Shown: positions 1 through 64,000 of the stretch, in pieces | Numbering within the stretch: the first letter of the stretch is position 1 | How the letters are laid out: the number at the start of each line of letters is the position of its first letter | From: a virus | Strand: one strand, 5' to 3' | Length of the DNA stretch: 64,000 nt | IMG/VR virus record: IMGVR_UViG_3300045988_176431 | Location: 32,001-96,000 of that record | The notes under the pieces: generated by a model | What the model was told of the DNA's origin: nothing | The model's input: the letters and a program-made list of their open reading frames with translations, nothing else | Database searches by the model: none | Translations under genes and position numbers: made by a program

Positions 1-635
1 CTGCTTATATACCAATTTATAATCCTGGACAATTTGTTCAGTTATTTGGTGTTGGTGTAACTGGAACTGCTGAAAATAATATTACAGTTCATAAAGTAGG
101 TTATCGTGAAACCTCTATTAATATGGAGGGTGACCCAAATGGTATTATGTATCCATTTCGATATACTGCATCTGAATTAGATCCTGCTGAAAAAACAAAA
201 TATTTCGGTAAGCGTTTAGATACAGAGACAGGTGCTATTGGATATTACTTAAAGAGATTTGAAGGAAGACCTCAAATTAAACATGTGTGGAAAACACAAG
301 ATACAATGGACTCTTCGAATGAATCTCTTGTAACTAATGATACTTTACATGAATTAACAAGAAATGATGCAATTCAGTCATTTTGTGAAATGCATTTACA
401 AATTACAAAGAAGGATTTAAAAGAATTCTTTACCGATAAATTAGAGCAGCCAGAATCATGTCGATTCAATTGTATTGCTCTTTATGATGGATATTATACA
501 GAAGAAGGAAAACAAGATAATGAGTTATTTGGAGATTATGCAAACGTAAGACTATTCTCAAAGTTGAATATTCCTACTGAACATCTTAGTCTTCAGAAAG
601 ACCTTGAAATTATCTATCGTGTATATGGTAGTTAA
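1..635 (+). CDS. hypothetical protein, 5' end outside window
   Basis: The frame of the 123..635 ORF stays open back to nt 3 (AYIPIYNPGQF...). It is followed by a strong hairpin terminator. I can name no motif. Confidence 0.6.
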   Translation, partial: AYIPIYNPGQFVQLFGVGVTGTAENNITVHKVGYRETSINMEGDPNGIMYPFRYTASELDPAEKTKYFGKRLDTETGAIGYYLKRFEGRPQIKHVWKTQDTMDSSNESLVTNDTLHELTRNDAIQSFCEMHLQITKKDLKEFFTDKLEQPESCRFNCIALYDGYYTEEGKQDNELFGDYANVRLFSKLNIPTEHLSLQKDLEIIYRVYGS

Positions 636-641
636 AACCAA

Positions 642-681
642 TTGTGGAGAACCAAGTATTTTGAAACTTGGTTCTCCACAA
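642..681 (+). terminator. intrinsic terminator hairpin
   Basis: 16-bp perfect stem TTGTGGAGAACCAAGT / ACTTGGTTCTCCACAA, followed by T-rich sequence. Confidence 0.75.
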
Positions 682-684
682 TAT

Positions 685-697
685 TTATATATTATTT
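685..697 (+). promoter_or_regulatory. recurrent intergenic 13-mer TTATATATTATTT (candidate phage promoter), copy 1
   Basis: Exact 13-mer about 70 nt upstream of the tubulin gene. It is followed by the hairpin GTAAAATC..GATTTTAC. Confidence 0.5.
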
Positions 698-768
698 TAT
701 AGTAAAATCTTATAATTGATTTTACGAGATACAATAAAACAAATTTATTATGAAAGGAGGTTACAACT

Positions 769-1917
769 ATGTTAAATGTAGGTGTAATCGGAATCGGAAA
801 CTGTGGTAATCAGGTAGCAAAATTGGCAATGAATGAATTGAAATGTGATGTATTAGCAATCAATTCTTCAAAGAATGATTTGAGTACTCTTGGAGAAGGA
901 GTTCCAGTACTTTGTCTTGGTGATGAAAGAGGAGCTGGAAAGAACAGAACAGAAGCAAAATTATTCCTGAAGAAATCCATTATGGATATGATTCAGAAGG
1001 AAGAGTTTAAAAATTTCATGTCAGAGAAAGATGTGATTTTCATTGTAAGTAGCACAGGTGGTGGAACTGGTTCAGGAATGGCACCAGTATTATCTTCTAT
1101 TATCCGTAAATCATTTAGAGATGAAGAGGGTAAAGAAAAGACTGTCATTTTGATTGGCGTTCTTCCAAAACTCAGTGAAGCATATTCTACTCAGGTAAAT
1201 ACTTTAGAGTATATGGAAGAACTTCATAGTTCCATTGAGAATCCTACATACATGATGTATGATAATGAGAGACTCTCAAAAGAACCTACTCATGTTATGA
1301 TGCAGCGTATTAATCAGAGTATCATTGATGATATTCATGTACTTCAGGGTTATTACAACTTCTCTACGCCATTTAGTTCAATTGATGAGAAAGACATGAA
1401 GATGATTATTCAGACAACTGGAAGAATTTTCATTGCTTCTCTTACCGGATTGAAAGAGAAAGATGTTGATGAAAAATCAATCGAAGATCTTTTAGTTGAG
1501 AAGATTAAGAGAAATACTCATGCTGAGATTGACCGTAATAAGGTTGTAAACCGCACAGGAATTATTACAAATCTCTCAGAGAACTTGAATAATCAGTTTG
1601 ATACACATCTTCAGACAGTTCAGGAATTTGTTGGTTCTCCAATTGAAGAGTTTGAACATGTTGTTGTGAATTCAGAGAGAGCTGCAGAAAATAATGTATT
1701 CTTTATCATGTCTGGTCTCACATCTATGAATGATCGTGTAGAAAAGATTAAAGAAAGAATTGAAGAGATTCAGGAACTTCAGAAGACACAGGCAGAAGAG
1801 AATGCTCTTGATGGTGTTGATATTTCTGAGTTGAATCAGAAGAGAGAATATCGTGAATCTGCTTCCAGTGATGAGAAAGTAAATCTGGAAGGAATCTTTG
1901 CTGACTTTAATGTCTGA
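769..1917 (+). CDS. tubulin/FtsZ-superfamily GTPase (PhuZ/TubZ-like phage tubulin)
   Basis: Tubulin signature GGGTGSG in SSTGGGTGSGMAP. N-terminal glycine-rich strand VGVIGIGNCGNQVA. Acidic C-terminal tail. RBS AAAGGAGG upstream. Confidence 0.9.
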   Translation: MLNVGVIGIGNCGNQVAKLAMNELKCDVLAINSSKNDLSTLGEGVPVLCLGDERGAGKNRTEAKLFLKKSIMDMIQKEEFKNFMSEKDVIFIVSSTGGGTGSGMAPVLSSIIRKSFRDEEGKEKTVILIGVLPKLSEAYSTQVNTLEYMEELHSSIENPTYMMYDNERLSKEPTHVMMQRINQSIIDDIHVLQGYYNFSTPFSSIDEKDMKMIIQTTGRIFIASLTGLKEKDVDEKSIEDLLVEKIKRNTHAEIDRNKVVNRTGIITNLSENLNNQFDTHLQTVQEFVGSPIEEFEHVVVNSERAAENNVFFIMSGLTSMNDRVEKIKERIEEIQELQKTQAEENALDGVDISELNQKREYRESASSDEKVNLEGIFADFNV

Positions 1918-1945
1918 TTGATAAAATGATTTAATCCCCAAATAT

Positions 1946-1989
1946 AATATGTGATGAACAATTAATTTTTATTATGTTCATCACATATT
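1946..1989 (+). terminator. hairpin terminator
   Basis: 15-bp stem AATATGTGATGAACA / TGTTCATCACATATT. Confidence 0.7.
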
Positions 1990-2031
1990 AGTAACTTTAA
2001 ACACAACTTTTTTAAAGAAAGGAGTGCTACT

Positions 2032-3006
2032 ATGGCACAACAGAATCAAAGGAAAAAGGTTAGAATTCCTGAAGAAGTTGAATACTTCTCAAAAAGAAAA
2101 TTCAAAAAGTTCAAGAAAAAGAACAAAGATTATTATGACTCAAAGAAAGAGTTAAAAGAAGCGTATTTTTCGGAAATCCTTTATGATGTTCCGAAAGTGA
2201 TTGAATTCCTCTTAAGATTCTCACATATTCAGAGTGATGAAGTAAAAGAGATTAAATCACGTTGTTATGAACAGTTTAGCGGAAAACCTGAAAGTCCGGC
2301 TTTTATTAAATATATTACAAAGTTAGTAAAAGCAGATGGGAATGAAGCAATTCCGAATATTGAGTATTTTCCAATTATTCTTCATGAGATTATTTCGGAC
2401 ATTAACCGATATAATGAAGAAGCAAAGAAGGAAAATCCAGAAGCAGAAGTATTTGATGCTTCTGAACTCTATGAGCTTTCAAATGTTATCTTGAAAAAGA
2501 AGCTTAAGAAAGCAAAGAAAAAAGGAATTGATGACGCAGTTGCGTTTGATTGTTTATCCGTAATTCCTACGGAAGATGCTATGAAATTCTCACCATACTT
2601 CCGAATCAAATCTGTATTTGAAATTATGTATTTACATGCAAAAACAAAACAGATTGATTTTAAGAAGATGATGGATTTGCTTTTAGACGGAGAGTATTAT
2701 GATGTCGTAATCAGTTTTGCTCTTCAGGAAAGAAAAGAGAAATTCCAGAAGTTCAATGAACAACAGAAGAGTTTCTTTAATGATATTAGTGAATGGGTAT
2801 TCAATGAGTTAGAAGATATGGATAAGAAGACCATTGAGAATATCATCCAGACCTATATCAAAACAAGAAAAAGAGATGCTGAACAGAATAAAGATGGAAA
2901 TAGAAGATACTTTATTAGTTCTCTTCCAGAAACATCTTATCCAAAAATTTGTAAAGCTGTTGAACGAATTAAAAATTCAGATGAAACAGCAGAAAAATAT
3001 TTATAA
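2032..3006 (+). CDS. hypothetical Lys-rich protein
   Basis: 324-aa ORF with RBS AAAGGAG. No recognisable motif. Confidence 0.75.
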   Translation: MAQQNQRKKVRIPEEVEYFSKRKFKKFKKKNKDYYDSKKELKEAYFSEILYDVPKVIEFLLRFSHIQSDEVKEIKSRCYEQFSGKPESPAFIKYITKLVKADGNEAIPNIEYFPIILHEIISDINRYNEEAKKENPEAEVFDASELYELSNVILKKKLKKAKKKGIDDAVAFDCLSVIPTEDAMKFSPYFRIKSVFEIMYLHAKTKQIDFKKMMDLLLDGEYYDVVISFALQERKEKFQKFNEQQKSFFNDISEWVFNELEDMDKKTIENIIQTYIKTRKRDAEQNKDGNRRYFISSLPETSYPKICKAVERIKNSDETAEKYL

Positions 3007-3024
3007 TTTACGGGGGATTAGATT

Positions 3025-3999
3025 ATGAAAAATGGAATTTATTCGATTTATATGGGAAGTAGTGAGAATATCGACAAAATTGAGAACACTACTTGTTTCT
3101 CATTAATCGAAAAAGAAAGCAAAAGACAAACCAAAGATGGTAAAAATCCAGTAATTCGTTTCTTATATAACGAATTGAATGGTCAGAGAATTAAGGTTCC
3201 ACCAAGATTCCAAATTACAAATATGGAAGAAGTACCGGATGTTGTAGAATACGATAATGAACACTTCACATCCATTCGTAAGTTGAAATTTGATTTCAAG
3301 GCAAATACAAAGGGAAATAATCGAAAAGGAAAGAGTGATATTTCAGTTTTATTAAACTTTAGTACACTTTCACCATTTCTTTCTCTCACTAACAAAGATG
3401 CAAGTTATTTGTATCTCACAATTGATACAAGCTCTCTTAGCTTGATTCAGTATTCGAAATCAAATATTATTGCAACCTTTAAGAATCCAAAAGCTAATAT
3501 TCTTGGATGCTTGATTGAACTCACAGATGAGGTTCCGCTTACATTCTATACAAGAGATAATTCAAAAAGAGGATTCTTTAAAGTTCATTGTTTCTCTTTA
3601 GATGAGGGTGAGTTGGTTTATACCGTTTCTTCTGATTTAGTTCCAGAAGAATTAAGGAGTATGAGAGCTCTTTGGAACCGTAAGAAGAAAACAAGGACAT
3701 TCCTGTATAACTTTAATGTTATGCCGGCAGCTCATTTGACTCATACAGAAACTGAAGAGAGACCGAATTCGATTGTTTGTAAAGCAAGAGAAGATTGTGA
3801 ATCAGATGATGAGTTCGTTAAAGAAGTAGAAGAGTCATTAAGAGCAGCAATTGGATATGTTCCAAAAGCAGTTGTTCTTGATAAAGACTTTACAGACATG
3901 ACATATGAAGATATGATTAAACTTCGTTTCACATATGTCTTTGGAACTAGAGAGAATGAAGATGGTTCCACTTATACGGTAACTTTAAAATCAAACTAA
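3025..3999 (+). CDS. hypothetical protein
   Basis: 324-aa ORF with RBS GGGGGA 7 nt upstream. Confidence 0.75.
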   Translation: MKNGIYSIYMGSSENIDKIENTTCFSLIEKESKRQTKDGKNPVIRFLYNELNGQRIKVPPRFQITNMEEVPDVVEYDNEHFTSIRKLKFDFKANTKGNNRKGKSDISVLLNFSTLSPFLSLTNKDASYLYLTIDTSSLSLIQYSKSNIIATFKNPKANILGCLIELTDEVPLTFYTRDNSKRGFFKVHCFSLDEGELVYTVSSDLVPEELRSMRALWNRKKKTRTFLYNFNVMPAAHLTHTETEERPNSIVCKAREDCESDDEFVKEVEESLRAAIGYVPKAVVLDKDFTDMTYEDMIKLRFTYVFGTRENEDGSTYTVTLKSN

Positions 4000-4007
4000 G
4001 TAATTAG

Positions 4008-4020
4008 TTATATATTATTT
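4008..4020 (+). promoter_or_regulatory. TTATATATTATTT motif, copy 2
   Basis: Exact 13-mer, followed by the palindrome TATCAATATATTGATA, upstream of the 4067 gene. Confidence 0.5.
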
Positions 4021-4066
4021 CAACGATATCAATATATTGATAATAAACAAAAAGGAGGACATAATT

Positions 4067-4585
4067 ATGTCAAAGAAAGACAAGAAAAAAATGGCGTCAG
4101 TTTATGGTTCAATCGGAGAAGCAGATCCGGTAAAACTTATTTCCAATCGTGTAGGAAAACGTGGAAAACTTCATGGTGATAAAAAAGAAAAGAAAATGCT
4201 GAGAAATGCATGTCCACATCATATTATCACTAGAAAAGGTAAACTTCGTGCAACAACAGAGCAGGATGGAAAAGGAAATGTTCGCTGCTATATCTGCGGA
4301 GATATTATCCCAATGAAGTTTGCGGATGATGCTGAAATCCGTAAAGCAACAAACGGATTTTACAAGTATGTAACTCAGGGTAAATTGATGGCTCAGGCAA
4401 TTGGTGCCGGAAAGAAAGCAATTCGTCAGGTGACGGACACTGCTACACTTACAAAAGCATTTCCTAAACTCTATGTCAACATGAGAAATGTTGCACAGAA
4501 ACAGGATAAAGCTAAGAAAAATAAGAAGAAGAAACGTTATGGTGGTTCTTCTACTTATGGTTCATGGGGAAGTAGAAGATACTAA
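4067..4585 (+). CDS. basic protein with zinc-ribbon-like CxHH...CxxC motif
   Basis: RBS AAAGGAGG 8 nt upstream of the ATG at 4067 (MSKKDKKK). CPHH..CYIC motif. Lys-rich termini. Confidence 0.7.
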   Translation: MSKKDKKKMASVYGSIGEADPVKLISNRVGKRGKLHGDKKEKKMLRNACPHHIITRKGKLRATTEQDGKGNVRCYICGDIIPMKFADDAEIRKATNGFYKYVTQGKLMAQAIGAGKKAIRQVTDTATLTKAFPKLYVNMRNVAQKQDKAKKNKKKKRYGGSSTYGSWGSRRY

Positions 4586-4611
4586 TATATAGGTATCTGA
4601 AACGATAAAAT

Positions 4612-4648
4612 AAAGTATGAGAGGATTTCTCTCATACTTTATTTTTTT
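4612..4648 (+). terminator. intrinsic terminator
   Basis: 12-bp stem AAAGTATGAGAG / CTCTCATACTTT followed by a T7 run. Confidence 0.85.
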
Positions 4649-4683
4649 CTTTTTATTACTTCATTTTTATAAGATTCATTAAC

Positions 4684-4696
4684 TTATATATTATTT
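4684..4696 (+). promoter_or_regulatory. TTATATATTATTT motif, copy 3
   Basis: Exact 13-mer upstream of the topoisomerase B gene. Confidence 0.5.
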
Positions 4697-4770
4697 ATCT
4701 GTACTTATTAATATATGTTACACGAGGAGGTGTACGCTTTATAATGTTATTTTTAAAATAACAAATATTT

Positions 4771-5138
4771 ATGAAAAAAATGAAAGGAGAAAACGATAGA
4801 AAAATGGCAAATAAAGATGATGTTATATTTTATGCAGAAGATGACCTAAAGAAAATACAGTTAAAACCAAATATGTATATTCAAAAATTTGGTGCTTTAG
4901 GAACATTTCATCTTTCAAAAGAATGTATTCAAAACTCAATTGATGAGTTAGAGAATCCAAATACAAATGGAACATGTATTAAGGTTACTTATAATAAAAA
5001 GAGTGACCGTTTAATTGTAGAAGATGATGGTCGTGGTATTCCAGAAGAAGGATATCCGATTGACATTGTGTGTACAGAAATTCAATCTGGTTCTAAATTC
5101 TTTAGAGCTGGTGGTAAAAGTAGTGGTGAGTTCGGTGT
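4771..5138 (+). CDS. gyrB: type IIA topoisomerase subunit B (GyrB/ParE family), exon 1
   Basis: GHKL ATPase motifs: ECIQNSIDE (N box) and EDDGRGIP (G1). The exon ends inside the GEFGV/G ATP-lid motif. The start codon is uncertain (4771, 4780 or 4804). Confidence 0.85.
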
Positions 5139-5913
5139 TGTTGTAAATAGCACCCTTATCTAGTAATAGATATTGAAAAACCTATCTAATTGCGGGGAAC
5201 TCTCGTTAGGTCTTAACTACTAACTCAAGATTATTATTTGAGGGCAAAGGGTAATTCCGGAGATATAGTAAAAAGGTTAAGAATAGAGACAATCGACGCA
5301 GCGAAGTTTATTCTAAAAAATAAATAATATGAAATATAAAGAATCAATAATTTTTATAAACGGTGAAAAAAACAAATTATTTAGTTAATACAAAAGGTGA
5401 TGTTATTTCTTTATGTTATAGAGGTATACCTAATAATAGGCATATTATGAAATGAGTAAATTATCTGAATCAGATGTTAAAAATATTTGTAAATTGTTAA
5501 AAAGTAATGTAAATCCAACTGACATTGCAAATAAATTAAATATATCAAGATCAAGTGTTTATAGTATTAAATATAAAAAAACTTGGAGAAGAATATCTGA
5601 TAAGTATTTAAAAGGAAGTGATAAAAAATGATTAGAAATAATATTCGCCGTTTATATTTAAATTATATTATTTAAATATAGAATAAATAAGTTCAACGAC
5701 TATCGAAAGTATAGGTTAAGAGAAATACTTAACTGAATAAACGAGTAGAGTAGACCAGGAGTCTGGGTGCACGAAATTGGTGCTTTACGAAATGGTAGGC
5801 TCCTTATATTTGGTAACAGAATATAAGGATGAAGATATAGTCTAGTATCTCATGGCGACATGAGGAAGTTTATTATAAAACTGGGTTATTTAACGAATAA
5901 TCTGAATACAACG
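5139..5913 (+). mobile_element. group I intron A (decayed homing-endonuclease ORF in a loop)
   Basis: Shared intron core (TAATTGCGGGGAACTCTCGTTA ... AGAGACAATCGACGCAG ... CAACGACTATCGAAAG ... AAGATATAGTC). P1 pairs GGTGT with GCACC, with a terminal U-G. Splicing gives GEFGV-GLTVTNALSS, matching GyrB GGLHGVGASVVNALS. Confidence 0.85.
5329..5631 (+). pseudogene. degenerate HNH homing endonuclease remnant
   Basis: A short N-terminal stub MKYKESIIFINGEKNKLFS* is followed by a 59-aa ORF (5452..5631). That ORF, SESDVKNICKLLKSNVNPTDIANKLNISRSSVYSIKYKKTWRRISDKY, is homologous to the helix-turn-helix middle module of the two intact intron endonucleases. The HNH domain is missing. Confidence 0.7.
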
Positions 5914-8047
5914 AGGATTGACAGTAACTAATGCCCTCAGTTCATATTTTAAGTTAGCAACATATAGAAATGATTATGTTCATATTATTGAGTTTGAAGA
6001 GGGTAAAAAGATTAATGATGTGAATCGTCCTTTGAAAAAAGGAGAAAAGAAACATGGAACCATTACTGAATTTACTGTAAATGAAAAATATATGGGAAAG
6101 AATTCATCTCTTCCAATTGATACAGTAGTAGATTGGATTGATATGATGACTTATCAAATATCTGCTAAGATTAAAATCACAGTAGATATTTACGATGGTA
6201 TTAATCGAGTAGAAACAAAGAAATTTAAGGCTAGACCATTTGGTAAAATCATTGAGAAATTCGTTCCTGATATTAAGAAAGTTTTCTATGATCCAATTAT
6301 TTTATCTGGTGATTCTAGTATTGTTGAAACAATTACAGATTCAACGATTGATAGTAAAACGGATAAAGTAAAAGTAAAAGATAAGAAAGTGAAAAAAGAT
6401 ATTCATTTGGATGTTGTATTTACACATGATGATACACCAGAAAATGATTATGTATCTTTCTGTAATTTTACAAAGACAGATGAGGGTGGTGTTCATTTAG
6501 ATTCTGTTGAAGAGGTTGTTTGTCGTTTCTTCCAACAGAAAACAAAATCTTTTATGACAGATAAAGAAAAAGAGAAATGGGACATTACTTGGGCAGATAT
6601 TAAGTATGGACTTAAGATGGTTGTAAATCTTTCAACAAGTGCACAAGTTCAGTTTATGGGTAATGCAAAGAATAAAATTCAGAACGCTGAATTAAAACCG
6701 ATTCTGAAAGAAATCATTAATACTGAATTAACGAAGTATTATGAAAAGAATGAAGGAAAGATTCAAAGTATATGTAAACTGATTAAGTTGAATGCAAGAG
6801 CACGTGTAGAATCTCAGAAAGTTCGTACAGCAACGAAGATTCAAAAATTAGACCGTTTTGATGAACTTTCAATTCCTAACTATGTAAGTTGTAATAACAG
6901 AGGAAAGAAGTATAAAGAATTATTCCTTGTAGAGGGTGAACGTTCTGCAACAGGTTCTGTTCGTAATGGTAGAAATCACGATACACAGGCAATCTTTGGA
7001 TTCCGAGGTGTGACAAAGAATCCATATAAATGTAGTGTAAGCGAAGTTCTAAGTAACAACGAGTGGAAGAACTTTATAAAGGTATTAAGAACTGGATTCG
7101 GAAAAGATTTTGATATTAATAAATTATATTATGACAAAATCATTTTGTTAACAGATGCCGATATTGATGGATTTTATATTTCATCTGGTATTTGTGCATT
7201 TATTGCACTTCTTATGCCAGAGATTATTACAGAGGGTCATTTATACAAAGTATATCCACCATTATATCAGATTAAGGATGGAAAGAAATTTAAGTTCTTA
7301 AATTCAAAATCTGATTTAACAGAAGAATTCATGAAGAAAGTTACAAAGAAATATAAGATTTATCTTCAAGGAGATAAGAATCCTTTATCAAAGGATGAAC
7401 TTTTTGAGTTCTTATATGACACGCTTGAGTATTATAATGATTTGAAAGACCTTGGTAAATATTTCTCAGTGGATAAATATTTCATTGAGAGAGTTGCTAA
7501 CTTCTTATTAATTAATGATATTCACAAAGCAACAAATGTAGATAAGTATTTAGAAAGTAATAAATTCGTTACTTCTTTTATGAACTATTTACAGAAAGAA
7601 TATCCAGAAGTAAATCTGGAAAAGAAAAATCGTTTACGTGGTGTAGTAGAAGGACAGATTGCATCAATTAAGATAAACGATAGAAATCTTAAGAAGTTCT
7701 CTGATTTTGAGAATATCTTTAAAGATTATGGTTATGAAATCGTGATCGAAAATAAGGATACAAAGGAAAAGAGAACAATTACAGTCGGTAGATTTATGGA
7801 GGAAACTTATCCATTACGTCCAGATATTTATAGCCGATTTAAAGGACTTGGTGAAACTGATGCTGAAGATATGGGTAAAACTACGCTAGATCCAGAGAAT
7901 CGAATCTTAGTTCAACTTACGATGGATGATGCAAAAGAAGCATTGAAAATCTTTAATAAGTTAAATGGTAATAAAAAGAAGGATTCTGAACTTCGAAAAG
8001 AAATGATGCGTCAGTATAAGATTGATAAAGAAAATCTGGATAACTAA
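5914..8047 (+). CDS. gyrB: type IIA topoisomerase subunit B, exon 2
   Basis: Contains the TOPRIM motifs ELFLVEGERSA and LLTDADIDG. The C-terminal GLGE motif is in YSRFKGLGETDAED. Confidence 0.9.
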
Positions 8048-8064
8048 AAGGAGGGTGAACAGAA

Positions 8065-10455
8065 ATGGGTAAGACAAAAAGAAATGTTTATTTAAATCCA
8101 CGACGTGGTGAAAAACAAAGTTTTGATGTTGCTCTTGCTTGTGAAGAGTGGTCAAAAGTATTTGGTGCAAATAAAAATATTTTTCGAACGACACCATCTA
8201 TGATTGATTCATTAAAACCAGTACAGTTAAGAATTTTGTATTGCCTTTATATGAGTGATAATCATGGAATGAAGAATCGTAAAGCAGCAGCTGTTACTGG
8301 TGAAGTAATGGGTAAATATCACCCACATGGAGATGCATCTATTTATGAAAGTATTGTAAAGATGTGTCAACCTTGGAAAAATCATGTTACTCTATTAGAT
8401 GGACATGGTAATTTTGGATCCATTGCAGGTGATTCTGCAGCCGCTATGCGTTATACTGAAGTGAAGATGAGTAAGTTTGCGATGGATTGTTTCTTTAGTG
8501 ATTTCGAAAGAACGAATATTCCAACACGTGAAACTTATACAGGAGATTCAACAGAACCAATTTATCTCCCATCTAAGTATCCAGTAATTTTATTTAATCC
8601 ATCATTTTCTGGAATTGGATTTGGACTTGCATCTAATATTCCACCTTTTAATCCAAAAGAAGTAATGGATGCAACAATTACGTTGATTCGAGATAAGAAA
8701 GCAAAAATTCGTTTGATTCCAGATTCACCAACTGGATGTGATATTATTGATACTGGCTATTTTGACCAGATTAATAAGACTGGTAAAGGAAAAATTATGA
8801 TGCAGGCTACTTATGATATTGATTATCAGGCAAATATTGTGACCTTTACATCAGTTCCTTTACAGGTTGGGACAAAAAATGTAATCGCATCTATTGTTAA
8901 GATGAAAAAAGAAGGAAAACTGGATGAGATTGTTGATGTTACAGATAGAACAGCAAATTCAAAAGTAGACTTCTCTTTAATCTTAAAGAAAGATGTGAAT
9001 CCAGATAAGTTTGTTGAAAAGTTATTTAAGAAGAAATGTGGACTTCGTGAAGGATTTTCTTGTGAAATTCAAGTAATTGATGATTTTGCACCAAGACTTC
9101 TTGGAGTAAAGAAGATTCTTCTTGAATGGATTGATTATCGAAGAGATTGTATTCATTCTATTTATAATAACTATTTGATGAAGTATCAAACAGATTATCA
9201 TATGAATCTTATCCTTATGAAGATTTTCAATAAAGATAATATTGAAAAGACAATTAAGATTTCAAGAAACTCAAAAACAAAAGCTGAGATGAAAGAGAAT
9301 CTTATAAAAGCATACGGAATCACAACACTTCAGGCTGAAGCAATCTCTAATATGAGAACAAGTGATTTCGTAAAGGATAAGTATAAAGAGTACGAAGAAA
9401 AAGATAAAGACCTTACTGAAAAAATTAAGAAAGTAGAAAAAGTTCTTGATTCTGATCATGAGGTAGATAAAATCATTATCAAACAATTAGAAGATGGAAT
9501 TCGTAAGTATGGCGGTCCTAGATTATCCCGTGTCATTAAAGAGGGAGAAGAAGAACTGATTCCAAATACGAATTATTTGATTGGAATTAGTAAGGATGGT
9601 TATATTAAGAAAATTTCAGCAGATGAATATGTATCAATTGGTTCTGTTGGAAAAACATCTTCAGTATCAGCAATCAAAATCAATAACCGAGATAATCTTC
9701 TAGTTTTTGATAGTCTTGGTAATATATCAAGGGTTATGGTTTCTATTATTCCTGATATGAAATATGATGAAAATGGAATTGAACTTGCTAGATTCCTTAC
9801 TACAAGTGGTGAAATTGTTACTATTATGAAAGAAAGTGAAGTCAAGGAATGTGTAAATTCTAACATCATGTTAGTAACACAAAATGGATTCGGTAAAAAA
9901 GTATCTTTATCTGAATTTAAGAACTTAACAGACCAAAAAGTTTCTATCACATTGAATGAGGGTGATAAGTTAGTTTCAGCAATTCCATCAATTGAGAGTG
10001 ATGACATTATTGTATACACAAACTTTGGTGATGGTATCAGACTTTCAACTGACGAATTTAAATTATATGGTAAAACTGCAAAAGGCTTGAATTTAATTTC
10101 TTTGAAACAGAATGAAAAAGTCATTGGAATGGATGTTATTGATAATACAAAAGAGAAAGATAAATTAGTATATATCACAACATCTGGTAGATTGAAAATG
10201 ACAAAAACGGAATATTTCCCTGTTATGAAGAGAAAAGATGAAGCATTAGCACTTTTATCATTAGAGAGTGGGGAACAACTTTTGAATGTATTCTCAGTTT
10301 CTGGAAAAGAAAGAATTGAATGTTATAGAAAGAAATCAAAACCAGTTACTGTTGAATTAAAGGATGTTCCAATTAAGACACGTATTTCAAAAGCTGAAAA
10401 GATTATAAAGACACCAAAAGGTGATGAAGTATTGGCTTGTAAGTTAATACGATAA
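8065..10455 (+). CDS. gyrA: type IIA topoisomerase subunit A (GyrA/ParC family)
   Basis: Active-site motif AAMRYTE plus HPHGD. The C-terminal part has repeated beta-pinwheel-like blades. RBS AAGGAGGG. Confidence 0.9.
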   Translation: MGKTKRNVYLNPRRGEKQSFDVALACEEWSKVFGANKNIFRTTPSMIDSLKPVQLRILYCLYMSDNHGMKNRKAAAVTGEVMGKYHPHGDASIYESIVKMCQPWKNHVTLLDGHGNFGSIAGDSAAAMRYTEVKMSKFAMDCFFSDFERTNIPTRETYTGDSTEPIYLPSKYPVILFNPSFSGIGFGLASNIPPFNPKEVMDATITLIRDKKAKIRLIPDSPTGCDIIDTGYFDQINKTGKGKIMMQATYDIDYQANIVTFTSVPLQVGTKNVIASIVKMKKEGKLDEIVDVTDRTANSKVDFSLILKKDVNPDKFVEKLFKKKCGLREGFSCEIQVIDDFAPRLLGVKKILLEWIDYRRDCIHSIYNNYLMKYQTDYHMNLILMKIFNKDNIEKTIKISRNSKTKAEMKENLIKAYGITTLQAEAISNMRTSDFVKDKYKEYEEKDKDLTEKIKKVEKVLDSDHEVDKIIIKQLEDGIRKYGGPRLSRVIKEGEEELIPNTNYLIGISKDGYIKKISADEYVSIGSVGKTSSVSAIKINNRDNLLVFDSLGNISRVMVSIIPDMKYDENGIELARFLTTSGEIVTIMKESEVKECVNSNIMLVTQNGFGKKVSLSEFKNLTDQKVSITLNEGDKLVSAIPSIESDDIIVYTNFGDGIRLSTDEFKLYGKTAKGLNLISLKQNEKVIGMDVIDNTKEKDKLVYITTSGRLKMTKTEYFPVMKRKDEALALLSLESGEQLLNVFSVSGKERIECYRKKSKPVTVELKDVPIKTRISKAEKIIKTPKGDEVLACKLIR

Positions 10456-10463
10456 AAAATAAA

Positions 10464-10497
10464 AAGAAAGTATCCAAATTGGATACTTTCTTTTTTT
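10464..10497. terminator. bidirectional hairpin terminator
   Basis: Stem AAGAAAGTATCC / GGATACTTTCTT flanked by A and T runs, between convergent genes. Confidence 0.75.
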
Positions 10498-10888
10498 ATC
10501 TTCTGTTCAAGATACTTAATTCATTAATGAATTCTGAAATCTTATCATTAAAGATCAATGTTAATTTTTCTGGTTCAAAATCAATAACAGAAGGACATTC
10601 ATTAATGTATAATATTAATGACCAATAATCAACTGTTCCATACATCTCTAATGATACCCGTTTCGGCTGAAAACGAAATCTATTTTGTTCTTTTTCAGAT
10701 AATGGAACCGTATAAGTTAAGTCATCAAAGTATTCTTTATATTTTGAAAATAATGGATTGAAAGGTATTTTAATCGTTGTATCATTTTGATCATCTGTGA
10801 TAAAAGCACAAGAATTTAATACACGATGACCTACTAATGAATTTAAGCCAATTTCAATACTTTCTTCTATGGTTGGTGGATTATACAT
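10496..10888 (-). CDS. hypothetical protein
   Basis: 130-aa ORF with RBS GAGGTGA upstream on the minus strand. Confidence 0.7.
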   Translation of the reverse strand: MYNPPTIEESIEIGLNSLVGHRVLNSCAFITDDQNDTTIKIPFNPLFSKYKEYFDDLTYTVPLSEKEQNRFRFQPKRVSLEMYGTVDYWSLILYINECPSVIDFEPEKLTLIFNDKISEFINELSILNRR

Positions 10889-10899
10889 AATTTATCACC

Positions 10900-11430
10900 T
10901 CATTTTTCTTTGTATTCAATTCCTAATGTTAAGTTATTTGAATCTTCATAATAATTGTCAGGATTCACTAATAAAGTTTCATCATCCTTTTTCAATACAT
11001 CAAGATTTAATCTTGGAGTAATTTTATTTTCATTTTCAGTTGTTGACTCATTTGTTGAAATGTCTCTTATATTAGTATTAAAGTATACTTGCCGTAAACT
11101 ATCATTTGCATAAAATACATAAACTTTTTCACCATTTTTTAATCCATCTGAATAATTTGAATTACCCTCAGCTGTTGCTAATATGTAATTCAGAGTTCTT
11201 AATTTTGTTTTAGATGTTGGCATACAAGAGGATGCATTTGCAAAAATATAAGAGGGAGAATCGACTGGTACAATTTGTATTTCTTTCTCTTTTCCTTGTG
11301 GGATGCTTGACATTAATTTTGGAATATATAAAGGAATTTTATCTCCAGATTTCACCTTGGTATGGTTTCCTATTACATATCCAATACTAGCATCACTTAA
11401 ATCATAATTTAATGAAAGAGATGTTATCAT
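10900..11430 (-). CDS. hypothetical protein
   Basis: 176-aa ORF with RBS AAAGGGTGA. Confidence 0.7.
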   Translation of the reverse strand: MITSLSLNYDLSDASIGYVIGNHTKVKSGDKIPLYIPKLMSSIPQGKEKEIQIVPVDSPSYIFANASSCMPTSKTKLRTLNYILATAEGNSNYSDGLKNGEKVYVFYANDSLRQVYFNTNIRDISTNESTTENENKITPRLNLDVLKKDDETLLVNPDNYYEDSNNLTLGIEYKEK

Positions 11431-11539
11431 AATTCTTCACCCTTTCTTTTTTATTAAAGTAATGTCATAAAAAGAAAAAGATACTTTTCAATAGTGAGAA
11501 TCACAATACATTAAAATTTATATAGAAAGGGGTATACCT

Positions 11540-12733
11540 ATGGGTATATTATTAAATAATGAACAAATTTACGCTTGTTATGACATCGAGAATTGGTGGC
11601 ATAAATCAAGTAATCAATTATACGAAATTGATGGTCCTGCCGGTTCAGGAAAAACAACTTTGATTCGATATTTTATCGATAGAATTGGATTAAAATTAGA
11701 AGATGTATTATTTGTATCATATATGGGAAAAGCTGTATCACAAATGGCTCGAAATGGTCTTCCTGCTAGAACCATTCATTCTTCTATTTATGATTGTGAA
11801 AAAGTGATATGTAGAGATGAAGATGGTAAAATCATTTATCAACCAAGTGGAAAACCAAAAAAGAAATTAACTTTTGTATTAAAAGATAAAATTCCAACAA
11901 ATCCAAAGTTAATTGTTATCGATGAAGCATTTATGGTTCCTGAAAAAACAGCAGAAGATATTTTATCATTTGGGATTCCTACGATTGCAACTGGTGATAC
12001 ACATCAGTTACCTCCAGTATTTGGTAACCCATATTTCTTAAATAATCCAAATACTTCATTGAAACAAGTAATGAGGCAAAAAGAGGGAGACCCTATCATT
12101 TATCTTTCTCAAGAGTTATTACATCATCGACCTTTAAAAGAGGGTGTATATAAAAAGTCATGTGTAATTCCGAAAAAGAACTTAACAGATTTTATGTTAA
12201 AGTCTGCAGATGTAATTATTACAGGAACAAATCGATTGAGAAGTTCGATTAATAATCTTTTTCGAGAATCTTTTTTGGATTTACCTACATTGGAATATCC
12301 AAATTATGGTGAAAAGATTATTTGCAGAAGAAATGATTGGTCAAAATTTATTCGAGAGAATGGAGAAATTTATTTAACAAACGGATTGTCTGGTACGGTT
12401 GATTATGTTGATAGAGAAACCTATAATAAAAACTCTATCAATATTGATTTTAAACCAGATTTTACAAATAAGAATTTTAAGAATATTAAGGCAAGTATTC
12501 CTTATATTAACATGAAACTTGGTACAGAAGAATCTGCTAATTTTTATGCACCACCAGGTGTTAATTTATTTGAATATGCTTATGCTATAACAACACATCT
12601 TTCTCAGGGCTCTCAATATGACAATGTTGTCTTCTTAAAAGAGAAGAATTTCTTTAATAATGAGAAAGATTATTATCGTTTACTTTATACCGCAGTAACA
12701 AGAGCACGAGAAAGTATTACTTATGTTGTATAA
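11540..12733 (+). CDS. SF1 DNA helicase (Dda/RecD-like)
   Basis: Walker A GPAGSGKTT, Walker B VIDEAFMV, and the C-terminal TTHLSQGSQYDNV and YTAVTRAR motifs. Confidence 0.85.
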   Translation: MGILLNNEQIYACYDIENWWHKSSNQLYEIDGPAGSGKTTLIRYFIDRIGLKLEDVLFVSYMGKAVSQMARNGLPARTIHSSIYDCEKVICRDEDGKIIYQPSGKPKKKLTFVLKDKIPTNPKLIVIDEAFMVPEKTAEDILSFGIPTIATGDTHQLPPVFGNPYFLNNPNTSLKQVMRQKEGDPIIYLSQELLHHRPLKEGVYKKSCVIPKKNLTDFMLKSADVIITGTNRLRSSINNLFRESFLDLPTLEYPNYGEKIICRRNDWSKFIRENGEIYLTNGLSGTVDYVDRETYNKNSINIDFKPDFTNKNFKNIKASIPYINMKLGTEESANFYAPPGVNLFEYAYAITTHLSQGSQYDNVVFLKEKNFFNNEKDYYRLLYTAVTRARESITYVV

Positions 12734-12795
12734 AATTTAGTCATTCTTTTTAGTTATGTAATATATTTTTGTATTAAACTAGAAAGGATGATAAT

Positions 12796-12894
12796 ATGAA
12801 GACATTGAAAAAGAACATAAAAGAATTATTTGAAGATATTAGAGAAGCATTTATTGAATTAGATGATGCAATCTCTAATATCTTCATTTCTTAG
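12796..12894 (+). CDS. small ORF (32 aa)
   Basis: RBS AAAGGA 7 nt upstream. MKTLKKNIKELFEDIREAFIELDDAISNIFIS. Below the ORF-track cutoff. Confidence 0.45.
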   Translation: MKTLKKNIKELFEDIREAFIELDDAISNIFIS

Positions 12895-12907
12895 GAGGTG
12901 AAAAAAT

Positions 12908-13021
12908 ATGATTCGTGATGTACTTAAAGTAATTTTAGCAGCTGATTTGTTTGTATTTATTCTAGCAATTATTTTACTTATCATTGCTTTTATTATTTGT
13001 AGGATTAAGAGAAAAAAGTGA
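12908..13021 (+). CDS. small membrane protein (37 aa)
   Basis: Strong RBS GGAGGTG 7 nt upstream. MIRDVLKVILAADLFVFILAIILLIIAFIICRIKRKK contains one TM helix. Confidence 0.55.
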   Translation: MIRDVLKVILAADLFVFILAIILLIIAFIICRIKRKK

Positions 13022-13031
13022 GGCTAAATAT

Positions 13032-13577
13032 ATGAAGTTATATGTTTTTTACATGATACGAAATGTAAAGAAAGAACTTATCGATACACCGATCATGTAT
13101 GCTATTACAGATGATTCTGACTATGCAAAAGCGTTTGAAAGAACGAGAAATATGAAATATTTCTATAAAAAAGAAATTGAGTGTAGTAGAAAAGAAGCCA
13201 TGAAAGAAATGGACCGAGCAAGGGCACCTATACTTACTTTAACGACTTTAAAAACTCAGAAAAGTAATATGAGTACAAAAGTTTCTCTTGTTTGTACATG
13301 GGAAGAAGAATCAAGAGTCTTGCTAGACGCACCTAGTATTTATTTTAATCATGTCTCTAAAAACATGATTAATCCTGATGTTTTCTCGGATAAAGTAAAA
13401 ATGTATTTAGATGATATTGATTATTTAAATACTTGGCGATACCAAGAATCTAAAAATGATCCTATACTTACAGAAGAATTTATGTTTTCATCAGATAATT
13501 ATATTATCTCAAGAAATATTGATGAGCTTATGATTTTTCTAAAGTCTTATGGGTGGATGATGAAAATTGATGAATGA
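13032..13577 (+). CDS. hypothetical protein
   Basis: An internal ATG (MKLYVFYM) preceded by GTGAGG is preferred over the 12984 start. Confidence 0.65.
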   Translation: MKLYVFYMIRNVKKELIDTPIMYAITDDSDYAKAFERTRNMKYFYKKEIECSRKEAMKEMDRARAPILTLTTLKTQKSNMSTKVSLVCTWEEESRVLLDAPSIYFNHVSKNMINPDVFSDKVKMYLDDIDYLNTWRYQESKNDPILTEEFMFSSDNYIISRNIDELMIFLKSYGWMMKIDE

Positions 13578-13592
13578 GAAAGGATGATAAAA

Positions 13593-14582
13593 ATGGCAAA
13601 TAGTGAAATTATGAATTCCCTTACAACGATTGTATATTTGACTGAAAAAGTAAAAGAATATGAAGATGGATATTTGAAACGTAATTATTTTAATATGCAG
13701 AAATGTTGTAAGTTTTTATTTGATGTACTTGGGGTAGAAGAGGTTTCTAAACATCTTAAAAACCCATATAAGAAACACTTTTTAGCGTATACCACAGGTG
13801 TAAAAGATGATACTATTAATTCAAAAGCAACAGAAAGTTTAGTAAAGCAATCTATGTTTCTTCTTATTAAAGTCTATTTAAAGAAAGGCTATCATATAGA
13901 TGAACTGGAGAAATACCTTTCTATGAAATTACCAACTGAAAAACTGATTATTAAAAGTTTCAATGTTTGGTATAATAAGAAAAAAGAAGATGTTAAAAAA
14001 ATTCTTAAAGTGAATATTTCTTATAAGAAGAATGATACTAAAGTAATTAAACTTATCGATGAAATATTGAAGAAAACAAATGATGAAATTGTTGATGAAT
14101 TTCTTAAATCAGGATATAATTCTGTTATTTTTGATAATAGATATATAAATCAATCAGAGTTTCAGCAGTATAATGCTAAAATAAAAGAAATTGTAAACGA
14201 TATAAAGACATTTAAAAATGAACCAAAGAAATTAGAAAAGGCAAGAAATAAACTTGGTAAAAAATTGAGAAATCGATATCGGTATCGGAAATCTTATTTT
14301 CAGAATTTAGATAAAGATAATTTTTCCGCATTCATGGATATGATTGATACTGTAATTGCACAGAATAAGAATTTTAATATCGTTTTGAGTCAATTTGGAT
14401 ATGAAGAAAAAAACCTTGTAGATTATGATGAACTTATTAAGGAATTTCTTACATATTTTAAAGAAGAAACTTTTGCTTCTTTAACAAAGAGGGTTATTGT
14501 TGAACGAAAGAAAGCGAAACAGAAACAAATCGAATGTGCTCAGAATGAAGATTTAGCATCATCAATTTCAAATTTGATTTAA
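13593..14582 (+). CDS. hypothetical protein
   Basis: ATG (MANSEIM) 8 nt after GAAAGGA. Confidence 0.7.
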   Translation: MANSEIMNSLTTIVYLTEKVKEYEDGYLKRNYFNMQKCCKFLFDVLGVEEVSKHLKNPYKKHFLAYTTGVKDDTINSKATESLVKQSMFLLIKVYLKKGYHIDELEKYLSMKLPTEKLIIKSFNVWYNKKKEDVKKILKVNISYKKNDTKVIKLIDEILKKTNDEIVDEFLKSGYNSVIFDNRYINQSEFQQYNAKIKEIVNDIKTFKNEPKKLEKARNKLGKKLRNRYRYRKSYFQNLDKDNFSAFMDMIDTVIAQNKNFNIVLSQFGYEEKNLVDYDELIKEFLTYFKEETFASLTKRVIVERKKAKQKQIECAQNEDLASSISNLI

Positions 14583-14590
14583 TAGTTGAA

Positions 14591-14625
14591 AAGAGAGTAT
14601 GTAGAATTTATCTACATACTCTCTT
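14591..14625. terminator. bidirectional hairpin terminator
   Basis: 15-bp stem AAGAGAGTATGTAGA / TCTACATACTCTCTT. It overlaps the last codons of the primase gene. Confidence 0.75.
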
Positions 14626-15679
14626 TTTTTAATATGATATTTTCTTTTTTTACACCATAGTCTTTTGTTTTTACATTGTGATATAAATTAATCTTTTTAA
14701 ATAATGGTCTGTATTTTTTTAATACAGAATGTAAAAACTGAAAACTTGTAGGGTATACTTTATTTCTATTCTTTTTATCTTTGTTAAAAGTTTCATCATT
14801 ATCAGCAAATATATTAATTGTGATATTATCACCTACTAAGCCTAAATTAATAAGAAATGATATCATAGATGAATATTTGCTTCCACCGACTGCAATATTC
14901 ATTGTATTATCACTCAAATAATCAAAATGATTGGCAACACCAATACAGTCGAATACCCCTTCACTTAGGTTAATTGTTATCTCTTCTTTTGTCAAAATAT
15001 CAATTGGATTTTGTTTAATCGTATAGAATACACGATTTAAGTTACTATCTTTTGTTATCGGATATTTTATCCAAGAAATTTTATTTTTATTTGTAACATC
15101 TCGAAATAGAATATGTGAATTACCATTTGTCATAAATCCAACATAATCTCTTTGTATCATATTTAATACATAATTATTGAAAGGTCTATCTTTAATACGA
15201 TTCATTGCTAAAAAATCATATAGAGATGTAATTACTTTCATATTTTCAAATTCTTCTTTTGTAAATTTCTTTCCTAATCGGTTTGAAATATAATTTAGTT
15301 TTTCAGGCATTATTGTAATATCTGGTAATTTGAAATCAAAATCTACAATCAATGCTTCTTTCTTATATTTCTTAGACGTTCTTTTCATATTTAATAATTC
15401 ATTTTTTAATGAATTATCACAACCGATTAATTCTAATAACTCTTCTGTTATATAAGAACTAAATTCGCCACATTTAAAACAATTGTAAGCGATATTATAA
15501 TCGTTGTCTAAATCTATTTTTAAATATAAATGTCCTTCATTCATATTCTTTTGTGTGTCTCCACAAAATGGACATCTCATGCGATATTGTCCTTCATGGA
15601 CTTTTTTGAAATATTCACCATTTCGTTGTTTTTCATATAAGAAATCAATAAAATGTTGTTTTGCTTCTCTTGGGGTCAT
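14612..15679 (-). CDS. DNA primase (zinc finger + TOPRIM)
   Basis: Zinc-finger motifs CPFCGD...CFKCG. TOPRIM-like SEGVFDCIG and FADNDE. Start at MTPREAK after RBS AGGAGGG. Confidence 0.8.
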   Translation of the reverse strand: MTPREAKQHFIDFLYEKQRNGEYFKKVHEGQYRMRCPFCGDTQKNMNEGHLYLKIDLDNDYNIAYNCFKCGEFSSYITEELLELIGCDNSLKNELLNMKRTSKKYKKEALIVDFDFKLPDITIMPEKLNYISNRLGKKFTKEEFENMKVITSLYDFLAMNRIKDRPFNNYVLNMIQRDYVGFMTNGNSHILFRDVTNKNKISWIKYPITKDSNLNRVFYTIKQNPIDILTKEEITINLSEGVFDCIGVANHFDYLSDNTMNIAVGGSKYSSMISFLINLGLVGDNITINIFADNDETFNKDKKNRNKVYPTSFQFLHSVLKKYRPLFKKINLYHNVKTKDYGVKKENIILKKESM

Positions 15680-15831
15680 AAAAACCCTCCTATCTTTTTT
15701 CTTATTTAGTGAGTAGATAATGTGAGGAGATTTTTTTCTCCTCACATATCAACTTTGTGCATCAGCTAAATAAGTTTATTTTTAATCTAATCTTAATACA
15801 AGGTTTTTTTTATAATTGAAAATAATTATAG

Positions 15832-15842
15832 TTATATATTAT
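15832..15842 (+). promoter_or_regulatory. variant of the TTATATATTAT motif
   Basis: TTATATATTATATTT, 40 nt upstream of the 15886 gene. Confidence 0.4.
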
Positions 15843-15885
15843 ATTTATAGAATTAATGTAAAAAATATGAAAGGAAATGATGATT

Positions 15886-16857
15886 ATGAACAAAACGATG
15901 TATAAAAGATTACAGGCATTGGAAGGAAAACCTGTTAAAGAAAAAGAAAAGAAAGGAAAAAAGAAAAAGAAATATAGTCTTAAGAAAAAAGCAATCTATC
16001 AGATTCGACTTACTCAGTTTAAGATATTTTTATTTGAGGTAATCTGTATGATTAACGGATTTGATAAGGATGATTATCTTTATCATGATGGATTTACAAT
16101 GGATGTAAAATTCAAATTCAATAAACTTTTTAAAGAGTTATCTCTTCTTGGATTTGAAGAAGAGGAGAAAAATGATATTAATTCTTTGAAGTTTAGAGGA
16201 CGATTTGCTACTCGTATTTTGATTTACTTCTTCAAAAATATTGATAAGGTGATTGATGATATCACAAGTGATTGTGGTTATTATTCATGGGGTGATAAAA
16301 TCAGTTTCTTAAATAAATTGATGCAAAGAATTAATAAATTTGTAATCACCTACTTATCAAAAGATTACAATTACAAGGAGCATTTAGACAAACTCTTAGA
16401 GATTATGTATATTGATGATAGGAGAGATGTTGAAGCAACAAAAGTTTGTAAGACTTATGAAGTTCAGTCTGAGTTTGTAAAAAGGGCATGTAAAACAAAA
16501 GAGTATGATGAAGATGTTATGATTAATAACATTACTAAGTTAGCCTATGTAATGGCGACAAATAAAATGAATATTAAAAAATGTGCAGAATATGAGGAGG
16601 GTATTACAATAAGAGATAAAGAAGCGATGAAGAATCAAATTGGTCAGTTAGGATATGCTATTTTAAAAAGGAGGGTGAAAGAACCAACGACATCTGCTTA
16701 TAAAGCATTTGGAAAAGCAAATCCTCTGTTTTATAGTAGATTTAATTCAGTAAATGAGGAGGTTGAATTAAATATAGGAACAAAAGCATTAGTATTTTTG
16801 AAGGTATTAATGGATGATCCATATGTGAATAAGTTTATTGATAAAATGATTGCATAA
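15886..16857 (+). CDS. hypothetical protein
   Basis: ORF with RBS AAAGGAA. The start could be 15877, 15880 or 15886. Confidence 0.7.
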   Translation: MNKTMYKRLQALEGKPVKEKEKKGKKKKKYSLKKKAIYQIRLTQFKIFLFEVICMINGFDKDDYLYHDGFTMDVKFKFNKLFKELSLLGFEEEEKNDINSLKFRGRFATRILIYFFKNIDKVIDDITSDCGYYSWGDKISFLNKLMQRINKFVITYLSKDYNYKEHLDKLLEIMYIDDRRDVEATKVCKTYEVQSEFVKRACKTKEYDEDVMINNITKLAYVMATNKMNIKKCAEYEEGITIRDKEAMKNQIGQLGYAILKRRVKEPTTSAYKAFGKANPLFYSRFNSVNEEVELNIGTKALVFLKVLMDDPYVNKFIDKMIA

Positions 16858-16883
16858 CAAATTTAAAAAAGGAGGATATAGTT

Positions 16884-17417
16884 ATGATGTTTTATGATAC
16901 AGTAGAGACAGGCGAAGATGAAATTATTATTGAGAGTGATAGAGTTTATAGTCCAAAATTAGGAACAGGTATTGCCACTATTGAAAGCCCTATTCATAAT
17001 ATACCAACAATGAATATGAATATTGCAAATTTTGTTATTGATATAAAATATAAACGAGGTCATCAGCGGATTGATCGCAAATACAAAAATGAAATAGATT
17101 TGCATAATAAACTTAATGAACTCGAACAGTTTTTAATTAAAGTTAAAAAGTGCTATAATGATCCAAGACCAATTTTCGCATTCAATTGTTTGATTAAACC
17201 AAGTGAAATTGTTTCAGTATCTGCAACTGTACGTGAATTGAATATTTCTGAAGAAAGAAAATATATTGAAAAAGGTTTAACAAAAGATGAAATCGATATC
17301 TTAGAATCAAGTGACATTGAATGGTTTCCTGAAAATATAACAGACTCAACTTACGATATTAGAGTTTTTAGTGAAGATGAGTATGAGAAAGTATTACAAT
17401 TACTTGGTCGTAAATAA
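16884..17417 (+). CDS. hypothetical protein
   Basis: RBS AAAGGAGG 8 nt upstream. Confidence 0.75.
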   Translation: MMFYDTVETGEDEIIIESDRVYSPKLGTGIATIESPIHNIPTMNMNIANFVIDIKYKRGHQRIDRKYKNEIDLHNKLNELEQFLIKVKKCYNDPRPIFAFNCLIKPSEIVSVSATVRELNISEERKYIEKGLTKDEIDILESSDIEWFPENITDSTYDIRVFSEDEYEKVLQLLGRK

Positions 17418-17434
17418 TAAAGGAGGTGATAATT

Positions 17435-17644
17435 ATGGATGCTGAAAACGAATTGGAGAAATATGCTGAAGAGATTTTAAGAAAGCAATTCTCAAAAGAT
17501 AATGATGTTATGAAAACACTCATTATCCCAACATTGATTGGGTTAGGATTTGGTGGATTACTTTGTACCATTTCCGAAAGATGTCAGATGAAGAAAAGAA
17601 TTAGAGATTTAGAAAATCGTGTTTATGAATTGGAGGAAAAATGA
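17435..17644 (+). CDS. small membrane protein
   Basis: RBS AGGAGGTG 7 nt upstream of MDAENE. TM segment LIIPTLIGLGFGGLLCTI. Confidence 0.7.
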   Translation: MDAENELEKYAEEILRKQFSKDNDVMKTLIIPTLIGLGFGGLLCTISERCQMKKRIRDLENRVYELEEK

Positions 17645-17862
17645 TGTTAAAAGTTAGTAAAAAATTTGAACTTGATGAACTGAAAACTGTATTGAAAAAT
17701 TATTATAATGAATCAGAGATTTCAGAAATTGAACAAGTATTGGTTGAGAATGATGCATGGTCTGATGGACATATTGTAATCTTATCTGTTACAGCAGCAA
17801 ATGCTCAATATCATGATAAGTTTCGTGTAGTTGCACCTGAAACTTATGATGTATTCTTTTAA
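17641..17862 (+). CDS. hypothetical protein
   Basis: ATGA overlap with the upstream gene. RBS GGAGGA. Confidence 0.7.
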   Translation: MMLKVSKKFELDELKTVLKNYYNESEISEIEQVLVENDAWSDGHIVILSVTAANAQYHDKFRVVAPETYDVFF

Positions 17863-17870
17863 CAAGTAAA

Positions 17871-17904
17871 AAAGAGTAGTGAGAATTTAATCTCACTACT
17901 CTTT
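17871..17904. terminator. bidirectional hairpin terminator
   Basis: 14-bp stem AAAGAGTAGTGAGA / TCTCACTACTCTTT followed by a T run. Confidence 0.8.
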
Positions 17905-17909
17905 TTTTA

Positions 17910-19361
17910 TTAATTAATAGGTTCACAATTATCACATACTTCTTCTTTTGGTTCTTCATCATCAGATTCATGCTTTTTTATGTCACCATGAAAAGATGAT
18001 GTTTGTACTTTCTTATTTTTTTGGATAAATTCACTAATGTCTCCAATCTCTTTATCTTTTTTTGAATTTTCGATTTCATCTAAGATCCTTGTGTATTCTT
18101 TTTTCAAATCATCAAGATCCATATCTGTTAATTCTTTTGTAATTGGGTATTTATTCAATTCCAAAGTTTTTAACATAATGGCTCTTTCTTCTTTTTTCTT
18201 TTTCTCGTCACGTTCGATTCTTCTAGGATGATTTGGATGTAAGATATTATCCTTTTCAAATCGTTCTTTATAATCTTCAAAGTAATCTAAGCATTTCTTA
18301 ATTGAATTAATGAATTTTTCTTTATTTGCATCATTATATTTTTCATAAATCAATTTTGAAATGGAAGATACAATTGAGCGTACATAAGAACGGTCTGCAT
18401 CATCATTAATATTGATATAAGCAATAAACCTCATCACAATAAATAAATATAAGTTATTGTATACATGATATTCTTCCGGCAAGTATTTTTCTTCAATATT
18501 AAAGAAGAAACGATATGTGCTAGAATTAAATCCGACCTTTTCAATTTTATTTTTAAATCGTTCAATAATATAAGCACTCTTGTTATTATTGAAGTATGTT
18601 TTAACAATACTTTCTACTTCTTTTGTTCCAAGTTTATCAAGACGTTCCGTGATAAAAGAACCATTAATGATTTTTTCAAGAGCATCAATCTTTTTTTGCA
18701 TCTTATTAATCTCAAAGGTATTCATTTTTTCTTTATCTTCTCTAAGACTAACGATTCTTTCATTTAAACGTTTAAGATTTTCTATCTGTTTTTGTTCATA
18801 TTCTGGAGAGCACATGTAATTAGAATATTCATTTAATACTTTTTCTGTTTCATCTTTTAATTCTTTTACATTATTTTCAGATTCCTCTAAAGAAACAAAA
18901 TCTTCTTTTAATTTTACAAGTACCTCACGAATTAAATTAAATTTTTCTGTAGGATAAACTTCCTCGAAAGGAACTACATCAATTTCTTTCTCATCATAAT
19001 TAGGTAAATTTTCTGGATCTAAATTTTCATCTATTGTATTTTTACTTTCATAATGCTGACTACAAATATCTTTAATCCAGTTTTCATCTGATTCAATATC
19101 TGGAACATTTTTCATATCCATTGGACCAAATGGAATTCTGATTTTTAATAATGCTTCTTCTGCAACGTCATCATCCATTTTTCGAAGTTCTTCTTGTGTA
19201 TAAGCATCAAATAAAAATTTACTACGACCAAAAGAAATATTATCAGCCTCATATGAATTTTTTACAATGTCACGGTAGATATTTAACTGCTCTTCTGCCT
19301 CTTTAACCATATCTACCATAACTTTATAATCCTGATGTGGATTAATCTTTTTCTCTGACAT
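17910..19361 (-). CDS. acidic coiled-coil protein, function unknown
   Basis: Start at MSEKKINPH after RBS AAGGAGG. Lies downstream of the terminase on the minus strand. Confidence 0.75.
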   Translation of the reverse strand: MSEKKINPHQDYKVMVDMVKEAEEQLNIYRDIVKNSYEADNISFGRSKFLFDAYTQEELRKMDDDVAEEALLKIRIPFGPMDMKNVPDIESDENWIKDICSQHYESKNTIDENLDPENLPNYDEKEIDVVPFEEVYPTEKFNLIREVLVKLKEDFVSLEESENNVKELKDETEKVLNEYSNYMCSPEYEQKQIENLKRLNERIVSLREDKEKMNTFEINKMQKKIDALEKIINGSFITERLDKLGTKEVESIVKTYFNNNKSAYIIERFKNKIEKVGFNSSTYRFFFNIEEKYLPEEYHVYNNLYLFIVMRFIAYININDDADRSYVRSIVSSISKLIYEKYNDANKEKFINSIKKCLDYFEDYKERFEKDNILHPNHPRRIERDEKKKKEERAIMLKTLELNKYPITKELTDMDLDDLKKEYTRILDEIENSKKDKEIGDISEFIQKNKKVQTSSFHGDIKKHESDDEEPKEEVCDNCEPIN

Positions 19362-19430
19362 ATTTTTGTCCTCCTTATTAAAATAAATAATTAAAAAAAT
19401 GTCATAAGGAATATACATAATCAGAAAGTA

Positions 19431-19462
19431 AAAAGAGATGAGAAATATTTCTCATCTCTTTT
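19431..19462 (-). terminator. hairpin after the terminase gene
   Basis: 12-bp stem AAAAGAGATGAG / CTCATCTCTTTT. Confidence 0.6.
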
Positions 19463-19467
19463 AGTAA

Positions 19468-20757
19468 TTAGAAATTATTTAATGTATTAAATAAATCTAA
19501 GTCTATACTTCCCATGTTTTCATCAGAACCATCAATCATATAATCTGCTGTGTTGTCATAAAGCTCACTATCAATGAGATTTTTCTTATATAACATCATA
19601 GATTCTTTTTGGGATTGAGCAATTGCTTTTCTCAGTTCTTCTGCATACATGTCTTTATTTGCTTCTTTCATCATTGTATCATGAATATCTCTTGCTGCTT
19701 CTGTTGAAATATTCTTTGTATAAGCGTCATCAGGTCTATGCAAACCATCATTATTTGCATTTTCAATAACTTCACCTTTATACAAACCAAAAGTCTCTAA
19801 GTTATCACCATGATAGTATACATATAATCCTATTAAGTATGACATAATAGAGTCATCGTGAAAACCTGCTCCTGCTTCGATTTTTCCACTTGGTTTTTTC
19901 ACAAGTCTTGATAAGTCATCCACAATATTTTGACAAATAAATTTATCTTTAAATTCACTAACATGTCTTGACAATATTGCGAACATTGTTTCACGTGAAT
20001 TTCCTTGTGTATAAACACCATAAAATTTCTTTTTCTGAGCATTATTCTTGAGCATACTTTGTACAGTTTCGTTCGAATGCATTTTTTCTTCTTGTAAATC
20101 TCTTGATTTATCAAAATACAGATTTCCTGCAATTGGACTATACATCAAATGATCAATGATACCATCACCTACGTTATTACGCTCAATACAAATAATAGCA
20201 TTTGGAATATATTGCTCAACTAATTCACGAATTACTAATTCATAAAGGGTTTCACCAATATAAGAACATTTAAATTCAGCAACAGGTTCTACCTTATAAG
20301 GATCAATAATTGTCATTGCATTATTATCTCCAAGAGTACCAGTAGAACAGTCAACACCTACAATATATGGAATTGATTTATCAAATTCTTCGTATATATC
20401 TAATTCATAATATTCTTTCAAATAAACTTTCTTAATCGGTCTCTTACATACATCAATGATGTAATCAATATCTTCACGAGCATATGGAGAATTTCCAGAA
20501 CCTTTCAATCGTTGTAATAAAATCTCACGACGAACAGTTAATGGATCACCAATCTCATTAGCGATATCTCTAAACCATTTTTCATCTTTTCCGATTTGAT
20601 GATAATCATATTCAATATATAAAATATGATTGGAATCATCTGCTTTAATCCAATCAATACATTTTTTATCAGACCAATCATACATTTTTTCAGTCCATGG
20701 TCTTGTTTTTGCTAACAATCTTTGTGCTGCCATTCCTTCAGCAGTATCTAAATCACC
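19468..20757 (-). CDS. terL: terminase large subunit, exon 2 (nuclease half)
   Basis: Begins GDLDTAEG. RNase-H-like acidic motifs VGVDCSTG and FHDDSIMSY. Confidence 0.85.
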   Translation of the reverse strand, partial: GDLDTAEGMAAQRLLAKTRPWTEKMYDWSDKKCIDWIKADDSNHILYIEYDYHQIGKDEKWFRDIANEIGDPLTVRREILLQRLKGSGNSPYAREDIDYIIDVCKRPIKKVYLKEYYELDIYEEFDKSIPYIVGVDCSTGTLGDNNAMTIIDPYKVEPVAEFKCSYIGETLYELVIRELVEQYIPNAIICIERNNVGDGIIDHLMYSPIAGNLYFDKSRDLQEEKMHSNETVQSMLKNNAQKKKFYGVYTQGNSRETMFAILSRHVSEFKDKFICQNIVDDLSRLVKKPSGKIEAGAGFHDDSIMSYLIGLYVYYHGDNLETFGLYKGEVIENANNDGLHRPDDAYTKNISTEAARDIHDTMMKEANKDMYAEELRKAIAQSQKESMMLYKKNLIDSELYDNTADYMIDGSDENMGSIDLDLFNTLNNF

Positions 20758-21140
20758 CAATTTATTTTATTCATATAAGTTCGTTATACTTATATCTGTT
20801 TTTATACAGCTATACTTCTCAGTATAGATTAGACTATATCTTCATCCTTATATTCTATTACCAAACATAAAGAGCCTACCATTTCGTAAAGCACCAATTT
20901 CGTGCACCCAGACTTCTGGTCTACTCTACTCAGTTATTCATATATAGATTTCTCTATATACTATCCTTTCGATAGTCGTTGAACATTCCTAATTGTTATT
21001 AGGCTTTGCTGCGGATTGTCTCTATCCTTAACGTTTTTACTATATTTTCAATATTAGTAGGTAAGACTTAACGAGAGTTCCCCGCAATTAGATAGGTTTT
21101 CCTTAAAAGTTTATGCAACTTTCTCACGCCCAGTGATTTT
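20758..21140 (-). mobile_element. group I intron B (ORF-less, minus strand)
   Basis: Reverse complement of the shared intron core. P1 pairs ACGCCT with GGGCGT, with a terminal U-G. P10 pairs AAATCAC with GTGATTT. Splicing gives FTCTP-GDLD. Confidence 0.8.
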
Positions 21141-21977
21141 AGGCGTGCATGTAAATATACGACCATATAATGTATGATTTTTCTTTGATTTTTCTGCGGC
21201 TGTATTAAATGTAGAAACCGAGTTCTGAACAATAACATCAATATGAGATGTAAATTCAGGCTCGTCAAAATGTAATAATGGTGAAGTTAAACCACGGGCT
21301 AAGTTTAATGCCTGTGCATAACTTGTTGCTTTTGCTTTAACGGTAATACTATTTCCTGTCACAGGATGTTGCATACGGGTTGCATTTTTAACCATCTTTG
21401 TAATTTTACCGTCTTCATCCATATAAGATTCAAATCGTAAATATTCAGGTAATATCTCAATTTGTGCAGCGACACGACGTAAATTTTCTTTTGCATTCTC
21501 ACCATCTTTATTTACAAAAATAAAGTTAGAGTTTGAAGTACCAAAAGAATATGCCCATGTTTGTATACACAATGCTGAAACAGTTTTACCTTGCTGACGA
21601 CAAAGACATAACCATGAATCATACCCATGTAATAAACACCAAGCTTGTGCAATATTACCACGATTTGCACGATATGGAACACCATTTTTCATACCAGGCT
21701 CTGGAATTCTTGCTACCTCACGTAGATAATACCAAGGATTCTTTGTACATTCTACCATGATACGTGAAATTTGGTCTTTTGACAAACTTGTTCGTTCTGT
21801 CTTTTCATCTACTTGAAAAGCATCTACATTTGTCAAACTAATATCACATATTTCTAGCATGAAATAAAAGTTTTTTATTCCTACTTTTTTTAAATCAGTA
21901 GCAACTTTTAAAAAACTTTTATTGGCAGTTCCAGTATCATAATACTTTCCATTTATTTTCCTTATTCTATGTGCCAA
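21141..21977 (-). CDS. terL: terminase large subunit, exon 1 (ATPase half)
   Basis: Walker A CRQQGKT, Walker B LLHFDEPE, motif III TCTP. Likely TTG start 8 nt after AAAGGAGG (protein LAHRIRK...). Confidence 0.85.
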
Positions 21978-22067
21978 AAAGATTTCCTCCTTTCTTACAT
22001 GAATTAATATACTGTCATGAATGAAAGAAAAAATATCCATTAAAAACATGATTATAAAGAACGTGAG

Positions 22068-22604
22068 GTGAGATTTTTGTATAAAGAAAATAGAAATGAA
22101 TTAAGAAGAATCATACAAAACTACTTAGCAGATAAAAAACCATTAGTAGGGAAAATCAACTTATCTACATTAAAGCAAACAGAAAAACTATTAAAGAAAT
22201 CAAAAAATGATAAAATGATTTCTGTAAATGATGTAATTGGTTATCATCGTATTATGAATACGAAAATGAATGTTATTTATTCAGAAATGTCAAAGGAACA
22301 TAAAAAAAAGATTGATATTTCAATCGCTACAAAAGAAATGAAAGTTATTGATGCTTTTAGACTAGCAATTCATTTAATGAATAAAGATTTTAAAGTTTTA
22401 CTTAGTGAGAAATACTTTGATGAATATAAAAAATACAAAATGTATGGAAAAATAGATACTGATAATATTATCTTTGAAAACTTAAAAGATACAATATCAT
22501 TACGAAAGAAAGTTGTAGAAGCTTATATTTCTTTCGTATATGGTCTATACAAAAAGATTCCAGAATTAATTCGTGAATATCGAAAGGATGTGACAAAATG
22601 TTAG
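22068..22604 (+). CDS. hypothetical protein
   Basis: 178-aa ORF with GTG start after GAGGTG. The start is uncertain. Confidence 0.6.
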   Translation: MRFLYKENRNELRRIIQNYLADKKPLVGKINLSTLKQTEKLLKKSKNDKMISVNDVIGYHRIMNTKMNVIYSEMSKEHKKKIDISIATKEMKVIDAFRLAIHLMNKDFKVLLSEKYFDEYKKYKMYGKIDTDNIIFENLKDTISLRKKVVEAYISFVYGLYKKIPELIREYRKDVTKC

Positions 22605-23002
22605 TATTTGACAGGTACTTCCGAGCTAAGGTAGATAGTTCGAAGTTTTTATCAAATGAAGTAAAAGAGATGGTTCGAAATGATGATTTTTCGTTGATTC
22701 ATAATCCATATGAAATCAATAAACAGATTGAAACGATTCAACGTCTTTTGAATGGAACTCGTGATTTAACAAAACGTGAACGAGCAATGTTAGAAAGTGG
22801 AATAAAAGAACGAATTCTTTTAATGGAAGAGATTAATAAGAATCGTAAAGAAATGGAAATGGTTGAAGATATTAATAATACGAATTCAACTTCACCAATC
22901 GATATTGCTATCAGTTGTAAAATCAAAGAACAACATTATGATGGATATATTCGAAGAGAACGAGCAGAAGAAATGATTCATCATTTAGATATTAAACCTT
23001 AA
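22598..23002 (+). CDS. hypothetical protein
   Basis: 134-aa ORF overlapping the upstream stop codon. Confidence 0.65.
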   Translation: MLVFDRYFRAKVDSSKFLSNEVKEMVRNDDFSLIHNPYEINKQIETIQRLLNGTRDLTKRERAMLESGIKERILLMEEINKNRKEMEMVEDINNTNSTSPIDIAISCKIKEQHYDGYIRRERAEEMIHHLDIKP

Positions 23003-23034
23003 AGAAATAGGATACTTTTATGTATCCTATTTCT
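23003..23034 (+). terminator. hairpin terminator
   Basis: 13-bp stem AGAAATAGGATAC / GTATCCTATTTCT. Confidence 0.7.
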
Positions 23035-23098
23035 TATTTTACGTTTTTATATTCAAAAACACAATTCAATATCAATGAATAAGAGAGGAATGTGTAAT

Positions 23099-24349
23099 AT
23101 GAAATTAACTAACAAATTAAAACCATTTAGAAGTATTACAAATGAATTATTGTCTCCTGTTACAGAATTATCAAATCAGTTATTGAAGGAGTCAATTAGT
23201 AAAAAAATAGAATATGTATTTGAAGAATACGGCACAGATTATAAAATGATACGAAATACAAGATCATCTATCATGTTTAGTACAGATATGGTTGATATTT
23301 ATTTAAAAATATTAGAGTGGATTTATAAATATGATAAAAGAGCGGATATGAACAGGGAATCTATAATTAAATCTTTTGATAATGGTGCAATTAAAAGATT
23401 TCGAATTGGTGCTAATGTTGTAGTAATACATTGTGAATTAACACATGTAGGTATGCATACTAAAAAATTTATAATTGAAATTCTCGGATTACAAGTAGGT
23501 CAGTTATATGAAATAATAACAAGTATCATCAACAAAGAAATTCAAAGAAAAGATGAAAAATATATTAATAATAAATATATAGTCACAGAATTTCGTGTTG
23601 ATATGGCAGCTACTAATGGATTGAATTTAAAAAATGATTTTTCAGATTTGATTTGTCCTGAAAAAGATGATGTTTTAAATAATTTAAATAGATTTTTTGA
23701 GAAAGAAGAACTTTATAAGAATCATAATCTGATATTTAATTATAATATTTTGCTTCACGGTAAACCTGGAACCGGAAAAACTCTTCTTGCAAGAATTATA
23801 TCAGATTACTATGATGCAATTTTATTCACCTTTAATTCAAAAAGTTATATTTATGATTTTTTCAATTTTACGATTTATGATTCTTTTTCACAAGATATTA
23901 GAAAACATAAGAAATTTATTTTCTTATTTGATGAAATTGATATTATTTTAAAAGATACATTGATTGACCCCGTTTCTAAAGCATCTGCAGAATCAGAGAA
24001 TTCAAAATTAGAGACAATTTTAAAAGTATTAGATGGTGAACTATCAGTTCATAATTCTATTACAATTCTTACAACAAATCATATGGAAGATTTGGATGAA
24101 AGAGTTATTCGTTCAGGACGAATTGACTGTGATATTGAAATGAAAGATTTGTCATATGAATATGCTCTTAAGATATTAGAAAAATTTGATGTAGACCCAG
24201 GTAAGTATTTTGAAATATTATCATTTTATATAAAAGAAGATAAATCTGATTCAACAAAGGAAAATATTACTGAAAAAGTAATAAAGAAATGGAAATATAA
24301 TCCATCCAAATTAGAATCAATTATTTTACATCATTTATTAAGAAACTAA
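23099..24349 (+). CDS. AAA+ ATPase
   Basis: Walker A GKPGTGKT, Walker B FIFLFDEID, sensor and arginine region TTNHMEDLDERVIRSGRID. Confidence 0.85.
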   Translation: MKLTNKLKPFRSITNELLSPVTELSNQLLKESISKKIEYVFEEYGTDYKMIRNTRSSIMFSTDMVDIYLKILEWIYKYDKRADMNRESIIKSFDNGAIKRFRIGANVVVIHCELTHVGMHTKKFIIEILGLQVGQLYEIITSIINKEIQRKDEKYINNKYIVTEFRVDMAATNGLNLKNDFSDLICPEKDDVLNNLNRFFEKEELYKNHNLIFNYNILLHGKPGTGKTLLARIISDYYDAILFTFNSKSYIYDFFNFTIYDSFSQDIRKHKKFIFLFDEIDIILKDTLIDPVSKASAESENSKLETILKVLDGELSVHNSITILTTNHMEDLDERVIRSGRIDCDIEMKDLSYEYALKILEKFDVDPGKYFEILSFYIKEDKSDSTKENITEKVIKKWKYNPSKLESIILHHLLRN

Positions 24350-24354
24350 AAAAA

Positions 24355-24388
24355 AGAAGAGAATACAGAATATTCTGTATTCTCTTCT
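24355..24388. terminator. bidirectional hairpin terminator
   Basis: 16-bp stem AGAAGAGAATACAGAA / TTCTGTATTCTCTTCT. Confidence 0.8.
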
Positions 24389-24392
24389 TTTT

Positions 24393-24638
24393 TCACTTAC
24401 TTTCCTCGATTGATTTAAGTTTCTTTTTTATTATTTGTATATCTTCATGTACTTCATCTAATTGATTTTGTATGTTATCTAACTTATTATTGATATGCTC
24501 TTGTTTTTCAATGATTTCAAGACATATATTATTTGTTCGGTTATATGTCATAATTATTAATCCCATATTAATAATTAGATAGACAAATAATGCTATAAGC
24601 ATGACAGTACTAAATACAACATATGTTTTCTTTTTCAT
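24393..24638 (-). CDS. small membrane protein with coiled-coil tail
   Basis: RBS AAAGGTGGTG. N-terminal TM segment VVFSTVMLIALFVYLIINMGLII. Confidence 0.7.
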   Translation of the reverse strand: MKKKTYVVFSTVMLIALFVYLIINMGLIIMTYNRTNNICLEIIEKQEHINNKLDNIQNQLDEVHEDIQIIKKKLKSIEESK

Positions 24639-24746
24639 GTTATCACCACCTTTCTTTATTTACATTAATATGATATATAAATATGTCAGTTAATTTATTA
24701 GAAAAAACATATACTTAATAAATTATAATAGTTAGGATGTGATAGA

Positions 24747-25469
24747 ATGAATATATCTAAATTAGTAACCCGTATTAAAATGCAAATCGGTATTTATGGA
24801 GTTGCTTTACCAATTGATAATTTAGATGAAATCATTACAGATATTATACGTGATATCACGTTACCAGTATTTTCAACATATTGTCCATATGAAGAAAAAC
24901 TTTATATAGACCTTGATAAATTAGAAAGACTTGAACGTACATCAAGTTATTCTTCTTATCTCTTACCAGAGTTTAATCAAAGAAAACTTCTTTATATAAA
25001 AGACATTAGTTATGATGATAGATGTATGTCTGGAATCGGATACTGGGGTGGTGATATTCCATATTTAAATGGCGTATTAATGCAACAATCGATGATTAGT
25101 AATGCTGCTAATAACTTGTTACGAACTGTAATTCCAAAACTTAATTTTCAGTTCGAACCACCAAGAAGAGTTACGATTTATAATATGATTGCTACAAATA
25201 GTTTAATCTTTTCTTTACTATTTGAGCATGACAAAAATTTACAAACAATAACACCAACACAAGAAGAAAGTTTCTTCCGATTAGCTATATTAGATGTTAA
25301 AAATAATCTTTATGGATTAGTAAAACATTACAATCAGATTCAAACAGCATACGGTACTATTGATTTGAAAATTGATGATTGGCAAAATGCAGAAGCAGAA
25401 CGTAGAGATTTATTAAATGATTGGGATGATAAATATCAATTAGATTTAGGACAAATTACATGGAGTTAA
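24747..25469 (+). CDS. hypothetical protein
   Basis: 240-aa ORF. Confidence 0.7.
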   Translation: MNISKLVTRIKMQIGIYGVALPIDNLDEIITDIIRDITLPVFSTYCPYEEKLYIDLDKLERLERTSSYSSYLLPEFNQRKLLYIKDISYDDRCMSGIGYWGGDIPYLNGVLMQQSMISNAANNLLRTVIPKLNFQFEPPRRVTIYNMIATNSLIFSLLFEHDKNLQTITPTQEESFFRLAILDVKNNLYGLVKHYNQIQTAYGTIDLKIDDWQNAEAERRDLLNDWDDKYQLDLGQITWS

Positions 25470-25475
25470 TAAAAA

Positions 25476-25503
25476 AAGAAGAATTATTATAGTAATTCTT
25501 CTT
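25476..25503 (+). terminator. hairpin terminator
   Basis: Stem AAGAAGAATTA / TAATTCTTCTT followed by a T run. Confidence 0.65.
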
Positions 25504-25860
25504 TTTGTGTAGAGAGTGAAGATGATATTACTCATCTTCACTCTCTACTTCCTCTTCCGGAATTATTTCATCTGGAATTTCTGGTCCATCATCATCAATT
25601 ATTTCATCTGGGATATTAATTTTTTCATTAATATCAGAATCAATTTCTTTTTCTTTTTCCATCTTTTCAACGCTTTTCTGAGCGTTTACACCAATAATGA
25701 TTCCGGCAATTCCGGAAATAATACCTGAAATAATAGCAGCTTTATTTGTGTCTTTCATATTGACACTCCTCTCTGGTTTTATAAGAGTTATTCCTTCTCT
25801 ATATTATTTATTAGATTCATGAATATAGTATATAAATGATATATACAGAAATACGATTTT
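25501..25860. repeat. ~360-bp direct repeat, copy 1 (small membrane gene cassette)
   Basis: By eye about 90% identical to 49547..49906. The repeat includes the coding region, the hairpin over the stop codon and upstream AT-rich sequence. Confidence 0.85.
25528..25758 (-). CDS. glycine-zipper membrane protein with acidic tail (paralog 1)
   Basis: RBS GAGGAG. TM segment AAIISGIISGIAGIIIGV. Tail with repeated IPDEII and the ending EEEVESEDE. Confidence 0.75.
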   Translation of the reverse strand: MKDTNKAAIISGIISGIAGIIIGVNAQKSVEKMEKEKEIDSDINEKINIPDEIIDDDGPEIPDEIIPEEEVESEDE

Positions 25861-25924
25861 CAATTCTAAATAACTGAGAAAACAAAGATATAACGTAATT
25901 GAAATATGAAAGTAGGTGAAAAAT

Positions 25925-28900
25925 ATGTACTTTGTAAACGATTTACCTTATTTAAAAGCAGTTCGTAAAAAAGCTTTTTTGCCAAAGGGTCAACCGATAT
26001 CACAAGGTAATTTAATTTTTCTATTTTCACCATCGATTGAAAAATCATTTGAAATGATCAATGATGAGACAACTGTCCCAAATGGTGGAAAATATTTTTG
26101 GTATTTTTATAACTTATTATATCGAGGAACCATTTATGGAAAACGATATCTTTATCGTGATATGAAAGAAAGACTTGCGATATATAAGCGAGTACCAAAA
26201 GAAACAAATATACGTTCTTATGCAACTAAACCAATTATTAGTGGTACAGAAAAAAGAAACACATATTATGAATTAGCTAGATATTATGAAATATTTAATC
26301 AATATTCAAGTAAATTAAATGCAGTAAAATTGGTTGATTGTTTTTGGAAATACTTTACTCCTATCTTTAAAGATCAATATGGATATTTAGATCATAAATA
26401 TGTCTTAATTAATGCAAATAACTTTAAAGATTTTAAAGGGGATAAATTAAGAGACCAGTTAAATAATCCTTTGTTTTTGATTTATTATACTTTGTGGAAA
26501 CAATTTGATTTGATTGCTGAGTTGGATATTGATTTCATTATTTATGCAAATGGAAAAATCATGAGATTTAACCCATCTAAATGTGATGAAAAATCTTATC
26601 GAATATATCTTAGAGAATTAAAAAAGATATATTCAGTTGCTACAGTTCCAATTGAGACAATTGCTGAAGAAGAAATTAATACTGAGGAAGAAGAAAAAGA
26701 AGAGGAACCGAGAGTAAAGTTTAAATCAGAAAAAATGTCTGTTACTAAAAAAACAGCATTACCAATTGTAGATAAAATTACGGCGGTAGCAACAAAATTG
26801 TCAGCATCTTCAAAAAAGAAGATTGAACAAAAGGTAATTCATAAAGTTTCTTCTGTATCATCTACTATGAATGTCGATAAGATAAAAGATGATGAAAAGA
26901 AAAAAGAGGTTGTAAAAGAAATTCAAAAGAAAGTAGAAGATGAAATTAATACAGATGAAGATGTGATTAAAGAAGTATATAATACAATGCAAAAAGAATT
27001 TGTACCAAAATCAACTTCACGTTCTACTGCTAGAGATAATCTTTTACGAGAAGAACAGAAGAAGTTGAATATCAAAGGTTCAACTTTAAAATCTATTGAA
27101 AAACAAAAAGATGTTGATATTGAAACAACAGATATTACTCAGAATGTAAAAAGCACAAATGAGAATACAAAAATAATCAAGTTTAATAACTTTAATAAAA
27201 CTTATAACGATAAGCTTTTAAATAAAGATATTATGGATTGCTTTACTCAATTGAATAATAAGTCAATTAAGATGTTTATCCGAAATGTCGATATAGAAGA
27301 TACTTCAGATGAATTGAATTATAAAGAAACTTGGACGGTTAAGTTAGAGGATGAAAACAGAAATCGTCATACAATAAAAGTAGATATTCCTAAATTCTTA
27401 GAGTATAAATTTTTATGGCTCGGTGGTAATAGAAAGAATATAAAGAATCAGATGTTCTTTTTACCATTTGTAAAGATTGATAAAGACCGTGTTCTTATTG
27501 TATCTAATTATAATAAGTTTACAATTCAACGAGTGGATACAAAGTCTTTAAGGGGTCTTTCTCGAATTGAAACATTTATTCAGAAATCAGATTCTTTTAA
27601 AGATTACTTTATTTCAGGTAATACTTTCTTTGAAAATAAAGATTTTATTACAGCAATTGAATATGATGAATTTGGAAAGAGTTTTCGTAAATTCCATAAA
27701 TCTCAAACAACGATTTACTTCAGTCAGGTAGAAGCAAAGCATGAGATGGAAAAGAAAATGATAAAGATTAAATCAAATGAAATGTTCATTGGTTTTGAAA
27801 AGGGTGAACCACTTATCCTTAATATTAAAACACAGAAAGATAAAAAGAATCGTGGTATTGTCGATATCATTTTAGATACGATGGATGAAACTCAATTAAA
27901 AGAGTATAAATCTATTAAAACGCCAAAACGGTTGATGCATACTCAGATTACAACAATGAAACAGGATTGTCCACTTATTATCATGCTTTGTATTTGGGAA
28001 GGACTTAGTACGGTATTAAAGAAAGCAAAGATTAAATATCGTTTAGGTGCAAGCATTCGTGATATGAAAGTAAACGAAGATTATATTCGTTTCAAGAATT
28101 GCTATTTGATTTATGAAGATGATATTGAATCTGAATTATTAATCAATGGATTGAAGTTATTAGATACTGCTTCACATGATATTGGTGAATATGAGACACA
28201 AGAAGTTTATCTTCCATATGTTGAAAGGAAATATGGTAGAATAAACGCTATTAATACATTAAATAATGCTTATGAATTTATGCTAGGTTCAATTGAAATA
28301 TCTTTATTAAAAGATATGAATCTTCCAACGGATATTGTATCTCTTTGTATTCATGCAAATGAAGTACTCTGTGATAATCAATACGACAATGAGTTAGTTC
28401 AAACACATTCTCGTATTCGTTGTAATGAAATTATTCCTGCAATTCTTTATGATAAGATTGCAAAAGCTTATACACCATTTAAGAACTCAAATGGTAAAAA
28501 GAAATTATCAATTCCACAAGATTGTGTCATTAAAGAAATTTTAAAGCAAAAAACAGTAGAAGATTATGATTCATTAAATCCTTTATTGGAACTTGAAACG
28601 AATCATGGTGTATCAACAAAAGGATTTCGTGGAATTAATTTGGAGCAGTCTTATAGTGTTCCAAAACGTTGTTATGATGATAGTATGATTGGTGTTATAG
28701 GACCATCTTCATCTCCAGATGGAAATGTAGGTGTAAATCGTTCTCTTACGATGGAACCAAATATTAAAACAGCAAGGGGATATGTAGAAGTAAAGAAAGA
28801 TAATTTGAATGAGGTAAAAGATGTTAATCTTTTCTCTCCAGCAGAACTTTTAATTCCTCTTGGTGTAACACGAGATGATCCAGTTCGAACTGGACATAGT

Positions 28901-29872
28901 GTAAAACAGTCTCGTCATACAATTCCTGTTGTAAAATCTTCACCTGTCCTTATTTCAAATGGTTCAGATGAAATGTGTAAATATTACTTATCTTCTGATT
29001 TTGTTGTAAATGCAAAAATGGATGGTAAAGTAGTTGAAAATGACCCTTCAACAAAAATTATGGTTGTTGAATATAAGGATGGAACTCATCAAGCAATTGA
29101 TTTAGGAAAGAAACTTGCAAAAAATGGTGGTGGAGGTTTTGAATTATCAAATCAATTAATCACAAACTTAACCGTTGGTTCCAGATTTAAAAAGAATGAT
29201 ACACTTGCATGGCATAAAAATTTCTTTAAAAACGATAAATACCAAGGAACACGTTTATGTGTTGGTACATTAGCGAAAGTAGCAATAACTTCTTCTTATA
29301 ATACTTATGAAGATGGTACTTTTGTGACACATGGATTTTCAGAAAAAGCAACAACTGAAATGTGTTTTAAAAAACCTGTCGTAATTGGAAGACACTCAAA
29401 TGTATCTCAGATGGTATCAGTTGGTCAATCAATTAATACTGGTGACCCATTGATTCAGTTTGATGACTCTTTTGAAGAAGCCAATATTAACGTTCTTCTT
29501 AATTCACTTGGTGATAATGAAGAATTAAAGGATGCCGTTATTTCGAATAATAGAAATATTGTAAAATCGAAATATTCTGGTGTAATAGAAGAGATTAAAA
29601 TGTATTCTACAGCAGATTTAGAAGATTTGTCTCCGAGTTTACAAAAAATCTTTAAAAGATATTATGATAAGATAAATAATAGAAAGAAAGTATTGAAAAA
29701 ATACAATGAAAAAGATGGAATTGTGTATTGTGGAATGATGATTAATGAACCTACTGGTAAAGTAGAACCAAATCGTTATGGAACAATACGTGGTGAGAAA
29801 GTAAATGATGGTGTGTTAATTGAGTTTTATATTAAACATCAGGAACCACTAGAAGTTGGTTCCAAAATCGCT
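25925..29872 (+). CDS. RNA polymerase beta-like subunit (long form), exon 1
   Basis: GFRGINLEQSYSVPKRCYDDSMIGVIGPSSSPDGNVGVN aligns to bacterial beta [36 protein letters not shown]. The exon ends at EVGSKIA, corresponding to the GDKxA motif. Start at ATG 25925 after AGGTGA. Confidence 0.8.
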
Positions 29873-30239
29873 TAAAGTTAGGTGATTTAAAACTTACCTA
29901 ATTGCGGGAAACTCTCGTTAAGTTCTAGTTACTAACTTATGATAGTAATATACATAAGGGCAAGGGGTAACTCCTAAGGTATAGTAAAAAAACTAGAAAT
30001 AGAGACAATCGACGCAGGGAAGTATCTCTTATGAGATATGGCTTCAACGACTATCGAAAGGATAATATATAGAGAAATCTATATATGAATAACTGAGTAG
30101 AGTAGACCAGTTAATCTGGGTGTACGTTATTGGTACTTTACGAAACGGTAAGTGTTATAAATATGGTAATAGTATTTATAATAAAGATATAGTCTATTCT
30201 ATATAGTGATATATAGTATTAAAGAATTTTACAGCTTTG
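29873..30239 (+). mobile_element. group I intron C (ORF-less)
   Basis: Shared core. P1 pairs AAATCGCT with GGTGATTT, with a terminal U-G at 29872. The 3' end is ambiguous. G30239 keeps the reading frame with the U-G 5' site. G30234 would fit a P10 pairing but needs a 5' site one nt later. Confidence 0.75.
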
Positions 30240-31157
30240 AAGAATGTAATTGGTGAAGTTGTTGAAAAAGGTTATGAACCTTATTCTGAATTTAGACCAG
30301 ATGAAGAAATTTCAACATTTATTGCATCAAACTCAATTCTATCACGTATGACACCATCTATTCTTTTAAATGGATTTGGTAATAAATGTATTATCGAATT
30401 AAAACGTGCTTTACAAGATATTTGGGATTCAGTATCAGACTTTGCAGTAAGACGTAATACTATGGAATCATTAATTTATCGATTCTTTACGGCATTTGAT
30501 AAGTCAGGTACTAATACAAAACATTATAAAGAAATCTTTTCTTCTATGTCAGATAATCAATTCCAGACTTATTTTAGAGATTTCTTTGCAGATGAAGATA
30601 AGTATTTAATTCTTACAATTGTAGATTACGAAAGAACGATAAAAATGGAAGATATTAGAAGAGCAGCAAAAGTTCTTAATATACCTTTATATGAATATAT
30701 ATTCATACCACACTTAAATCATAATAAAGAACATCCTATTGTGAGTCCTGCAAAAGTTCCTGTTATTTATATTAATATCAAGAGAACACAGCAGACAGTA
30801 GCAAAGAAAAATGGTTTAAGTACAAATGTAGACGAACGTAGTGCTCTTACTGGTCAGGTGGTACGTCATGATAAAAATGGTAGAGAATCTGATCTTGAAA
30901 ATATCATGCTAACATCACTTGGACTTGATAATTGCTTAAAAGAATTAAATGGACCAAGAGCAGATGATTTAGTGATGAAACAACAGATGAATCAATCAAT
31001 TAATTCAAAAGGATATGTTAAATTATCTGATTTGGATGATAAGATTGAAAATAAAACAACATTGAATACCGTAGATACTTATTTCTTAGGAATGGGTCTT
31101 AAGACAGACTTAGTTACAAAAGGATTAAAAACAATATCTACGTTACGAAAAGAATAA
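30240..31157 (+). CDS. RNA polymerase beta-like subunit (long form), exon 2
   Basis: KNVIGEVVEKGYEP...ILSRMTPSILLNGFGNK aligns to beta RHGNKGVVSKI...VPSRMNIGQILE. Confidence 0.75.
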   Translation, partial: KNVIGEVVEKGYEPYSEFRPDEEISTFIASNSILSRMTPSILLNGFGNKCIIELKRALQDIWDSVSDFAVRRNTMESLIYRFFTAFDKSGTNTKHYKEIFSSMSDNQFQTYFRDFFADEDKYLILTIVDYERTIKMEDIRRAAKVLNIPLYEYIFIPHLNHNKEHPIVSPAKVPVIYINIKRTQQTVAKKNGLSTNVDERSALTGQVVRHDKNGRESDLENIMLTSLGLDNCLKELNGPRADDLVMKQQMNQSINSKGYVKLSDLDDKIENKTTLNTVDTYFLGMGLKTDLVTKGLKTISTLRKE

Positions 31158-31166
31158 AAAAGAAAA

Positions 31167-31200
31167 ATGTAGAACTGAACATTTTCGTTCAGTTCTACAT
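31167..31200. terminator. bidirectional hairpin terminator
   Basis: 14-bp stem ATGTAGAACTGAAC / GTTCAGTTCTACAT. Confidence 0.8.
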
Positions 31201-31205
31201 TTTAT

Positions 31206-31718
31206 TTATTTTCTGTTTTTGTTATTTTTGTTCTTATTTTTATTTTGCTGATTATTTTGTTTGTTGTTTGTTACAGGTTTTTCTTCTTTAACAACTTCTT
31301 CAACAGATTCTTCAGGAGCCTCTTCAACGACATCTACTGTTTCTGATTCTTCTGCTTCTGGTTCAGCAACAACTGTTTTTTCTTCTGTAACGTTTTCTGT
31401 TGATTTCTCCTCTTCAACAGAAGATTCATTTTTTTCTGGTTCATTAACAACTTCCTTCTTTTCATTTTCCTTTACGGATTCAACAACAGGTTTAGTAGCC
31501 TGAGTTTCAAAGTTATTGTTTTTTACATTGGTGAGTTCCAATTTTACTTGATCATCTGTATTATATGGATTACATTCAAATACAGAGCGTCCATTACTAA
31601 TCATTTTAATGATTACTTTAAGATCAATTTTAGTTGGTACCAAAATTGGACCACATACGAAATTTAATTCAGGAATTGGACCTGAATCTTTCACTACTAC
31701 TAATTTACGTTCTTTCAT
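31206..31718 (-). CDS. protein with Glu-rich linker and Asn/Lys-rich tail
   Basis: Start at MKERKL after GTGAGGA. Low-complexity acidic region and a NKNKNKNNKNRK tail. Confidence 0.65.
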   Translation of the reverse strand: MKERKLVVVKDSGPIPELNFVCGPILVPTKIDLKVIIKMISNGRSVFECNPYNTDDQVKLELTNVKNNNFETQATKPVVESVKENEKKEVVNEPEKNESSVEEEKSTENVTEEKTVVAEPEAEESETVDVVEEAPEESVEEVVKEEKPVTNNKQNNQQNKNKNKNNKNRK

Positions 31719-31719
31719 T

Positions 31720-32034
31720 TTATAAATCCTCACTTTCTTCATCTTCTATATCATCACTCAGACCCATCACATCGTCAATAGACATATCATGATCTGCTTG
31801 AGCAATTCTATTAATTTCTTCATTTCTGTCTGCATCATCATCTGGAATCTGATCAATCGCATCATCCAATTGCTCATCTGTAAATTCCGTAGAATCAAAT
31901 GCATCAGGACACATATGTTTTACCGAATCTATGGCATCGTTGATTTCTGCATCTTCGACAATACATTTTGTATACTCCATATCTCTGACCATCTCAGCTC
32001 TTTCTAAGAGAACTGAATTTATTCCATTAGTCAT
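31720..32034 (-). CDS. highly acidic small protein
   Basis: 104 aa, Asp/Glu-rich throughout. RBS AAAGGCGG. Confidence 0.7.
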   Translation of the reverse strand: MTNGINSVLLERAEMVRDMEYTKCIVEDAEINDAIDSVKHMCPDAFDSTEFTDEQLDDAIDQIPDDDADRNEEINRIAQADHDMSIDDVMGLSDDIEDEESEDL

Positions 32035-32099
32035 TTGATATTCACCGCCTTTCTTAAATAATCATATACTAATAACTTATAAGAATGTTTTTTCTTAGT

Positions 32100-32483
32100 T
32101 TATTCATCTTCAGTTTCAGATACTTCTTCCTCTTCTGAATTCGCTTTCCTAAATGATTCTAAAAGCATATAAAGACCAGCATATGATTTGATTGTCTCAT
32201 TTTCAATTTCTTGTTCTGAAAGATTTATCATTTTTTGATAAATTGGTAAGTAAGTATTAAGAATTGCAATATTTGAAATAACTTTTTCCACGTTTTTTAC
32301 ATCTGCATTAAATTCTTTGGTTAATTCTAAGAAGATATCAATCAAGACTTTCTCAAATGTATGTTGATTAACGTTTTTCAAAATTTCTTCTTGTAATTCT
32401 TTGATTCCTTCATCATTAATGATGAATTCTCCATTTTCCTTTAACTCAATATTACTTGGTTTATAAGCAATTTTTTCTTCCAT
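32100..32483 (-). CDS. acidic small protein
   Basis: 127 aa with RBS AAAGGAA and a C-terminal EEEEVSETEDE. Confidence 0.7.
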   Translation of the reverse strand: MEEKIAYKPSNIELKENGEFIINDEGIKELQEEILKNVNQHTFEKVLIDIFLELTKEFNADVKNVEKVISNIAILNTYLPIYQKMINLSEQEIENETIKSYAGLYMLLESFRKANSEEEEVSETEDE

Positions 32484-32615
32484 TTTTCTACGTTCCTTTC
32501 TTTATAAGATTATATTTTTTGTTGCACAGACATTAAAATCTCAAAAATATCTTTAACTTATATATCATTATAGTGATATAAGTTTATAATAAACAAGAAA
32601 GGTAGGTATAAAGAT

Positions 32616-32858
32616 ATGAAAGTAAGTAAAAAATTACTTAACTTTATTGCAGATTCTTTAGAGAGTTACATTGATGTGAGGGAAGAATTATTAATTTCTG
32701 AAATCAGTCCTGAAGAATTGGAAAAGCAATTAAAGAAAGGAAGAAAACTTGTTAAAAAAATAAGGAAAGGAGATATGAGTGTTTTCAACGAAGAAGTTCT
32801 GGAAGATGAATTACCTGCTCTAGAAGATCTGATGCGGAGAAATCAAAACTCATTATAA
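32616..32858 (+). CDS. hypothetical protein
   Basis: 80 aa with RBS AAAGGTAGG. Confidence 0.65.
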   Translation: MKVSKKLLNFIADSLESYIDVREELLISEISPEELEKQLKKGRKLVKKIRKGDMSVFNEEVLEDELPALEDLMRRNQNSL

Positions 32859-32869
32859 GAATTATATGT

Positions 32870-33340
32870 ATGAAAAAGAATAAGAGAAAAGTTTATGCCT
32901 ATTATCTAAAAAGTGATTCTTCTTTATATGCATATACAGAATTCAAAGCATTAGCAGATGAATTTGAATTAGAACGTGATATGCGAATATATAAAAAGAA
33001 AATATTTAAAATGAATGAACCAGAATATCAAGTCTTTAATTATAAACATAATTCAGAGATGTTGTTTTCAAATGTTTTAAATGATAGTAAGAAAGATTTC
33101 TCATTTGCAACAACTTATTTTGAAAATGAGAAATTAGATAATCTTTCCTACCAGATGGATAATAAGATAAACGAATTATATGAGAAAGTGAGAAAATTTC
33201 CATTAAAGAAAGAATATGAAGATTTATTTACAGACATTTTTAGTATTTATGGGGATGGTGTAAATACACCAATCTTAAATTTTAATACATTTAAGATTTT
33301 TATGGAACTATTTCGAAATACTATCTTTTCAGAAGATTGA
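32870..33340 (+). CDS. hypothetical protein
   Basis: 156-aa ORF with no clear RBS. Confidence 0.6.
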   Translation: MKKNKRKVYAYYLKSDSSLYAYTEFKALADEFELERDMRIYKKKIFKMNEPEYQVFNYKHNSEMLFSNVLNDSKKDFSFATTYFENEKLDNLSYQMDNKINELYEKVRKFPLKKEYEDLFTDIFSIYGDGVNTPILNFNTFKIFMELFRNTIFSED

Positions 33341-33404
33341 AGATAGATATTTAAAGTCAAGGTAACTATTAACTAATTTATTATGATTAAAGGAGGACTC
33401 AGTA

Positions 33405-34304
33405 ATGGGTAAGAAAAAGAACAAAAAAAAGAATGCATACAAAAGTTTTGTCGAGATGTTAAAAGACAAACAGAAAAAGATTTTTATTATGAAAGATGAG
33501 AAGAAAATCTCACTTTCTGATGTAGTTGATGAAACGATTAGTGAGATTACGTCCGTTCCACAGGATAGTATGATTGCAATTACATCAGAAGATGCTGCGA
33601 AAAAACGTGATGCTGGAAGTGCTGTATTTGAAACAAGATATGCAAAAGCACCATTTAGTATCTATGAATATGCAATGAAGTATCCAAAAAGAACACAGAC
33701 TCTTGTTCTTACATTAACACCTGCTGAGGTAGAAGATATTTTTGAGTACAACTCAAATGAAAATATTTCAGTTTTAATGGAAAGAACAAACATTGGTTTG
33801 ATTCTTAAGAAAATGGATAAAGCAAAGAACCGTTTAAAGAAATGGTTATCTACAGAAGCAACTGAAGAGATGGAAACTTTCGTTCTGAATATTCCGAACA
33901 TTGTGTTGTTTACTGATACACTTAAGAAAGATGAAGTTTCCAAGTCAGTTTTGTTTAATATTACGATTCAGGTAATTAAAACAAAACCAAGTATTAAAAA
34001 GATGAAGAAAAAATCATCTGAAAAATACAATGAAATCATTGGCAAAGTGATTGATACTACATTGAAAACTGCTGTTTCTTTGGGAGATGCAAATATTCAT
34101 ATTCCAGTGGAAGGTTCTTTTATTGATGATTTAAAAGATTATGCTTCCAAATGGACAGATGCTGTATATGATACAGACAATGAGAAGCTTTTGAATAATA
34201 TCGTATTCTCAGCTGATCATAGTTTAAGTTTTACTGAATTAGCAAATTCATTTATAGATTGTGTATTAAGTAAAGCAGAAACTACAAAGAAACGTGCAAA
34301 ATAA
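33405..34304 (+). CDS. hypothetical protein
   Basis: RBS AAAGGAGG. Confidence 0.75.
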   Translation: MGKKKNKKKNAYKSFVEMLKDKQKKIFIMKDEKKISLSDVVDETISEITSVPQDSMIAITSEDAAKKRDAGSAVFETRYAKAPFSIYEYAMKYPKRTQTLVLTLTPAEVEDIFEYNSNENISVLMERTNIGLILKKMDKAKNRLKKWLSTEATEEMETFVLNIPNIVLFTDTLKKDEVSKSVLFNITIQVIKTKPSIKKMKKKSSEKYNEIIGKVIDTTLKTAVSLGDANIHIPVEGSFIDDLKDYASKWTDAVYDTDNEKLLNNIVFSADHSLSFTELANSFIDCVLSKAETTKKRAK

Positions 34305-34375
34305 AAAATAACGATTAGATGGGGTTGGACTTTCGTTCAATCCCAATTTCTAATTAAGAGAGGATGGTAATGTGA

Positions 34376-35228
34376 ATGGAAAAAAAGAGTAAAGAGTTTA
34401 ATATACTCATCTCAGTTCCAGAGATTACTAATAAAAAAGATATGAAGAAGTTTTTAAAACCGATTTATATCATAGAAGATTATCTGTTAGATGAATCTCG
34501 TTATGGAGATTTAGAACAGACTATCAGAAATCTTCTTCGTGGATGTTTTCATATTAAAGAATGTAGAGAATATCCAATTGAGTTTAAGTTTTATCGAAAA
34601 GATAAAGAAACACATAAGTTGCAGATTCGAAGATTTTTATATAATCTTTATATTTGGAAACCATTTTGCATGTTAAATGAATTTCATATTCTGGATGAAA
34701 ATTATATTCTTTCAGAAGAAGAAATTCCAAATGTAACAGAGTTTTTGAACGAAAAAATACTTACCACTCTTCAGGATTATAACATTGAACAGATTTTGAT
34801 TAACGAATCAATCTCTAATGTATTATATAGTCTCCGTTCAATTTCATTAGATTTTAGTGATATTATGAATCTTACTTTTAGTGATCATGATTTCATTGAG
34901 ATGTTAAATGATCCAGAATATCGAGAGATTATGGAATTAAAGATTCCTGAAGATATGCAACCAATTGAAGTAGAAAAACTACTTTCTCAGTATCAACAAA
35001 GGTTGGTGAGAAAGTTAAAACAAGATAAAAATAATCCAGTAGGAATCATGCTTAGGGCTGGAACTGGTGTAAAAGAAAAACAGTTAGCAGAGTATATGAT
35101 TGCTATGGGATTGAAGCCAACATTAACTGGTGAAGTTATGCCTATACCAATTGAAACATCATCTCTATTAGGAGGTTTAAATAGACCATCGTATCAGTAC
35201 ATTGATGCGATAGCAGCCCGTAAACCGT
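34376..35228 (+). CDS. RNA polymerase beta-prime-like subunit, C-terminal half, exon 1
   Basis: MLRAGTGVKEKQLAEYMIAMGLKP...PIETSSLLGGLNRPSYQYIDAIAARKP aligns to beta-prime SGARGS..QLAGMRGLM..PI..NFREGL..EYFISTHGARKG. Confidence 0.8.
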
Positions 35229-36541
35229 AAACATAATCTGCGGTTTTAAAACCTATCTAATTGCGGGGAACTGTCTATAATGATTATTTACTAACTTATG
35301 ATGGTGACATACATAAGGGCAAGGGGTAACTCCTAAGGTATAGTAAAAAGAATAATCATTGACACAATCGACGCAGCGAAGTATCTTATTTATTTCATAA
35401 TAAATCATTATAAAGGAGATGATTTAATATGAAAGAAACATGGAAAAAATTTATTTATAATGATATCGAAACAAAATATAGCGTTTCTAATTTAGGAAGA
35501 GTTAGAAATGATAATACTAATTATATATTAAAACCACATGTTCATAAAAAGACAAAATATCACATGATCCCACTTACAATAAATGGAAAAACTAAATTGT
35601 TTAGCTTATCTAGAATGGTGGCAACATTATTTATACCAAATCCAAATAATTATGAAGAAGTAGATCATGTTACTTGTGATAGATATAGAAATGAAGCTCA
35701 TAATCTTGAATGGGTTACTCATGAAGAAAACATGAGAAGAGCGTTAGTAAACGGACTCGTTTACAAAAACGATGGAAGTATGAGATATGTATTTCATAAT
35801 GAAAATGATATTAGAAAATTATGTGAATTATTATCAAATACATGTATCCCTGTTGATGAGTTGTCTAAAATAACGAACATTAGTCAAAATACTATAAATA
35901 AAATACGACTAGGTAAAAGATGGAGAAATATATCAAAGGATTATGATTTTTCTGAATATAATAAATTTATACAAAAAAATTATATTATATCTCATTCTGG
36001 AGAAAATAATTCACAATCAAAGTATCCAGATACATTGGTACATTCTATATGTCATGAACTAGAATTAAACAGAAAAACAATAAGTGAAATTGCAAAAATG
36101 TTTAATGTTCAGAAGAATTACGTATATGAATTAAGAATAGGAAAAGTTAGAACCTTGATTAGTTCTCAATATGATGTAAGCAATCATGATTTAACCGAGT
36201 TTGGATATCATCAAAAAGATTTAAACAAAATAAATGTTTTATTGAAAAAGGGCTATACTGTCCGTGAAATTATAAATAAATTAAATCTTCCAGATAACAA
36301 GAAAACTATAGCAATGATATATGGAAGAAAAAGAAATATGAAATAAATAAGATATGAGTTCAACGACTATCGAAAGTATAGTTATAAGAGAAATCTTATA
36401 ATGAATAAACGAGTAGAGTAGACCAGAATATCTGGGTGCACGAAATTGGTGCTTTGCGAAACGGTAGGTATTATAAATATGGTAATAGTATTTATAATAA
36501 AGATATAGTCTATACATTATGGTGACATAATGAATTATTAG
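35229..36541 (+). mobile_element. group I intron D carrying an HNH homing endonuclease gene
   Basis: Shared core with compensatory changes. P1 pairs AAACCGT with GCGGTTT, with a terminal U-G at 35228. P10 pairs CATAATC with GATTATG. Splicing gives ARKPLIMNKKSMGNAGYFGKKV, collinear with [22 protein letters not shown]. Confidence 0.85.
35429..36346 (+). CDS. HNH homing endonuclease (intron-encoded, I-HmuI-like architecture)
   Basis: VSNLGRVRN N-terminal motif. HNH region EVDHVTCDRYRNEAHNLEWVTHEENMRRA. Repeated HTH modules. RBS AAAGGAG. Confidence 0.85.
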   Translation: MKETWKKFIYNDIETKYSVSNLGRVRNDNTNYILKPHVHKKTKYHMIPLTINGKTKLFSLSRMVATLFIPNPNNYEEVDHVTCDRYRNEAHNLEWVTHEENMRRALVNGLVYKNDGSMRYVFHNENDIRKLCELLSNTCIPVDELSKITNISQNTINKIRLGKRWRNISKDYDFSEYNKFIQKNYIISHSGENNSQSKYPDTLVHSICHELELNRKTISEIAKMFNVQKNYVYELRIGKVRTLISSQYDVSNHDLTEFGYHQKDLNKINVLLKKGYTVREIINKLNLPDNKKTIAMIYGRKRNMK

Positions 36542-37791
36542 TGATTATGAATAAGAAATCAATGGGAAATGCAGGCTACTTCGGGAAGAAAGTATCTGAA
36601 TTATGTAGGACTGTATCTCTTTCTAATAAGGTTTTAAATTGTAAAACAAAGCATTTGATTAAATATGAGATTAAAAATAAGAAATATCTTATGAAATTAA
36701 ATGGTAAGTTTTATAAGATGAATCCTGATGATGAAGATTATAAGGTACTACATTATAAAGATTACGATTTGGTTGGTAAAACTATTTATGCAAGAGGGGC
36801 ACAAACATGTGCTTGTGGACAGAATCTTATTTGTCCGACATGTCTTGGAAAAATTGCGGATTTGAACTGGGATTTGAAAGATGGTATTGGTGTATTTGAG
36901 TCTCAGGAATTATCAAAAGATATTGAACAGAAGATTCTTTCTGGTAAACATCTGTTAACAACAAAGTCAGAGAAGATTGAATTTAGCGATGAATTCTATC
37001 AGTATTTTTCAATTGCTGTTGGAGAGATTTCTCCTATCTTTGATAATATTGATAATATCAATGATTTGGCAATTTACGTTGTACCAGAAGAGATTGAGAA
37101 AGTAGAAGAATATGATGCAGATTCTACTTATAATACTTATATTTCATCTGGAAGATTCTTTGTAAGAAATCTTAAAACAAAGAAAGATATTGAAGTTAAG
37201 ATTTTGAAAAAGAAAGAATTGTATATTACAAGCAATGTCATTAAATCAATTCGTAATAATAATGGTGTAATTAAGTTTAAGGATTTGGAAGAAGATGCTC
37301 CAATCTTTGAAGTTATCATCTTGAATAATGAGTTAACAAAGCCACTATACGAGTTAATCTCTTTATTGGATTCTGAGAAAAAAGAAACAATTGAAGACAG
37401 TACAATTGATACGTTCTCACAAAGATTTTTGGATATTATCATTGAATCTGGAATTGGAGCGTCAATGGTTGCTGCTGAAATTGTAATGAATCGTCTAATA
37501 CGAGAAAGTGATAATGTGATGGATCGTCCAGATTTCTCACAAGAGAAAATGCCAGATTATAATATTTATACGATTCGAAAGATACTTAGAAACAATGAGA
37601 GTATTACAATTGGTTTGGGATTTGAAAACTTAAAAGCTCAGTTATTAAATCCAAATGTTTCTCAGAGAACAGCACCATCTTATATGGATGCTTATTTCAA
37701 AGAAGAACTTCCTACAGAAATTTTAAAGAAGTTTGAACAAGAGGAACCAAAGAAAAAGCAGATGGATTATTATCTAAATGCTTCACACTAG
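36542..37791 (+). CDS. RNA polymerase beta-prime-like subunit, C-terminal half, exon 2
   Basis: GNAGYFGKKV matches the beta-prime SGYLTRRLV motif. A Cys cluster CACGQNLICPTCLG and a trigger-loop-like region follow. Confidence 0.8.
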
Positions 37792-37800
37792 AAAAGTTAA

Positions 37801-37830
37801 GATGAGATTATCATAATCGATAATCTCATC
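37801..37830 (+). terminator. intrinsic terminator
   Basis: 12-bp stem GATGAGATTATC / GATAATCTCATC followed by a T run. Confidence 0.8.
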
Positions 37831-37875
37831 TTATTTTTAATATTTTAAAAAAACAAAGAAAGGTAGGTAATAATT

Positions 37876-38424
37876 ATGATGAAAATGAATGAATTACCAC
37901 AAAATGTAACAAAAGAAACAAAGATTAAGCTAGTAACAAATCCAGAGAAAATTAATTCTGGTGATCCTGAAGAATTAGAAACTTTGGATGTTAAAGTACA
38001 TTATTCTGATTTAAATGATACTCTTTATATTATACCAGATAAAACAGAAAGTACAACATATGACAGTTTAGTAGCAGCGATGTACATGATCTGTTCTATG
38101 GTAGAAGACGAGTATCAAACATTAACAGAAACTGATAAAGAAGAAATACGTGAAGAGGAAGAGAAACATCAAAAAGAACAGGAGGAAAAACGACAAAAAG
38201 AGTTAAATGAAACTATTGAGAAATATTGTGAGGAAAGTCAAATTGAAATGATTGAAAAGATTCGATTCGTTAAAGTAAAAGATGGTGTGAATATAAAATT
38301 GAATCTTCTGAATATTATTACTGAAATCTCTGAATTGGAGAAAGATGATGATGGAAAATACATCGTTCCTGATAACTGTATTTATATTGAGCAGAGGGGA
38401 ACCAGAAACAGCTGGTACTTATAA
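37876..38424 (+). CDS. hypothetical acidic protein
   Basis: RBS AAAGGTAGG 8 nt upstream. Confidence 0.7.
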   Translation: MMKMNELPQNVTKETKIKLVTNPEKINSGDPEELETLDVKVHYSDLNDTLYIIPDKTESTTYDSLVAAMYMICSMVEDEYQTLTETDKEEIREEEEKHQKEQEEKRQKELNETIEKYCEESQIEMIEKIRFVKVKDGVNIKLNLLNIITEISELEKDDDGKYIVPDNCIYIEQRGTRNSWYL

Positions 38425-38905
38425 TTATATCGTAGTCGATTCAGAACAGGTTCTTTGTAATAGTGAATATGATCTTGAATCTGCTAAAAGAATGGCTGAT
38501 AAGATTGGTGGTGCTGTTGTTCATACTGGAAAATATGCATACAATTCAGAAGATAATAATGTGACAACAGCTGAAAAAAAAACGACTTTCATTATGGATA
38601 AATTTGAAGATTATTTGGAATCAGAGGATATTACAATTCCTTGTAATTTTAAAGATGAAGAGGAAGAAAGAAGTAATTATGCAAATTCAGCTAGACTTTT
38701 TGGTACTTGCTATCTCCATCTAGAGGATAGAGTCAAAATTGTTGTTATGACAACGGGCAGAGATAATTTTGGATCTCGTGAGATTGCTGCAGATCGAATT
38801 GTTAAAGTATTTGCACATTTCATGGATGAAAAAAATATTATAATTCCAGATGAAGATATGTTTAAACGGTTAAAAAATGAAATTAGAGATGTATTCATTA
38901 AATAA
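38345..38905 (+). CDS. hypothetical protein
   Basis: ATGATGATG start after GGAGAAAG. Overlaps the upstream gene by 80 nt in another frame. Confidence 0.6.
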   Translation: MMMENTSFLITVFILSRGEPETAGTYNYIVVDSEQVLCNSEYDLESAKRMADKIGGAVVHTGKYAYNSEDNNVTTAEKKTTFIMDKFEDYLESEDITIPCNFKDEEEERSNYANSARLFGTCYLHLEDRVKIVVMTTGRDNFGSREIAADRIVKVFAHFMDEKNIIIPDEDMFKRLKNEIRDVFIK

Positions 38906-38921
38906 AAGAAAGGATGATAAC

Positions 38922-39626
38922 ATGAAATATTTTATTGGCTTATTATCAACAAAAAATAGTAAGAAACGCATGGAAAGTAAATCAGAGTTTTTAGCACTCT
39001 TTAAATTGGATTATGAGGATGAAGGAAGAATTGCTTTAGAACATGTAAGAAAGAAACTTCCTGTAATTTCTCCAGAAAATTACAGTATTGAGAAAATGTT
39101 TGATTTATCAGATTCAGAAGATTTCCTGAACTGTATTAATCAATACATCAATCATACAATCAATGTAAAAATCAAGAAAACAAAATTAAATACTTATTAC
39201 ATTGATACTTCGGTCAAGATTAATGTGTTTGATTTACGTTTTCATGATTTACCAGTTTCATTTGTTCATGTCATTTCTAGACCAAAAATTATTGGAGATC
39301 CGGATATAAAGAAATGGCTTTCAGATGTAAATGAAGAAATCGATGACATCGTCTGTATTAATGAAAGTAATTATGCTACTCTTGAGACAAGTATGATTCA
39401 ACGTTCTGGTGAGATTCATGAGCAGTATTGGAGATGCTTGTTGATGAAAACAGATGTAGGTGTCATCTTCCATGATGTGCATTTAAATATGATTATGGAA
39501 ATTGCATCTGATTTGTATCAGTTAGCAGAACAGTATCAGAGATGGTTATACTTCTTCTTTGTTGATAATAACCATCAACTGTATAAAGTTACCGTTGATG
39601 ATAAGTTAACAGTAGAACGTTGCTAA
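38922..39626 (+). CDS. hypothetical protein
   Basis: ATG (MKYFIG) 8 nt after AAAGGATGA. Confidence 0.7.
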   Translation: MKYFIGLLSTKNSKKRMESKSEFLALFKLDYEDEGRIALEHVRKKLPVISPENYSIEKMFDLSDSEDFLNCINQYINHTINVKIKKTKLNTYYIDTSVKINVFDLRFHDLPVSFVHVISRPKIIGDPDIKKWLSDVNEEIDDIVCINESNYATLETSMIQRSGEIHEQYWRCLLMKTDVGVIFHDVHLNMIMEIASDLYQLAEQYQRWLYFFFVDNNHQLYKVTVDDKLTVERC

Positions 39627-39649
39627 AGTTTTATAATGTATATAAATAA

Positions 39650-39662
39650 TTATATATTATTT
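39650..39662 (+). promoter_or_regulatory. TTATATATTATTT motif, copy 4
   Basis: Exact 13-mer immediately upstream of an ORF-free structured region. Confidence 0.5.
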
Positions 39663-39679
39663 TCATGTAAATACTAATT

Positions 39680-39890
39680 AGTGTTACAGAAACCCAAAGA
39701 GATTGATACCTGTCTGTCGGGATAGATCATCAGGAAGTTTAAATACACCGAGTGTCAAAAGGGGTTTCCATTTATATCTTATTCGGCATTTCCGGTAAGA
39801 TGTTAAATGTTATTGATGGCAGAGGAGGGTAATATATGGCAGAACTTAAAGATCAATAAATATCTTTAAGGATTAGGTACCCTTCTCAAT
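39680..39890 (+). ncRNA. candidate structured non-coding RNA, unclassified
   Basis: No ORF, and locally GC-richer than its flanks. Pairings are 39689-39695 (GAAACCC) with 39762-39768 (GGGTTTC), and 39821-39830 with 39877-39886 (10 bp including one G-U). A nested perfect 9-bp hairpin pairs 39845-39853 with 39862-39870. The region is flanked by the promoter motif and a terminator. Confidence 0.45.
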
Positions 39891-39899
39891 ATAAGCAAA

Positions 39900-39938
39900 A
39901 AGAAGTCTGATAAATAAAATTATCAGACTTCTTTTTTT
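39900..39938 (+). terminator. intrinsic terminator
   Basis: 13-bp stem AAGAAGTCTGATA / TATCAGACTTCTT followed by a T7 run. Confidence 0.85.
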
Positions 39939-40022
39939 ATTGATTATAGATAAAATCAATATCTTATATTCTATTTTTTTTATTACTTTTTTTTAATATT
40001 TTAAGAAATGAGGTATTTTTAT

Positions 40023-41261
40023 ATGTCATACAAAAACTTATTAATTGAAGAATTAAGAAATGACGAAGACAAAAAAGAAGATTTATTTAGTATCAATGCA
40101 GAGACAGATACTTATAAAACTGGTATTGCACCACTTGATTATGCTCTTGGTTATGTGGTACGTGTATATAATGATGATAATACCGTTAATGAAGAATATA
40201 AAGCACTCGGTATTAGTGGTGGTTGTAATGTAATGACGATTGGAAAATCATCAACAGCAAAGACATCCACTATGCTTTATATTGCCGCTAATATTGTAAG
40301 AAAATATGAAAGCGGATCAGTAATTCATTTTGACCTTGAACAGGCTATGAACTTATCAAGAGCAAGAACTATGACGAAATTTTCAATTGATGAAATTAAA
40401 GGTGGTAAATATATTTTAAGACAGTCTGATACATCCGTTGAAAAGATTAAACGTAGTATTATTAAATTATACAAAAAGAAAAAAGATAATCCAGAAACGT
40501 TTAAATATAACGCTGGAAAGAAAAATGAATTAGGGGAAGATATTGTTGTATATGAACCAACAGTAGTTCTTATTGATTCAATCCCTTCTATGACAGTAGA
40601 GATGAATGAAAATGATAAAAAAGATTTGAAGAAAATTGAAGAGATCTCATCTCAGACAGATCGAATGAGATTAACTGGTGAGATTGGAAGATTTTATACA
40701 GATCTTTTGCAATATATTAAATCAGTAAATATCATGACTATGTCAATCAACCATATTAAAGTGAATCCAAATATGGGAATTGTTAAGAGCCCTGCTGAAT
40801 TGTTATACTTGAAGCAAGATGAGGCACTTCCAGGCGGTAAAGCTCCAGTATATTTAGCACATATTCTTTTAAAATCCGTTGCGATTGGTAGTGCTAAATT
40901 TAATTTGGAAGATGATGGATTTGATGGTTTCGGCATTGCCTTACAGATTATTAAATCCAGATCAAATCAAGCAGGTCAAACAGTAAATCTTATTTATGAT
41001 AAGGTACGTGGTATTGATCCACTTAGAACATGTCTTTTGTATGCAAAAGAACAGGGATTATTAAGTGGTAATAAGAATGCTACATATTTTACAGATGATA
41101 AAGAGCATAAATTCCCTATGAGAACCGTAAATGAATATTTTAGGGAACACAGAGAAATGTACAAGATTATGTATGACCACATTATTCCGTTACTTGATAA
41201 AAGACTTTCTTCTGTAGCAGAAGAGGAATTAGAAGTTGTTGATGAGTTAATGGATTACTAA
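40023..41261 (+). CDS. RecA-family recombinase (UvsX/RadA-like)
   Basis: Walker A TIGKSSTAKTS, Walker B VVLIDSIPSM, and GGKAPVYLAH. Start at MSYKNL after GAGGT. Confidence 0.75.
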   Translation: MSYKNLLIEELRNDEDKKEDLFSINAETDTYKTGIAPLDYALGYVVRVYNDDNTVNEEYKALGISGGCNVMTIGKSSTAKTSTMLYIAANIVRKYESGSVIHFDLEQAMNLSRARTMTKFSIDEIKGGKYILRQSDTSVEKIKRSIIKLYKKKKDNPETFKYNAGKKNELGEDIVVYEPTVVLIDSIPSMTVEMNENDKKDLKKIEEISSQTDRMRLTGEIGRFYTDLLQYIKSVNIMTMSINHIKVNPNMGIVKSPAELLYLKQDEALPGGKAPVYLAHILLKSVAIGSAKFNLEDDGFDGFGIALQIIKSRSNQAGQTVNLIYDKVRGIDPLRTCLLYAKEQGLLSGNKNATYFTDDKEHKFPMRTVNEYFREHREMYKIMYDHIIPLLDKRLSSVAEEELEVVDELMDY

Positions 41262-41263
41262 AT

Positions 41264-41276
41264 TTATATATTATTT
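41264..41276 (+). promoter_or_regulatory. TTATATATTATTT motif, copy 5
   Basis: Exact 13-mer, followed by a T run and a 15-bp hairpin. Confidence 0.5.
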
Positions 41277-41287
41277 TTTTGGTAAAG

Positions 41288-41325
41288 AAGATGAGTAAAG
41301 TTTAAATAAAAACTTTACTCATCTT
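41288..41325 (+). terminator. 15-bp hairpin (terminator of the recombinase gene, or 5'-leader hairpin of the next unit)
   Basis: Stem AAGATGAGTAAAGTT / AACTTTACTCATCTT. It lies downstream of the 13-mer, so its role is ambiguous. Confidence 0.5.
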
Positions 41326-41353
41326 TAAAAAATATAAGGAAAGGTAGGTGATA

Positions 41354-42103
41354 ATGAATATGAGTGTTTCTTATGTTAATATGATTCTGCAAGGAGGGAT
41401 TTATTACTTTGAATTAAATGAAGAAACAAAAAACAGACCGTTTTTGGTAATTTCAAAAGACAATGGATATGGAAAAGATGTTTTAGCATTTGTGATTACG
41501 GAACGATTTACTAGTACAGATGTATCACTTCCGATTGTACTAAATAATTATGTTTCTTTTATTCGTGTATCAGGCTCAAAAGAAGTTCCAAAATCAAAAA
41601 TTATAAATTCATCGTTTAATGGTGTTTTAATTCCAGATGTGTTTAATATAGCAATCCGAATGTATATGAGACGATTTGCTATCGTTAATGAAAAAGAATT
41701 GGAAAAAGATTTGAATGATTATTTGGATAAAATTGAGAAAGAGGGTCATTATTATTATCTAGACCGAAAGAAACGGTTTAGAAAAAAAGAATACCTGAGA
41801 AATCAATTATTTTTGGAAGATAGTAAGGCAAAAATTGTATTTCCTGAAAAAGAAGAGAACAATGTGAATATTTCAAAATCAAACACAATTAATGGACCTT
41901 TAGATGATGAGGTTATGAAAGATTTTACTTTAAAGCAATTATTTACAATAAAGAGAATGATACATGAGCAATCAAAGAAAGACATTCAAAAAAAGTATCT
42001 ATTGGATAATTGGAAGTGTGATTATATTTGTACCAATATCGAACGATTAATCACAAGGAAAAAACGTGGGGAAAATATGTATAAAAAGAAAAGAAAAAAA
42101 TGA
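41354..42103 (+). CDS. PemK/MazF-like domain protein with ~150-aa Lys-rich C-terminal extension
   Basis: The N-terminus GGIYYFELNEETKNRPFLVISKDNGYGKDVLAFVITERF resembles the MazF/PemK pattern G-iy-v-l...RP-lVis...v-v-piTs. Confidence 0.6.
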   Translation: MNMSVSYVNMILQGGIYYFELNEETKNRPFLVISKDNGYGKDVLAFVITERFTSTDVSLPIVLNNYVSFIRVSGSKEVPKSKIINSSFNGVLIPDVFNIAIRMYMRRFAIVNEKELEKDLNDYLDKIEKEGHYYYLDRKKRFRKKEYLRNQLFLEDSKAKIVFPEKEENNVNISKSNTINGPLDDEVMKDFTLKQLFTIKRMIHEQSKKDIQKKYLLDNWKCDYICTNIERLITRKKRGENMYKKKRKK

Positions 42104-42118
42104 TTGGAGGATATAGTT

Positions 42119-43255
42119 TTGCCAGAAATACAAAAATATAACTTAAAAGATGAGTTAAAGGCTGCTGATGAGGAATATAAAAATTCAACAGCCCTTGTTG
42201 GTATGTCGGCATTAACTGAACCAAGATATACAAACTCAACAAGAACTCAAATGTTTACAAGTCATTTGAAACAGTTTTTGAATCTCATTCAACCGGAATT
42301 TCCAAGGGTGTTTACAAATGCAGAAAACGTAGTAGGAAAACATTCTTCTGCATATTACAAAACTAAAAATGACTTAGAAATTATTGAAAAGATTGAAAAG
42401 TATGGAGACATCTTAGAAGTGCCTTACATATATCATTTATTTGTATTTGACAAAAAGAAAAAACGTTATCGTGTTATTACACGAAAAGAAGTAGAAGAAA
42501 ATCTGACAGAGGATTTTGGTTATCATATGAATAATGAAGAGATTGACAGTTTTAAAGAAGGAGATATCATCCCAAAAGGAGATATTCTTTATAAGTCGAA
42601 TTCATATGATGAATCTATGAATTATCGTTATGGAGTAAATGCAACAGTACAGTATGTATTAAATCCATATACATCAGAAGATGCTGCTGATGTATCAGAA
42701 TCTTTTGCAAAGAAAATGACAACTTTGAAAGTGAAGAAAATTCCTTGGGGATTAAATAACAATGATATTCCTCTTAATTTATTTGGAGATGATGATGAAT
42801 ATAAGCCATATCCAGATATTGGAGAACCAGCATGTGGAATCTTTGGATGTTCAAGACCTCAATATAATGATCAGTTGTTGTTTGATTTTAAAGATTCAAA
42901 TTTAAGAACGATTAAAGATTCAGACCGTCCAGTATCATATCCAGGAAAAGGATTTATTGTCGATTATGAGATTTATTGTAATAATCCAGACATTGAAGAG
43001 AATTCTTTTAATAGTCAGATTATGACGTATTTAAAATCTCAGACAAAATACTGGAAAAAGATTTATAAAACAACAAAGAAGATTATTAATTCTGGTTATG
43101 ATTATGACAGAGAAATTGATTATCTTTATAAACGTGCAGATGAGTTTTTAGATGAAGATAAAAAATGGAAAGACGATTCTGTATTTGGTAACTTAAAAAT
43201 TGTAGCAACGATTGCAGAATATATTCCATTAAGGAAGGGGCATAAATTTACTGGT
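42119..43255 (+). CDS. RNA polymerase beta-like subunit, C-terminal half, exon 1
   Basis: Ends at GHKFTG, corresponding to the GDKxxG motif. Likely TTG start 8 nt after GGAGG (MPEIQKY). Confidence 0.8.
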
Positions 43256-43673
43256 TAACATAACAGCCAGTCATATTAGGCGACTAATATGTTACAAACT
43301 CCATGAATTGCGGGGAACTCTCGTTAGGTTCTAGTTACTAAACTAAGATAGTGATATACTTAGTGGCAAAGGGTAACTCCTAAGGTATAGTAAAAAGACT
43401 AGAAATAGAGACAATCGACGCAGGGAAGTATCTTAATAATATAAGATATGACTTCAACGACTATCGAAAGTATAGGTTAAGAGAAATACTTAACTGAATA
43501 AACGAGTAGAGTAGACCAGAAGTCTGGGTGCACGAAATTGGTGCTTTACGAAGTGTGGAGCTCTTTATATTTGGTGACAGAATATAAAGATGAAGATATA
43601 GTCTAATCTATACTGAGAAGTATAGCTGTATAAAAACAGATATAAGTGTAACGAACTTATATGAATAATCATG
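43256..43673 (+). mobile_element. group I intron E (ORF-less)
   Basis: Shared core. P1 pairs ACTGGT with GCCAGT, with a terminal U-G. P10 pairs CATAAC with GTTATG. Splicing gives GHKFTG-RYGNKSVVSRVLPDKDMP, matching GDKMAGRHGNKGVISKI.P.EDMP. Confidence 0.9.
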
Positions 43674-44771
43674 CGTTATGGAAACAAATCTGTTGTTTCA
43701 CGAGTATTACCCGATAAAGATATGCCTCATACAAAAGATGGAAAAACTGTTGACGTTCGATTAAACTTATTAGCCATTATCAACCGTACAACAGGGTTTG
43801 TTCCTCATGAGTTATTTATTAACTTCATTTGTGATAGAGCAAGGGAGCAAATGAAAAAAGCAACTACGTTGAAAGAAAAAGAAAATATACTCTTTTCAAT
43901 CATTAAAGATTTGAATGAAAAACAGTATAAAAGTATGTATGCTTATTATAAAGATTTGAAAGATACAAAATTGAAAAAAGAATACATTGATGATTGTATT
44001 TATGAAGGTATCTTTATTCATCAGAATCCTGTTTCTGAAGATGAACCAATTCTTTATAAATTACAAAAGATGACAAAGAAATATAATTGGTTGGAACCTT
44101 ATCAGTTATATGTAACAATCGATGGTCACGAGATTCCTCAGATGATAAAAACTTACATGGGTGAGATGTACATGATTCGATTGAAACAAACTGACCAAAA
44201 GAATTTCTCGGTACGAAATACAGGAGCAATTAATACAAAAGAATTACCAGAACGAAGCTATAAGAATCGAAATCATCAGGATTTATATTCAGATAAAGCA
44301 ATTCGTTTTGGTGAGTATGAAACTCTTGCTATTATGACAGGTCTTTCAGAAGAAGAACTTGCTCTTTTCCATGCCTATTATCGTACTTCTATTAAAGGTA
44401 GAAAAGATGTGATTTCTCATATCTTTGAACCAGAAAAGAAATTAAGTGAAATTGATTCTTCACTTACAAATCGAACAGCAGAACTTTTTAATGTTATCTT
44501 TAAAGCATTATCAAATGAAATTGAATTTATTGATAGTGATAATATCGTAAAATCAATGGATAATATTCATGTTCAAGAATACACATATCATGGACAAACA
44601 TATTTCATGACAGAATATGAATTTTATCTATTTAAATTAGAAGATGAATTAAAAGAGAAGATTCTGTTAGAAACTCCTGGTTTAACAGATGAAGAATTAG
44701 ATGAGAGATTACATGAAGAATTAAAAGCATCTAAGAGAATTATGGGTGAACCTGTAAAAGATATGAAATAA
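43674..44771 (+). CDS. RNA polymerase beta-like subunit, C-terminal half, exon 2
   Basis: RYGNKSVVSRVLPDKDMPHTKDGKTVDVRLNLLAIINRTT aligns to RHGNKGVVS...EDMP...G.PVDIVLNPLGVPSRMN. Confidence 0.9.
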   Translation, partial: RYGNKSVVSRVLPDKDMPHTKDGKTVDVRLNLLAIINRTTGFVPHELFINFICDRAREQMKKATTLKEKENILFSIIKDLNEKQYKSMYAYYKDLKDTKLKKEYIDDCIYEGIFIHQNPVSEDEPILYKLQKMTKKYNWLEPYQLYVTIDGHEIPQMIKTYMGEMYMIRLKQTDQKNFSVRNTGAINTKELPERSYKNRNHQDLYSDKAIRFGEYETLAIMTGLSEEELALFHAYYRTSIKGRKDVISHIFEPEKKLSEIDSSLTNRTAELFNVIFKALSNEIEFIDSDNIVKSMDNIHVQEYTYHGQTYFMTEYEFYLFKLEDELKEKILLETPGLTDEELDERLHEELKASKRIMGEPVKDMK

Positions 44772-44782
44772 AAAAAGATAAA

Positions 44783-44813
44783 AGAAGAAGAGATATTTTG
44801 TATCTCTTCTTCT
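44783..44813. terminator. bidirectional hairpin terminator
   Basis: 13-bp stem AGAAGAAGAGATA / TATCTCTTCTTCT flanked by A and T runs. Confidence 0.8.
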
Positions 44814-44817
44814 TTTT

Positions 44818-45231
44818 TTATCCTGCACGTTTTTTCTTATCATACATTTCTTTATATTTATTTGGTTTTCTTTCTTCTAGTTTTTCATAACGACCTGGTT
44901 GCTGTTTTGCAACTTTTTGACCTTTACGTTTTTTAAGATTCTGTCTGATAGAATCTTTTGGATACTTAGATGCTTCTTTTCCAACAGAAACAGTATCTCT
45001 TTTTTTATATTTGTCCACTTTATCATAATCAGTAAATACTTTATCTACATTATTCCATTGCTCTTTGTTATATTCATTACCAAGTAAATTACTTATTTTT
45101 TTATTCTTTACTTTTTTCATGTCATGATTGAATTCATTTACTGATTTTTCATATTTTTTATGATTTTCTTTGGCGAAACGAGTTGCTTCATATAAAAAAC
45201 AAAAGATTTCATCTCTTTGTTCACGTAACAT
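44818..45231 (-). CDS. basic Lys-rich protein
   Basis: 137 aa with RBS GTGAGGT. Confidence 0.7.
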   Translation of the reverse strand: MLREQRDEIFCFLYEATRFAKENHKKYEKSVNEFNHDMKKVKNKKISNLLGNEYNKEQWNNVDKVFTDYDKVDKYKKRDTVSVGKEASKYPKDSIRQNLKKRKGQKVAKQQPGRYEKLEERKPNKYKEMYDKKKRAG

Positions 45232-45335
45232 AATTTCTACCTCACTTTCATAAGTTTTTTAAGATTATACTTATAATTATGTATATATTTAGTAAAAAAA
45301 CAAAGTTATAATCAAAAATAGAAAGATGGTGAATT

Positions 45336-46571
45336 ATGATGGAACAAAGACCACATGAAGTAAAATATGTTACTATGATGGGAAGTGCGGCTCATACTTA
45401 TGGGAATGCACTTGCAACAGTACAAAATTGGGTAATGAATTTATTCCCAGAAAAAACATTTAAAACAATTCATGTTAATTCACGTATTACACATAGACAG
45501 ATGCTTAGTACACCTCATGAGTTTTTGAAGAAATCAAAACCTATGATTATTTTTCGTCCTAGAATTAGTTATGATGAAGACAGGTTTTTAAATCATACAT
45601 TATTAACTGAACGACAAGGTGATATTTATAACGCAGGTGCTTATACCGATTTACAGCCATTCTTTCAAGATAATCAAAGTAAGATTGCTTGTAAATATAC
45701 ATTAAATCGATATGTGATGTATGTGGATGTTGTAATGATATTTAACACATTAATTCAACAAATTAACTATATTCATTTTTTGAAGAATGCAACAAGAATT
45801 GGTATTCCATTTGATATTGAAACTTTTTTAGAGAGTTACATTTCAACTGATATGATGAAAATGATTTCTAAACTTTCAGGTATACCGATTGTATCAGAGG
45901 ATGGTAATACGAAAGACTTTTTGGATTATATGAATACAAATTCTGAATATCCAGTTACTTATAAATTACAAGGAAGTTCTGGTACCGATGAGTATTATCG
46001 ATATTATCCTGCTAAGATTCTTACTACAATTTCAGATATCTCAGCAGATGATGGAGAACGAGTTGGACAAATTACAAATGCTTATCAATGTTCTTTTACA
46101 ATGAAATTAGAATTCTTTGGTACAGGATTTTATTATTTATTCTCAGATAAAATTCATGATTTACCAAAATTTAAAATACCAGATGATTCTACTTTGATTC
46201 CAATCTTTACAGATGTTCTTTTGGAAGAAGATTTATGTCTAGCACCAGGATGGAAAGTATACAATCATTTTTCTTGTCAATTAGATAAAGAATATGATAA
46301 TGTTGATTTTGAAGGAACTTTAAATACTTCTATAAGAGAAGCTGTTCAGTTTCATTTAAAAACAGGAAGACCATTAGTTGATTTAATTGACATAAAGGTT
46401 AGACGTCAAGGTAATTTATTACAGAATATGAAAGATTATACGATTGATTGGGAACATTTTAAAATCAATTTCAATAATAAAAGCTATGGATTCTTTACTT
46501 ACAAAGTAATTGTGTCAATTAATGTATTATACATTAATGAATTAATTAAAGAAATCTATAAGTTAAAATAA
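45336..46571 (+). CDS. hypothetical protein
   Basis: 411-aa ORF. Confidence 0.75.
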   Translation: MMEQRPHEVKYVTMMGSAAHTYGNALATVQNWVMNLFPEKTFKTIHVNSRITHRQMLSTPHEFLKKSKPMIIFRPRISYDEDRFLNHTLLTERQGDIYNAGAYTDLQPFFQDNQSKIACKYTLNRYVMYVDVVMIFNTLIQQINYIHFLKNATRIGIPFDIETFLESYISTDMMKMISKLSGIPIVSEDGNTKDFLDYMNTNSEYPVTYKLQGSSGTDEYYRYYPAKILTTISDISADDGERVGQITNAYQCSFTMKLEFFGTGFYYLFSDKIHDLPKFKIPDDSTLIPIFTDVLLEEDLCLAPGWKVYNHFSCQLDKEYDNVDFEGTLNTSIREAVQFHLKTGRPLVDLIDIKVRRQGNLLQNMKDYTIDWEHFKINFNNKSYGFFTYKVIVSINVLYINELIKEIYKLK

Positions 46572-46575
46572 AAAA

Positions 46576-46608
46576 ATAAGGTAGTATGGTTTTTCCATAC
46601 TACCTTAT
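46576..46608 (+). terminator. intrinsic terminator
   Basis: 14-bp stem ATAAGGTAGTATGG / CCATACTACCTTAT followed by a T run. Confidence 0.85.
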
Positions 46609-46937
46609 TTTTATGACGGATAAAGAACCACAAGGAGGGACAAGTTCCTTGTGGTTCTTTCTCGAATATATAGTCAACATGTAATCATGATGTATACAAT
46701 TTACAGTGTGTCTGTCGTCGTAATCGATAAAATTTGCAAAGTTTTAAAAACATAATCAACAAAAAAGAGGAGTTTATCATTATCAGTCAAAAAAAACATC
46801 AGCATTTGAAAACCAAGCTTCTGTATACATATGATTTACATGAGTTTAGCCATTCATAAATCAAATTTTAAATTAATGTTAAAAAAAATAAAAGTAAAAA
46901 CTAAAATATAATTTATAAAGAAAGGATAAATAGTTTT

Positions 46938-49511
46938 ATGTGGATAAAGTATATTTGTCTTGAAAATTTTAAGAATATTAAAACAGGCTTAAAAGCCAAT
47001 CGATTAGAAATTGATTTTTCAAAAAGAGAAAATGTGATTTGTTTATTAACAGGTCCAAATGGAATGGGAAAAACATCACTTCTTAGTTGTTTAACTCCAT
47101 TTGCAACATTAGGAAATTTAGATATTAGAGATGGAAATCAATTAATTATAGAGAAAAAACCTGGATATAAAAGAATTATTATTATGAATGGTCCAGATGA
47201 AATTGATATTGAACATTTCTATTCTGTAAATAAAGAAACCCATTCAGTGAAATCTTATATAAAATTAAATGGAAAAGAATTAAATCCAAATGGTAATGTG
47301 ACATCATTTAAGAACGTTGTGTATGAATTGTTACATATTGATTTAGATTATGTGCGATTAATTCGTTTAGGGGATAATGTAAGCAATTTAATTCAATTAA
47401 AAACAAGTGAACGTAAAAAGTTTATGTCAAAGATGTTACCAAGTGTAGATAATTACTTAAAGTTATACACAAAGCTTTCAGCAGATGTTCGTGATTTAAA
47501 AGTAGTAATGTCACATATTACGGATAATATAAATAAATTAAATATCAAAGATGAAGAAGAATATCAGAAAAAAATGAATGAAATTGATGATGCAATTTCT
47601 TATTATGAAAAGAATATTAATGAAGTAACAGAAGAAATTTATAAATTAACTTATGATATTGAGTCTTTATCTTTAGATTTAGAATATCGAGATGAATTGA
47701 GAAAGTTAAGAAAAAAAGAATCAAGATATCGTTTACTTTTAGAAGATAAAGATTCGTTAAAAGATATTGATACTTTGAAAAAAGAAATTGAGTCTTTATC
47801 TCAGATGATTTTAAAACTTAAATCAGAGATTGAATTCTCAGATCGAGAATATGATATGAAGCTAAATCAATTGGATGATAATAAGAAAGAAATTTCTGAA
47901 TTATCTTATCAGATTGATATAGAGGTACAAAATAGTAATCTCTTATCTTTGAGAGATTACTTAAAAGAACTATTAGAAAAAGAACAAAAAACAAAAGCTG
48001 TTACTCTTCCTTTTGAAATAAATTTTACAAAAGAAGAGTTAGATGATTTTGTTGTTGACTTGAAAAATATTCAGAGAGATTTAAATATTACTTATGAATT
48101 TGGTAAAGGACCAATCACTGAAGTAATTGACTTAATGGAAAAAGATGTTAATATAAGTGATTTTGTTACTGCTAATTTACTTGCTTTAGAAAATAAAAGA
48201 GAGAAAAGTAACAGAACTTATCTTGATTCACTCATTACAAAATATGAAAAAAAGAAAATACCAGATTGTAAAGAATCTTGTATTTTTAGAGATTTATATA
48301 TGGACGTAATGAGAGTAAAAGAAATTAAGTCAGTAGAAACTTCAAATAAATCACCGGAGTATTATCAAATCGTAAAGGTAGTACATGAAAATCTACTTAG
48401 TATTATTGAAAGACTTTCTGAGTTATCTGGGTTTATTAAAAAACTCCCAGCAGAATATCAGAGTATGTTTATAAAAAAGAAAGTCTTTAAATCAATTAAG
48501 AAATGTGAAATGATTTACAAAGATGAAAAGATTAATGAATTGATGAGTATTGTAGCAGAATATTCATATTATATTAAACTGAATCAGGAGATTGAAACAA
48601 CTCAGAAAAACATTGAATCTGAAGAACAAAAATCAAACTTACCATTTTTGGTAAAACAAAAAGAAAAATTAGAAGATAAGAATCAAACATTGATAGATGA
48701 AATTGAAGCATTAAAAGAAAAGATGAATTCTTTATCAAAAGAATTAAAAGAAAAAGAAGAAGAGTTAGAACTCTCAAAAGATAGTATTGGTGCAATTGAA
48801 AACTATACAACAATCAAAGATGATATGATTGAATTAGAAGAAAAGGCTATGAAATATGAGGAATGGTCTAAAGAAAGATTAGAAAAAGAAAAAAAGAAAA
48901 ATGTATTAACTCATGAAAAAACTTTTATGATTAATAACAAAAATCAATATGATATGAATTTCCAAGAGTTTAAGAAACTAACAAAGGAACTTAGAAAATG
49001 TAGAGAGATGTATGATGATTATTTACTCATTCGTTCTGCAACTTCTACAAAAGAAGGAATTCCTTTATTACATATTCAGATGTATTTAAAAGATACAAAA
49101 GAATTGGTAAATGAACTTCTTGACATTGTATATGACGGAAAAATATATATTGATGATTTTTCGATTACAGGAGATGAATTTAAGATTCCATTTATTAAAG
49201 AAGGAACAGAAATACCAGATATATCATTTGCATCTCAAGGTGAAAAAAGTTTCTTAAATATGGCAATTAGTTTTGCCTTATCCATTCAGAATTTAACGGA
49301 ATATAATATTCCGTTATTAGATGAAGTAGATGCAACTTTTGACCAAGAGAATCGAGAAAAAGCAATTGCTATTATTGAACGACAAAATGAAATCATTCAA
49401 TCTGAACAGACATTCATTATTAGTCACAATAATATGTATAATCAGTATCCTGTTGATGTAATTGACTTTTCCGATTTAAAATCTAGTAAGTTTGATATTA
49501 AATTAAATTAA
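46938..49511 (+). CDS. SbcC/Rad50-family ATPase (T4 gp46-like)
   Basis: Walker A GPNGMGKTS, a long coiled-coil middle, ABC signature SQGEKSFLNMAISFAL, Walker B PLLDEVDATFD. Confidence 0.85.
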   Translation: MWIKYICLENFKNIKTGLKANRLEIDFSKRENVICLLTGPNGMGKTSLLSCLTPFATLGNLDIRDGNQLIIEKKPGYKRIIIMNGPDEIDIEHFYSVNKETHSVKSYIKLNGKELNPNGNVTSFKNVVYELLHIDLDYVRLIRLGDNVSNLIQLKTSERKKFMSKMLPSVDNYLKLYTKLSADVRDLKVVMSHITDNINKLNIKDEEEYQKKMNEIDDAISYYEKNINEVTEEIYKLTYDIESLSLDLEYRDELRKLRKKESRYRLLLEDKDSLKDIDTLKKEIESLSQMILKLKSEIEFSDREYDMKLNQLDDNKKEISELSYQIDIEVQNSNLLSLRDYLKELLEKEQKTKAVTLPFEINFTKEELDDFVVDLKNIQRDLNITYEFGKGPITEVIDLMEKDVNISDFVTANLLALENKREKSNRTYLDSLITKYEKKKIPDCKESCIFRDLYMDVMRVKEIKSVETSNKSPEYYQIVKVVHENLLSIIERLSELSGFIKKLPAEYQSMFIKKKVFKSIKKCEMIYKDEKINELMSIVAEYSYYIKLNQEIETTQKNIESEEQKSNLPFLVKQKEKLEDKNQTLIDEIEALKEKMNSLSKELKEKEEELELSKDSIGAIENYTTIKDDMIELEEKAMKYEEWSKERLEKEKKKNVLTHEKTFMINNKNQYDMNFQEFKKLTKELRKCREMYDDYLLIRSATSTKEGIPLLHIQMYLKDTKELVNELLDIVYDGKIYIDDFSITGDEFKIPFIKEGTEIPDISFASQGEKSFLNMAISFALSIQNLTEYNIPLLDEVDATFDQENREKAIAIIERQNEIIQSEQTFIISHNNMYNQYPVDVIDFSDLKSSKFDIKLN

Positions 49512-49517
49512 TAAAAA

Positions 49518-49549
49518 AAGAAGAGTATTATTAAAACTTAACTCTTCTT
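49518..49549 (+). terminator. hairpin terminator
   Basis: Stem AAGAAGAGT / ACTCTTCTT followed by a T run. Confidence 0.6.
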
Positions 49550-49906
49550 TTTGTGTAGAGAGTGAAGATGATGTTACTCATCTTCACTCTCTACTTCTTC
49601 TTCCCGAATTATTTCATCTGGAATTTCTGGTTCGTCATCATCAATTATTTCATCTGGGATATTAATTTTTTCATTAATATCAGAATCAATTTCTTTTTCC
49701 TTTTCCATCTTTTCAACACTCTTCTGAGCATTTACTCCAATGATAATACCAGCAATTCCTGAAATAATACCTGAGATAATAGCAGCTTTATTTGTGTCTT
49801 TCATAATAGACCACCTTTCTGGTTTTATAAGAGTTTACCATCTCTATTATTTATTAGATTCACAAATATAGTATATAAATGATATATACAAAAATACTGA
49901 TTTTTT
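49547..49906. repeat. ~360-bp direct repeat, copy 2
   Basis: Matches 25501..25860. Confidence 0.85.
49574..49804 (-). CDS. glycine-zipper membrane protein with acidic tail (paralog 2)
   Basis: 76 aa. Differs from the 25528..25758 product at 2 residues (G58E, P68R). RBS AAAGGTGG. Confidence 0.75.
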   Translation of the reverse strand: MKDTNKAAIISGIISGIAGIIIGVNAQKSVEKMEKEKEIDSDINEKINIPDEIIDDDEPEIPDEIIREEEVESEDE

Positions 49907-49922
49907 ACACATAATATTTTAT

Positions 49923-49935
49923 TTATATATTATTT
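49923..49935 (+). promoter_or_regulatory. TTATATATTATTT motif, copy 6
   Basis: Exact 13-mer, followed by a T run and the hairpin TTAATGGTAT..ATACCATTAA. Confidence 0.5.
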
Positions 49936-50020
49936 TTTTAGTCTAGTTAATGGTATAAAAAATAATACCATTAATGACAACATAATAACATAAAATTTTT
50001 TCAGAAAGTGAGGATGAAAT

Positions 50021-50740
50021 ATGTCAAAGGAAAAGAATCTGTTAATTCAGAAATGGGCAGAAGAAAATTTGAGGGACGATATTGAAGATAATAATACCGT
50101 CGCAGGAATTGCCATTCGAGAAATTAGTAATAAATTTCGTATGGTGTTTGGCTCAGAGAATACAGTATTAGCATTTTATGCGACTGTATATAATTCGATT
50201 ATGGAGGTATTACTTAGTAAGAGAGAGAAGAAAAGTGAATATGACATTAACATTGCTGATCGGTTTGTAATCGGTTATAGTGATGCAGAGGAAAACGATG
50301 ACGCTGAAAAAATGGGCTCATTTGTACCACATATCTTTGATTTAAATAGTGGTAAAAAGAGTTATGATAATGCTGAATCAAAAACAACATTAGAAGCATG
50401 TGTTGAATGGTCTAGTAAAAATATCAATGAATGTAGGGATATTATCAGTAAAATTTCATCAGTTGCTCTTAAGAACTTAAAAGATGAAATTGGTTTGAAT
50501 TTCGGACATGATGAAATTCCAATTCCACTCTTTGTTACGATTCATGAATGTCTGGTTGCTTATATGAAACTGAAACAGAAAGATTCTGGTGAATATGAGG
50601 AGTTCATCAATTTTGCTTCTTGTTTTGACATTTATTGTCGTATGAATGAAGAAAAAGAGCAGATGATCGAGTATAGTCCTACAGTTACGATGAAACTTAT
50701 GACAAAATCAGATTCCATCGCAACTTCAAAACATGAATAA
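50021..50740 (+). CDS. hypothetical protein
   Basis: 239 aa with RBS GTGAGGA. Confidence 0.75.
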   Translation: MSKEKNLLIQKWAEENLRDDIEDNNTVAGIAIREISNKFRMVFGSENTVLAFYATVYNSIMEVLLSKREKKSEYDINIADRFVIGYSDAEENDDAEKMGSFVPHIFDLNSGKKSYDNAESKTTLEACVEWSSKNINECRDIISKISSVALKNLKDEIGLNFGHDEIPIPLFVTIHECLVAYMKLKQKDSGEYEEFINFASCFDIYCRMNEEKEQMIEYSPTVTMKLMTKSDSIATSKHE

Positions 50741-50750
50741 GAATAAGATA

Positions 50751-50786
50751 GAAAGGTGTTATAATAAAATAGCACCTTTCTTTTTT
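50751..50786 (+). terminator. intrinsic terminator
   Basis: Stem GAAAGGTG / CACCTTTC followed by a T6 run. Confidence 0.7.
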
Positions 50787-50818
50787 ACTATAATATCATT
50801 AAAAGGGGGCTTTTAACT

Positions 50819-51244
50819 TTGATTAAATATCTTAAAAATTATGCTTCTGAATTTGAAAGAGATTTAAATATTCCTCTTATGAACAAAGAAGCAGATAGAC
50901 CATTAGTTGAATATGTAATTGATTCATGGAAATCATTACAGATTCTTGATGGTATCGAATTTCTTGATTATGAGTATACAGAAAAAGAATCTGATATTGA
51001 GATTAATAAGTATATTTATAAACGTGAGAAAGGAAAACGCAAAAACGAGAAATTTGATTACAAATTTGTGGATGATAGTAGATGTGGACTTCTTACTGTC
51101 CGTATGAAATTATCTGCAATTGAAAAAGATTTCAAAACAGGTGATACGTATTTAAAAGAAAAAATTATTAAAAAGAGTATGTTGATTCCTTTACAGGATG
51201 ACAAAGGACTATTCTGTATCAAAGGAAAAAATTACTATTTGATT
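50819..51244 (+). CDS. RNA polymerase beta-like subunit, N-terminal half, exon 1
   Basis: TTG start 9 nt after AAGGGGG. Ends at MLIPLQDDKGLFCIKGKNYYLI, aligning to beta IPLMT..GTFIINGTERVIV. Confidence 0.8.
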
Positions 51245-51617
51245 TAGTTTGATAGATCAAACAAAACTCTTCTAATTGCGGGGAACTCTCGTTAGGTCTT
51301 AACTACTAAACTAAGATGGTGACATACTTAGTGACAAGGGGTAACTCCTAAGGTATAGTAAAAAGGTTAAGAATAGAGACAATCGACGCAGCGAAGTATC
51401 TTATAAATAATAAGGTATAAGATATGAGTTCAACGACTATCGAAAGGATAGCATAAGAGAAATACTTATGTGAATAACTGAGTAGAGTAGACTAGTATAT
51501 ATTATACTAGGTGTACGAAATTGGTACTTTACGAAATGGAGAGCATATTATATTTGGTAATAGAATATAATGTGAAGATATAGTCTAATCCTCATGGATA
51601 ACATGATGGTGTAAATG
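51245..51617 (+). mobile_element. group I intron F (ORF-less)
   Basis: Shared core. P1 pairs TTTGATT with GATCAAA, with a terminal U-G. P10 pairs TTGATA with TATCAG. Splicing gives NYYLI-YQMVEKS. Confidence 0.85.
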
Positions 51618-52379
51618 TATCAGATGGTAGAAAAATCTACCTATACGTCAAATAATTCTGTTATTTTGAAATCTTTAATGCCTTTTATGATAAAAAGACA
51701 AATAACAAAACAGGAAGATATTCATGAAAATGAATATCAGATTCCTTATTATACCATTGATTTGTTTCGAAAAGATATTCCGATTATGCTTCTTTATGCA
51801 TCCAAAGGAATGAATCGTGCGTTACAATATGCTATTCAATCCTATCCTTATGTAGCAATTAACTTTGTTACAAAACCAAAAGAAACGGACAAAAAGCATA
51901 TTTATTTCCAGATATCTTCTAAGTTGTACTTAAAAGTACATAAGAAGTTATTTGAAAAGTTTCCATATATCCAATCCGTAGTTGGTGGTATTTTACATAT
52001 CTCAACGAATCGATTGACATTGGATAAATTGGATAATACAGATATCTGGATTAAGAAATTAAGTAATAATAACATTGAAAAAGGAAAGAATCTTTTAGAT
52101 TCTTTAAAACGTCTTTTAGATGTAACTACAAAGAAAATATTAAAAACAGATATATCAAACAAATTAGATGTACTTGCTGTTATTCGTTGGATGAGTCAAG
52201 ATTTCAATGAATTACGAATGAAAGATAATATGAATATTGAAAATAAGCGATTACGATGTAATGAATACATTGCATCTTTACTGACACAAGAATTTAGTAA
52301 GAAACTTAATCGTATTATGTCTCTAGGTGGAAAAGCAACCATTGATAATCTTAGAGAAATTTTCAAATTTCCAGGCGAT
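51618..52379 (+). CDS. RNA polymerase beta-like subunit, N-terminal half, exon 2
   Basis: In-frame continuation, YQMVEKSTY...EIFKFPGD. Confidence 0.8.
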
Positions 52380-52742
52380 AGAATTAGAGTGTCGCCGTTA
52401 AACCTATCTAATTGCGGGAAACTCTCGTTATGTTCTAGTTACTAAACTAAGATGGTGACATACTTAGTGGCAAAGGGTAACTCCTAAGGTATAGTAAAAA
52501 GACTAGAAATAGAGACAATCGACGCAGCGAAGTATCTTATAAGTATAAGATATGAGTTCAACGACTATCGAAAGGATAGCATAAGAGAAATACTTATGTG
52601 AATAACTGAGTAGAGTAGACTAGTATATATAAATACTAGGTGTACGAAATTTGTACTTTACGAAACGGTAGGCTCTTTATATTTGGTAATAGAATATAAA
52701 GATGAAGATATAGTCTAAACTTTATGGATAACATAGAGAATG
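52380..52742 (+). mobile_element. group I intron G (ORF-less)
   Basis: Shared core. P1 pairs GGCGAT with GTCGCC, with a terminal U-G. A 7-bp P10 pairs TTAGAGT with ATTCTAA, fixing the 3' site at G52742. Confidence 0.8.
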
Positions 52743-52895
52743 ATTCTAATTCAGAAGATGCATAGTAGTGGTGTATTCCGATTTGATGATAACATCAACG
52801 ATATGGATTTCTTTTCAAGGTTCAAATTCACGAATAAAGGACCTCACTCTGCAGGACAAAAGAATGGAAATAGTGTTGGTGTTAAGTACAGGGGT
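52743..52895 (+). CDS. RNA polymerase beta-like subunit, N-terminal half, exon 3 (153-nt micro-exon)
   Basis: SGVFRFDDNINDMDFFSRFKFTNKGPHSAGQKNGNSVGVKYRG is collinear with beta [41 protein letters not shown]. Confidence 0.75.
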
Positions 52896-53973
52896 ATGGT
52901 TGAATGCTCCTGTAAAACTCTTCTAATTGCGGGGAACTCTCGTTAAGTCTTAACTACTAACTTATGATAGTAATATACATAAGGGCAAGGGGTAACTCCT
53001 AAGGTATAGTAAAAAGGTTAAGAATAGAGACAATCGACGCAGCGAAGTATCTTCTATATATAAAATGGAAAGGAGGCAAAATCAAATGAAAAAAGTAATT
53101 GATTGTAAAAGAGTGATGCATGATAATATAAAATTAAATTATTTTATATTTACTGATGGAAGTATATTTAATGCTACAACTAATCATGAATTAAAACAAT
53201 ATAAAGATAAAGATGGATATCCTACAGTTTGTTTATCCAATAAAGGAAAACATTGGACAATTCATGTTCATCGATTAGTTGCGTTAACATTTATTCCAAA
53301 TCCATTAAATAAACCAGAAGTTAATCATATAGATGGTAATAAATCAAATAATGATATTAGTAATTTAGAATGGGTTACTGGAAGTGAAAATGTAAGACAC
53401 GCCTATCTCAATGGTTTACATGATAATGTAGCGATTGGTGAGAAACATGGTATGAATAAATATACTGAAAAACAAATTAAACATGTTTGTCAATTATTAG
53501 AAGAAAATTCTAATACACTCAATGAAATTGCTGAACTAACAAATGTTCCAAAATCAACAATTCATGATATTATATCAGAAAAATACTGGACTCATATTTC
53601 TAAAAAATATAAAATATCAAATTTTGATAAAAAATCTATTAGACGGTTAGATTCTCAAATGAAAAATGAAATGAGATATCTAATAAGAAAAGGATATCGT
53701 CAATGTGATATTTTAAGACATTTTAATTTAGAGACTAGTAAAAAGAATTATGGAATGATTAAAAGATATTATTATAAAATAAAAGAAGATACAAGTTCAT
53801 CGACTATCGAAAGTATAGGTTAAGAGAAATACTTAACTGAATAAACGAGTAGAGTAGACTGATCAATCAGGTGCACGAAATTGGTGCTTTGCGAAACGGA
53901 GAGCATATTATATTTGGTAATAGAATATAATATGAAGATATAGTCAGGTTATACAGTGATGTGTAAGTTTTAG
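52896..53973 (+). mobile_element. group I intron H carrying an HNH homing endonuclease gene
   Basis: Shared core. An 8-bp P1 pairs ACAGGGGT with GCTCCTGT, with a terminal U-G. P10 pairs GGTTGAAT with ATTCACCC. Splicing gives VKYRG-IHPSMIGYID, matching [13 protein letters not shown]. Confidence 0.85.
53086..53823 (+). CDS. HNH homing endonuclease (intron-encoded)
   Basis: RBS AAGGAGG 8 nt upstream of MKKVIDC. HNH region EVNHIDGNKSNNDISNLEWVTGSENVRHA. HTH modules. The 3' end runs into the conserved intron core. Confidence 0.85.
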   Translation: MKKVIDCKRVMHDNIKLNYFIFTDGSIFNATTNHELKQYKDKDGYPTVCLSNKGKHWTIHVHRLVALTFIPNPLNKPEVNHIDGNKSNNDISNLEWVTGSENVRHAYLNGLHDNVAIGEKHGMNKYTEKQIKHVCQLLEENSNTLNEIAELTNVPKSTIHDIISEKYWTHISKKYKISNFDKKSIRRLDSQMKNEMRYLIRKGYRQCDILRHFNLETSKKNYGMIKRYYYKIKEDTSSSTIESIG

Positions 53974-54381
53974 ATTCACCCATCAATGATTGGATATATT
54001 GATATGACTGTTTGCGGTAATTCTGACCCAGGCACATCGGGGCTTCTCTCGCCCTTTAGTAAGTTAAAAGGATTATCTTTTAATGATGATATGGAGCCAG
54101 ATAATTTTAAGTTTGAGTTCATAAAAGAGGTTAAGAAGATTATGGATGAAGAAGGAATTGATTATATTGATCTTGACTTTGAGAAGAAAGAAGATTACTA
54201 TTCCTTTGTCAATACTCTTCATGACTTTAATGTGGATAACATTCATGTCAATTATATTGAACGAGAAAAGGAATATGATAAAGTTATTCAAGAAGAGGAA
54301 GAAGATTTAGAAGAAACTTTATCATTCCAAAATAATAAACCAAAGAAGGATGATAAGAAAAAAGAAGCAAAGAAGAAATAA
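53974..54381 (+). CDS. RNA polymerase beta-like subunit, N-terminal half, exon 4
   Basis: IHPSMIGYIDMTVCGNSDPGTSGLLSPF aligns to [26 protein letters not shown]. Acidic and basic C-terminal tail. Confidence 0.8.
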   Translation: MHPSMIGYIDMTVCGNSDPGTSGLLSPFSKLKGLSFNDDMEPDNFKFEFIKEVKKIMDEEGIDYIDLDFEKKEDYYSFVNTLHDFNVDNIHVNYIEREKEYDKVIQEEEEDLEETLSFQNNKPKKDDKKKEAKKK

Positions 54382-54389
54382 ATATATTG

Positions 54390-54425
54390 GTGTAGCGGAA
54401 GTTTTGAATTCCGCTACACTTTTTT
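54390..54425 (+). terminator. intrinsic terminator
   Basis: Stem GTGTAGCGG / CCGCTACAC followed by a T run. Confidence 0.8.
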
Positions 54426-54501
54426 ATTCAAAAGATACCTATGATTATATAATATATTCATGAATCTATTAGGAAACTTTGAATAAGAAAGGATGATAAA
54501 T

Positions 54502-55401
54502 ATGAAAAAGAATGTAAAAATTAAAGTAACAATTGGAACAAATCTTCCAGTTATTAATGATGGATTATATTGGCAACTTACAGAAGAAGAAAGAAAAAAC
54601 TCAGGAAGAAAAAGTTCTTCTTATTGTATTTTAGTAGAATCAACAGAAGATGAATTATTCGAAGGATACTTAATGGAATATGTATTAGGATTTATTGAGA
54701 GATACTCATTCATTTTTGATTTTCGTGTTACAGACATTCAGTGTGATGATATTAACACTTCTCTTGCTTATACAGCTTTGAAGAAAGCAAAGAAATCAAT
54801 TATGATTGGATTATTTCCGGGAACAAACTGCTTGCTTGCCGATAAAAATTTGTGTGATTGCGGAAGTGTTCATGAAGAAACAAAAACATTCAAAGAAGAT
54901 ACTTTGACGATTCCTGAATTTTGTGATTTTGTTTTATCGGTATGGAGAGCAACCTATGTAGCAATTTCAAAAAAAGAATATAAGGGAATCTCTTATAAGA
55001 CCATTAATGATTTTATGACAAAGAAAGTGGAAATTTTTGGTAAGAAAGGATATGTTATTGAAAATATCGTTCATACACAGAGAGGGCTTGTATTAGCAGG
55101 AATGTATGATTTAAAAGCTTACGGAAGAGACAATTTCCATATCTATCCTCTTGTTTATAATAAGGACGATTTGAATAAACCTTATAAGATATTACAGGAG
55201 GGAGAAATTAGCGGAAAACTTTACGGATGGTTTATTTCTGAAACGAGTCCGGATGAGATTTTCAAAGGTTCTAAAAAGGAGAAAAGATTAACTAAGAAAA
55301 CCTATGTTGTATTAGATAATCTGATAGCATTTGGTCTTGTTTATACTATGTTCCGTAGCACTTTACCAAAAAAATATGAGGCGGATGAAGTGAATGTATA
55401 A
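54502..55401 (+). CDS. hypothetical protein
   Basis: ATG (MKKNVK) after AAAGGATGA. Confidence 0.7.
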   Translation: MKKNVKIKVTIGTNLPVINDGLYWQLTEEERKNSGRKSSSYCILVESTEDELFEGYLMEYVLGFIERYSFIFDFRVTDIQCDDINTSLAYTALKKAKKSIMIGLFPGTNCLLADKNLCDCGSVHEETKTFKEDTLTIPEFCDFVLSVWRATYVAISKKEYKGISYKTINDFMTKKVEIFGKKGYVIENIVHTQRGLVLAGMYDLKAYGRDNFHIYPLVYNKDDLNKPYKILQEGEISGKLYGWFISETSPDEIFKGSKKEKRLTKKTYVVLDNLIAFGLVYTMFRSTLPKKYEADEVNV

Positions 55402-56086
55402 AGCATCTATTGACTTAGGAAGAATTAATAAGTATCTTAAGATGAAATTTAGTATTGTAATAAAATCTGATAATTTCATGCCCCTCATTAGTAAGTTTAA
55501 TATTTCAGGAAATGATTATTTAAAGATTTCACCAATTCCAATTATTACATTAGAAATTAAATCTAATGTCGATAAACATGAAGAATGGAATCCAAATAAA
55601 TCAATTTCATTATCTCGAATTACAAAGTTTATCTTTTGCAAGAGACTATCTGAAATTATTGAATCTTTTAAGAAAGAAAAAGATTTGTTTTACTATGAGG
55701 GGGATACTTTAAAGGTTAATAAAGATTTAGCAACACAAATAAAAGAAATGGTAAAAGTTGGAACTAAAATCTGTGCCTTTCAACCAATTGTTGTAGAGGA
55801 TGAGGAAAGTGGTGATTTATATGAAGGTGTAGTTCTCATGATTAACTCAGCAGATAATTATTGTTATTTAACATTTGAAGAGATGGAATATTTAGTAAAC
55901 TATATCAATACAATTGATTTAGATAACTTATCTTTGCAAATGATAAATACAGTTACCATTTGCAATAAGATGAAAACAGAACACCTTCAGAAACCAAGAA
56001 AGATTGAACATGAAGTAATTCAAGATAGTCAACAGGAAGTATCAAGATTACCGATTCAATCAAAATCAACAATTCCAGAAATATGA
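55394..56086 (+). CDS. hypothetical protein
   Basis: 230-aa ORF overlapping the upstream stop by 8 nt. Confidence 0.7.
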   Translation: MYKASIDLGRINKYLKMKFSIVIKSDNFMPLISKFNISGNDYLKISPIPIITLEIKSNVDKHEEWNPNKSISLSRITKFIFCKRLSEIIESFKKEKDLFYYEGDTLKVNKDLATQIKEMVKVGTKICAFQPIVVEDEESGDLYEGVVLMINSADNYCYLTFEEMEYLVNYINTIDLDNLSLQMINTVTICNKMKTEHLQKPRKIEHEVIQDSQQEVSRLPIQSKSTIPEI

Positions 56087-56102
56087 AAGGAAGTAAAAGT
56101 GA

Positions 56103-56852
56103 ATGAAAAAAATAACAATTGATAAGGATTCTATTGGAATCACGTATAAGATGTCTACTTTTATCGTAGATGGTTATATTGAAGATTATTCTTTGAATGC
56201 AAAAGAGGAAAAAAGTTATTTGGATATGATTGATAACAAAGGATATGTTGATGAAAATGGATTAATCTGGATTTATAAAAAAGAGGAACCAGAAAGAAAA
56301 TCTGTTTTTGGATATATTCCATGGTTTACTGTAAAAGAAGAAGATGGAAACAATGTCTATCAGTTTAGTAAACGAAACTTAAAAGATGTGGATGAAAGAT
56401 TTAGAATTGAAAACATTGGTGATTTTAGTTTTAAAAAGATTGCCAGTACAATTAAGGAGGATGAGAAACTTTATAATGAAAAGATTCTCAATGATATCAA
56501 TTCATCAACAAGTGTCTTTCATCCAGAAATTAAAGAAGAAGATGATTTCTTAAAGAAGTTACTAAAGACAATCATCTTATCAAAAGATGTAAATATTGCT
56601 AAGTATGTATCAAAAGTTCCAGAAAAGTATATTCTTAGCAATATGAAACAGGGTCTTGTTAACAAGTCAAAAACATCAGCAATCAATTTCTTAAATTGGA
56701 ACGAATTACTCGGAATTAAATTTCATGTAATTATTGAAGATGATGGAACTGATACAGACCCATTAAAAGAAGTTCTTCATTATGATAATAAGACAGATAC
56801 AATTAAGTCTTATAAATCAATGGAAGACCTTTTAAAAGACATGAAAAAATAA
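56103..56852 (+). CDS. hypothetical protein
   Basis: 249 aa with RBS AAAGGAAG. Confidence 0.7.
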   Translation: MKKITIDKDSIGITYKMSTFIVDGYIEDYSLNAKEEKSYLDMIDNKGYVDENGLIWIYKKEEPERKSVFGYIPWFTVKEEDGNNVYQFSKRNLKDVDERFRIENIGDFSFKKIASTIKEDEKLYNEKILNDINSSTSVFHPEIKEEDDFLKKLLKTIILSKDVNIAKYVSKVPEKYILSNMKQGLVNKSKTSAINFLNWNELLGIKFHVIIEDDGTDTDPLKEVLHYDNKTDTIKSYKSMEDLLKDMKK

Positions 56853-56902
56853 AATAGAAATTTGATAGATAAATTTCTAATAAAACCAAGGGGGAATTAT
56901 AA

Positions 56903-57490
56903 ATGAAAAAACTCCTAAAGACTAACATGGTTTATGTGGATACTTTAAGTGATATCTTTTTAGACATGAAAGAATCAGGAATTGCAATTGATTCGAATTT
57001 TCTTCAAATTCCGAAATTTGAAATTAAGAAAATTGCTCATGTTAAGAAACCAACATTTAAAGTAAATTTTTACTGTAAAAGAATGATAACTTCTTTGATG
57101 GTTACTTGTCGTGTGAAGTGTAAATTCTTAGGAAAATTAGGAATTAGTTATATAGTAAAAGCAGAATGTACATTTTCTGCGGATTCAACGAAAGAAAGAG
57201 AATTGAAAACTTATACATACGCTTACATTAAGCGTATGCTGGAAAATGATGAGACCATCTTATCAATTCGACCAGATGATTTGGTCTTTCCAGCAACGTC
57301 CCTCATTAGTGGAAAGAAACTATTTACGAAAGAAATGAGGGATGATTCGTTCTTAACTTCTCAAATGTTCAAGTCACACGATATGACTTTGTTTGTACAT
57401 CAGGAGAAAATATTTGAGAAGAATAAGACGTTTACTGATGAAGAAATAAGAAAGTACAACGAGATAATTAATTCATCTTCATATCGTTAA
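56903..57490 (+). CDS. hypothetical protein
   Basis: 195 aa with RBS AAGGGGGA. Confidence 0.7.
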   Translation: MKKLLKTNMVYVDTLSDIFLDMKESGIAIDSNFLQIPKFEIKKIAHVKKPTFKVNFYCKRMITSLMVTCRVKCKFLGKLGISYIVKAECTFSADSTKERELKTYTYAYIKRMLENDETILSIRPDDLVFPATSLISGKKLFTKEMRDDSFLTSQMFKSHDMTLFVHQEKIFEKNKTFTDEEIRKYNEIINSSSYR

Positions 57491-57509
57491 TCTTTTATTT
57501 CTTTATCAA

Positions 57510-57566
57510 ATGAATGGTGTGAATTTGGGCGATGAGCCTTTCATCACACCATTCATATCTTTTTTT
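57510..57566 (+). terminator. intrinsic terminator
   Basis: 13-bp outer stem ATGAATGGTGTGA / TCACACCATTCAT followed by a T7 run. Confidence 0.75.
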
Positions 57567-57588
57567 ATGAATGAGAGTTATCTATTAT

Positions 57589-57601
57589 TTATATATTATT
57601 T
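57589..57601 (+). promoter_or_regulatory. TTATATATTATTT motif, copy 7
   Basis: Exact 13-mer 30 nt upstream of the ppk gene. Confidence 0.5.
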
Positions 57602-57631
57602 ATAAGAATACTTATGTAAAAAAGAAAGGAT

Positions 57632-59632
57632 GTGAAAACTTTGAAACTGAATTTAGATGATTATACAATGGAACATAAGAAGAAAATAAAAACAAATGGT
57701 CCGTTTATCAATCGAGAGTTGAGTTGGGTTGATTTTAACGAAAGAGTTTTATATTATTCCAGAGATAAATCTGTTCCGTTAAATGAGCGATTAAAGTTTT
57801 TGGCAATTACAGATAGTAATTTGAATGAGTTTATTTCGGTTCGATTCTCTTATGCAAAGAAAAATAAGGATATTGAACCTTATAAAGAGTTATTAGGAAA
57901 GATTAAGAACTTTATTGAATTACAGGGGGTATCTTATGATTTATTAAAGTATGATATGAAGAAGAAAGGATATGAAATCACAAAGATGTCAAAACTTGAT
58001 AAGAAAGAAATTCGTAAACTCGAGAAAGTTTTTACAAATGAAATCTTTCCTATCTTAACACCAATCTCAATGGGTACAACAAACAATGGAATTCGTGTTG
58101 AAAATGGACAACTTTGTATTGCTTGTTTACTAGAAGAGGGAAGTCGTACAGTTTTGAATATTATCCCAATTTCTAGTAAGTTAGACCAGTTTATTGTGAT
58201 TGATAATAAAAAGATTATCTTGATTGAAGATTTGATTGAATACTTCATTTCATCTATCTTCATTAATAAAAAGATTATTTCAAAAACCAGTTTCAAGATT
58301 ATCAAAGACCAAGATGTAGAATTAAGTCATGATACATCTAGGTTTATTCTTGACCGAATGATGCAGACTTTGACAAATCGTTCTTTATCAAAACCAATCT
58401 TTATGACGATTGATAAAAAAGCGAATGCATCATTAAAAGATTTAATTGTGAACACGTTACAAATTCCAAAGAATTGTGTAATGGAATCCAAAGTAGTGGA
58501 TTATACAAGATTTATGAGTAGTATTTTACCTGCTCTTCATAGTTATCGTCCATTCCAAGCAAATGGATTACAGGATGGAAATGAAATTCATTATTCAATC
58601 TTTAATATGTTAAAGAGTGAAGATATTTTATTACATCACCCATATGATGACTACAATACTGTGGTTAAGTTCATTGAACATGCTGCTTATGACCCAGATG
58701 TTTTAGCAATCAAACAAACTCTTTATAGAGTTTCTTCTTATGATAGCCCAATCATTAATGCTCTTTGTAATGCTGCAAAAAATGGAAAACATGTAGCTGT
58801 ATTAATTGAGATTAAAGCAAGATTTGATGAGTTGAATAATATCAAACTTATCTCGAAGTTAAAAGAAGCAGGCGTGATTGTTATTCTTGGTCTTGAGCAT
58901 TTGAAAACTCATTGTAAGATGTGTTTGGTAATCCGAGATGAAGAGGGTAAGAAAAAGATTTATTCTCATATTGGAACTGGAAACTATAACGAAAAGACAT
59001 CCAAAATTTATACTGATTTATCTTACTTTACAAGTAAACAAAAAATTGGTATGGATTTATTGAATGTCTTTAATATCATATCTGGTAATTCTGCTCCAGA
59101 TGAAAAATTACAAAAGATTGCATATTCGCCGGTTACATTAAGAAAGACATTGATTAAATGTATCAATCGAGAAATCGAACATGCAAAGAAGAAAAAGAAA
59201 GCAGAAATCTTTATCAAGGTAAATTCACTATCTGATCCAATCATGGTAAATAAACTATATGAAGCAGCTGATGCAGGTGTTGAAGTTTATATCATTTGTC
59301 GTGGTGTATGCTCTATTGTACCAAGAGATAATCTCTATGTAAAGAGTATCGTTGGACGTTTTTTAGAGCATTCAAGAATTTATTATTTTAAGAATAATAA
59401 ATCTTCAGAGTATTTTATTAGTTCTGCAGATTTACTTACACGAAATCTTGATAAACGTGTAGAAACTTTAGTATCTGTAAAAGATAGTAATGTGACTAAG
59501 AAACTGGATTGGATTATCAAAGTGATGAAAAAGGATGAGAGAAATTCATTTGTTATGAGAAAGAATGGAACTTTTTCAAAAGAGAAAGGAACATTTGATT
59601 CTCATGAATATATGATAAAGAATAAAGCATAA
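57632..59632 (+). CDS. ppk: polyphosphate kinase 1 (PPK1)
   Basis: N-terminal INRELSWVDFNERVL..PLNERLKFLAI..NLNEFISVRF. Matches to E. coli PPK motifs as I recall them: EIKARFDELNN..LKTHCKMCLVIR, GTGNYNEKTSKIYTDLSYFT and GRFLEHSRIYYF. The start is uncertain (GTG 57632, TTG 57641 or ATG 57668). Confidence 0.9.
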   Translation: MKTLKLNLDDYTMEHKKKIKTNGPFINRELSWVDFNERVLYYSRDKSVPLNERLKFLAITDSNLNEFISVRFSYAKKNKDIEPYKELLGKIKNFIELQGVSYDLLKYDMKKKGYEITKMSKLDKKEIRKLEKVFTNEIFPILTPISMGTTNNGIRVENGQLCIACLLEEGSRTVLNIIPISSKLDQFIVIDNKKIILIEDLIEYFISSIFINKKIISKTSFKIIKDQDVELSHDTSRFILDRMMQTLTNRSLSKPIFMTIDKKANASLKDLIVNTLQIPKNCVMESKVVDYTRFMSSILPALHSYRPFQANGLQDGNEIHYSIFNMLKSEDILLHHPYDDYNTVVKFIEHAAYDPDVLAIKQTLYRVSSYDSPIINALCNAAKNGKHVAVLIEIKARFDELNNIKLISKLKEAGVIVILGLEHLKTHCKMCLVIRDEEGKKKIYSHIGTGNYNEKTSKIYTDLSYFTSKQKIGMDLLNVFNIISGNSAPDEKLQKIAYSPVTLRKTLIKCINREIEHAKKKKKAEIFIKVNSLSDPIMVNKLYEAADAGVEVYIICRGVCSIVPRDNLYVKSIVGRFLEHSRIYYFKNNKSSEYFISSADLLTRNLDKRVETLVSVKDSNVTKKLDWIIKVMKKDERNSFVMRKNGTFSKEKGTFDSHEYMIKNKA

Positions 59633-59695
59633 GTATTAATAGGGTGGAATAATATTAAAAAAACAAATCGTCAAAATTACAAGGAGGACAAAAGT

Positions 59696-61414
59696 ATGAT
59701 AGCAAAGTTTAAAGCAACAATGTCTGGTTATGTAGTAATTAGTCATGAAGGTCTTGGGTTTGAGATAGAAGAGGGTTCTGAATATGAAGTTAGATTCAAT
59801 GGTCCAGTTATGCTTATTAATGGGTATGAATACGGAATAGATTTTTCTAATACATTCTTCATGTTCCATCAATTTGGTTACTTTGAAGGATTATATGTCT
59901 ATTATGTTGAATCTGATGCATCACCAGAAGATAATCTTTATATCGTAAAGAATGAAAATCCATATCATCGATTTATTTCTTTAGATAAAGTTTTTGCACC
60001 TTATGGTGTTTTTACATCTTGTATAAGTTCAAAAGATATTAATGAGAATGGACGGCTAAATTACAATGCAACGGCTATTTCATTCATATCTAAGACAAAC
60101 TTTACGATTGATGACTATCAGGTTATTCATAGTCAACCAAGTATATTAAATACCAGATTTAATTGTAATTATCATTATAATACAAGAGGTATTTATCATT
60201 TAAAAGAAGATGTTATTGTTACAACAGACGTTTTACGACAAAGAGGTTATATCAATAAATTTATGCCGAAAGGAAGTAAATATCATGTAGAACTTGAAAG
60301 TCTAAACCATGATTGTTGTAAATTATATATTGGAAATGGTTATGAATCTTATATTTTTAACATCCATGAACTTTTGGAATTTGGATATATTGATATTTTG
60401 GAAAGTTTCTATTATCCATGCAAAGAAACAGATTTATTGGAAAATTTGGATTCTTTGTTTTATAGAAAATATGGGGAGATTACGTTATATAAGAAAGCAG
60501 ATAACTTTAAATTACGTGAATGTAATTTCTCTAAGTTTGCAAATAAAACAGATTTAGAAACTATTAAACCATTAAAAGATTTATTGAGAGAGAATTATGT
60601 TTTGAATACAGATGATGAGTTTAATGAGGTTCAATTGTTGTTCTTATATTTATATTATGACAATAAATCTTACTGGCGTTCTTTATTTGAAACAAATGAT
60701 GAGTATAATCTTTTTAAGATTGGATTTAAACATTTTGCTCGTTTGACTGGTTCTATTAAAGAAACAGACGAAGCAATGGAACAAATTCTTCATTTGTACT
60801 TTATCTTGTTGAAGATAGTTCATGAAAAAGATTCAGTTAATATTACCATACGTGAAATTAGGAATGGTATATTTAACCATAAGATGACTCTTAATAATGG
60901 AACTATTGAGTTATCATTTCTTATTCCAAAACACACATTAGATTTTTCATATAAAGGAAAAGTTTATATGCAATTATCCATTGACCAAATTGAGAAACAA
61001 GAACATATCAAATGGATTGAACGTATTAAGAGTGCAAATACAGATTCCTTTATAAGAACTAGAGTCTATCAAAATGGTACATTCTTAAAGGAGTTAAGAG
61101 ATAATACTAGTAAAGTTAGAATCACGTATGATAGTAAAAACGAAGAATCAAATATTTTTGCTGGTGATAAACTTTATGCTAGTAGAAATAAGAATCATGA
61201 TACATTGATTCATTTCTATCGAGATATTCATGAAGGGATTGAAGAAAAAATCTACAATTCTCTTATGGAATTATTGTTTATAAGAGAACATGATTGTTCA
61301 GGAAGATCCGTTTATACAAAAAGCATTTTAACAGGTAAGGAACATTTTATGATTATTGATGAATCTGATATCGAAAAAGAAATGGAATCATATCAGAATT
61401 CATTAAGAGACTGA
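59696..61414 (+). CDS. hypothetical protein
   Basis: 572 aa with RBS AAGGAGGA. Confidence 0.75.
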   Translation: MIAKFKATMSGYVVISHEGLGFEIEEGSEYEVRFNGPVMLINGYEYGIDFSNTFFMFHQFGYFEGLYVYYVESDASPEDNLYIVKNENPYHRFISLDKVFAPYGVFTSCISSKDINENGRLNYNATAISFISKTNFTIDDYQVIHSQPSILNTRFNCNYHYNTRGIYHLKEDVIVTTDVLRQRGYINKFMPKGSKYHVELESLNHDCCKLYIGNGYESYIFNIHELLEFGYIDILESFYYPCKETDLLENLDSLFYRKYGEITLYKKADNFKLRECNFSKFANKTDLETIKPLKDLLRENYVLNTDDEFNEVQLLFLYLYYDNKSYWRSLFETNDEYNLFKIGFKHFARLTGSIKETDEAMEQILHLYFILLKIVHEKDSVNITIREIRNGIFNHKMTLNNGTIELSFLIPKHTLDFSYKGKVYMQLSIDQIEKQEHIKWIERIKSANTDSFIRTRVYQNGTFLKELRDNTSKVRITYDSKNEESNIFAGDKLYASRNKNHDTLIHFYRDIHEGIEEKIYNSLMELLFIREHDCSGRSVYTKSILTGKEHFMIIDESDIEKEMESYQNSLRD

Positions 61415-61449
61415 CAAATAATTAAATTCAAAAAAGGAGGACATAAATT

Positions 61450-61689
61450 ATGTCAAATAAATTTTTAGCAGCAAGAAGTAACATTGAAGACCTTTTAGAG
61501 CAGAAGAAAGAAATTATTCGAAAGTCTGCTGATTTAGTAGCAGCGGTTATGATTGAAGAAAATAATAAAGGAGAAACTAATATTAATGGTATTAAGACAG
61601 ATGTCCAGAAACTTTTAAAAGGTTTTTCCGAAGAAGAAAAAGTACAAATTTTAGAGATTGCTATGGCAAAATTAGTAGCCAATCTCTAA
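61450..61689 (+). CDS. hypothetical small protein
   Basis: RBS AAAGGAGG 8 nt upstream. Preferred over the antisense ORF 61428..61682. Confidence 0.7.
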   Translation: MSNKFLAARSNIEDLLEQKKEIIRKSADLVAAVMIEENNKGETNINGIKTDVQKLLKGFSEEEKVQILEIAMAKLVANL

Positions 61690-61697
61690 AATTAAGA

Positions 61698-61740
61698 ATT
61701 AAAGAGGTCAAACACTTTTGTTGGACCTCTTTAATTTTTT
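61698..61740 (+). terminator. intrinsic terminator
   Basis: Stem ATTAAAGAGGTC / GACCTCTTTAAT followed by a T6 run. Confidence 0.8.
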
Positions 61741-61764
61741 ATCATAATAGAAAGGAATTTAAAA

Positions 61765-63207
61765 ATGAAAAAGAATTTCTTTGTATATTCAACGAAGATT
61801 GAAGTTGTTCCTTATGATGAAGGAGATATTGAGGAATTAGAAAGAATGTGTTCTTACTATGATCCTCAGTTACATGCACGAATACCTGCTGGGTATTGCT
61901 TAACAGATAATAAAATAATTGTTCCAAGGGGATTAAACCTTGTGACTTTACAACGTTTAACAGGAAATATTCCTACACTTTGTCCAAATAATCATAAAGT
62001 GGCTCATATGAAATATCAGTATGAGATGAAAAAAACGCCAAGAGATATTTACCAAGAAAAAGCAATTCGATTTCTTTTAAGTGAAGGAGAATTTTCAAAA
62101 TATAAAAAATATAGCCAGTTTGGTTTGAACTTGGAGACTGGTTATGGAAAAACCTTTTGTATGATTTATTCTTTATTAAAGATGAATCAACGAGCCATTA
62201 TTATTCTTCATCAAGAGACGATTAAGAAACAATGGCTTGAAGCATTTGAAAATGATACAGATGTAGATATGGATAGAGTTTGTAATATCACAGGGTCTAA
62301 AGTAATAAAAGAAATTATGAATGGTGATAATGATTATGATATTTATCTTACTAACCATTCTAGTATTACATCATTTGCTTCAAAAGAAGGATGGGATGAA
62401 GTAACAAAATTATTTGAAATGATGGATGTTTCGGTGAAAGTATATGATGAAGCACATTTGTGTTTTAAAAATATTTTATATATTGACTTTTTTACAAATG
62501 TGGAAAGAAATTATTATTTAACAGCAACTTTTGAACGTTCTGACCCAAAAGAGATTGCATTATTCAAAAGAGTATTTGCTAATACAGTAAGATTTGGTGA
62601 AGAAATTCATAAAAGAAAGCATGTTATTTATAACTTCTTATTTTATAATTCAAATCCATCAGGAAAAGATCAATATTCTATTAAAACACCTAGAGGTGTT
62701 TCTTCTTATAAATTTGCTGATTATGCATTCAAAAGAGATCCTTATCATAGTTTAGAAGGAGCCATTTATAAAACATTAAATGAATGCATTAAAATAGAAG
62801 GAAAAACCGGAATTGTTGTTCCTAAGATTGAAAATGTAATATTTTTGGAAGAAGAGATTCAGAAGAGATATCCGAAGTTTAAAGTAGGAAGTATCTTTTC
62901 TAAGAATTCAAAAGAAGAAAATGAGATTGTAAAAAAAGATTGTGATATCATTATAAGTACGATTAAAAGTTTTGGAACAGGTAGTGATATTAAAGGACTT
63001 AGAAATCTGATTATTGCAGAACCTCATTCTTCACGTACAATTAGTAATCAGTTAATTGGACGTTTACGAGAATATTCACCAACAGATGACACTTATGTTT
63101 ACGAATTAGTTGATAGTGGACTTCGTTTGTTACAAGGAATGATAACAAGAAGATATCCTACTATTAAGAATAAATGTAAAGAAATTCATCAATCTGTTAT
63201 AAAATAA
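61765..63207 (+). CDS. SF2 DEAH-box helicase
   Basis: Motif I ETGYGKTF, motif II VYDEAHLCF, motif III TATFER, and C-terminal helicase motifs GTGSDIKGL and QLIGRLRE. Confidence 0.8.
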   Translation: MKKNFFVYSTKIEVVPYDEGDIEELERMCSYYDPQLHARIPAGYCLTDNKIIVPRGLNLVTLQRLTGNIPTLCPNNHKVAHMKYQYEMKKTPRDIYQEKAIRFLLSEGEFSKYKKYSQFGLNLETGYGKTFCMIYSLLKMNQRAIIILHQETIKKQWLEAFENDTDVDMDRVCNITGSKVIKEIMNGDNDYDIYLTNHSSITSFASKEGWDEVTKLFEMMDVSVKVYDEAHLCFKNILYIDFFTNVERNYYLTATFERSDPKEIALFKRVFANTVRFGEEIHKRKHVIYNFLFYNSNPSGKDQYSIKTPRGVSSYKFADYAFKRDPYHSLEGAIYKTLNECIKIEGKTGIVVPKIENVIFLEEEIQKRYPKFKVGSIFSKNSKEENEIVKKDCDIIISTIKSFGTGSDIKGLRNLIIAEPHSSRTISNQLIGRLREYSPTDDTYVYELVDSGLRLLQGMITRRYPTIKNKCKEIHQSVIK

Positions 63208-63220
63208 AGGAGGCTTAAAT

Positions 63221-64000
63221 ATGAGAATGATAGAAAAACTAGATTATTATCATTATAAATCGATACTACACTTGAATTTTACTCAATGTCTTGGAATATT
63301 ATTATATATAAATGATGTTATATTAGATATTATAGCAGAAAAAATTACTTCTGTATACCTAAAAAAAGATGAATGTTATGAGTTTTATCATGATAAAGAA
63401 TTGATGGGAAAAATAAATGATAGATTATCTGAAATTTCATCTCTTTATCCTGGTTTAAAAATAGCATTATCCGAATATGATATAACTCACGGTATTAATG
63501 ATACCATAAACATTGAAAAAAGTTGGTATGGGATGTTAAAAACATGTTCATTAACACTAAATATTCAAGTAGGTAACTATATTATGACTACATGTTTTAC
63601 TTATTCTAATAATGGTATTTTCCCAGATGATAATTTTTATAAAGTTCCAGTTTTAGTAACAAGTGAATTTAACTATGAAGATATTGATTATGTGAGCATT
63701 TTTAAATTTCAATACAAATTAGATACCATAATCGGTATCAATAAGTATATTCAAGATAATCAGAGTCAAGAAATTTCATATGATAAAATTTCTGAGGAGA
63801 TTAAAGAATATTATGGTAATATAAAAGAACAAAATAAATTATTTAATAAAATTGCGTCATTTATTTCTAATACAAAATCATATACTTTAGATTCTTATAA
63901 TAAAGGAATTATGATTTTTAAAATATATGAATCTCCTGCTGAATATCAGAACTATTTTCGAGAAGCAGATTATATTAGTGATTGTAAAACTTTCACAGAA
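63221..64000 (+). CDS. hypothetical protein, 3' end outside window
   Basis: RBS AAAGGAGG 8 nt upstream of ATG 63221. The frame is open for all 260 codons to the window edge. It is absent from the ORF track because no stop codon is reached. Confidence 0.7.
   Translation, partial: MRMIEKLDYYHYKSILHLNFTQCLGILLYINDVILDIIAEKITSVYLKKDECYEFYHDKELMGKINDRLSEISSLYPGLKIALSEYDITHGINDTINIEKSWYGMLKTCSLTLNIQVGNYIMTTCFTYSNNGIFPDDNFYKVPVLVTSEFNYEDIDYVSIFKFQYKLDTIIGINKYIQDNQSQEISYDKISEEIKEYYGNIKEQNKLFNKIASFISNTKSYTLDSYNKGIMIFKIYESPAEYQNYFREADYISDCKTFTE

Follow-up and report, generated by a model that had tools for sequence, protein, structure and literature searches.

Conserved active-site residues are favoured by mobile introns (PMC12908238, PMC2814812). 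The Bacillus phages SPO1, SP82 and Bastille have group I introns with nicking endonucleases in their DNA polymerase genes (PMC12908238), and for PhiPA3 gp210 a putative group I intron in the virion RNA polymerase (RNAP) beta gene of a jumbo phage has been described (Birkholz et al. 2024, PMC11620839). The RNAP genes of AR9-like phages are frequently disrupted by introns, the positions of which are variable (bioRxiv 10.1101/2020.12.14.422802). A related pattern is known for protein-level elements: the inteins of the RPA2, RPB2 and RPC2 paralogs occupy several distinct and highly conserved positions near the active site and are not each other's closest relatives (Goodwin 2006, PMC1635734).

The window analysed here, a 64,000-nucleotide stretch of viral DNA, stems from an AT-rich jumbo phage that is a distant relative of Bacillus phage AR9/PBS1; megablast against cultured phages gave no match to it. 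Such jumbo phages encode two multisubunit RNAPs, a virion (vRNAP) and a non-virion (nvRNAP) enzyme. A prior reading of the letters alone (the sequence-only reading) had proposed that two paralogous beta-like genes of this phage are split inside one and the same catalytic motif, and the ends of the open reading frames (ORFs), the covariance model scores and the P1 and P10 pairings all agree with this proposal.

Two beta-type genes interrupted by group I introns

The two genes and their introns, referred to as C and E, comprise the following features:

25916..29872, plus strand: exon 1 of the virion-type RNAP beta-like gene, 1319 codons, 3' end ...PLEVGSKIA (from the ORF list)
29865..29888, plus strand: P1 and P10 of intron C, read from the sequence (the pairing in P1 is also seen in the Rfam alignment)
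29873..30224, plus strand: intron C, group I, 352 nt, without ORF, between motif residues 5 and 6
30225..31157, plus strand: exon 2 of the virion-type RNAP beta-like gene, N-terminal residues NFTALKNVIGEVVEKGYEP (from translation and homologues)
42104..43255, plus strand: exon 1 of the non-virion RNAP beta C-terminal subunit (beta-C) gene, 3' end ...PLRKGHKFTG
43256..43673, plus strand: intron E, group I, 418 nt, without ORF, between motif residues 6 and 7
43674..44771, plus strand: exon 2 of the non-virion beta-C gene, N-terminal residues RYGNKSVVSRVLPDKDMP

The long beta-like gene, which apart from intron C is unsplit in this phage, is 35.6% identical to AR9 g189, annotated as 'virion RNAP beta subunit' (tblastn). 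The beta-C gene is 36% identical to AR9 g089, and its product matches AR9 gp089 (7S00 chain C) with an E-value of 1.4e-53 in phmmer. Both marks of the beta subunit family, a match to Pfam PF00562 (RNA_pol_Rpb2_6) and the active-site motif GxKxxGRxGNKG, were found. Exon 2 of beta-C matches PF00562 with E 4.2e-11, and its motif aligns without gaps to AR9 GSKITGRYGNKGVIS and bacterial GDKMAGRHGNKGVIS. A Pfam search with the long virion-type gene gave no direct family match; many of its homologues carry PF00562, and in this gene the motif takes a divergent form, GSKIANFTALKN.

Each interruption is a group I intron. When scanned individually, C and E reach 60.2 and 62.2 bits, respectively, against RF00028, the gathering score of which is 50 bits, and both alignments are full-length over model positions 1-253. 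Each also shows the hallmarks of the class: a P1 with U.G at the 5' splice site, a P10, and G as the last base. Larger scans suffered from speed filters: a gathering scan of the whole window reported three of its eight introns and missed C and E, an E-value scan of 29500-44000 returned no group I match, and a pooled RF00028 scan of seven loci lost matches in the same way.

In the beta-C gene, the ORF stops after ...GHKFTG with 43255 as its last sense base, P1 pairs ACUGGU (43250-43255) with GCCAGU (43266-43271), a 6-bp P10 pairs CAUAAC (43259-43264) with GUUAUG (43675-43680), and the final intron base is G43673; all of these agree with the split at GHKFTG/RYGNKS that had been read previously. 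In L009, one of the related loci, a change in P1 is compensated (ACCGGU/GCCGGU).

For intron C, the 3' junction had been placed at 30239/30240, yielding GSKIA/KNVIGEVV, and this placement had to be abandoned in view of the homologues and of P10. The intron ends at G30224, because approximately 80 uninterrupted homologues of the virion-type gene read GSKIANFTALKN(T/V)IGE. Relatives with an intron at this site splice ...G to AATTTTAC, and their exon-2 ORFs begin M-NFTALKN. Exon 2 of the window gene begins at 30225 with AAT TTT ACA GCT TTG (NFTAL), and the mature motif reads GSKIA followed by NFTALKNVIGEVV (GSKIA/NFTALKN at the junction), 15 nt upstream of the former junction, which had dropped five codons. 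A 7-bp P10 between UAAAGUU (29873-29879) and the 3' exon AAUUUUA (30225-30231) supports the junction before 30225. At the 5' end, the ORF stops after ...EVGSKIA with 29872 as its last sense base, the intron is preceded by U29872, and P1 pairs the 5' exon AAAUCGCU (29865-29872) with the guide GGUGAUUU (29881-29888), with U.G at the splice site. Changes in this P1 are compensated in relatives (AGAUCGCU/GGUGAUCU in L014/L017, ACUGGCU/GGUCAGU in L023/L024). From the sequence and the comparison with relatives, C and E are predicted to be spliced at 29872/30225 and 43255/43674, respectively.

Insertion points in the catalytic motif

The virion beta segment retrieved nothing useful from the PDB by phmmer, and profile-profile alignment was used instead. 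With hhalign, the two protein families align with a probability of 98.2% (E 3.8e-14), and no gap is needed to bring GSKIANFTALKNVIGEVVEKGYEP opposite GHKFTGRYGNKSVVSRVLPDKDMP. Intron C is inserted after motif residue 5 and intron E after residue 6, i.e. 3 nt apart, and the one-codon offset of the sequence-only reading is confirmed. It stands despite the wrong 3' junction of intron C because the insertion point is set by the end of the 5' exon. The proline at position 19, which had served as the anchor of the earlier alignment, was ill chosen; in vRNAP the proline occupies position 24, opposite the DMP proline.

The dissimilarity of the flanking nucleotides, also noted earlier, is at chance level: when the spliced DNA targets are aligned on their insertion points, 16 of 60 positions are identical (shuffle mean 16.1, P = 0.57); in codon register, 24 of 63 agree. 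Given the 3-nt offset and these dissimilar targets, the two points are not a shared allelic site, which would combine the same alignment position with a similar target.

Under uniform placement over the 411 aligned columns, two sites would fall within one codon of each other with a probability of ~0.7%. The near-coincidence is not random, and the preference for conserved sites accounts for it. Among the 12-residue windows of beta-C, the junction window KFTGRYGNKSVV ranks first of 389 for conservation; in vRNAP beta, the corresponding window comes fifth when only windows that do not overlap are counted. Related phages have at least five more insertion points within the 13-codon motif: in vRNAP beta between codons 8 and 9 (L016), and in nvRNAP beta-C within codon 8 and between codons 12 and 13 (BpSp) as well as within codon 2 and between codons 9 and 10 (MarsHill). 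Whole genes may be assembled from several pieces, six being joined for AR9 g189, six for Machias beta-C and four for MarsHill beta-C.

Occupancy, endonucleases and origin of the two introns

The survey of relatives that had been suggested for each site was carried out on the top 120 clusters per gene and revealed patchy occupancy at both. At site C, ten ORFs end exactly at the site, ~15 begin just past it (query positions 201-202) and 86 are uninterrupted; the corresponding numbers for site E are ten, 14 (position 201) and 90. AR9, PBS1, LPJP1 and phiR1-37 have no intron at either site, and the site-C intron is present in none of the cultured phages of the collection. Presence and absence vary even among close relatives at one site, as for homing introns: at site C, P0071 (78% identical) is uninterrupted and P0026-28 (76-81%) are interrupted, and L023 and L024 differ as well. 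L023 has an intron with a 260-residue NUMOD4/HNH_3 ORF, and in L024 an ORF-less intron precedes the same exon-2 protein. At site E, L009 has an intron with a 236-residue HNH-type ORF. In the window, neither C nor E encodes an endonuclease; both are ORF-less derivatives, not endonuclease carriers. One locus from a near-identical strain, L012, was considered as a longer intron E and rejected, since in it intron sequence actually connects exon 1 of beta-C with exon 2 of beta'; this junction, at 2.6x coverage, is probably an assembly chimera and was left out of the evidence.

The most plausible origin, to which we assign a probability of roughly 0.8, is that C and E represent two lineages of homing introns which were acquired independently at a conserved hot spot and no longer have ORFs. 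We infer the following order of events: each site would have its own lineage, which in some relatives still carries a NUMOD4/HNH (I-HmuI-like) endonuclease gene; each endonuclease is predicted to recognise the intron-free DNA of its own gene. The window copies would have lost the endonuclease gene, and C and E would remain as small ribozymes, with polymerase function presumably requiring their exact splicing. The offset of one codon probably follows from the known tendency of mobile introns to survive where an essential gene is best conserved and hardest to delete, and in both paralogs this is the same motif. The independent capture of a favoured site, one of the possibilities raised by the sequence-only reading, is borne out by the patchy occupancy, the distinct endonucleases at each site and the further insertion points. 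The pattern had been regarded as hard to reconcile with endonuclease-driven homing; it fits two separate homing systems that have a target each instead of a shared one, and reverse splicing, raised as another possibility, is conceivable but not needed.

The window's eight introns form one family with core halves that are 72-97% identical, and the six members other than C and E reside in unrelated genes, including gyrB and a beta' gene. C and E are 80% identical overall and 91% in the 5' half; same-site introns of relatives are only 49-75% identical to the window introns, less than the latter among themselves. This similarity within the window may point to spread inside the genome instead of separate arrival, or to copies having exchanged core sequence.

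Transposition within the genome, from one paralog to the other or to both from a third copy, would proceed either by reverse splicing into mRNA, reverse transcription and recombination, or by an ectopic endonuclease cut. The family relationship, the closer kinship of intron C to E than to the site-C introns of relatives and the lack of an ORF in both speak for such a route, but the mosaic similarity equally fits recombination among intron copies, the guides are wholly different (GGUGAUUU in C, GCCAGU in E) and the targets are unrelated. Moreover, both sites are filled in many other genomes, in some with distinct endonucleases of their own; therefore ordinary homing at each site suffices, and we regard transposition as unlikely.

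A single endonuclease of relaxed specificity, acting on motif-coding DNA, could alternatively have seeded both introns. Enzymes of the NUMOD4/HNH_3 family with HTH repeats are indeed found at both sites in relatives, but those of L023 and L009 are 28% identical to each other, no closer than they are to the ORF of the window's beta' intron (35% and 24%, respectively). As the targets resemble each other no more than by chance when superposed, and at 24 of 63 positions in codon register, this origin is very improbable.

An ancient intron of the ancestral beta gene that slid by one codon in one paralog deserves still less credence. It would explain the near-identical positions and the common sequence family of C and E, but the sites are empty in AR9/PBS1, phiR1-37 and 86-90 of the 120 clusters, occupancy differs between close relatives, six introns of the family lie in unrelated genes, and the introns are 80% identical in contrast to ~11% for the host proteins, virion beta and beta-C. 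The insertion before the divergence of the paralogs that the sequence-only reading had entertained fails on the same grounds. That the breaks are gene splits, pseudogenes or sequencing errors is next to inconceivable, for although jumbo-phage RNAP genes are often divided into separate genes (PMC7598289), both gaps exceed the Rfam gathering score as full-length group I introns, their P1 and P10 pairings match the exons, and the same layout recurs in independent assemblies.

An extension of the hot-spot reading, which we consider speculative and rather doubtful, is that the motif is a contested landing strip: at least seven points in two paralogs, each with its own HNH lineage, where occupancy confers immunity during co-infection and cores are shuffled within the genome. 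An intron at one point would disrupt the recognition sequence of the neighbouring endonucleases, and the resulting immunity would be analogous to the interference competition of PhiPA3.

Comparison with described systems

A close parallel is PhiPA3 gp210, where a putative group I intron interrupts a virion RNAP beta gene, as intron C does. It is located in another motif, after two conserved aspartates aligning with E. coli RpoB D675, and it carries an endonuclease, whereas C and E are devoid of ORFs. In PhiPA3 one of the two polymerases is affected, in the window both. AR9, the Staphylococcus phages MarsHill and Machias, and Bacillus phage BpSp share the phage group, the genes and the kind of intron with the window, and number and position vary; AR9/PBS1 lack an intron at either site, and MarsHill and BpSp use other positions of the same motif. 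Adjacent sites paired in two paralogs were not found described in the literature on AR9-like RNAP introns, Lavysh 2016 not being among the works covered.

The introns of SPO1, SP82 and Bastille, the endonucleases of which are of the NUMOD/HNH type, resemble those of the window in being phage group I introns in a conserved part of a polymerase gene that is essential, with positions varying among related phages; their host is a single DNA polymerase gene, that of C and E two RNAP paralogs. The inteins of Goodwin 2006 are likewise selfish elements, and a preference for conserved sites explains their pattern as well. They differ in splicing at the protein level and in residing in eukaryotes and their viruses, and sites at adjacent codons in two paralogs of one genome were not reported for them.

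The locus reveals no new mechanism and fits the known habit of mobile introns. Corrected gene models now exist for an uncultured AR9-like phage, and the motif, with at least seven sites within 39 nt, constitutes a compact natural set of endonuclease targets that may be used for studies of specificity change and intron competition. In one genome and many metagenomic relatives, mobile introns are seen to converge on one catalytic motif in two anciently diverged paralogs.

Two interrupted RNA polymerase genes

The phage is AT-rich (G+C of the window ~29%), and its proteins are 33-37% identical to those of the AR9/PBS1 group of Bacillus jumbo phages; a megablast-level DNA search of the window against cultured phages gave no close match. 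The gene order near beta-C is that of the AR9/PBS1 group (a UvsX-like recombinase, two small genes and the C-terminal subunit of the non-virion RNAP beta), and a metagenomic contig of 255.7 kb (L004) represents a closer relative, with ~80% protein identity in exon 2. Two beta-type genes are each interrupted by a group I intron, intron C in virion beta and intron E in non-virion beta-C, and each interrupted protein resumes in an ORF downstream of the gap.

Interrupted exons and introns C and E.
25916..29875 including stop, plus strand: long ORF, virion beta exon 1; ends ...EVGSKIA-stop; matches AR9 g189, 'virion RNAP beta subunit'
29873-30224, plus strand: intron C, 352 nt; RF00028, homologue exon boundaries, P10
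42104..43258 including stop, plus strand: beta-C exon 1 ORF; ends ...GHKFTG-stop; matches AR9 g089, non-virion RNAP beta-C
43256-43673, plus strand: intron E, 418 nt; RF00028, gap-free motif match, P10

The beta-C exon 1 ORF also matches the solved structure of the AR9 g089 product (7S00 chain C, E 1.4e-53), and the predicted spliced virion beta protein has 1629 residues.

Scanned alone, introns C and E give full-length RF00028 matches (60.2 bits, 29862-30216, and 62.2 bits, 43248-43625; gathering score, 50 bits), and they align with the other window introns at 73% mean column identity. A whole-window Rfam scan missed both, calling only three of the eight group I introns; since C and E clear the gathering threshold in isolation only, automated annotation of such genomes will under-call introns.

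For intron E, the junction of the sequence-only reading, GHKFTG/RYGNKSVVS, is borne out by a gap-free match to AR9 GSKITGRYGNKGVIS and bacterial GDKMAGRHGNKGVIS and by a fitting P10 of 6 bp (GUUAUG with CAUAAC). For intron C, the same reading had placed the 3' junction at 30239/30240 (GSKIA/KNVIGEVV), where the downstream ORF has its first start codon; this position lacks the 7-bp P10 pairing and disagrees with the homologues. About 80 uninterrupted virion beta homologues read GSKIANFTALKN(T/V)IGE, and the closest uninterrupted site-C homologue (the metagenomic protein P0071, 78% identity) reads GSKIANFTALKNVVGEVLEKGYEP. Window positions 30225-30239, just after G30224, are AAT TTT ACA GCT TTG (NFTAL), in frame; exon-2 ORFs of relatives begin M-NFTALKN, and their site-C introns end in ...G followed by AATTTTAC. 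Together with the P10 (3' exon AAUUUUA with UAAAGUU at the intron 5' end), these observations set intron C at 29873-30224, with the 3' junction 15 nt upstream of the earlier one. The predicted ligated exons would be ...AAAATCGCT joined to AATTTTACA... and ...TTTACTGGT joined to CGTTATGGA....

P1 of intron C is formed by AAAUCGCU of the 5' exon and GGUGAUUU, and a U.G pair marks the splice site; P1 of intron E consists of ACUGGU and GCCAGU. Where relatives differ in the exon strand, the guide sequence carries a compensating change, at site C in L014 and L017 (AGAUCGCU with GGUGAUCU) and in L023 and L024 (ACUGGCU with GGUCAGU), and at site E in L009 (ACCGGU with GCCGGU).

Virion beta is one continuous gene in the window (25916-31157); in the PBS1-like phage Goe21 its two parts lie ~80 kb apart. 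The Goe21 split point, ~65 residues past the motif (around 30400 in the window, ...SRMTPSILLNG/FGNKC...), is also where AR9 g189 and 42 metagenomic clusters end, and a Hef-like homing endonuclease gene directly follows the split in AR9. The split and this adjoining gene are relevant to the proposal that intron activity gave rise to the splitting of RNAP genes. Just past the beta'-like gene lies a near-perfect 38-nt hairpin (37796-37835), probably a terminator, which gives a weak spurious match to a plant microRNA family.

Insertion points in the active-site motif

When profiles of 37 virion-type and 31 non-virion-type sequences are compared with hhalign (98.2% probability, E 3.8e-14, 411 columns), the motif region is gap-free (GSKIANFTALKNVIGEVVEKGYEP versus GHKFTGRYGNKSVVSRVLPDKDMP); intron C follows motif residue 5 and intron E motif residue 6. 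The proposed one-codon offset between the paralogs therefore holds by profile alignment, whereas its original anchor, a conserved Pro at position 19, derived from the wrong junction and falls. The flanking DNA is dissimilar, as claimed: when the insertion points are superposed, 16 of 60 bases agree between the spliced targets (shuffle mean 16.1, P = 0.57), and in codon register 24 of 63 agree.

Insertion points in the motif, numbered G1 x2 K3 x4 x5 G6 R7 x8 G9 N10 K11 G12 V13.
Virion beta, between 5 and 6: window and many relatives
Virion beta, between 8 and 9: relative L016, 96.6 bits
Non-virion beta-C, between 6 and 7: window and many relatives
Non-virion beta-C, within codon 8 and between 12 and 13: BpSp; 14-nt micro-exon between two introns
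Non-virion beta-C, within codon 2 and between 9 and 10: MarsHill; 23-nt micro-exon between introns of ~170 nt each

The BpSp and MarsHill junctions were placed so that the reading frame is kept, P1 can pair and GNKG is encoded. Both micro-exons, TCGGGAACAAGGGT in BpSp (L003 ~4389-4402) and CGAAAATCACCACACGTTATGGT in MarsHill (L028 ~2236-2258), are flanked by two group I introns; GenBank annotates the BpSp beta-C gene as truncated. The 12-residue window with the site-E junction ranks first of 389 for conservation in beta-C, the next break points of this family fall in the second and fifth most conserved windows, and in virion beta the junction window comes fifth when non-overlapping windows are ranked.

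Occupancy and kinship of the introns

The survey of relatives proposed with the original observation shows each site occupied in only part of them. Cultured phages (AR9, PBS1, Goe21, LPJP1, phiR1-37 and several Staphylococcus jumbo phages) are uninterrupted at both. In the best 120 metagenomic clusters per gene, site C coincides exactly with the end of 10 ORFs, ~15 start just after it (positions 201-202) and 86 run through; at site E, the counts are 10, 14 (position 201) and 90. Site C occupancy varies even among close relatives (P0071 uninterrupted, P0026-P0028, 76-81% identity, interrupted), and L004 carries introns at both sites.

Introns C and E of the window contain no ORF. The site-C intron of L023 (~1.1 kb) encodes a 260-residue NUMOD4/HNH_3 protein; L024 has an identical exon-2 protein, but its preceding site-C intron is ORF-less and only 315 nt long. 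At site E, the P6 region of the L009 intron holds an ORF for an HNH-type protein of 236 residues. The L023 and L009 endonucleases are 28% identical and stand at 35% and 24% to the ORF of the window's beta' intron, neither being closer to the other than to this ORF. ORF-bearing and ORF-less versions are the usual homing-intron life cycle, here running separately at two sites.

The best explanation, to which we assign a probability of roughly four in five, is that two homing-intron lineages settled independently in a conserved hot spot. Independent capture of a favoured site, as the sequence-only reading had suggested, is supported by the patchy occupancy, the endonuclease-bearing versions at each site and the further insertion points in the motif.

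The eight window introns form one family, with core halves 72-97% identical in a mosaic pattern.

Group I introns of the window; bounds approximate except for C and E.
5164-5917
20761-21110, minus strand
29873-30224: intron C
35231-36540: in the beta'-like gene, NUMOD4/HNH_3 ORF 35429-36346
43256-43673: intron E
51248-51614
~52446-52745
~52900-53985: HNH_3 ORF 53065-53823

Intron E shares 97% identity in its 5' half with the intron near 52410 and 92% in its 3' half with the intron that splits gyrB (between HATPase_c and DNA_gyraseB); such mosaic similarity suggests exchange between copies. The core similarities fit either of two routes: the copies may have recombined, or introns may have spread within genomes. 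Ancient insertion before the paralogs diverged is contradicted: intron C is 80% identical to intron E and only 49-75% to site-C introns of relatives, so that the cores do not track their host genes and inheritance from before the split is ruled out.

In L012 (2785-3847), a contig of a near-identical strain, intron sequence links beta-C exon 1, together with intron E's 5' half, to beta' exon 2. This contig (2.6x coverage) may be a chimera assembled across the repeated intron cores or else a genuine recombinant. Its beta' gene has an extra intron after ...SMGNAG, absent from the window.

Relation to known systems

The original observation of two introns one codon apart stands, with one junction, the 3' end of intron C, corrected. 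RNAP genes of AR9-like phages are often intron-interrupted at variable positions (bioRxiv 10.1101/2020.12.14.422802), and the annotation of AR9 g189 joins six pieces. In PhiPA3, virion RNAP beta has a putative group I intron, equipped with an HNH endonuclease, that acts in phage competition; it lies in a different conserved motif from sites C and E (PMC11620839). Mobile introns, like inteins, show a preference for conserved sites (PMC2814812, PMC12908238), and the paralogs RPA2, RPB2 and RPC2 harbour inteins, not close relatives of one another, at several conserved positions close to the active site (PMC1635734). Introns C and E, which are group I introns in paralogous phage genes, follow the same rule, and this case adds to the known pattern of mobile elements at conserved sites.

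Follow-up and report, generated by a model that had tools for sequence, protein, structure and literature searches.

We propose that positions 39648-39943 of the window form the gene for a structured non-coding small RNA of an undescribed family in an AR9/PBS1-like jumbo phage, a proposal drawn from sequence for which we regard the case as evenly balanced. The window is the whole 64,000-nucleotide stretch of viral DNA that was analysed (positions 32,001 to 96,000 of IMG/VR record IMGVR_UViG_3300045988_176431). A first-pass annotation had described the region as a stand-alone promoter-to-terminator RNA unit, and this description is supported by the promoter match, the terminator, the lack of a conserved ORF and the comparative evidence presented below. 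The features of the locus are as follows.

39640-39645, + strand: direct repeat ATATAA, left copy, flanking a deletable segment
39648-39667, + strand: predicted AR9-type early (virion RNA polymerase) promoter, AATTATATATTAT-(TTTCAT)-G; G39667 is the predicted start
39667-39688, + strand: 5' hairpin, GUAA(A)UACU-AAUU-AGUGUUAC, in which G39683A changes U-G to U-A
39689-39768, + strand: P1-closed domain of the RNAalifold consensus, P1 being 39689-39695 with 39762-39768
39699-39704 with 39725-39731, + strand: helix P2' inside the P1 domain, with one bulged A (RNAalifold consensus)
39709-39712 with 39718-39721, + strand: helix P3' inside the P1 domain (RNAalifold consensus)
39726-39752, + strand: invariant block AUCAUCAGGAAGUUUAAAUACACCGAG, all 27 nt of which are the same in the paralog
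39769-39809, + strand: long hairpin D3 with the conserved apex UUAUUCGG-CAUUU-CCG, from folding, alleles and the paralog
39813-39890, + strand: copy-specific 3' module with a 10-bp helix, a 9-bp hairpin and GGCAGA repeats, missing in the paralog
39837-39860, + strand: mini-ORF of 7 codons in the sequence, ATG GCA GAA CTT AAA GAT CAA TAA
39889-39894, + strand: direct repeat ATATAA, right copy, flanking the deletable segment
39897-39943, + strand: putative intrinsic terminator with a 17-bp stem, a 6-nt loop and a T-run, matched near base for base in the paralog
5702-5940 of locus L073: paralog, in a near-identical IMG/VR genome and ~125 kb from the uvsX copy there, detected when the invariant block was used as the query for exact-word matches

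Genomic setting, promoter and terminator

The gene downstream of the unit (40023-41261), beside which the RecA-like gene had been placed in the first-pass annotation, does encode a recombinase of this kind; it is of the UvsX type, with ~32% identity to proteins of Bacillus phage AR9/PBS1 and of Staphylococcus jumbo phages. Split RNA-polymerase subunit genes are located after uvsX in the window. A near-identical 249-kb contig was found in IMG/VR (L001/L023), and the same phage species was seen repeatedly in pig and human gut assemblies. The likeness of UvsX, the RNA-polymerase genes and the recurrence in the gut together identify the window, as judged from these matches, as a piece of an uncultivated AR9-like (AR9/PBS1-like) gut jumbo phage.

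The upstream neighbour is a 249-aa gene with homologs in the same phage species only. The RNA unit begins within ~15 nt of its stop codon and lies inside its 3' UTR, using the sole terminator of that operon. The unit had been called GC-richer than its surroundings, which holds against the AT-rich spacers (0.31-0.40 versus 0.13-0.26 GC) but not against neighbouring coding sequence, where the level is equal. The claim that the unit contains no ORF was borne out in that ORFs between 39627 and 40007 reach at most 31 aa, and no ORF is conserved.

In AR9, the virion RNA polymerase recognises early promoters of the form AAATATATATTAT-(6N)-G+1, as defined by dRNA-seq (PMC5312081). The sequence AATTATATATTAT-TTTCAT-G39667 agrees with the AAATATATATTAT consensus at 12 of 13 positions, with the G at the right distance, and all 13 positions agree in alleles L043, L044, L046, L068 and L071. 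The exact motif copy that had been placed at 39650, TTATATATTATTT, is present at 39650-39662. Exact occurrences of this motif number seven across the window; each is intergenic, on the + strand and upstream of a + strand gene, and in six of the seven a G lies exactly 6 nt after TTATATATTAT. With up to one mismatch there are nine matches, all on the + strand, versus 2.7 expected, a number reached by none of 100 shuffles. An assignment of 39648-39667 as an early promoter of AR9 type is thus well supported by analogy.

The motif is not uniform among relatives. Many alleles have the promoter variant AACTAT(A/G)TATTAT, most clade B alleles (defined below) carry AAC..., and the promoter-like motif of the paralog is TTATACATTATTTTCATG, with TTATACATTAT as the variant form there. 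A C variant at the corresponding promoter position is inactive in AR9 (PMC5312081). The AAC... variants resemble this inactive form, so expression of the RNA unit from its own promoter is not assured. The early promoters of AR9 were reported ahead of protein genes (PMC5312081). The unit described here resembles AR9 early units in its extended AT-rich promoter; unlike them, the predicted promoter precedes ~230 nt without a conserved ORF, followed by a terminator.

The terminator had been annotated at 39900-39938 with a 13-bp stem and T7. We find the same element with a stem of 17 bp (39897-39913 with 39920-39936); in an alternative reading, a G+C-containing stem of 12-13 bp is followed by a T7 that ends at 39943. 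By sequence, then, the element has the stem-loop (17 pairs) and directly adjoining U-run (T7) of a candidate intrinsic terminator. The terminator core GAAGTCTGATAA-N6-TTATCAGACTTC was restricted to the two RNA loci among all DNA examined.

Fold, alleles and a second copy

The individual pairings that had been read from the DNA were largely accurate. GAAACCC and GGGTTTC pair exactly as 39689-39695 with 39762-39768, the 9-bp hairpin is perfect (39845-39853 with 39862-39870), and GGCAGA occurs at both 39818 and 39838. We also confirmed the 10-bp helix, although its coordinates had been given one off; it joins 39822-39831 to 39878-39887 and contains one G-U pair.

The body without the terminator (39663-39893) folds on the + strand with -59.2 kcal/mol (z = -3.03), which was equalled by none of 200 shuffles. 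On the - strand, the same segment gave z = -1.17, a result matched by 23 of 200 shuffles. A fold better than shuffles on the + strand only indicates a contribution of G-U pairs, and hence RNA. When the terminator is included, z falls to -5.8. Values of z from -3 to -6 are, however, found in most long intergenic gaps of the phage, so that fold energy does not by itself set the unit apart, and the case is carried by the comparative evidence.

For this comparison we used an allele set of ~20 variants from gut metagenomes, with ~91% identity and with an upstream protein at least 95% identical. Clade A comprises the window and L001, and clade B, which is ~9% different, comprises L041-47, L049, L050 and L063-72. 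Two elements of the single-sequence fold, the MFE helix UUGAUAC/GUGUCAA and a small hairpin at 39710-39725, conflicted with the paralog and with changes among the alleles; they were replaced by P2' and P3', with P2' (GAGAUU with GAUC(A)UC) standing in for the MFE helix.

In the resulting model, 97.3% of pair cells hold standard pairs across 17 distinct filled alleles. Sliding the partners by 1-3 columns lowered pairing to 45-51%, in a control that is biased by derivation of the helices from the same sequences. Every fixed clade difference within stems retains pairing, and the pair-breaking changes are singletons in all cases. The changes U39847C and A39868G between the clades convert U-A to C-G, a compensation in the 9-bp hairpin, and C39881U, C39882U and C39887U convert G-C to G-U in the 10-bp helix. 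P1 has C-G changed to U-G in clade B. Among alleles, P3' shows U-G to C-G, U-G to U-A and G-C to G-U, and in D3 three allelic changes switch between U-A and U-G while U39804C is absorbed via a bulge shift. The single-sided stem changes, at 39683, 39695, 39725, 39800, 39802, 39807, 39839 and 39881, exchange G-C or A-U with G-U. Since these changes depend on G-U, the pairing is kept on the + strand only.

The first-pass annotation had named conservation and covariation in relatives as a test, and the outcome is favourable, drawn from allelic variants and one paralog with few independent events. The independent covariation events are those of two allele clades and one paralog. The result of a shuffle control (5 of 500) is attainable through relatedness alone.

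Substitution rates provide a second line of evidence. At 7.5% (17 of 227 sites), divergence of the body (39667-39893) between clades A and B is lower than at third codon positions in the adjacent upstream gene, where 37 of 235 differ (15.7%; p = 0.006). A 74-nt core within the body, 39726-39799, has no substitution between the clades (0/74; p = 4e-5 versus the neighbouring 15.7%). Third positions of uvsX differ by 4.8% between clades, less than in the upstream gene. This low divergence suggests a recombination boundary nearby, and the left-hand block was therefore chosen for the comparison. These sequence comparisons demonstrate purifying selection on the RNA body.

The unit is also polymorphic in its presence. 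Alleles L051-56 lack ~39643-39890, with ~39642 joined to ~39891, and alleles L058-62 lack 39650-39904; the terminator hairpin is retained in the deletion alleles. The segment missing from L051-56 is the one bounded by the 6-bp repeat ATATAA. The natural deletion alleles show that the uvsX-adjacent RNA copy is dispensable.

Immediately 5' of the paralog is a radical-SAM gene that is NrdG-like, and 32 nt beyond the paralog begins a 143-aa ORF, for which a Pfam search gave no hit. In a comparison that depends in part on manual register, the two copies have in common the exact blocks CCCAAAGAGATT, AGATCATCAGGAAGTTTAAATACACCGAG, CAAAAGGGGTTT and TTTATTCGGCATTTCCG. The 5' hairpin of the paralog is longer and different in sequence, and occupies the same place. 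Its P1 is GAAAACCC/GGGUUUUC, with one additional A-U pair, and its P3' is CUCA/UGAG versus CCUG/CGGG in the window copy. In D3, the inner stem has C-G changed to U-A, and in the outer stem CGCC/GGUG replaces CAUUUA/UAAAUG. When P1 is enforced, the paralog folds into the architecture that RNAalifold gives for the alleles, with -55.4 kcal/mol; the unconstrained MFE of the paralog is -57.3 kcal/mol and does not choose P1, so that the shared fold is 1.9 kcal/mol higher. Helices that have been rebuilt but kept, together with four exact blocks, argue for selection and not recent conversion. By sequence, the family has two or more diverged copies in each genome.

Because the paralog is without the 3' module at 39813-39890, the conserved family core is taken from this alignment to be the 5' two-thirds, 39667-39811, plus the terminator. 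This core is made up of the 5' hairpin, P1 with its inner helices, a conserved single strand and the D3 hairpin. Of the structural features in the first-pass annotation, P1 belongs to this core, whereas the 10-bp helix, the 9-bp hairpin and the GGCAGA repeat are specific to the window copy. Within the invariant block, the 3' part at ~39732-39751 (AGGAAGUUUAAAUACACCGAG, ~20 nt) is predicted to be mostly single-stranded.

Distribution of the RNA

The first-pass annotation had assigned the unit to no known family, and searches with Rfam 15 and ARAGORN likewise gave no riboswitch, ribozyme, tRNA or tmRNA match. A cmscan-type check of 39500-40100 against Rfam 15 returned no hits at the gathering threshold, and the sub-threshold hits up to E 10 were driven by the terminator, the top one scoring 27.8 bits versus a threshold of 70. 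The paralog likewise had no match in Rfam 15. The same search works, as it detected three group I introns in other parts of the window. ARAGORN found no tRNA or tmRNA genes over the whole window, and BLASTN against GenBank phages found no similar DNA.

We examined the corresponding locus in relatives. Upstream of uvsX in 21 IMG/VR relatives with UvsX 37-63% identical, the region is unrelated and no RNA homolog was found. The RNA is also missing at the uvsX site of ~15 closer metagenomic relatives (UvsX at most 92%). The slot before uvsX holds only a terminator in L025 (UvsX 92%), a 173-188-aa ORF in L026-30 and L034-37, a ClpP-like gene and a 125-aa ORF in L031, and broken small ORFs in L033, and is almost empty in L038. 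The RNA was not found in the region 3' of nrdG in relatives.

Exact and gapped pattern scans of IMG/VR recovered only IMGVR_UViG_3300045988_176405, with its uvsX-adjacent copy and paralog, the rest being chance matches; scans of GTDB genomes and JGI metagenomes gave chance matches only. Some of the pattern-scan matches fell within a repeat of a 1922-aa ORF. We also built a covariance model, R1, of 122 positions and 37 pairs. Run over the whole window with filters off, R1 found the known copy only, with the next best match at 18 bits. Across 28 other loci it found the paralog alone, at 94 bits, the paralog being one of the R1 training sequences; over the window and these loci together, the next best matches scored 18-20 bits. 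Loci L093, L099 and L100 were rejected as copies, as the covariance model does not confirm them, and matches to an invariant 18-mer at window positions 35170 and 46313 were rejected as lying inside coding genes. As far as these scans reach, the RNA family appears restricted to one phage lineage in the collections scanned.

A self-comparison showed none of the internal direct repeats of a ToxI-like type III toxin-antitoxin RNA, and the genes downstream of the two copies encode UvsX and the 143-aa protein. No antisense match to the invariant block was found within the window. When 60 translation start regions in the window were scanned for antisense targets, none was significant; the best duplex scored -16.6 kcal/mol, which was equalled by 16.5% of shuffled seeds.

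Alternative readings and a possible role

The main rival to a small-RNA gene is a cis-acting leader, either a riboswitch or attenuator or a put/EAR-like RNA for processive antitermination working on the phage RNA polymerase, that would control read-through into uvsX and the 143-aa ORF. We consider this unlikely. Riboswitches, HK022 put and the Bacillus EAR are leader RNAs acting on termination, and the unit shares with them the order promoter, structured RNA, terminator, gene. This order is found at both copies, where the sequence places the RNA between a predicted promoter and a gene. The next gene at the paralog follows 32 nt after the terminator, with no space for its own promoter, and the sole early-promoter motif near uvsX is the one that precedes the RNA unit. 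The terminator sequence is, moreover, conserved between the paralogs while other helices drifted.

Several results nonetheless argue against a leader. The invariant block pairs with the terminator arms at -5.7/-8.5 kcal/mol, values equalled by 30%/10% of random windows, and a candidate antiterminator formed by the invariant AUCAG|GAAGU with the terminator arms was rejected as no better than random windows. No body segment is exceptionally complementary to the terminator, and mutually exclusive terminator and antiterminator pairings were not found. The terminator itself is very strong (17-20 bp). The deletion alleles and L025 (92%) are predicted to express uvsX without the element, and a conserved 37-50-nt region upstream of uvsX in L025 and in these alleles probably holds the uvsX promoter. 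The downstream genes of the two copies are unrelated. The unit therefore differs from put, EAR and riboswitch leaders in that no antiterminator was found here, no riboswitch family in Rfam 15 matches, and the downstream genes are predicted to function without the element.

It is distinctly unlikely, in our view, that the unit is non-functional cargo, a duplicated and decaying moron or mobile-element relic whose conservation would reflect recent ancestry or gene conversion. Phage morons are self-contained promoter-to-terminator insertions between conserved genes, and the unit resembles them as a self-contained element in a variable slot between conserved genes that is present or absent among strains of one species. 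The slot before uvsX is hypervariable in close relatives, with unrelated ORFs, broken ORFs or nothing; a 6-bp direct repeat flanks the deletable segment; many alleles have degraded promoters; and the family is confined to one lineage. Unlike in morons, the cargo here is a structured RNA and not a protein gene, and one genome carries two diverged copies. A relic would also not be expected to diverge at half of the neighbouring synonymous-site level, with no change in the 74-nt core, or to keep pairing through its stem substitutions. The paralogs have diverged fully in some helices and yet retain the helices and the four exact blocks, and no translated similarity of the RNA region to the cargo genes of relatives was found. 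This pattern of selection makes a junk or relic status unlikely, although dispensability and the off-consensus promoters count in its favour.

The RNA could instead be a 3' UTR element that stabilises or processes the upstream mRNAs (of the 249-aa gene and, at the paralog, of nrdG) with no independent RNA, which we regard as very unlikely. Each copy starts no more than ~15 nt from the stop codon that precedes it and uses the operon's sole terminator, and with the possibly inactive promoter variants in many alleles, read-through would be the sole source of RNA. However, the terminator hairpin alone would protect the 3' end, and it is all that the deletion alleles retain. A stabiliser would need less than a multi-helix fold and an invariant 27-nt block, and both copies preserve a promoter-like motif, which in some alleles has the perfect consensus. 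The transcript may still come in part from the 3' UTR of the upstream gene; the sequence constraint argues for a functional product despite this possible origin.

A small protein gene is hardly credible, whether as the 7-codon mini-ORF behind a strong SD or as a 31-41-aa core ORF (RSSGSLNTP), since the mini-ORF is absent from the paralog, carries an Ala-to-Thr change in clade B and is cut short by a premature stop in L044, while the core ORF has no common start (TTG without SD in the window copy, ATG overlapping the predicted +1 at the paralog) and is frameshifted in clade B by a 1-nt deletion. The SD-like GAGGAGGG 7 nt ahead of ATG39837 does resemble real start sites of the phage, and is sequestered within the 10-bp helix; the invariant block is in frame within the core ORF at both copies. 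The block is nevertheless identical at the nucleotide level between the copies, with zero synonymous variation, and neither a conserved ORF with a conserved start nor a synonymous bias was found in the alleles or paralog. The mini-ORF, as read from these variants, probably does not yield a functional product.

The small-RNA gene that we favor accords with a predicted promoter of its own and a dedicated terminator, duplicated along with the unit, around a stretch of sequence without a conserved ORF, and with a modelled fold in which structure is conserved and a conserved segment is predicted to be accessible. That the unit is transcribed, yields a discrete product and acts in trans we infer, as follows. 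The injected virion RNA polymerase would start at G39667, from a promoter just after the upstream stop codon, and read-through from the upstream gene could also cover the unit. Transcription would stop at the intrinsic terminator to give an RNA of ~275-277 nt, or of ~220 nt from the paralog. This RNA is predicted to fold into the 5' hairpin, the P1-closed domain with its two inner helices and the long hairpin, exposing the invariant, mostly unpaired ~20-nt stretch AGGAAGUUUAAAUACACCGAG between helices and an invariant apex on the long hairpin. It would then probably act in trans early in infection, with the exposed invariant segments contacting a partner that could be a protein or, through base pairing, an RNA of the host or the phage.

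There is also a slim chance that the RNA regulates the sigma-less multisubunit RNA polymerases of the phage, through put/EAR-like read-through or as a 6S-like early-to-late decoy. This suggestion arises from the tie to an early promoter, the same conserved terminator at both copies and the absence of promoter space at the paralog. If true, this would make the RNA the first described regulator of its kind for the polymerases of a jumbo phage.

The small-RNA gene has partial counterparts in bacteria. DapZ and MicL are small RNAs encoded within the 3' ends of bacterial mRNAs, each with a promoter of its own and the terminator of the mRNA. The unit shares with these 3'-end sRNAs the position after a stop codon, a predicted promoter of its own, use of the terminator of the mRNA and a possible unpaired seed. 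Unlike DapZ and MicL, the RNA here is larger and more structured (~220-280 nt, several helices) and is phage-encoded, and there is no sequence relationship.

To our knowledge, the known non-coding RNAs of virulent phages are very few, and jumbo phages have contributed almost none. One virulent phage with small RNAs is T4, which has RNAs C and D. A study of phiKZ, which emphasised the scarcity of known non-coding transcripts of lytic phages, predicted one sRNA of 75 nt that could not be confirmed by northern blot (PMC8244752). The RNA described here would share with T4 RNAs C and D and the phiKZ sRNA the status of a lytic-phage non-coding transcript, in this case a predicted one, of little-known function; it has no sequence or structure similarity to them. 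Whereas the phiKZ candidate lacked northern support, the present, predicted family has comparative support.

The clear promoter and terminator, the comparative footprint, the two copies per genome and the natural deletion strains in metagenomes of pig and human gut make this locus a test case for early phage RNA. By analogy with AR9, the locus suggests that AR9-type early promoters can drive non-protein cargo, and the RNA family is a candidate for Rfam. Should the RNA act on the phage polymerases or on host defence, it would be of considerably greater interest.

Sequence changes among alleles of the RNA unit

Among alleles of the RNA unit (39648-39943; positions are those of the window unless a locus is named), the terminator varies. 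In L043, L049, and L051-53, the terminator loop (39914-39919) and neighbouring bases are exactly inverted, from AAATAAAATT to AATTTTATTT, on a stem that is identical, and the change looks like a hairpin-mediated inversion. In the deletion allele of L058-L062 (~2725-2765, equivalent to 39640-39945), positions 39650-39904 are gone, the T-run of the terminator is absent, and the outer stem is changed on both arms, reading AAATAA/TTATTT instead of AAAGAA/TTCTTT. This rebuilding suggests templated repair within the palindrome. In clade B, the filled alleles that differ by ~9%, both GGCAGA repeats of the 3' module (39818-39823 and 39838-39843) have become GACAGA, a parallel change that could be due to chance or to a common recognition site (UGRCAGA).

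Similar sequences and strong folds elsewhere in the window

The invariant 18-mer of the RNA unit has near-matches at 35170-35187 and 46313-46330, with two and three mismatches, respectively. Each falls within a protein-coding gene, with the same codon register (G-x-L-N-x-P/S), and both were judged coincidental. On either strand, the ORF-free gap at 46572-46937 gives a very strong fold (z = -6.1 and -7.8); it contains two long perfect hairpins directly 3' of a stop codon. Some predicted early transcripts open with very stable 5' hairpins, at 41281-41325 and 49940-49980 (z = -9.1 and -6.5). The predicted early transcript at 702 has the 5' end GUAAAAUC...GAUUUUAC, and the hairpin opening it resembles the 5' hairpin of the RNA unit.

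Introns and the interruption of uvsX

Three group I introns were matched by Rfam:
20810-21150, - strand, group I intron (86 bits)
51235-51608, + strand, group I intron (60 bits)
52370-52738, + strand, group I intron (57 bits)

Below-threshold introns might occupy other gaps without an ORF, at 29876-30236 and 43259-43670. The RecA-like recombinase gene uvsX (40023-41261) is continuous, without an insert; uvsX of the near-identical genome L001 and of many strains carries an insert of ~1.2 kb after residue ~270-276, with an HNH-like ORF inside some copies.

Loci listed for the uvsX insert:
L001, 4828-6012
L041, L045, L047
L012, L013, L015, L022

Because distant relatives are also interrupted at the same site, the comparison suggests that the insert is a mobile intron with a presence/absence polymorphism. 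The protein encoded by the gene following uvsX (41348-42103) gave a weak N-terminal PemK/MazF-like match (E = 0.006, 17 bits), under the Pfam cut-off.

The slot upstream of uvsX

Locus L048 (2736-3050) carries the promoter of the RNA unit (AAATATATATTATTTTC) ahead of 315 nt that are unrelated, GC-richer, and without an ORF and that reach the contig end. This stretch, with no match in Rfam or elsewhere, could represent a further cassette or an assembly chimera. Among the close metagenomic relatives L025-L038, the accessory genes vary in the slot bounded by the upstream gene (234-249 aa) and uvsX. Examples are a ClpP-like protease (L031) and, in other relatives, ORFs of 173-188 aa that are unrelated. 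This slot is a cargo-exchange hot spot.

Follow-up and report, generated by a model that had tools for sequence, protein, structure and literature searches.

A non-virion RNA polymerase beta gene of an AR9-like gut jumbo phage, probably assembled from four exons by three group I introns

In the window analysed here, a stretch of 64,000 nucleotides of the virus record IMGVR_UViG_3300045988_176431 (positions 32,001 to 96,000), one gene very probably encodes the N-terminal half of the RNA polymerase (RNAP) beta subunit of a non-virion multisubunit polymerase, orthologous to AR9 gp105, in an AR9/PBS1-like jumbo phage of human gut metagenomes, and carries three introns predicted to excise themselves. 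A member of the AR9 gp105 family would be expected to assemble into a non-virion polymerase of five subunits and to be missing from virions. The window contains four genes that resemble RNAP subunits, this beta-N gene counted. A sequence-only reading had proposed a single beta-N gene of four exons, with about 1.75 kb of coding sequence spread over 3.56 kb and three splicing events per transcript; this layout was supported by all sequence-based tests. In an independent search, all in-frame joins near HSP ends with a T before the upstream and a G before the downstream cut were scripted and each was scored against homologs. The best solution (51244/51617, 52379/52742 and 52895/53973) had no ties and returned the four proposed exons unchanged (Table 1). 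Joined in frame, they yield an ORF of 1,749 nt (582 aa) with a single stop, at its end, out of a gene span of 3,563 nt. All three introns are in phase 0, since every exon length is a multiple of three. The start codon is a TTG that aligns with Met1 of the homologs, with AAAAGGGGG 7-8 nt upstream; intron 1 opens with TAG, a stop for the exon 1 frame. The terminator-like hairpins on both flanks support the prediction of a single transcription unit, and the sole terminator-like match within the gene (52414-52428) is weak and lies in the conserved core of intron 2.

Table 1. Features of the interrupted beta-N gene and its flanks; positions are those of the window
Feature	Position	Strand	Remarks
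Upstream terminator-like hairpin and T-run	50750..50781	+	13-bp stem, then TTTTT; ends the preceding gene, putative 5' limit of the unit
Exon 1	50819..51244	+	426 nt, aa 1-142, ends ...NYYLI
Intron 1	51245..51617	+	373 nt, predicted group I ribozyme, ORF-less
Exon 2	51618..52379	+	762 nt, aa 143-396, YQMVEK...FKFPGD
Intron 2	52380..52742	+	363 nt, predicted group I ribozyme, ORF-less
Exon 3	52743..52895	+	153 nt, aa 397-447, ILIQKMHSS...VGVKYRG
Intron 3	52896..53973	+	1,078 nt, predicted group I ribozyme; core halves 52896-~53060 and ~53783-53973, ORF in P6 loop
Predicted HNH homing endonuclease ORF in intron 3	53086..53823	+	245 aa; Pfam and I-HmuI matches
Exon 4	53974..54381	+	408 nt including stop, aa 448-582, IHPSMIGYIDMTVCGNSDPGTSGLL... 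then acidic/lysine-rich tail
Downstream terminator-like hairpin and T-run	54389..54420	+	8 nt past the stop codon; putative 3' limit of the unit

The spliced product matches the beta-N chain of the AR9 non-virion RNAP (PDB 7s00_c) with an E-value of 4.8e-52 alone (query 66-485) and of 4.4e-78 in a profile search (positions 11-488), and the alignment runs unbroken over the three junctions (aa 142/143, 396/397 and 447/448). In AR9 and PBS1 the best tblastn matches are gp105, annotated as non-virion RNAP beta N-terminus. AR9 gp105 belongs to the same split-subunit type of polymerase and is uninterrupted; protein identity to the window product is only ~30%. The AR9 genome paper reportedly describes several AR9 genes with group I introns or inteins. 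Among the best 120 homolog clusters, 90 are uninterrupted proteins of ~580 aa without gaps over the junctions. The spliced frame is under purifying selection: its codons differ from those of a 97.5%-identical phage (L004) by 40 synonymous and 2 non-synonymous changes. Exon 3 had been proposed to encode the most conserved part of the protein. Its mean conservation (0.79) does exceed that of the other three exons (0.66, 0.65 and 0.52), but among windows of 51 aa the top one is 420-470, overlapping exon 3 without being identical to it, and exon 3 itself (397-447) ranks 29th of 532. Its proposed collinearity with SQLSQFMDQ...EVRD of E. coli beta was recovered only weakly: against that E. coli segment, BLASTP gave an E-value of 0.039, aligning GP...R.[VI]HP..G, and a PDB search with the family profile failed to recover bacterial beta.

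Several lines of evidence support the assignment of the three introns to self-splicing group I introns. Introns 1 and 2 were recognized by the Rfam model RF00028 (51235-51608, 59.9 bits, E = 1e-12; 52370-52738, 57.1 bits, E = 8e-12), both above the gathering threshold of 50 bits. Intron 3 was missed by Rfam because a 738-nt ORF occupies its P6 loop; its halves match the profile of the intron family (nhmmer, E = 6e-47 and 2e-46). In L004 this site is occupied by an intron without an ORF, to which the two halves are 93-96% identical and which Rfam recognizes with 63 bits. In each intron a guide sequence can pair with both flanks: P1 has, on the exon side, 7 bp in intron 1 (U51244.G51255, terminal G51617), 6 bp in intron 2 (U52379.G52391, terminal G52742) and 9 bp in intron 3 (U52895.G52906, terminal G53973), and the P10 pairings of 8, 10 and 5 bp were equalled or beaten at 0.2%, 0.015% and 1.6% of random window positions, respectively. 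An alignment of 23 family members was analysed for covariation in 33 pairs of P3, P4, P6, the P7 pseudoknot and P8. In these helices 98.9% of the cells were paired versus 30-50% with slid partners, and 16 of the 33 pairs had compensatory changes on both sides, a value reached by none of 500 shuffles. For P7, the guanosine-binding helix, 98.3% were paired and two positions were compensated. Between P7 and P3' the family has an extended region, and its members resemble introns of Twort-like phages.

A different explanation of the same layout regards the introns as dead relics, with each piece translated on its own, so that the beta-N half would be built from three or four polypeptides and extend the split-subunit habit of jumbo phages, in which beta and beta' are already divided into separate genes. 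In the two ORF-less introns the 3' terminus reads ...AAUG, in the frame of the following exon, so that separate initiation on unspliced RNA is conceivable; the ATGs lie at 51615 and 52740, one codon before exons 2 and 3, respectively. Exon 1 runs into a TAG. We consider this very unlikely. This ATG belongs to an intron terminus that is conserved family-wide, at other sites and in other phases, and the upstream ATGs are not preceded by a good Shine-Dalgarno sequence. In exon 4 the first ATG lies four codons in, and a start there would lose the conserved IHPS. Relics would also not be expected to have intact ribozyme cores kept by compensatory changes or P1 and P10 guide pairings specific to each flank, and the homologs are mostly single proteins.

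The guide pairings bear as well on the question whether the gene is a product of assembly, in which repeated intron copies misled the assembler into joining or duplicating non-contiguous segments. The window is a metagenome assembly with ~370-nt repeats of 80-90% identity, a point that we counted against the reading as a spliced gene. The three introns have exact runs of 88 nt (introns 1 and 2), 68 nt (1 and 3) and 31 nt (2 and 3) in common, and contigs with this part of the gene often break inside introns (all four contigs looked up were <2 kb). An artefact is nevertheless highly improbable, in our estimate even more so than separate translation. The exons are in correct order and phase, and the guide of each intron fits only its own flanking exons, a match that misassembly would not yield. 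Four independent human-gut assemblies, derived from different samples, are 100% identical to the window within 51476-52795, one of which (L063) spans the whole of intron 2 and enters exon 3, and the same sites are seen in a 249-kb contig (L004) and a 27-kb contig (L068).

Taking the gene as spliced, the proposed course of events is as follows. On one precursor transcript of ~3.6 kb, three members of a single group I family would each excise themselves. The internal guide sequence would pair with the final 6-9 nt of the preceding exon (P1), a U.G wobble would mark the splice site, and an external guanosine bound at P7 would attack there; the same guide would then pair with the initial 5-10 nt of the following exon (P10), and the freed exon would attack after the terminal G of the intron, joining the exons. 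Three such events would restore the 582-aa frame. Helper-free self-splicing is not to be assumed, because four of the eight validated Bastillevirinae introns needed infected cells for splicing and failed to splice in vitro, by the account in PMC11878797. As to the timing of folding, the core of intron 3 would be completed late, owing to its 738-nt ORF. We also counted against the reading as a spliced gene that the frame runs 22 codons past exon 2 and 16 codons past exon 3, across P1-P4. Ribosomes translating into introns 2 and 3 could disturb the folding of the ribozymes.

The sequence-only reading had called the intron cores nearly identical and had raised the possibility of mis-pairing between intron halves. 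The first statement was too strong, identities being 90% (introns 1 and 2), 84% (1 and 3) and 82% (2 and 3), and the pairing analysis lends the second limited support, the guides being specific to their own exons. Some transcripts might nevertheless skip exon 3 or exons 2-3, giving shortened in-frame products or a lower yield of active subunit, with splicing efficiency tuning the polymerase level. All exons being multiples of 3 nt, every skipped product would stay in frame; introns 1 and 3 have identical P3 strands (CUCUUC/GGAGAG) and an exact run of 68 nt in common; the guide of intron 2 can form a short P10 with exon 4; and exon skipping by similar introns is not a new idea, as it has been demonstrated experimentally for Twort orf142 and the phage SIOphi. 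Such alternative splicing seems unlikely here. A product without exon 3 and the start of exon 4 would lack the most conserved residues of the family and would hardly be functional. Each intron forms P1 and P10 of 6-9 and 5-10 bp with its own exons versus 1-3 and 0-4 bp in cross pairings, the only P10 cross-match noted being that of the intron 2 guide with exon 4 (4 bp, versus 10 bp with its own exon). The P3 of intron 2 (CCUAUC/GGUAGG), which differs from that of introns 1 and 3 in a compensatory manner, would have two central mismatches if paired with the other half of intron 1 or 3.

The ORF of intron 3 is a predicted HNH homing endonuclease of the I-HmuI type. It was counted from the ATG after GAAAGGAGG, whereas the mechanical ORF begins at 53065, and it has its own Shine-Dalgarno sequence. 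The product matches Pfam HNH_3 (E = 7.5e-11, 41.9 bits, cutoff 24.8), and residues 18-110 match I-HmuI (PDB 1u3e, E = 8.8e-12), aligning ...VNHIDGNKSNN...NLEWVT..EN... with ...VDHKDGNKDNN...NLRWVT..IN... of I-HmuI. We take the aligned His and Asn to be the catalytic residues of I-HmuI. Helix-turn-helix matches in the C-terminal part (residues ~132-174, E = 6e-4 to 6e-3) were all under the Pfam cutoffs. The last ~12 codons overlap the 3' strand of P6 and P7 of the ribozyme. Most likely, the endonuclease would nick or cut intron-less copies of the gene in co-infecting relatives, which would drive the copying of intron 3 into those genomes, and the ORF-less intron 2, only 153 nt away, would probably be copied too by co-conversion. 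Splicing, the activity and target of the endonuclease, and co-conversion are each what we infer from the DNA.

Comparison within this AR9-like clade, whose phages come from metagenomes of the gut and of other sources, revealed all three ligated junctions as contiguous coding sequence in close relatives. The site of intron 1 is empty in P0131, that of intron 2 in P0133, P0137 and, at the DNA level, in L068, and that of intron 3 in P0146 and P0143; the empty sites of introns 1 and 2 are from near-identical phages, that of intron 3 from an 89%-identical relative. The relatives use ~10 distinct intron sites within codons 396-471, and the same intron family occurs also at site 142 and at one site near codon 310. 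Which sites are occupied, and which intron carries the nuclease, varies among genomes of 93-99% identity, and homologous I-HmuI-like HNH ORFs are found in introns at six other sites; both observations are indirect evidence of homing. L004 has six introns here, two of them flanking an exon of 10 nt, and its seven exons join to the same 1,749-nt ORF. The relatives show this stretch of the gene to be an unusually crowded landing zone for group I introns, which is a new context. The population data suggest that the segment of RNAP beta matching the rifampicin pocket and the fork loop, an assignment from a weak alignment, may be a preferred homing target. A more far-reaching interpretation, possible but doubtful, is that introns are engaged in an arms race whose focus is the RNAP beta region lining the active-site cleft. 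The introns would then not be passive selfish DNA but would make up a system of interference and immunity that acts at several sites: by its insertion, an intron would abolish the site recognized by the matching endonuclease, so that stacked ORF-less introns would confer immunity, and the ORF-bearing intron, as in PhiPA3, would be a weapon against relatives that co-infect.

The layout of a polymerase gene with three introns is of a kind already known from other phages. Three group I introns in one gene and exon skipping have been described for orf142 of the Staphylococcus phage Twort (Landthaler and Shub 1999, as related in PMC3073962 and PMC11878797); in these accounts orf142 encodes a structural protein (tail tube) of a ~140-kb herellevirus, whereas the window gene encodes a polymerase subunit. 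The intron family of the window is 82% identical over the P3-P6 segment to the DNA polymerase I intron of one Twortvirinae phage, which is likewise equipped with an HNH ORF and followed by a short exon. In Bastillevirinae, two or three group I introns interrupt core genes, with a small internal exon between two, and nanopore sequencing of cDNA gave a measure of exon skipping (Weglewska et al., NAR 2025, PMC11878797). For SIOphi the Discussion gives 47.2% of the transcripts of one gene, a terminase according to the Results and a polymerase according to the Discussion, as lacking an internal exon (PMC11878797). The split genes reported there are those of DNA polymerase, TerL, thymidylate synthase and RNR, with no RNAP gene and at most three introns per gene.

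Another related case is gp210 of the jumbo phage PhiPA3, in which an HNH-bearing group I intron interrupts a highly conserved RNAP beta segment and its endonuclease is directed at the homologous site in a phage that co-infects (Birkholz et al., Science 2024, PMC11620839). This is a single intron at another site, in the C-terminal part behind the Asp pair that corresponds to E. coli D675, and the gene cut in the nucleus-forming Pseudomonas phage PhiKZ is that of the virion RNAP beta, gp178 (PMC11620839); the window has three introns, two of them ORF-less, in a non-virion beta N-terminal gene. Jug (jumbo gut) phages contain 18.5 group I introns per genome and hundreds of HNH genes that interrupt essential genes, and metatranscriptome reads support the splicing of about half of the predicted introns (Sci Adv 2026, PMC12880540). 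These phages of Bacteroides/Phocaeicola have genomes of 360-402 kb and introns of ~206 nt on average, in terL, nrdD and DNA polymerase genes; unlike in the window, interrupted RNAP genes were not reported (PMC12880540).

RNAP subunits of gut jumbo phages are likely under-annotated, because gene callers fragment such genes. The population data carry further the recent finding that competition of co-infecting phages is mediated by nucleases of introns in RNAP genes. If splicing is confirmed, an essential transcription subunit would depend on three ribozymes with core identities of 82-90% all folding correctly on one RNA, and the gene, with two introns 153 nt apart and one of them bearing a 738-nt ORF, would offer a compact natural test case for the fidelity of co-transcriptional folding and for exon skipping. 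The six-intron gene of L004 with its 10-nt exon would be a still stricter test, and should the arms-race interpretation be true, six similar ribozymes would be forced to fold correctly on one mRNA.

The plus strand between 50819 and 54381 consists of four open segments and, between them, three stretches of non-coding or foreign sequence. Joined, they give 1,749 nt with one terminal stop and a product of 582 aa, and from the exon lengths all three introns are in phase 0. Splice sites were searched with a script blind to the coordinates of the sequence-only reading: every in-frame 5' exon ending in T and every join after a G near the ends of tblastn HSPs were combined, and each translated junction was scored against homologs. 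The six exon/intron boundaries proposed in that reading were exactly recovered as unique optima. The junction peptides predicted for the spliced product are NYYLIYQMVEK, FPGDILIQK and GIHPSMIGYIDMTVCGNSDPGTSGLLSPFSK. The window has a G+C content of about 29 %, and its proteins have their closest isolated relatives among AR9/PBS1-like jumbo phages. The 582-aa protein aligned to chain c of the AR9 non-virion RNA polymerase (RNAP; PDB 7s00) with E 4.8e-52 and, with a profile, E 4.4e-78, unbroken across all three exon junctions; AR9 gp105, the annotated N-terminus of the non-virion RNAP beta subunit, is encoded by a gene without intron. Uninterrupted proteins of about 580 aa made up 90 of the 120 best-scoring homolog clusters in a large protein collection, gapless over NYYLI/YQMVEK, FKFPGD/ILIQK and KYRG/IHPSM. 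By homology, the spliced product is a polymerase subunit. Pfam assigned no domain to it, and a 36-sequence profile reached only AR9 in the PDB, not the bacterial and PhiKZ-type beta subunits. The E. coli beta segment SQLSQFMDQ...EVRD gave a weak BLASTP match (E 0.039); on this match and inspection the correspondence is plausible by eye. Exon 3, previously taken as the most conserved part of the protein, has the highest mean conservation of the exons, but the best 51 residues are 420-470 and straddle intron 3.

Features of the interrupted RNAP gene, of other introns in the window and of the sibling gene in contig L004
Feature	Position	Strand	Length	Remarks
Exon 1	50819-51244	+	426 nt	
Intron 1	51245-51617	+		
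Exon 2	51618-52379	+	762 nt	
Intron 2	52380-52742	+		
Exon 3	52743-52895	+	153 nt	
Intron 3	52896-53973	+	1,078 nt	
ORF in intron 3	53086-53823	+	245 aa	ATG at 53086
Exon 4	53974-54381	+	408 nt	
Intron	5167-5861	+		in topoisomerase II/GyrB-like gene 4771-8047
Intron	20802-21150	-		in large terminase 19468-22049 (minus strand)
Intron	29883-30206	+		in RNAP subunit gene 25916-31157
Intron	35246-36525	+		in RNAP subunit gene 34376-37791; NUMOD4/HNH/HTH ORF 35429-36346
Intron	43295-43633	+		in RNAP subunit gene 42104-44771
Gene in L004 (IMGVR_UViG_3300045988_176405, 249-kb contig)	6001-9957 of L004			exons 97.5 % identical to window

Near-identical phages vary in the intron content of this gene. 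Protein cluster P0131 (417 aa, contigs up to 252 kb) is continuous over NYYLIYQMVEK, without intron 1; P0133 and P0137 are continuous over FKFPGDILIQK, without intron 2, and P0146 and P0143 (89 % identity) over KYRGIHPSMIGY, without intron 3. In DNA, an empty intron 3 site would read AAGTACAGGGGT directly followed by ATTCACCCATCA. In the related contig L068 (93-97 % identical), window position 52380 is joined straight to 52743, an empty site of intron 2; the same contig has intron 3 without ORF and an extra intron, at codon 465, whose HNH/NUMOD4 ORF is a different one. Exact 20-mers over the three exon-exon junctions remained without match in IMG/VR in two cases, and the third had a chance match in unrelated DNA (L067). 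The seven exons of L004 join to an ORF of equal length, with 42 codons different from the window, 40 of them synonymously. Four independent human-gut assemblies were 100 % identical to the window sequence within 51476-52795, the longest (L063, 51480-52795) running from within intron 1 through the complete exon 2 and intron 2 into exon 3. Empty sites, the L004 codons and the identical assemblies together exclude a pseudogene and render an assembly artefact very unlikely.

Full-length matches to Rfam RF00028 were obtained for intron 1 (51235-51608, 59.9 bits) and intron 2 (52370-52738, 57.1 bits), both above the gathering score of 50 bits. Intron 3 had no Rfam match at the gathering or E-value threshold because an ORF splits its core. 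Introns 1 and 2 align to its ~165 nt at the 5' end and ~185 nt at the 3' end, and these halves matched the family profile with E 6e-47 and 2e-46. At this site L004 has a 358-nt intron (Rfam 63 bits) lacking the HNH ORF and 93-96 % identical to the two parts; this ortholog and the profile matches reveal intron 3 as the same ribozyme, its P6 loop occupied by an ORF. P1, the guide-sequence helix with the 5' exon, has 7, 6 and 9 bp in introns 1, 2 and 3; in each, a U.G wobble coincides exactly with the 5' splice site proposed, and the terminal base is G in all three. P10 pairs the first 8, 10 and 5 nt of the own 3' exon and adjoins P1 on the guide sequence; at random window positions a P10 as long occurred in 0.2 %, 0.015 % and 1.6 %, respectively. 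When 23 ORF-less members of the family, drawn from the window and related contigs, were aligned, P3, P4, P6, P8 and the P7 pseudoknot were 98.9 % paired, compared with 30-50 % when the 3' partners were slid. Compensatory changes affected 16 of 33 pairs, and none of 500 shuffles reached the observed values. Covariation and site-specific helices thus indicate ribozymes under structural selection, not relics. Sequence and predicted structure assign introns 1-3 to one family of group I introns. Inteins were rejected, as the inserted sequences are RNA-structured and either do not code for protein or lie outside the reading frame, and group II introns for want of a reverse transcriptase ORF and a matching Rfam hit. 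The earlier finding, one gene with four exons and three introns predicted to be spliced out, is real and was correctly interpreted. Introns 1 and 2 end in AAUG (51614-51617 and 52739-52742), giving an in-frame ATG one codon before the next exon. Family members inserted elsewhere, a phase-1 insertion among them, have this terminus too, which points to a property of the intron and not to a start codon.

The gene is closely flanked by terminator-like hairpins, upstream at 50750-50781 and downstream at 54389-54420, and the sole match within it is weak and situated in the conserved core of intron 2 (52414-52428), an arrangement that fits a single transcript. The AR9 early-promoter motif AAATATATATTAT was absent upstream of the gene and TACTATAATAT was present there without enrichment in the window, thus no promoter was assigned. 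Sites in a sigma-70 scan were no more numerous than in shuffled sequence. Two genes upstream (46938-49511, plus strand), an 857-aa SMC/RecF-like ATPase with long coiled-coil segments is encoded, its Pfam SMC_N match being weak and below cutoff.

Mis-pairing between intron halves had been considered from the sequence alone on the view that the cores are nearly identical. This was overstated: identity is 82-90 % in the core and 77-86 % over full length. Exact shared runs between the introns measure 88, 68 and 31 nt. Cross pairings of P1 comprise only 1-3 bp, and the sole cross P10, 4 bp between the intron 2 guide and exon 4, would skip the 153-nt exon in frame; by these predicted pairings the guide sequences are specific. 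Introns 1 and 3 have the P3 CUCUUC/GGAGAG in common, and intron 2 has the doubly compensated CCUAUC/GGUAGG, which in a hybrid with a half of intron 1 or 3 would have two central mismatches. A P3 orthogonality designed as safeguard against hybrids was rejected, since two adjacent L004 introns have the same P3. Exon skipping is possible and would not be favoured by the pairings. Experimental precedents are Twort orf142 (cited in PMC3073962 and PMC11878797) and phage SIOphi (PMC11878797).

The ORF of intron 3, with GAAAGGAGG preceding its ATG, encodes a putative homing endonuclease with an HNH_3 domain (E 7.5e-11) and helix-turn-helix matches; its homolog I-HmuI (1u3e, E 8.8e-12) is a nicking homing endonuclease. 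The last dozen codons of the intron 3 ORF double as the 3' side of P6 and extend into P7, so that translating it would compete with ribozyme folding. The overlap at 53780-53823 covers the P6 3' strand, J6/7 and P7; a ribosome reaching the end of the ORF would thus open up the fold of the catalytic core. Nuclease translation may be coupled to splicing of intron 3. The second intron-borne HNH protein in the window was 34 % identical to that of intron 3; for intron HNH ORFs of related contigs, at six further sites of the gene, the values were 33-49 %. Over the P3-P6 segment (~125 nt), intron 3 and a DNA polymerase I intron of Twortvirinae were 82 % identical, and the HNH proteins of the two 44 % over 98 aa. 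In Staphylococcus phage vB_SsapH-Golestan101-M (L066, LC557520.1, 1-3126), the DNA polymerase I gene has, in this order, a related HNH intron, a 186-nt exon and an HTH-endonuclease insertion, with a small exon between introns as in the RNAP gene of the window. When the gene was compared by megablast with 50,697 phage records, the sole match was an intron segment of 125 nt shared with Twort-like Staphylococcus phages.

Eight introns of this family are present in the 64 kb of the window, six of them within RNAP genes. A census of protein clusters and 60 contigs located insertions in relatives after codons 396, 426, ~430-433, 442 (phase 2), 447, 461, 465, 468 (phase 1) and ~471 of the gene, about 10 family-intron sites in codons 396-471 (L003-L060, P0002-P0149; 45-90 % protein identity). 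Many of these introns contain homologous HNH ORFs, and roughly one in four homolog clusters consists of an ORF that breaks off at one of the sites. A further intron lies near codon 310 (L044); site 142 was occupied only in the window's lineage. Rfam at the gathering threshold detected one intron (L028) in 13 related loci, the rest being found by a profile from the window's intron family. Two introns per gene are common among relatives. The L004 gene has six, after codons 142, 396, 426, 447, 465 and 468, with exons of 426, 762, 90, 63, 54, 10 and 344 nt. The last two introns (Rfam 48.8 and 50.8 bits) flank the 10-nt exon CCAGGCACAT, which serves the first of them as 3' exon and the second as P1 partner. 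Intron 2 was only 88 % identical to L004 7562-7925, versus 97-99 % in the flanking exons, and of the 51 codons in exon 3, 9 differed synonymously, roughly double the rate seen in the other exons. This divergence suggests intron replacement or gene conversion around homing sites. A limited search of the searchable literature found no description of a hotspot in this RNAP gene. Phage genes with several introns are a kind already known, as are HNH introns in RNAP genes of jumbo phages; the clustering of sites and the six-intron sibling lift the finding above routine.
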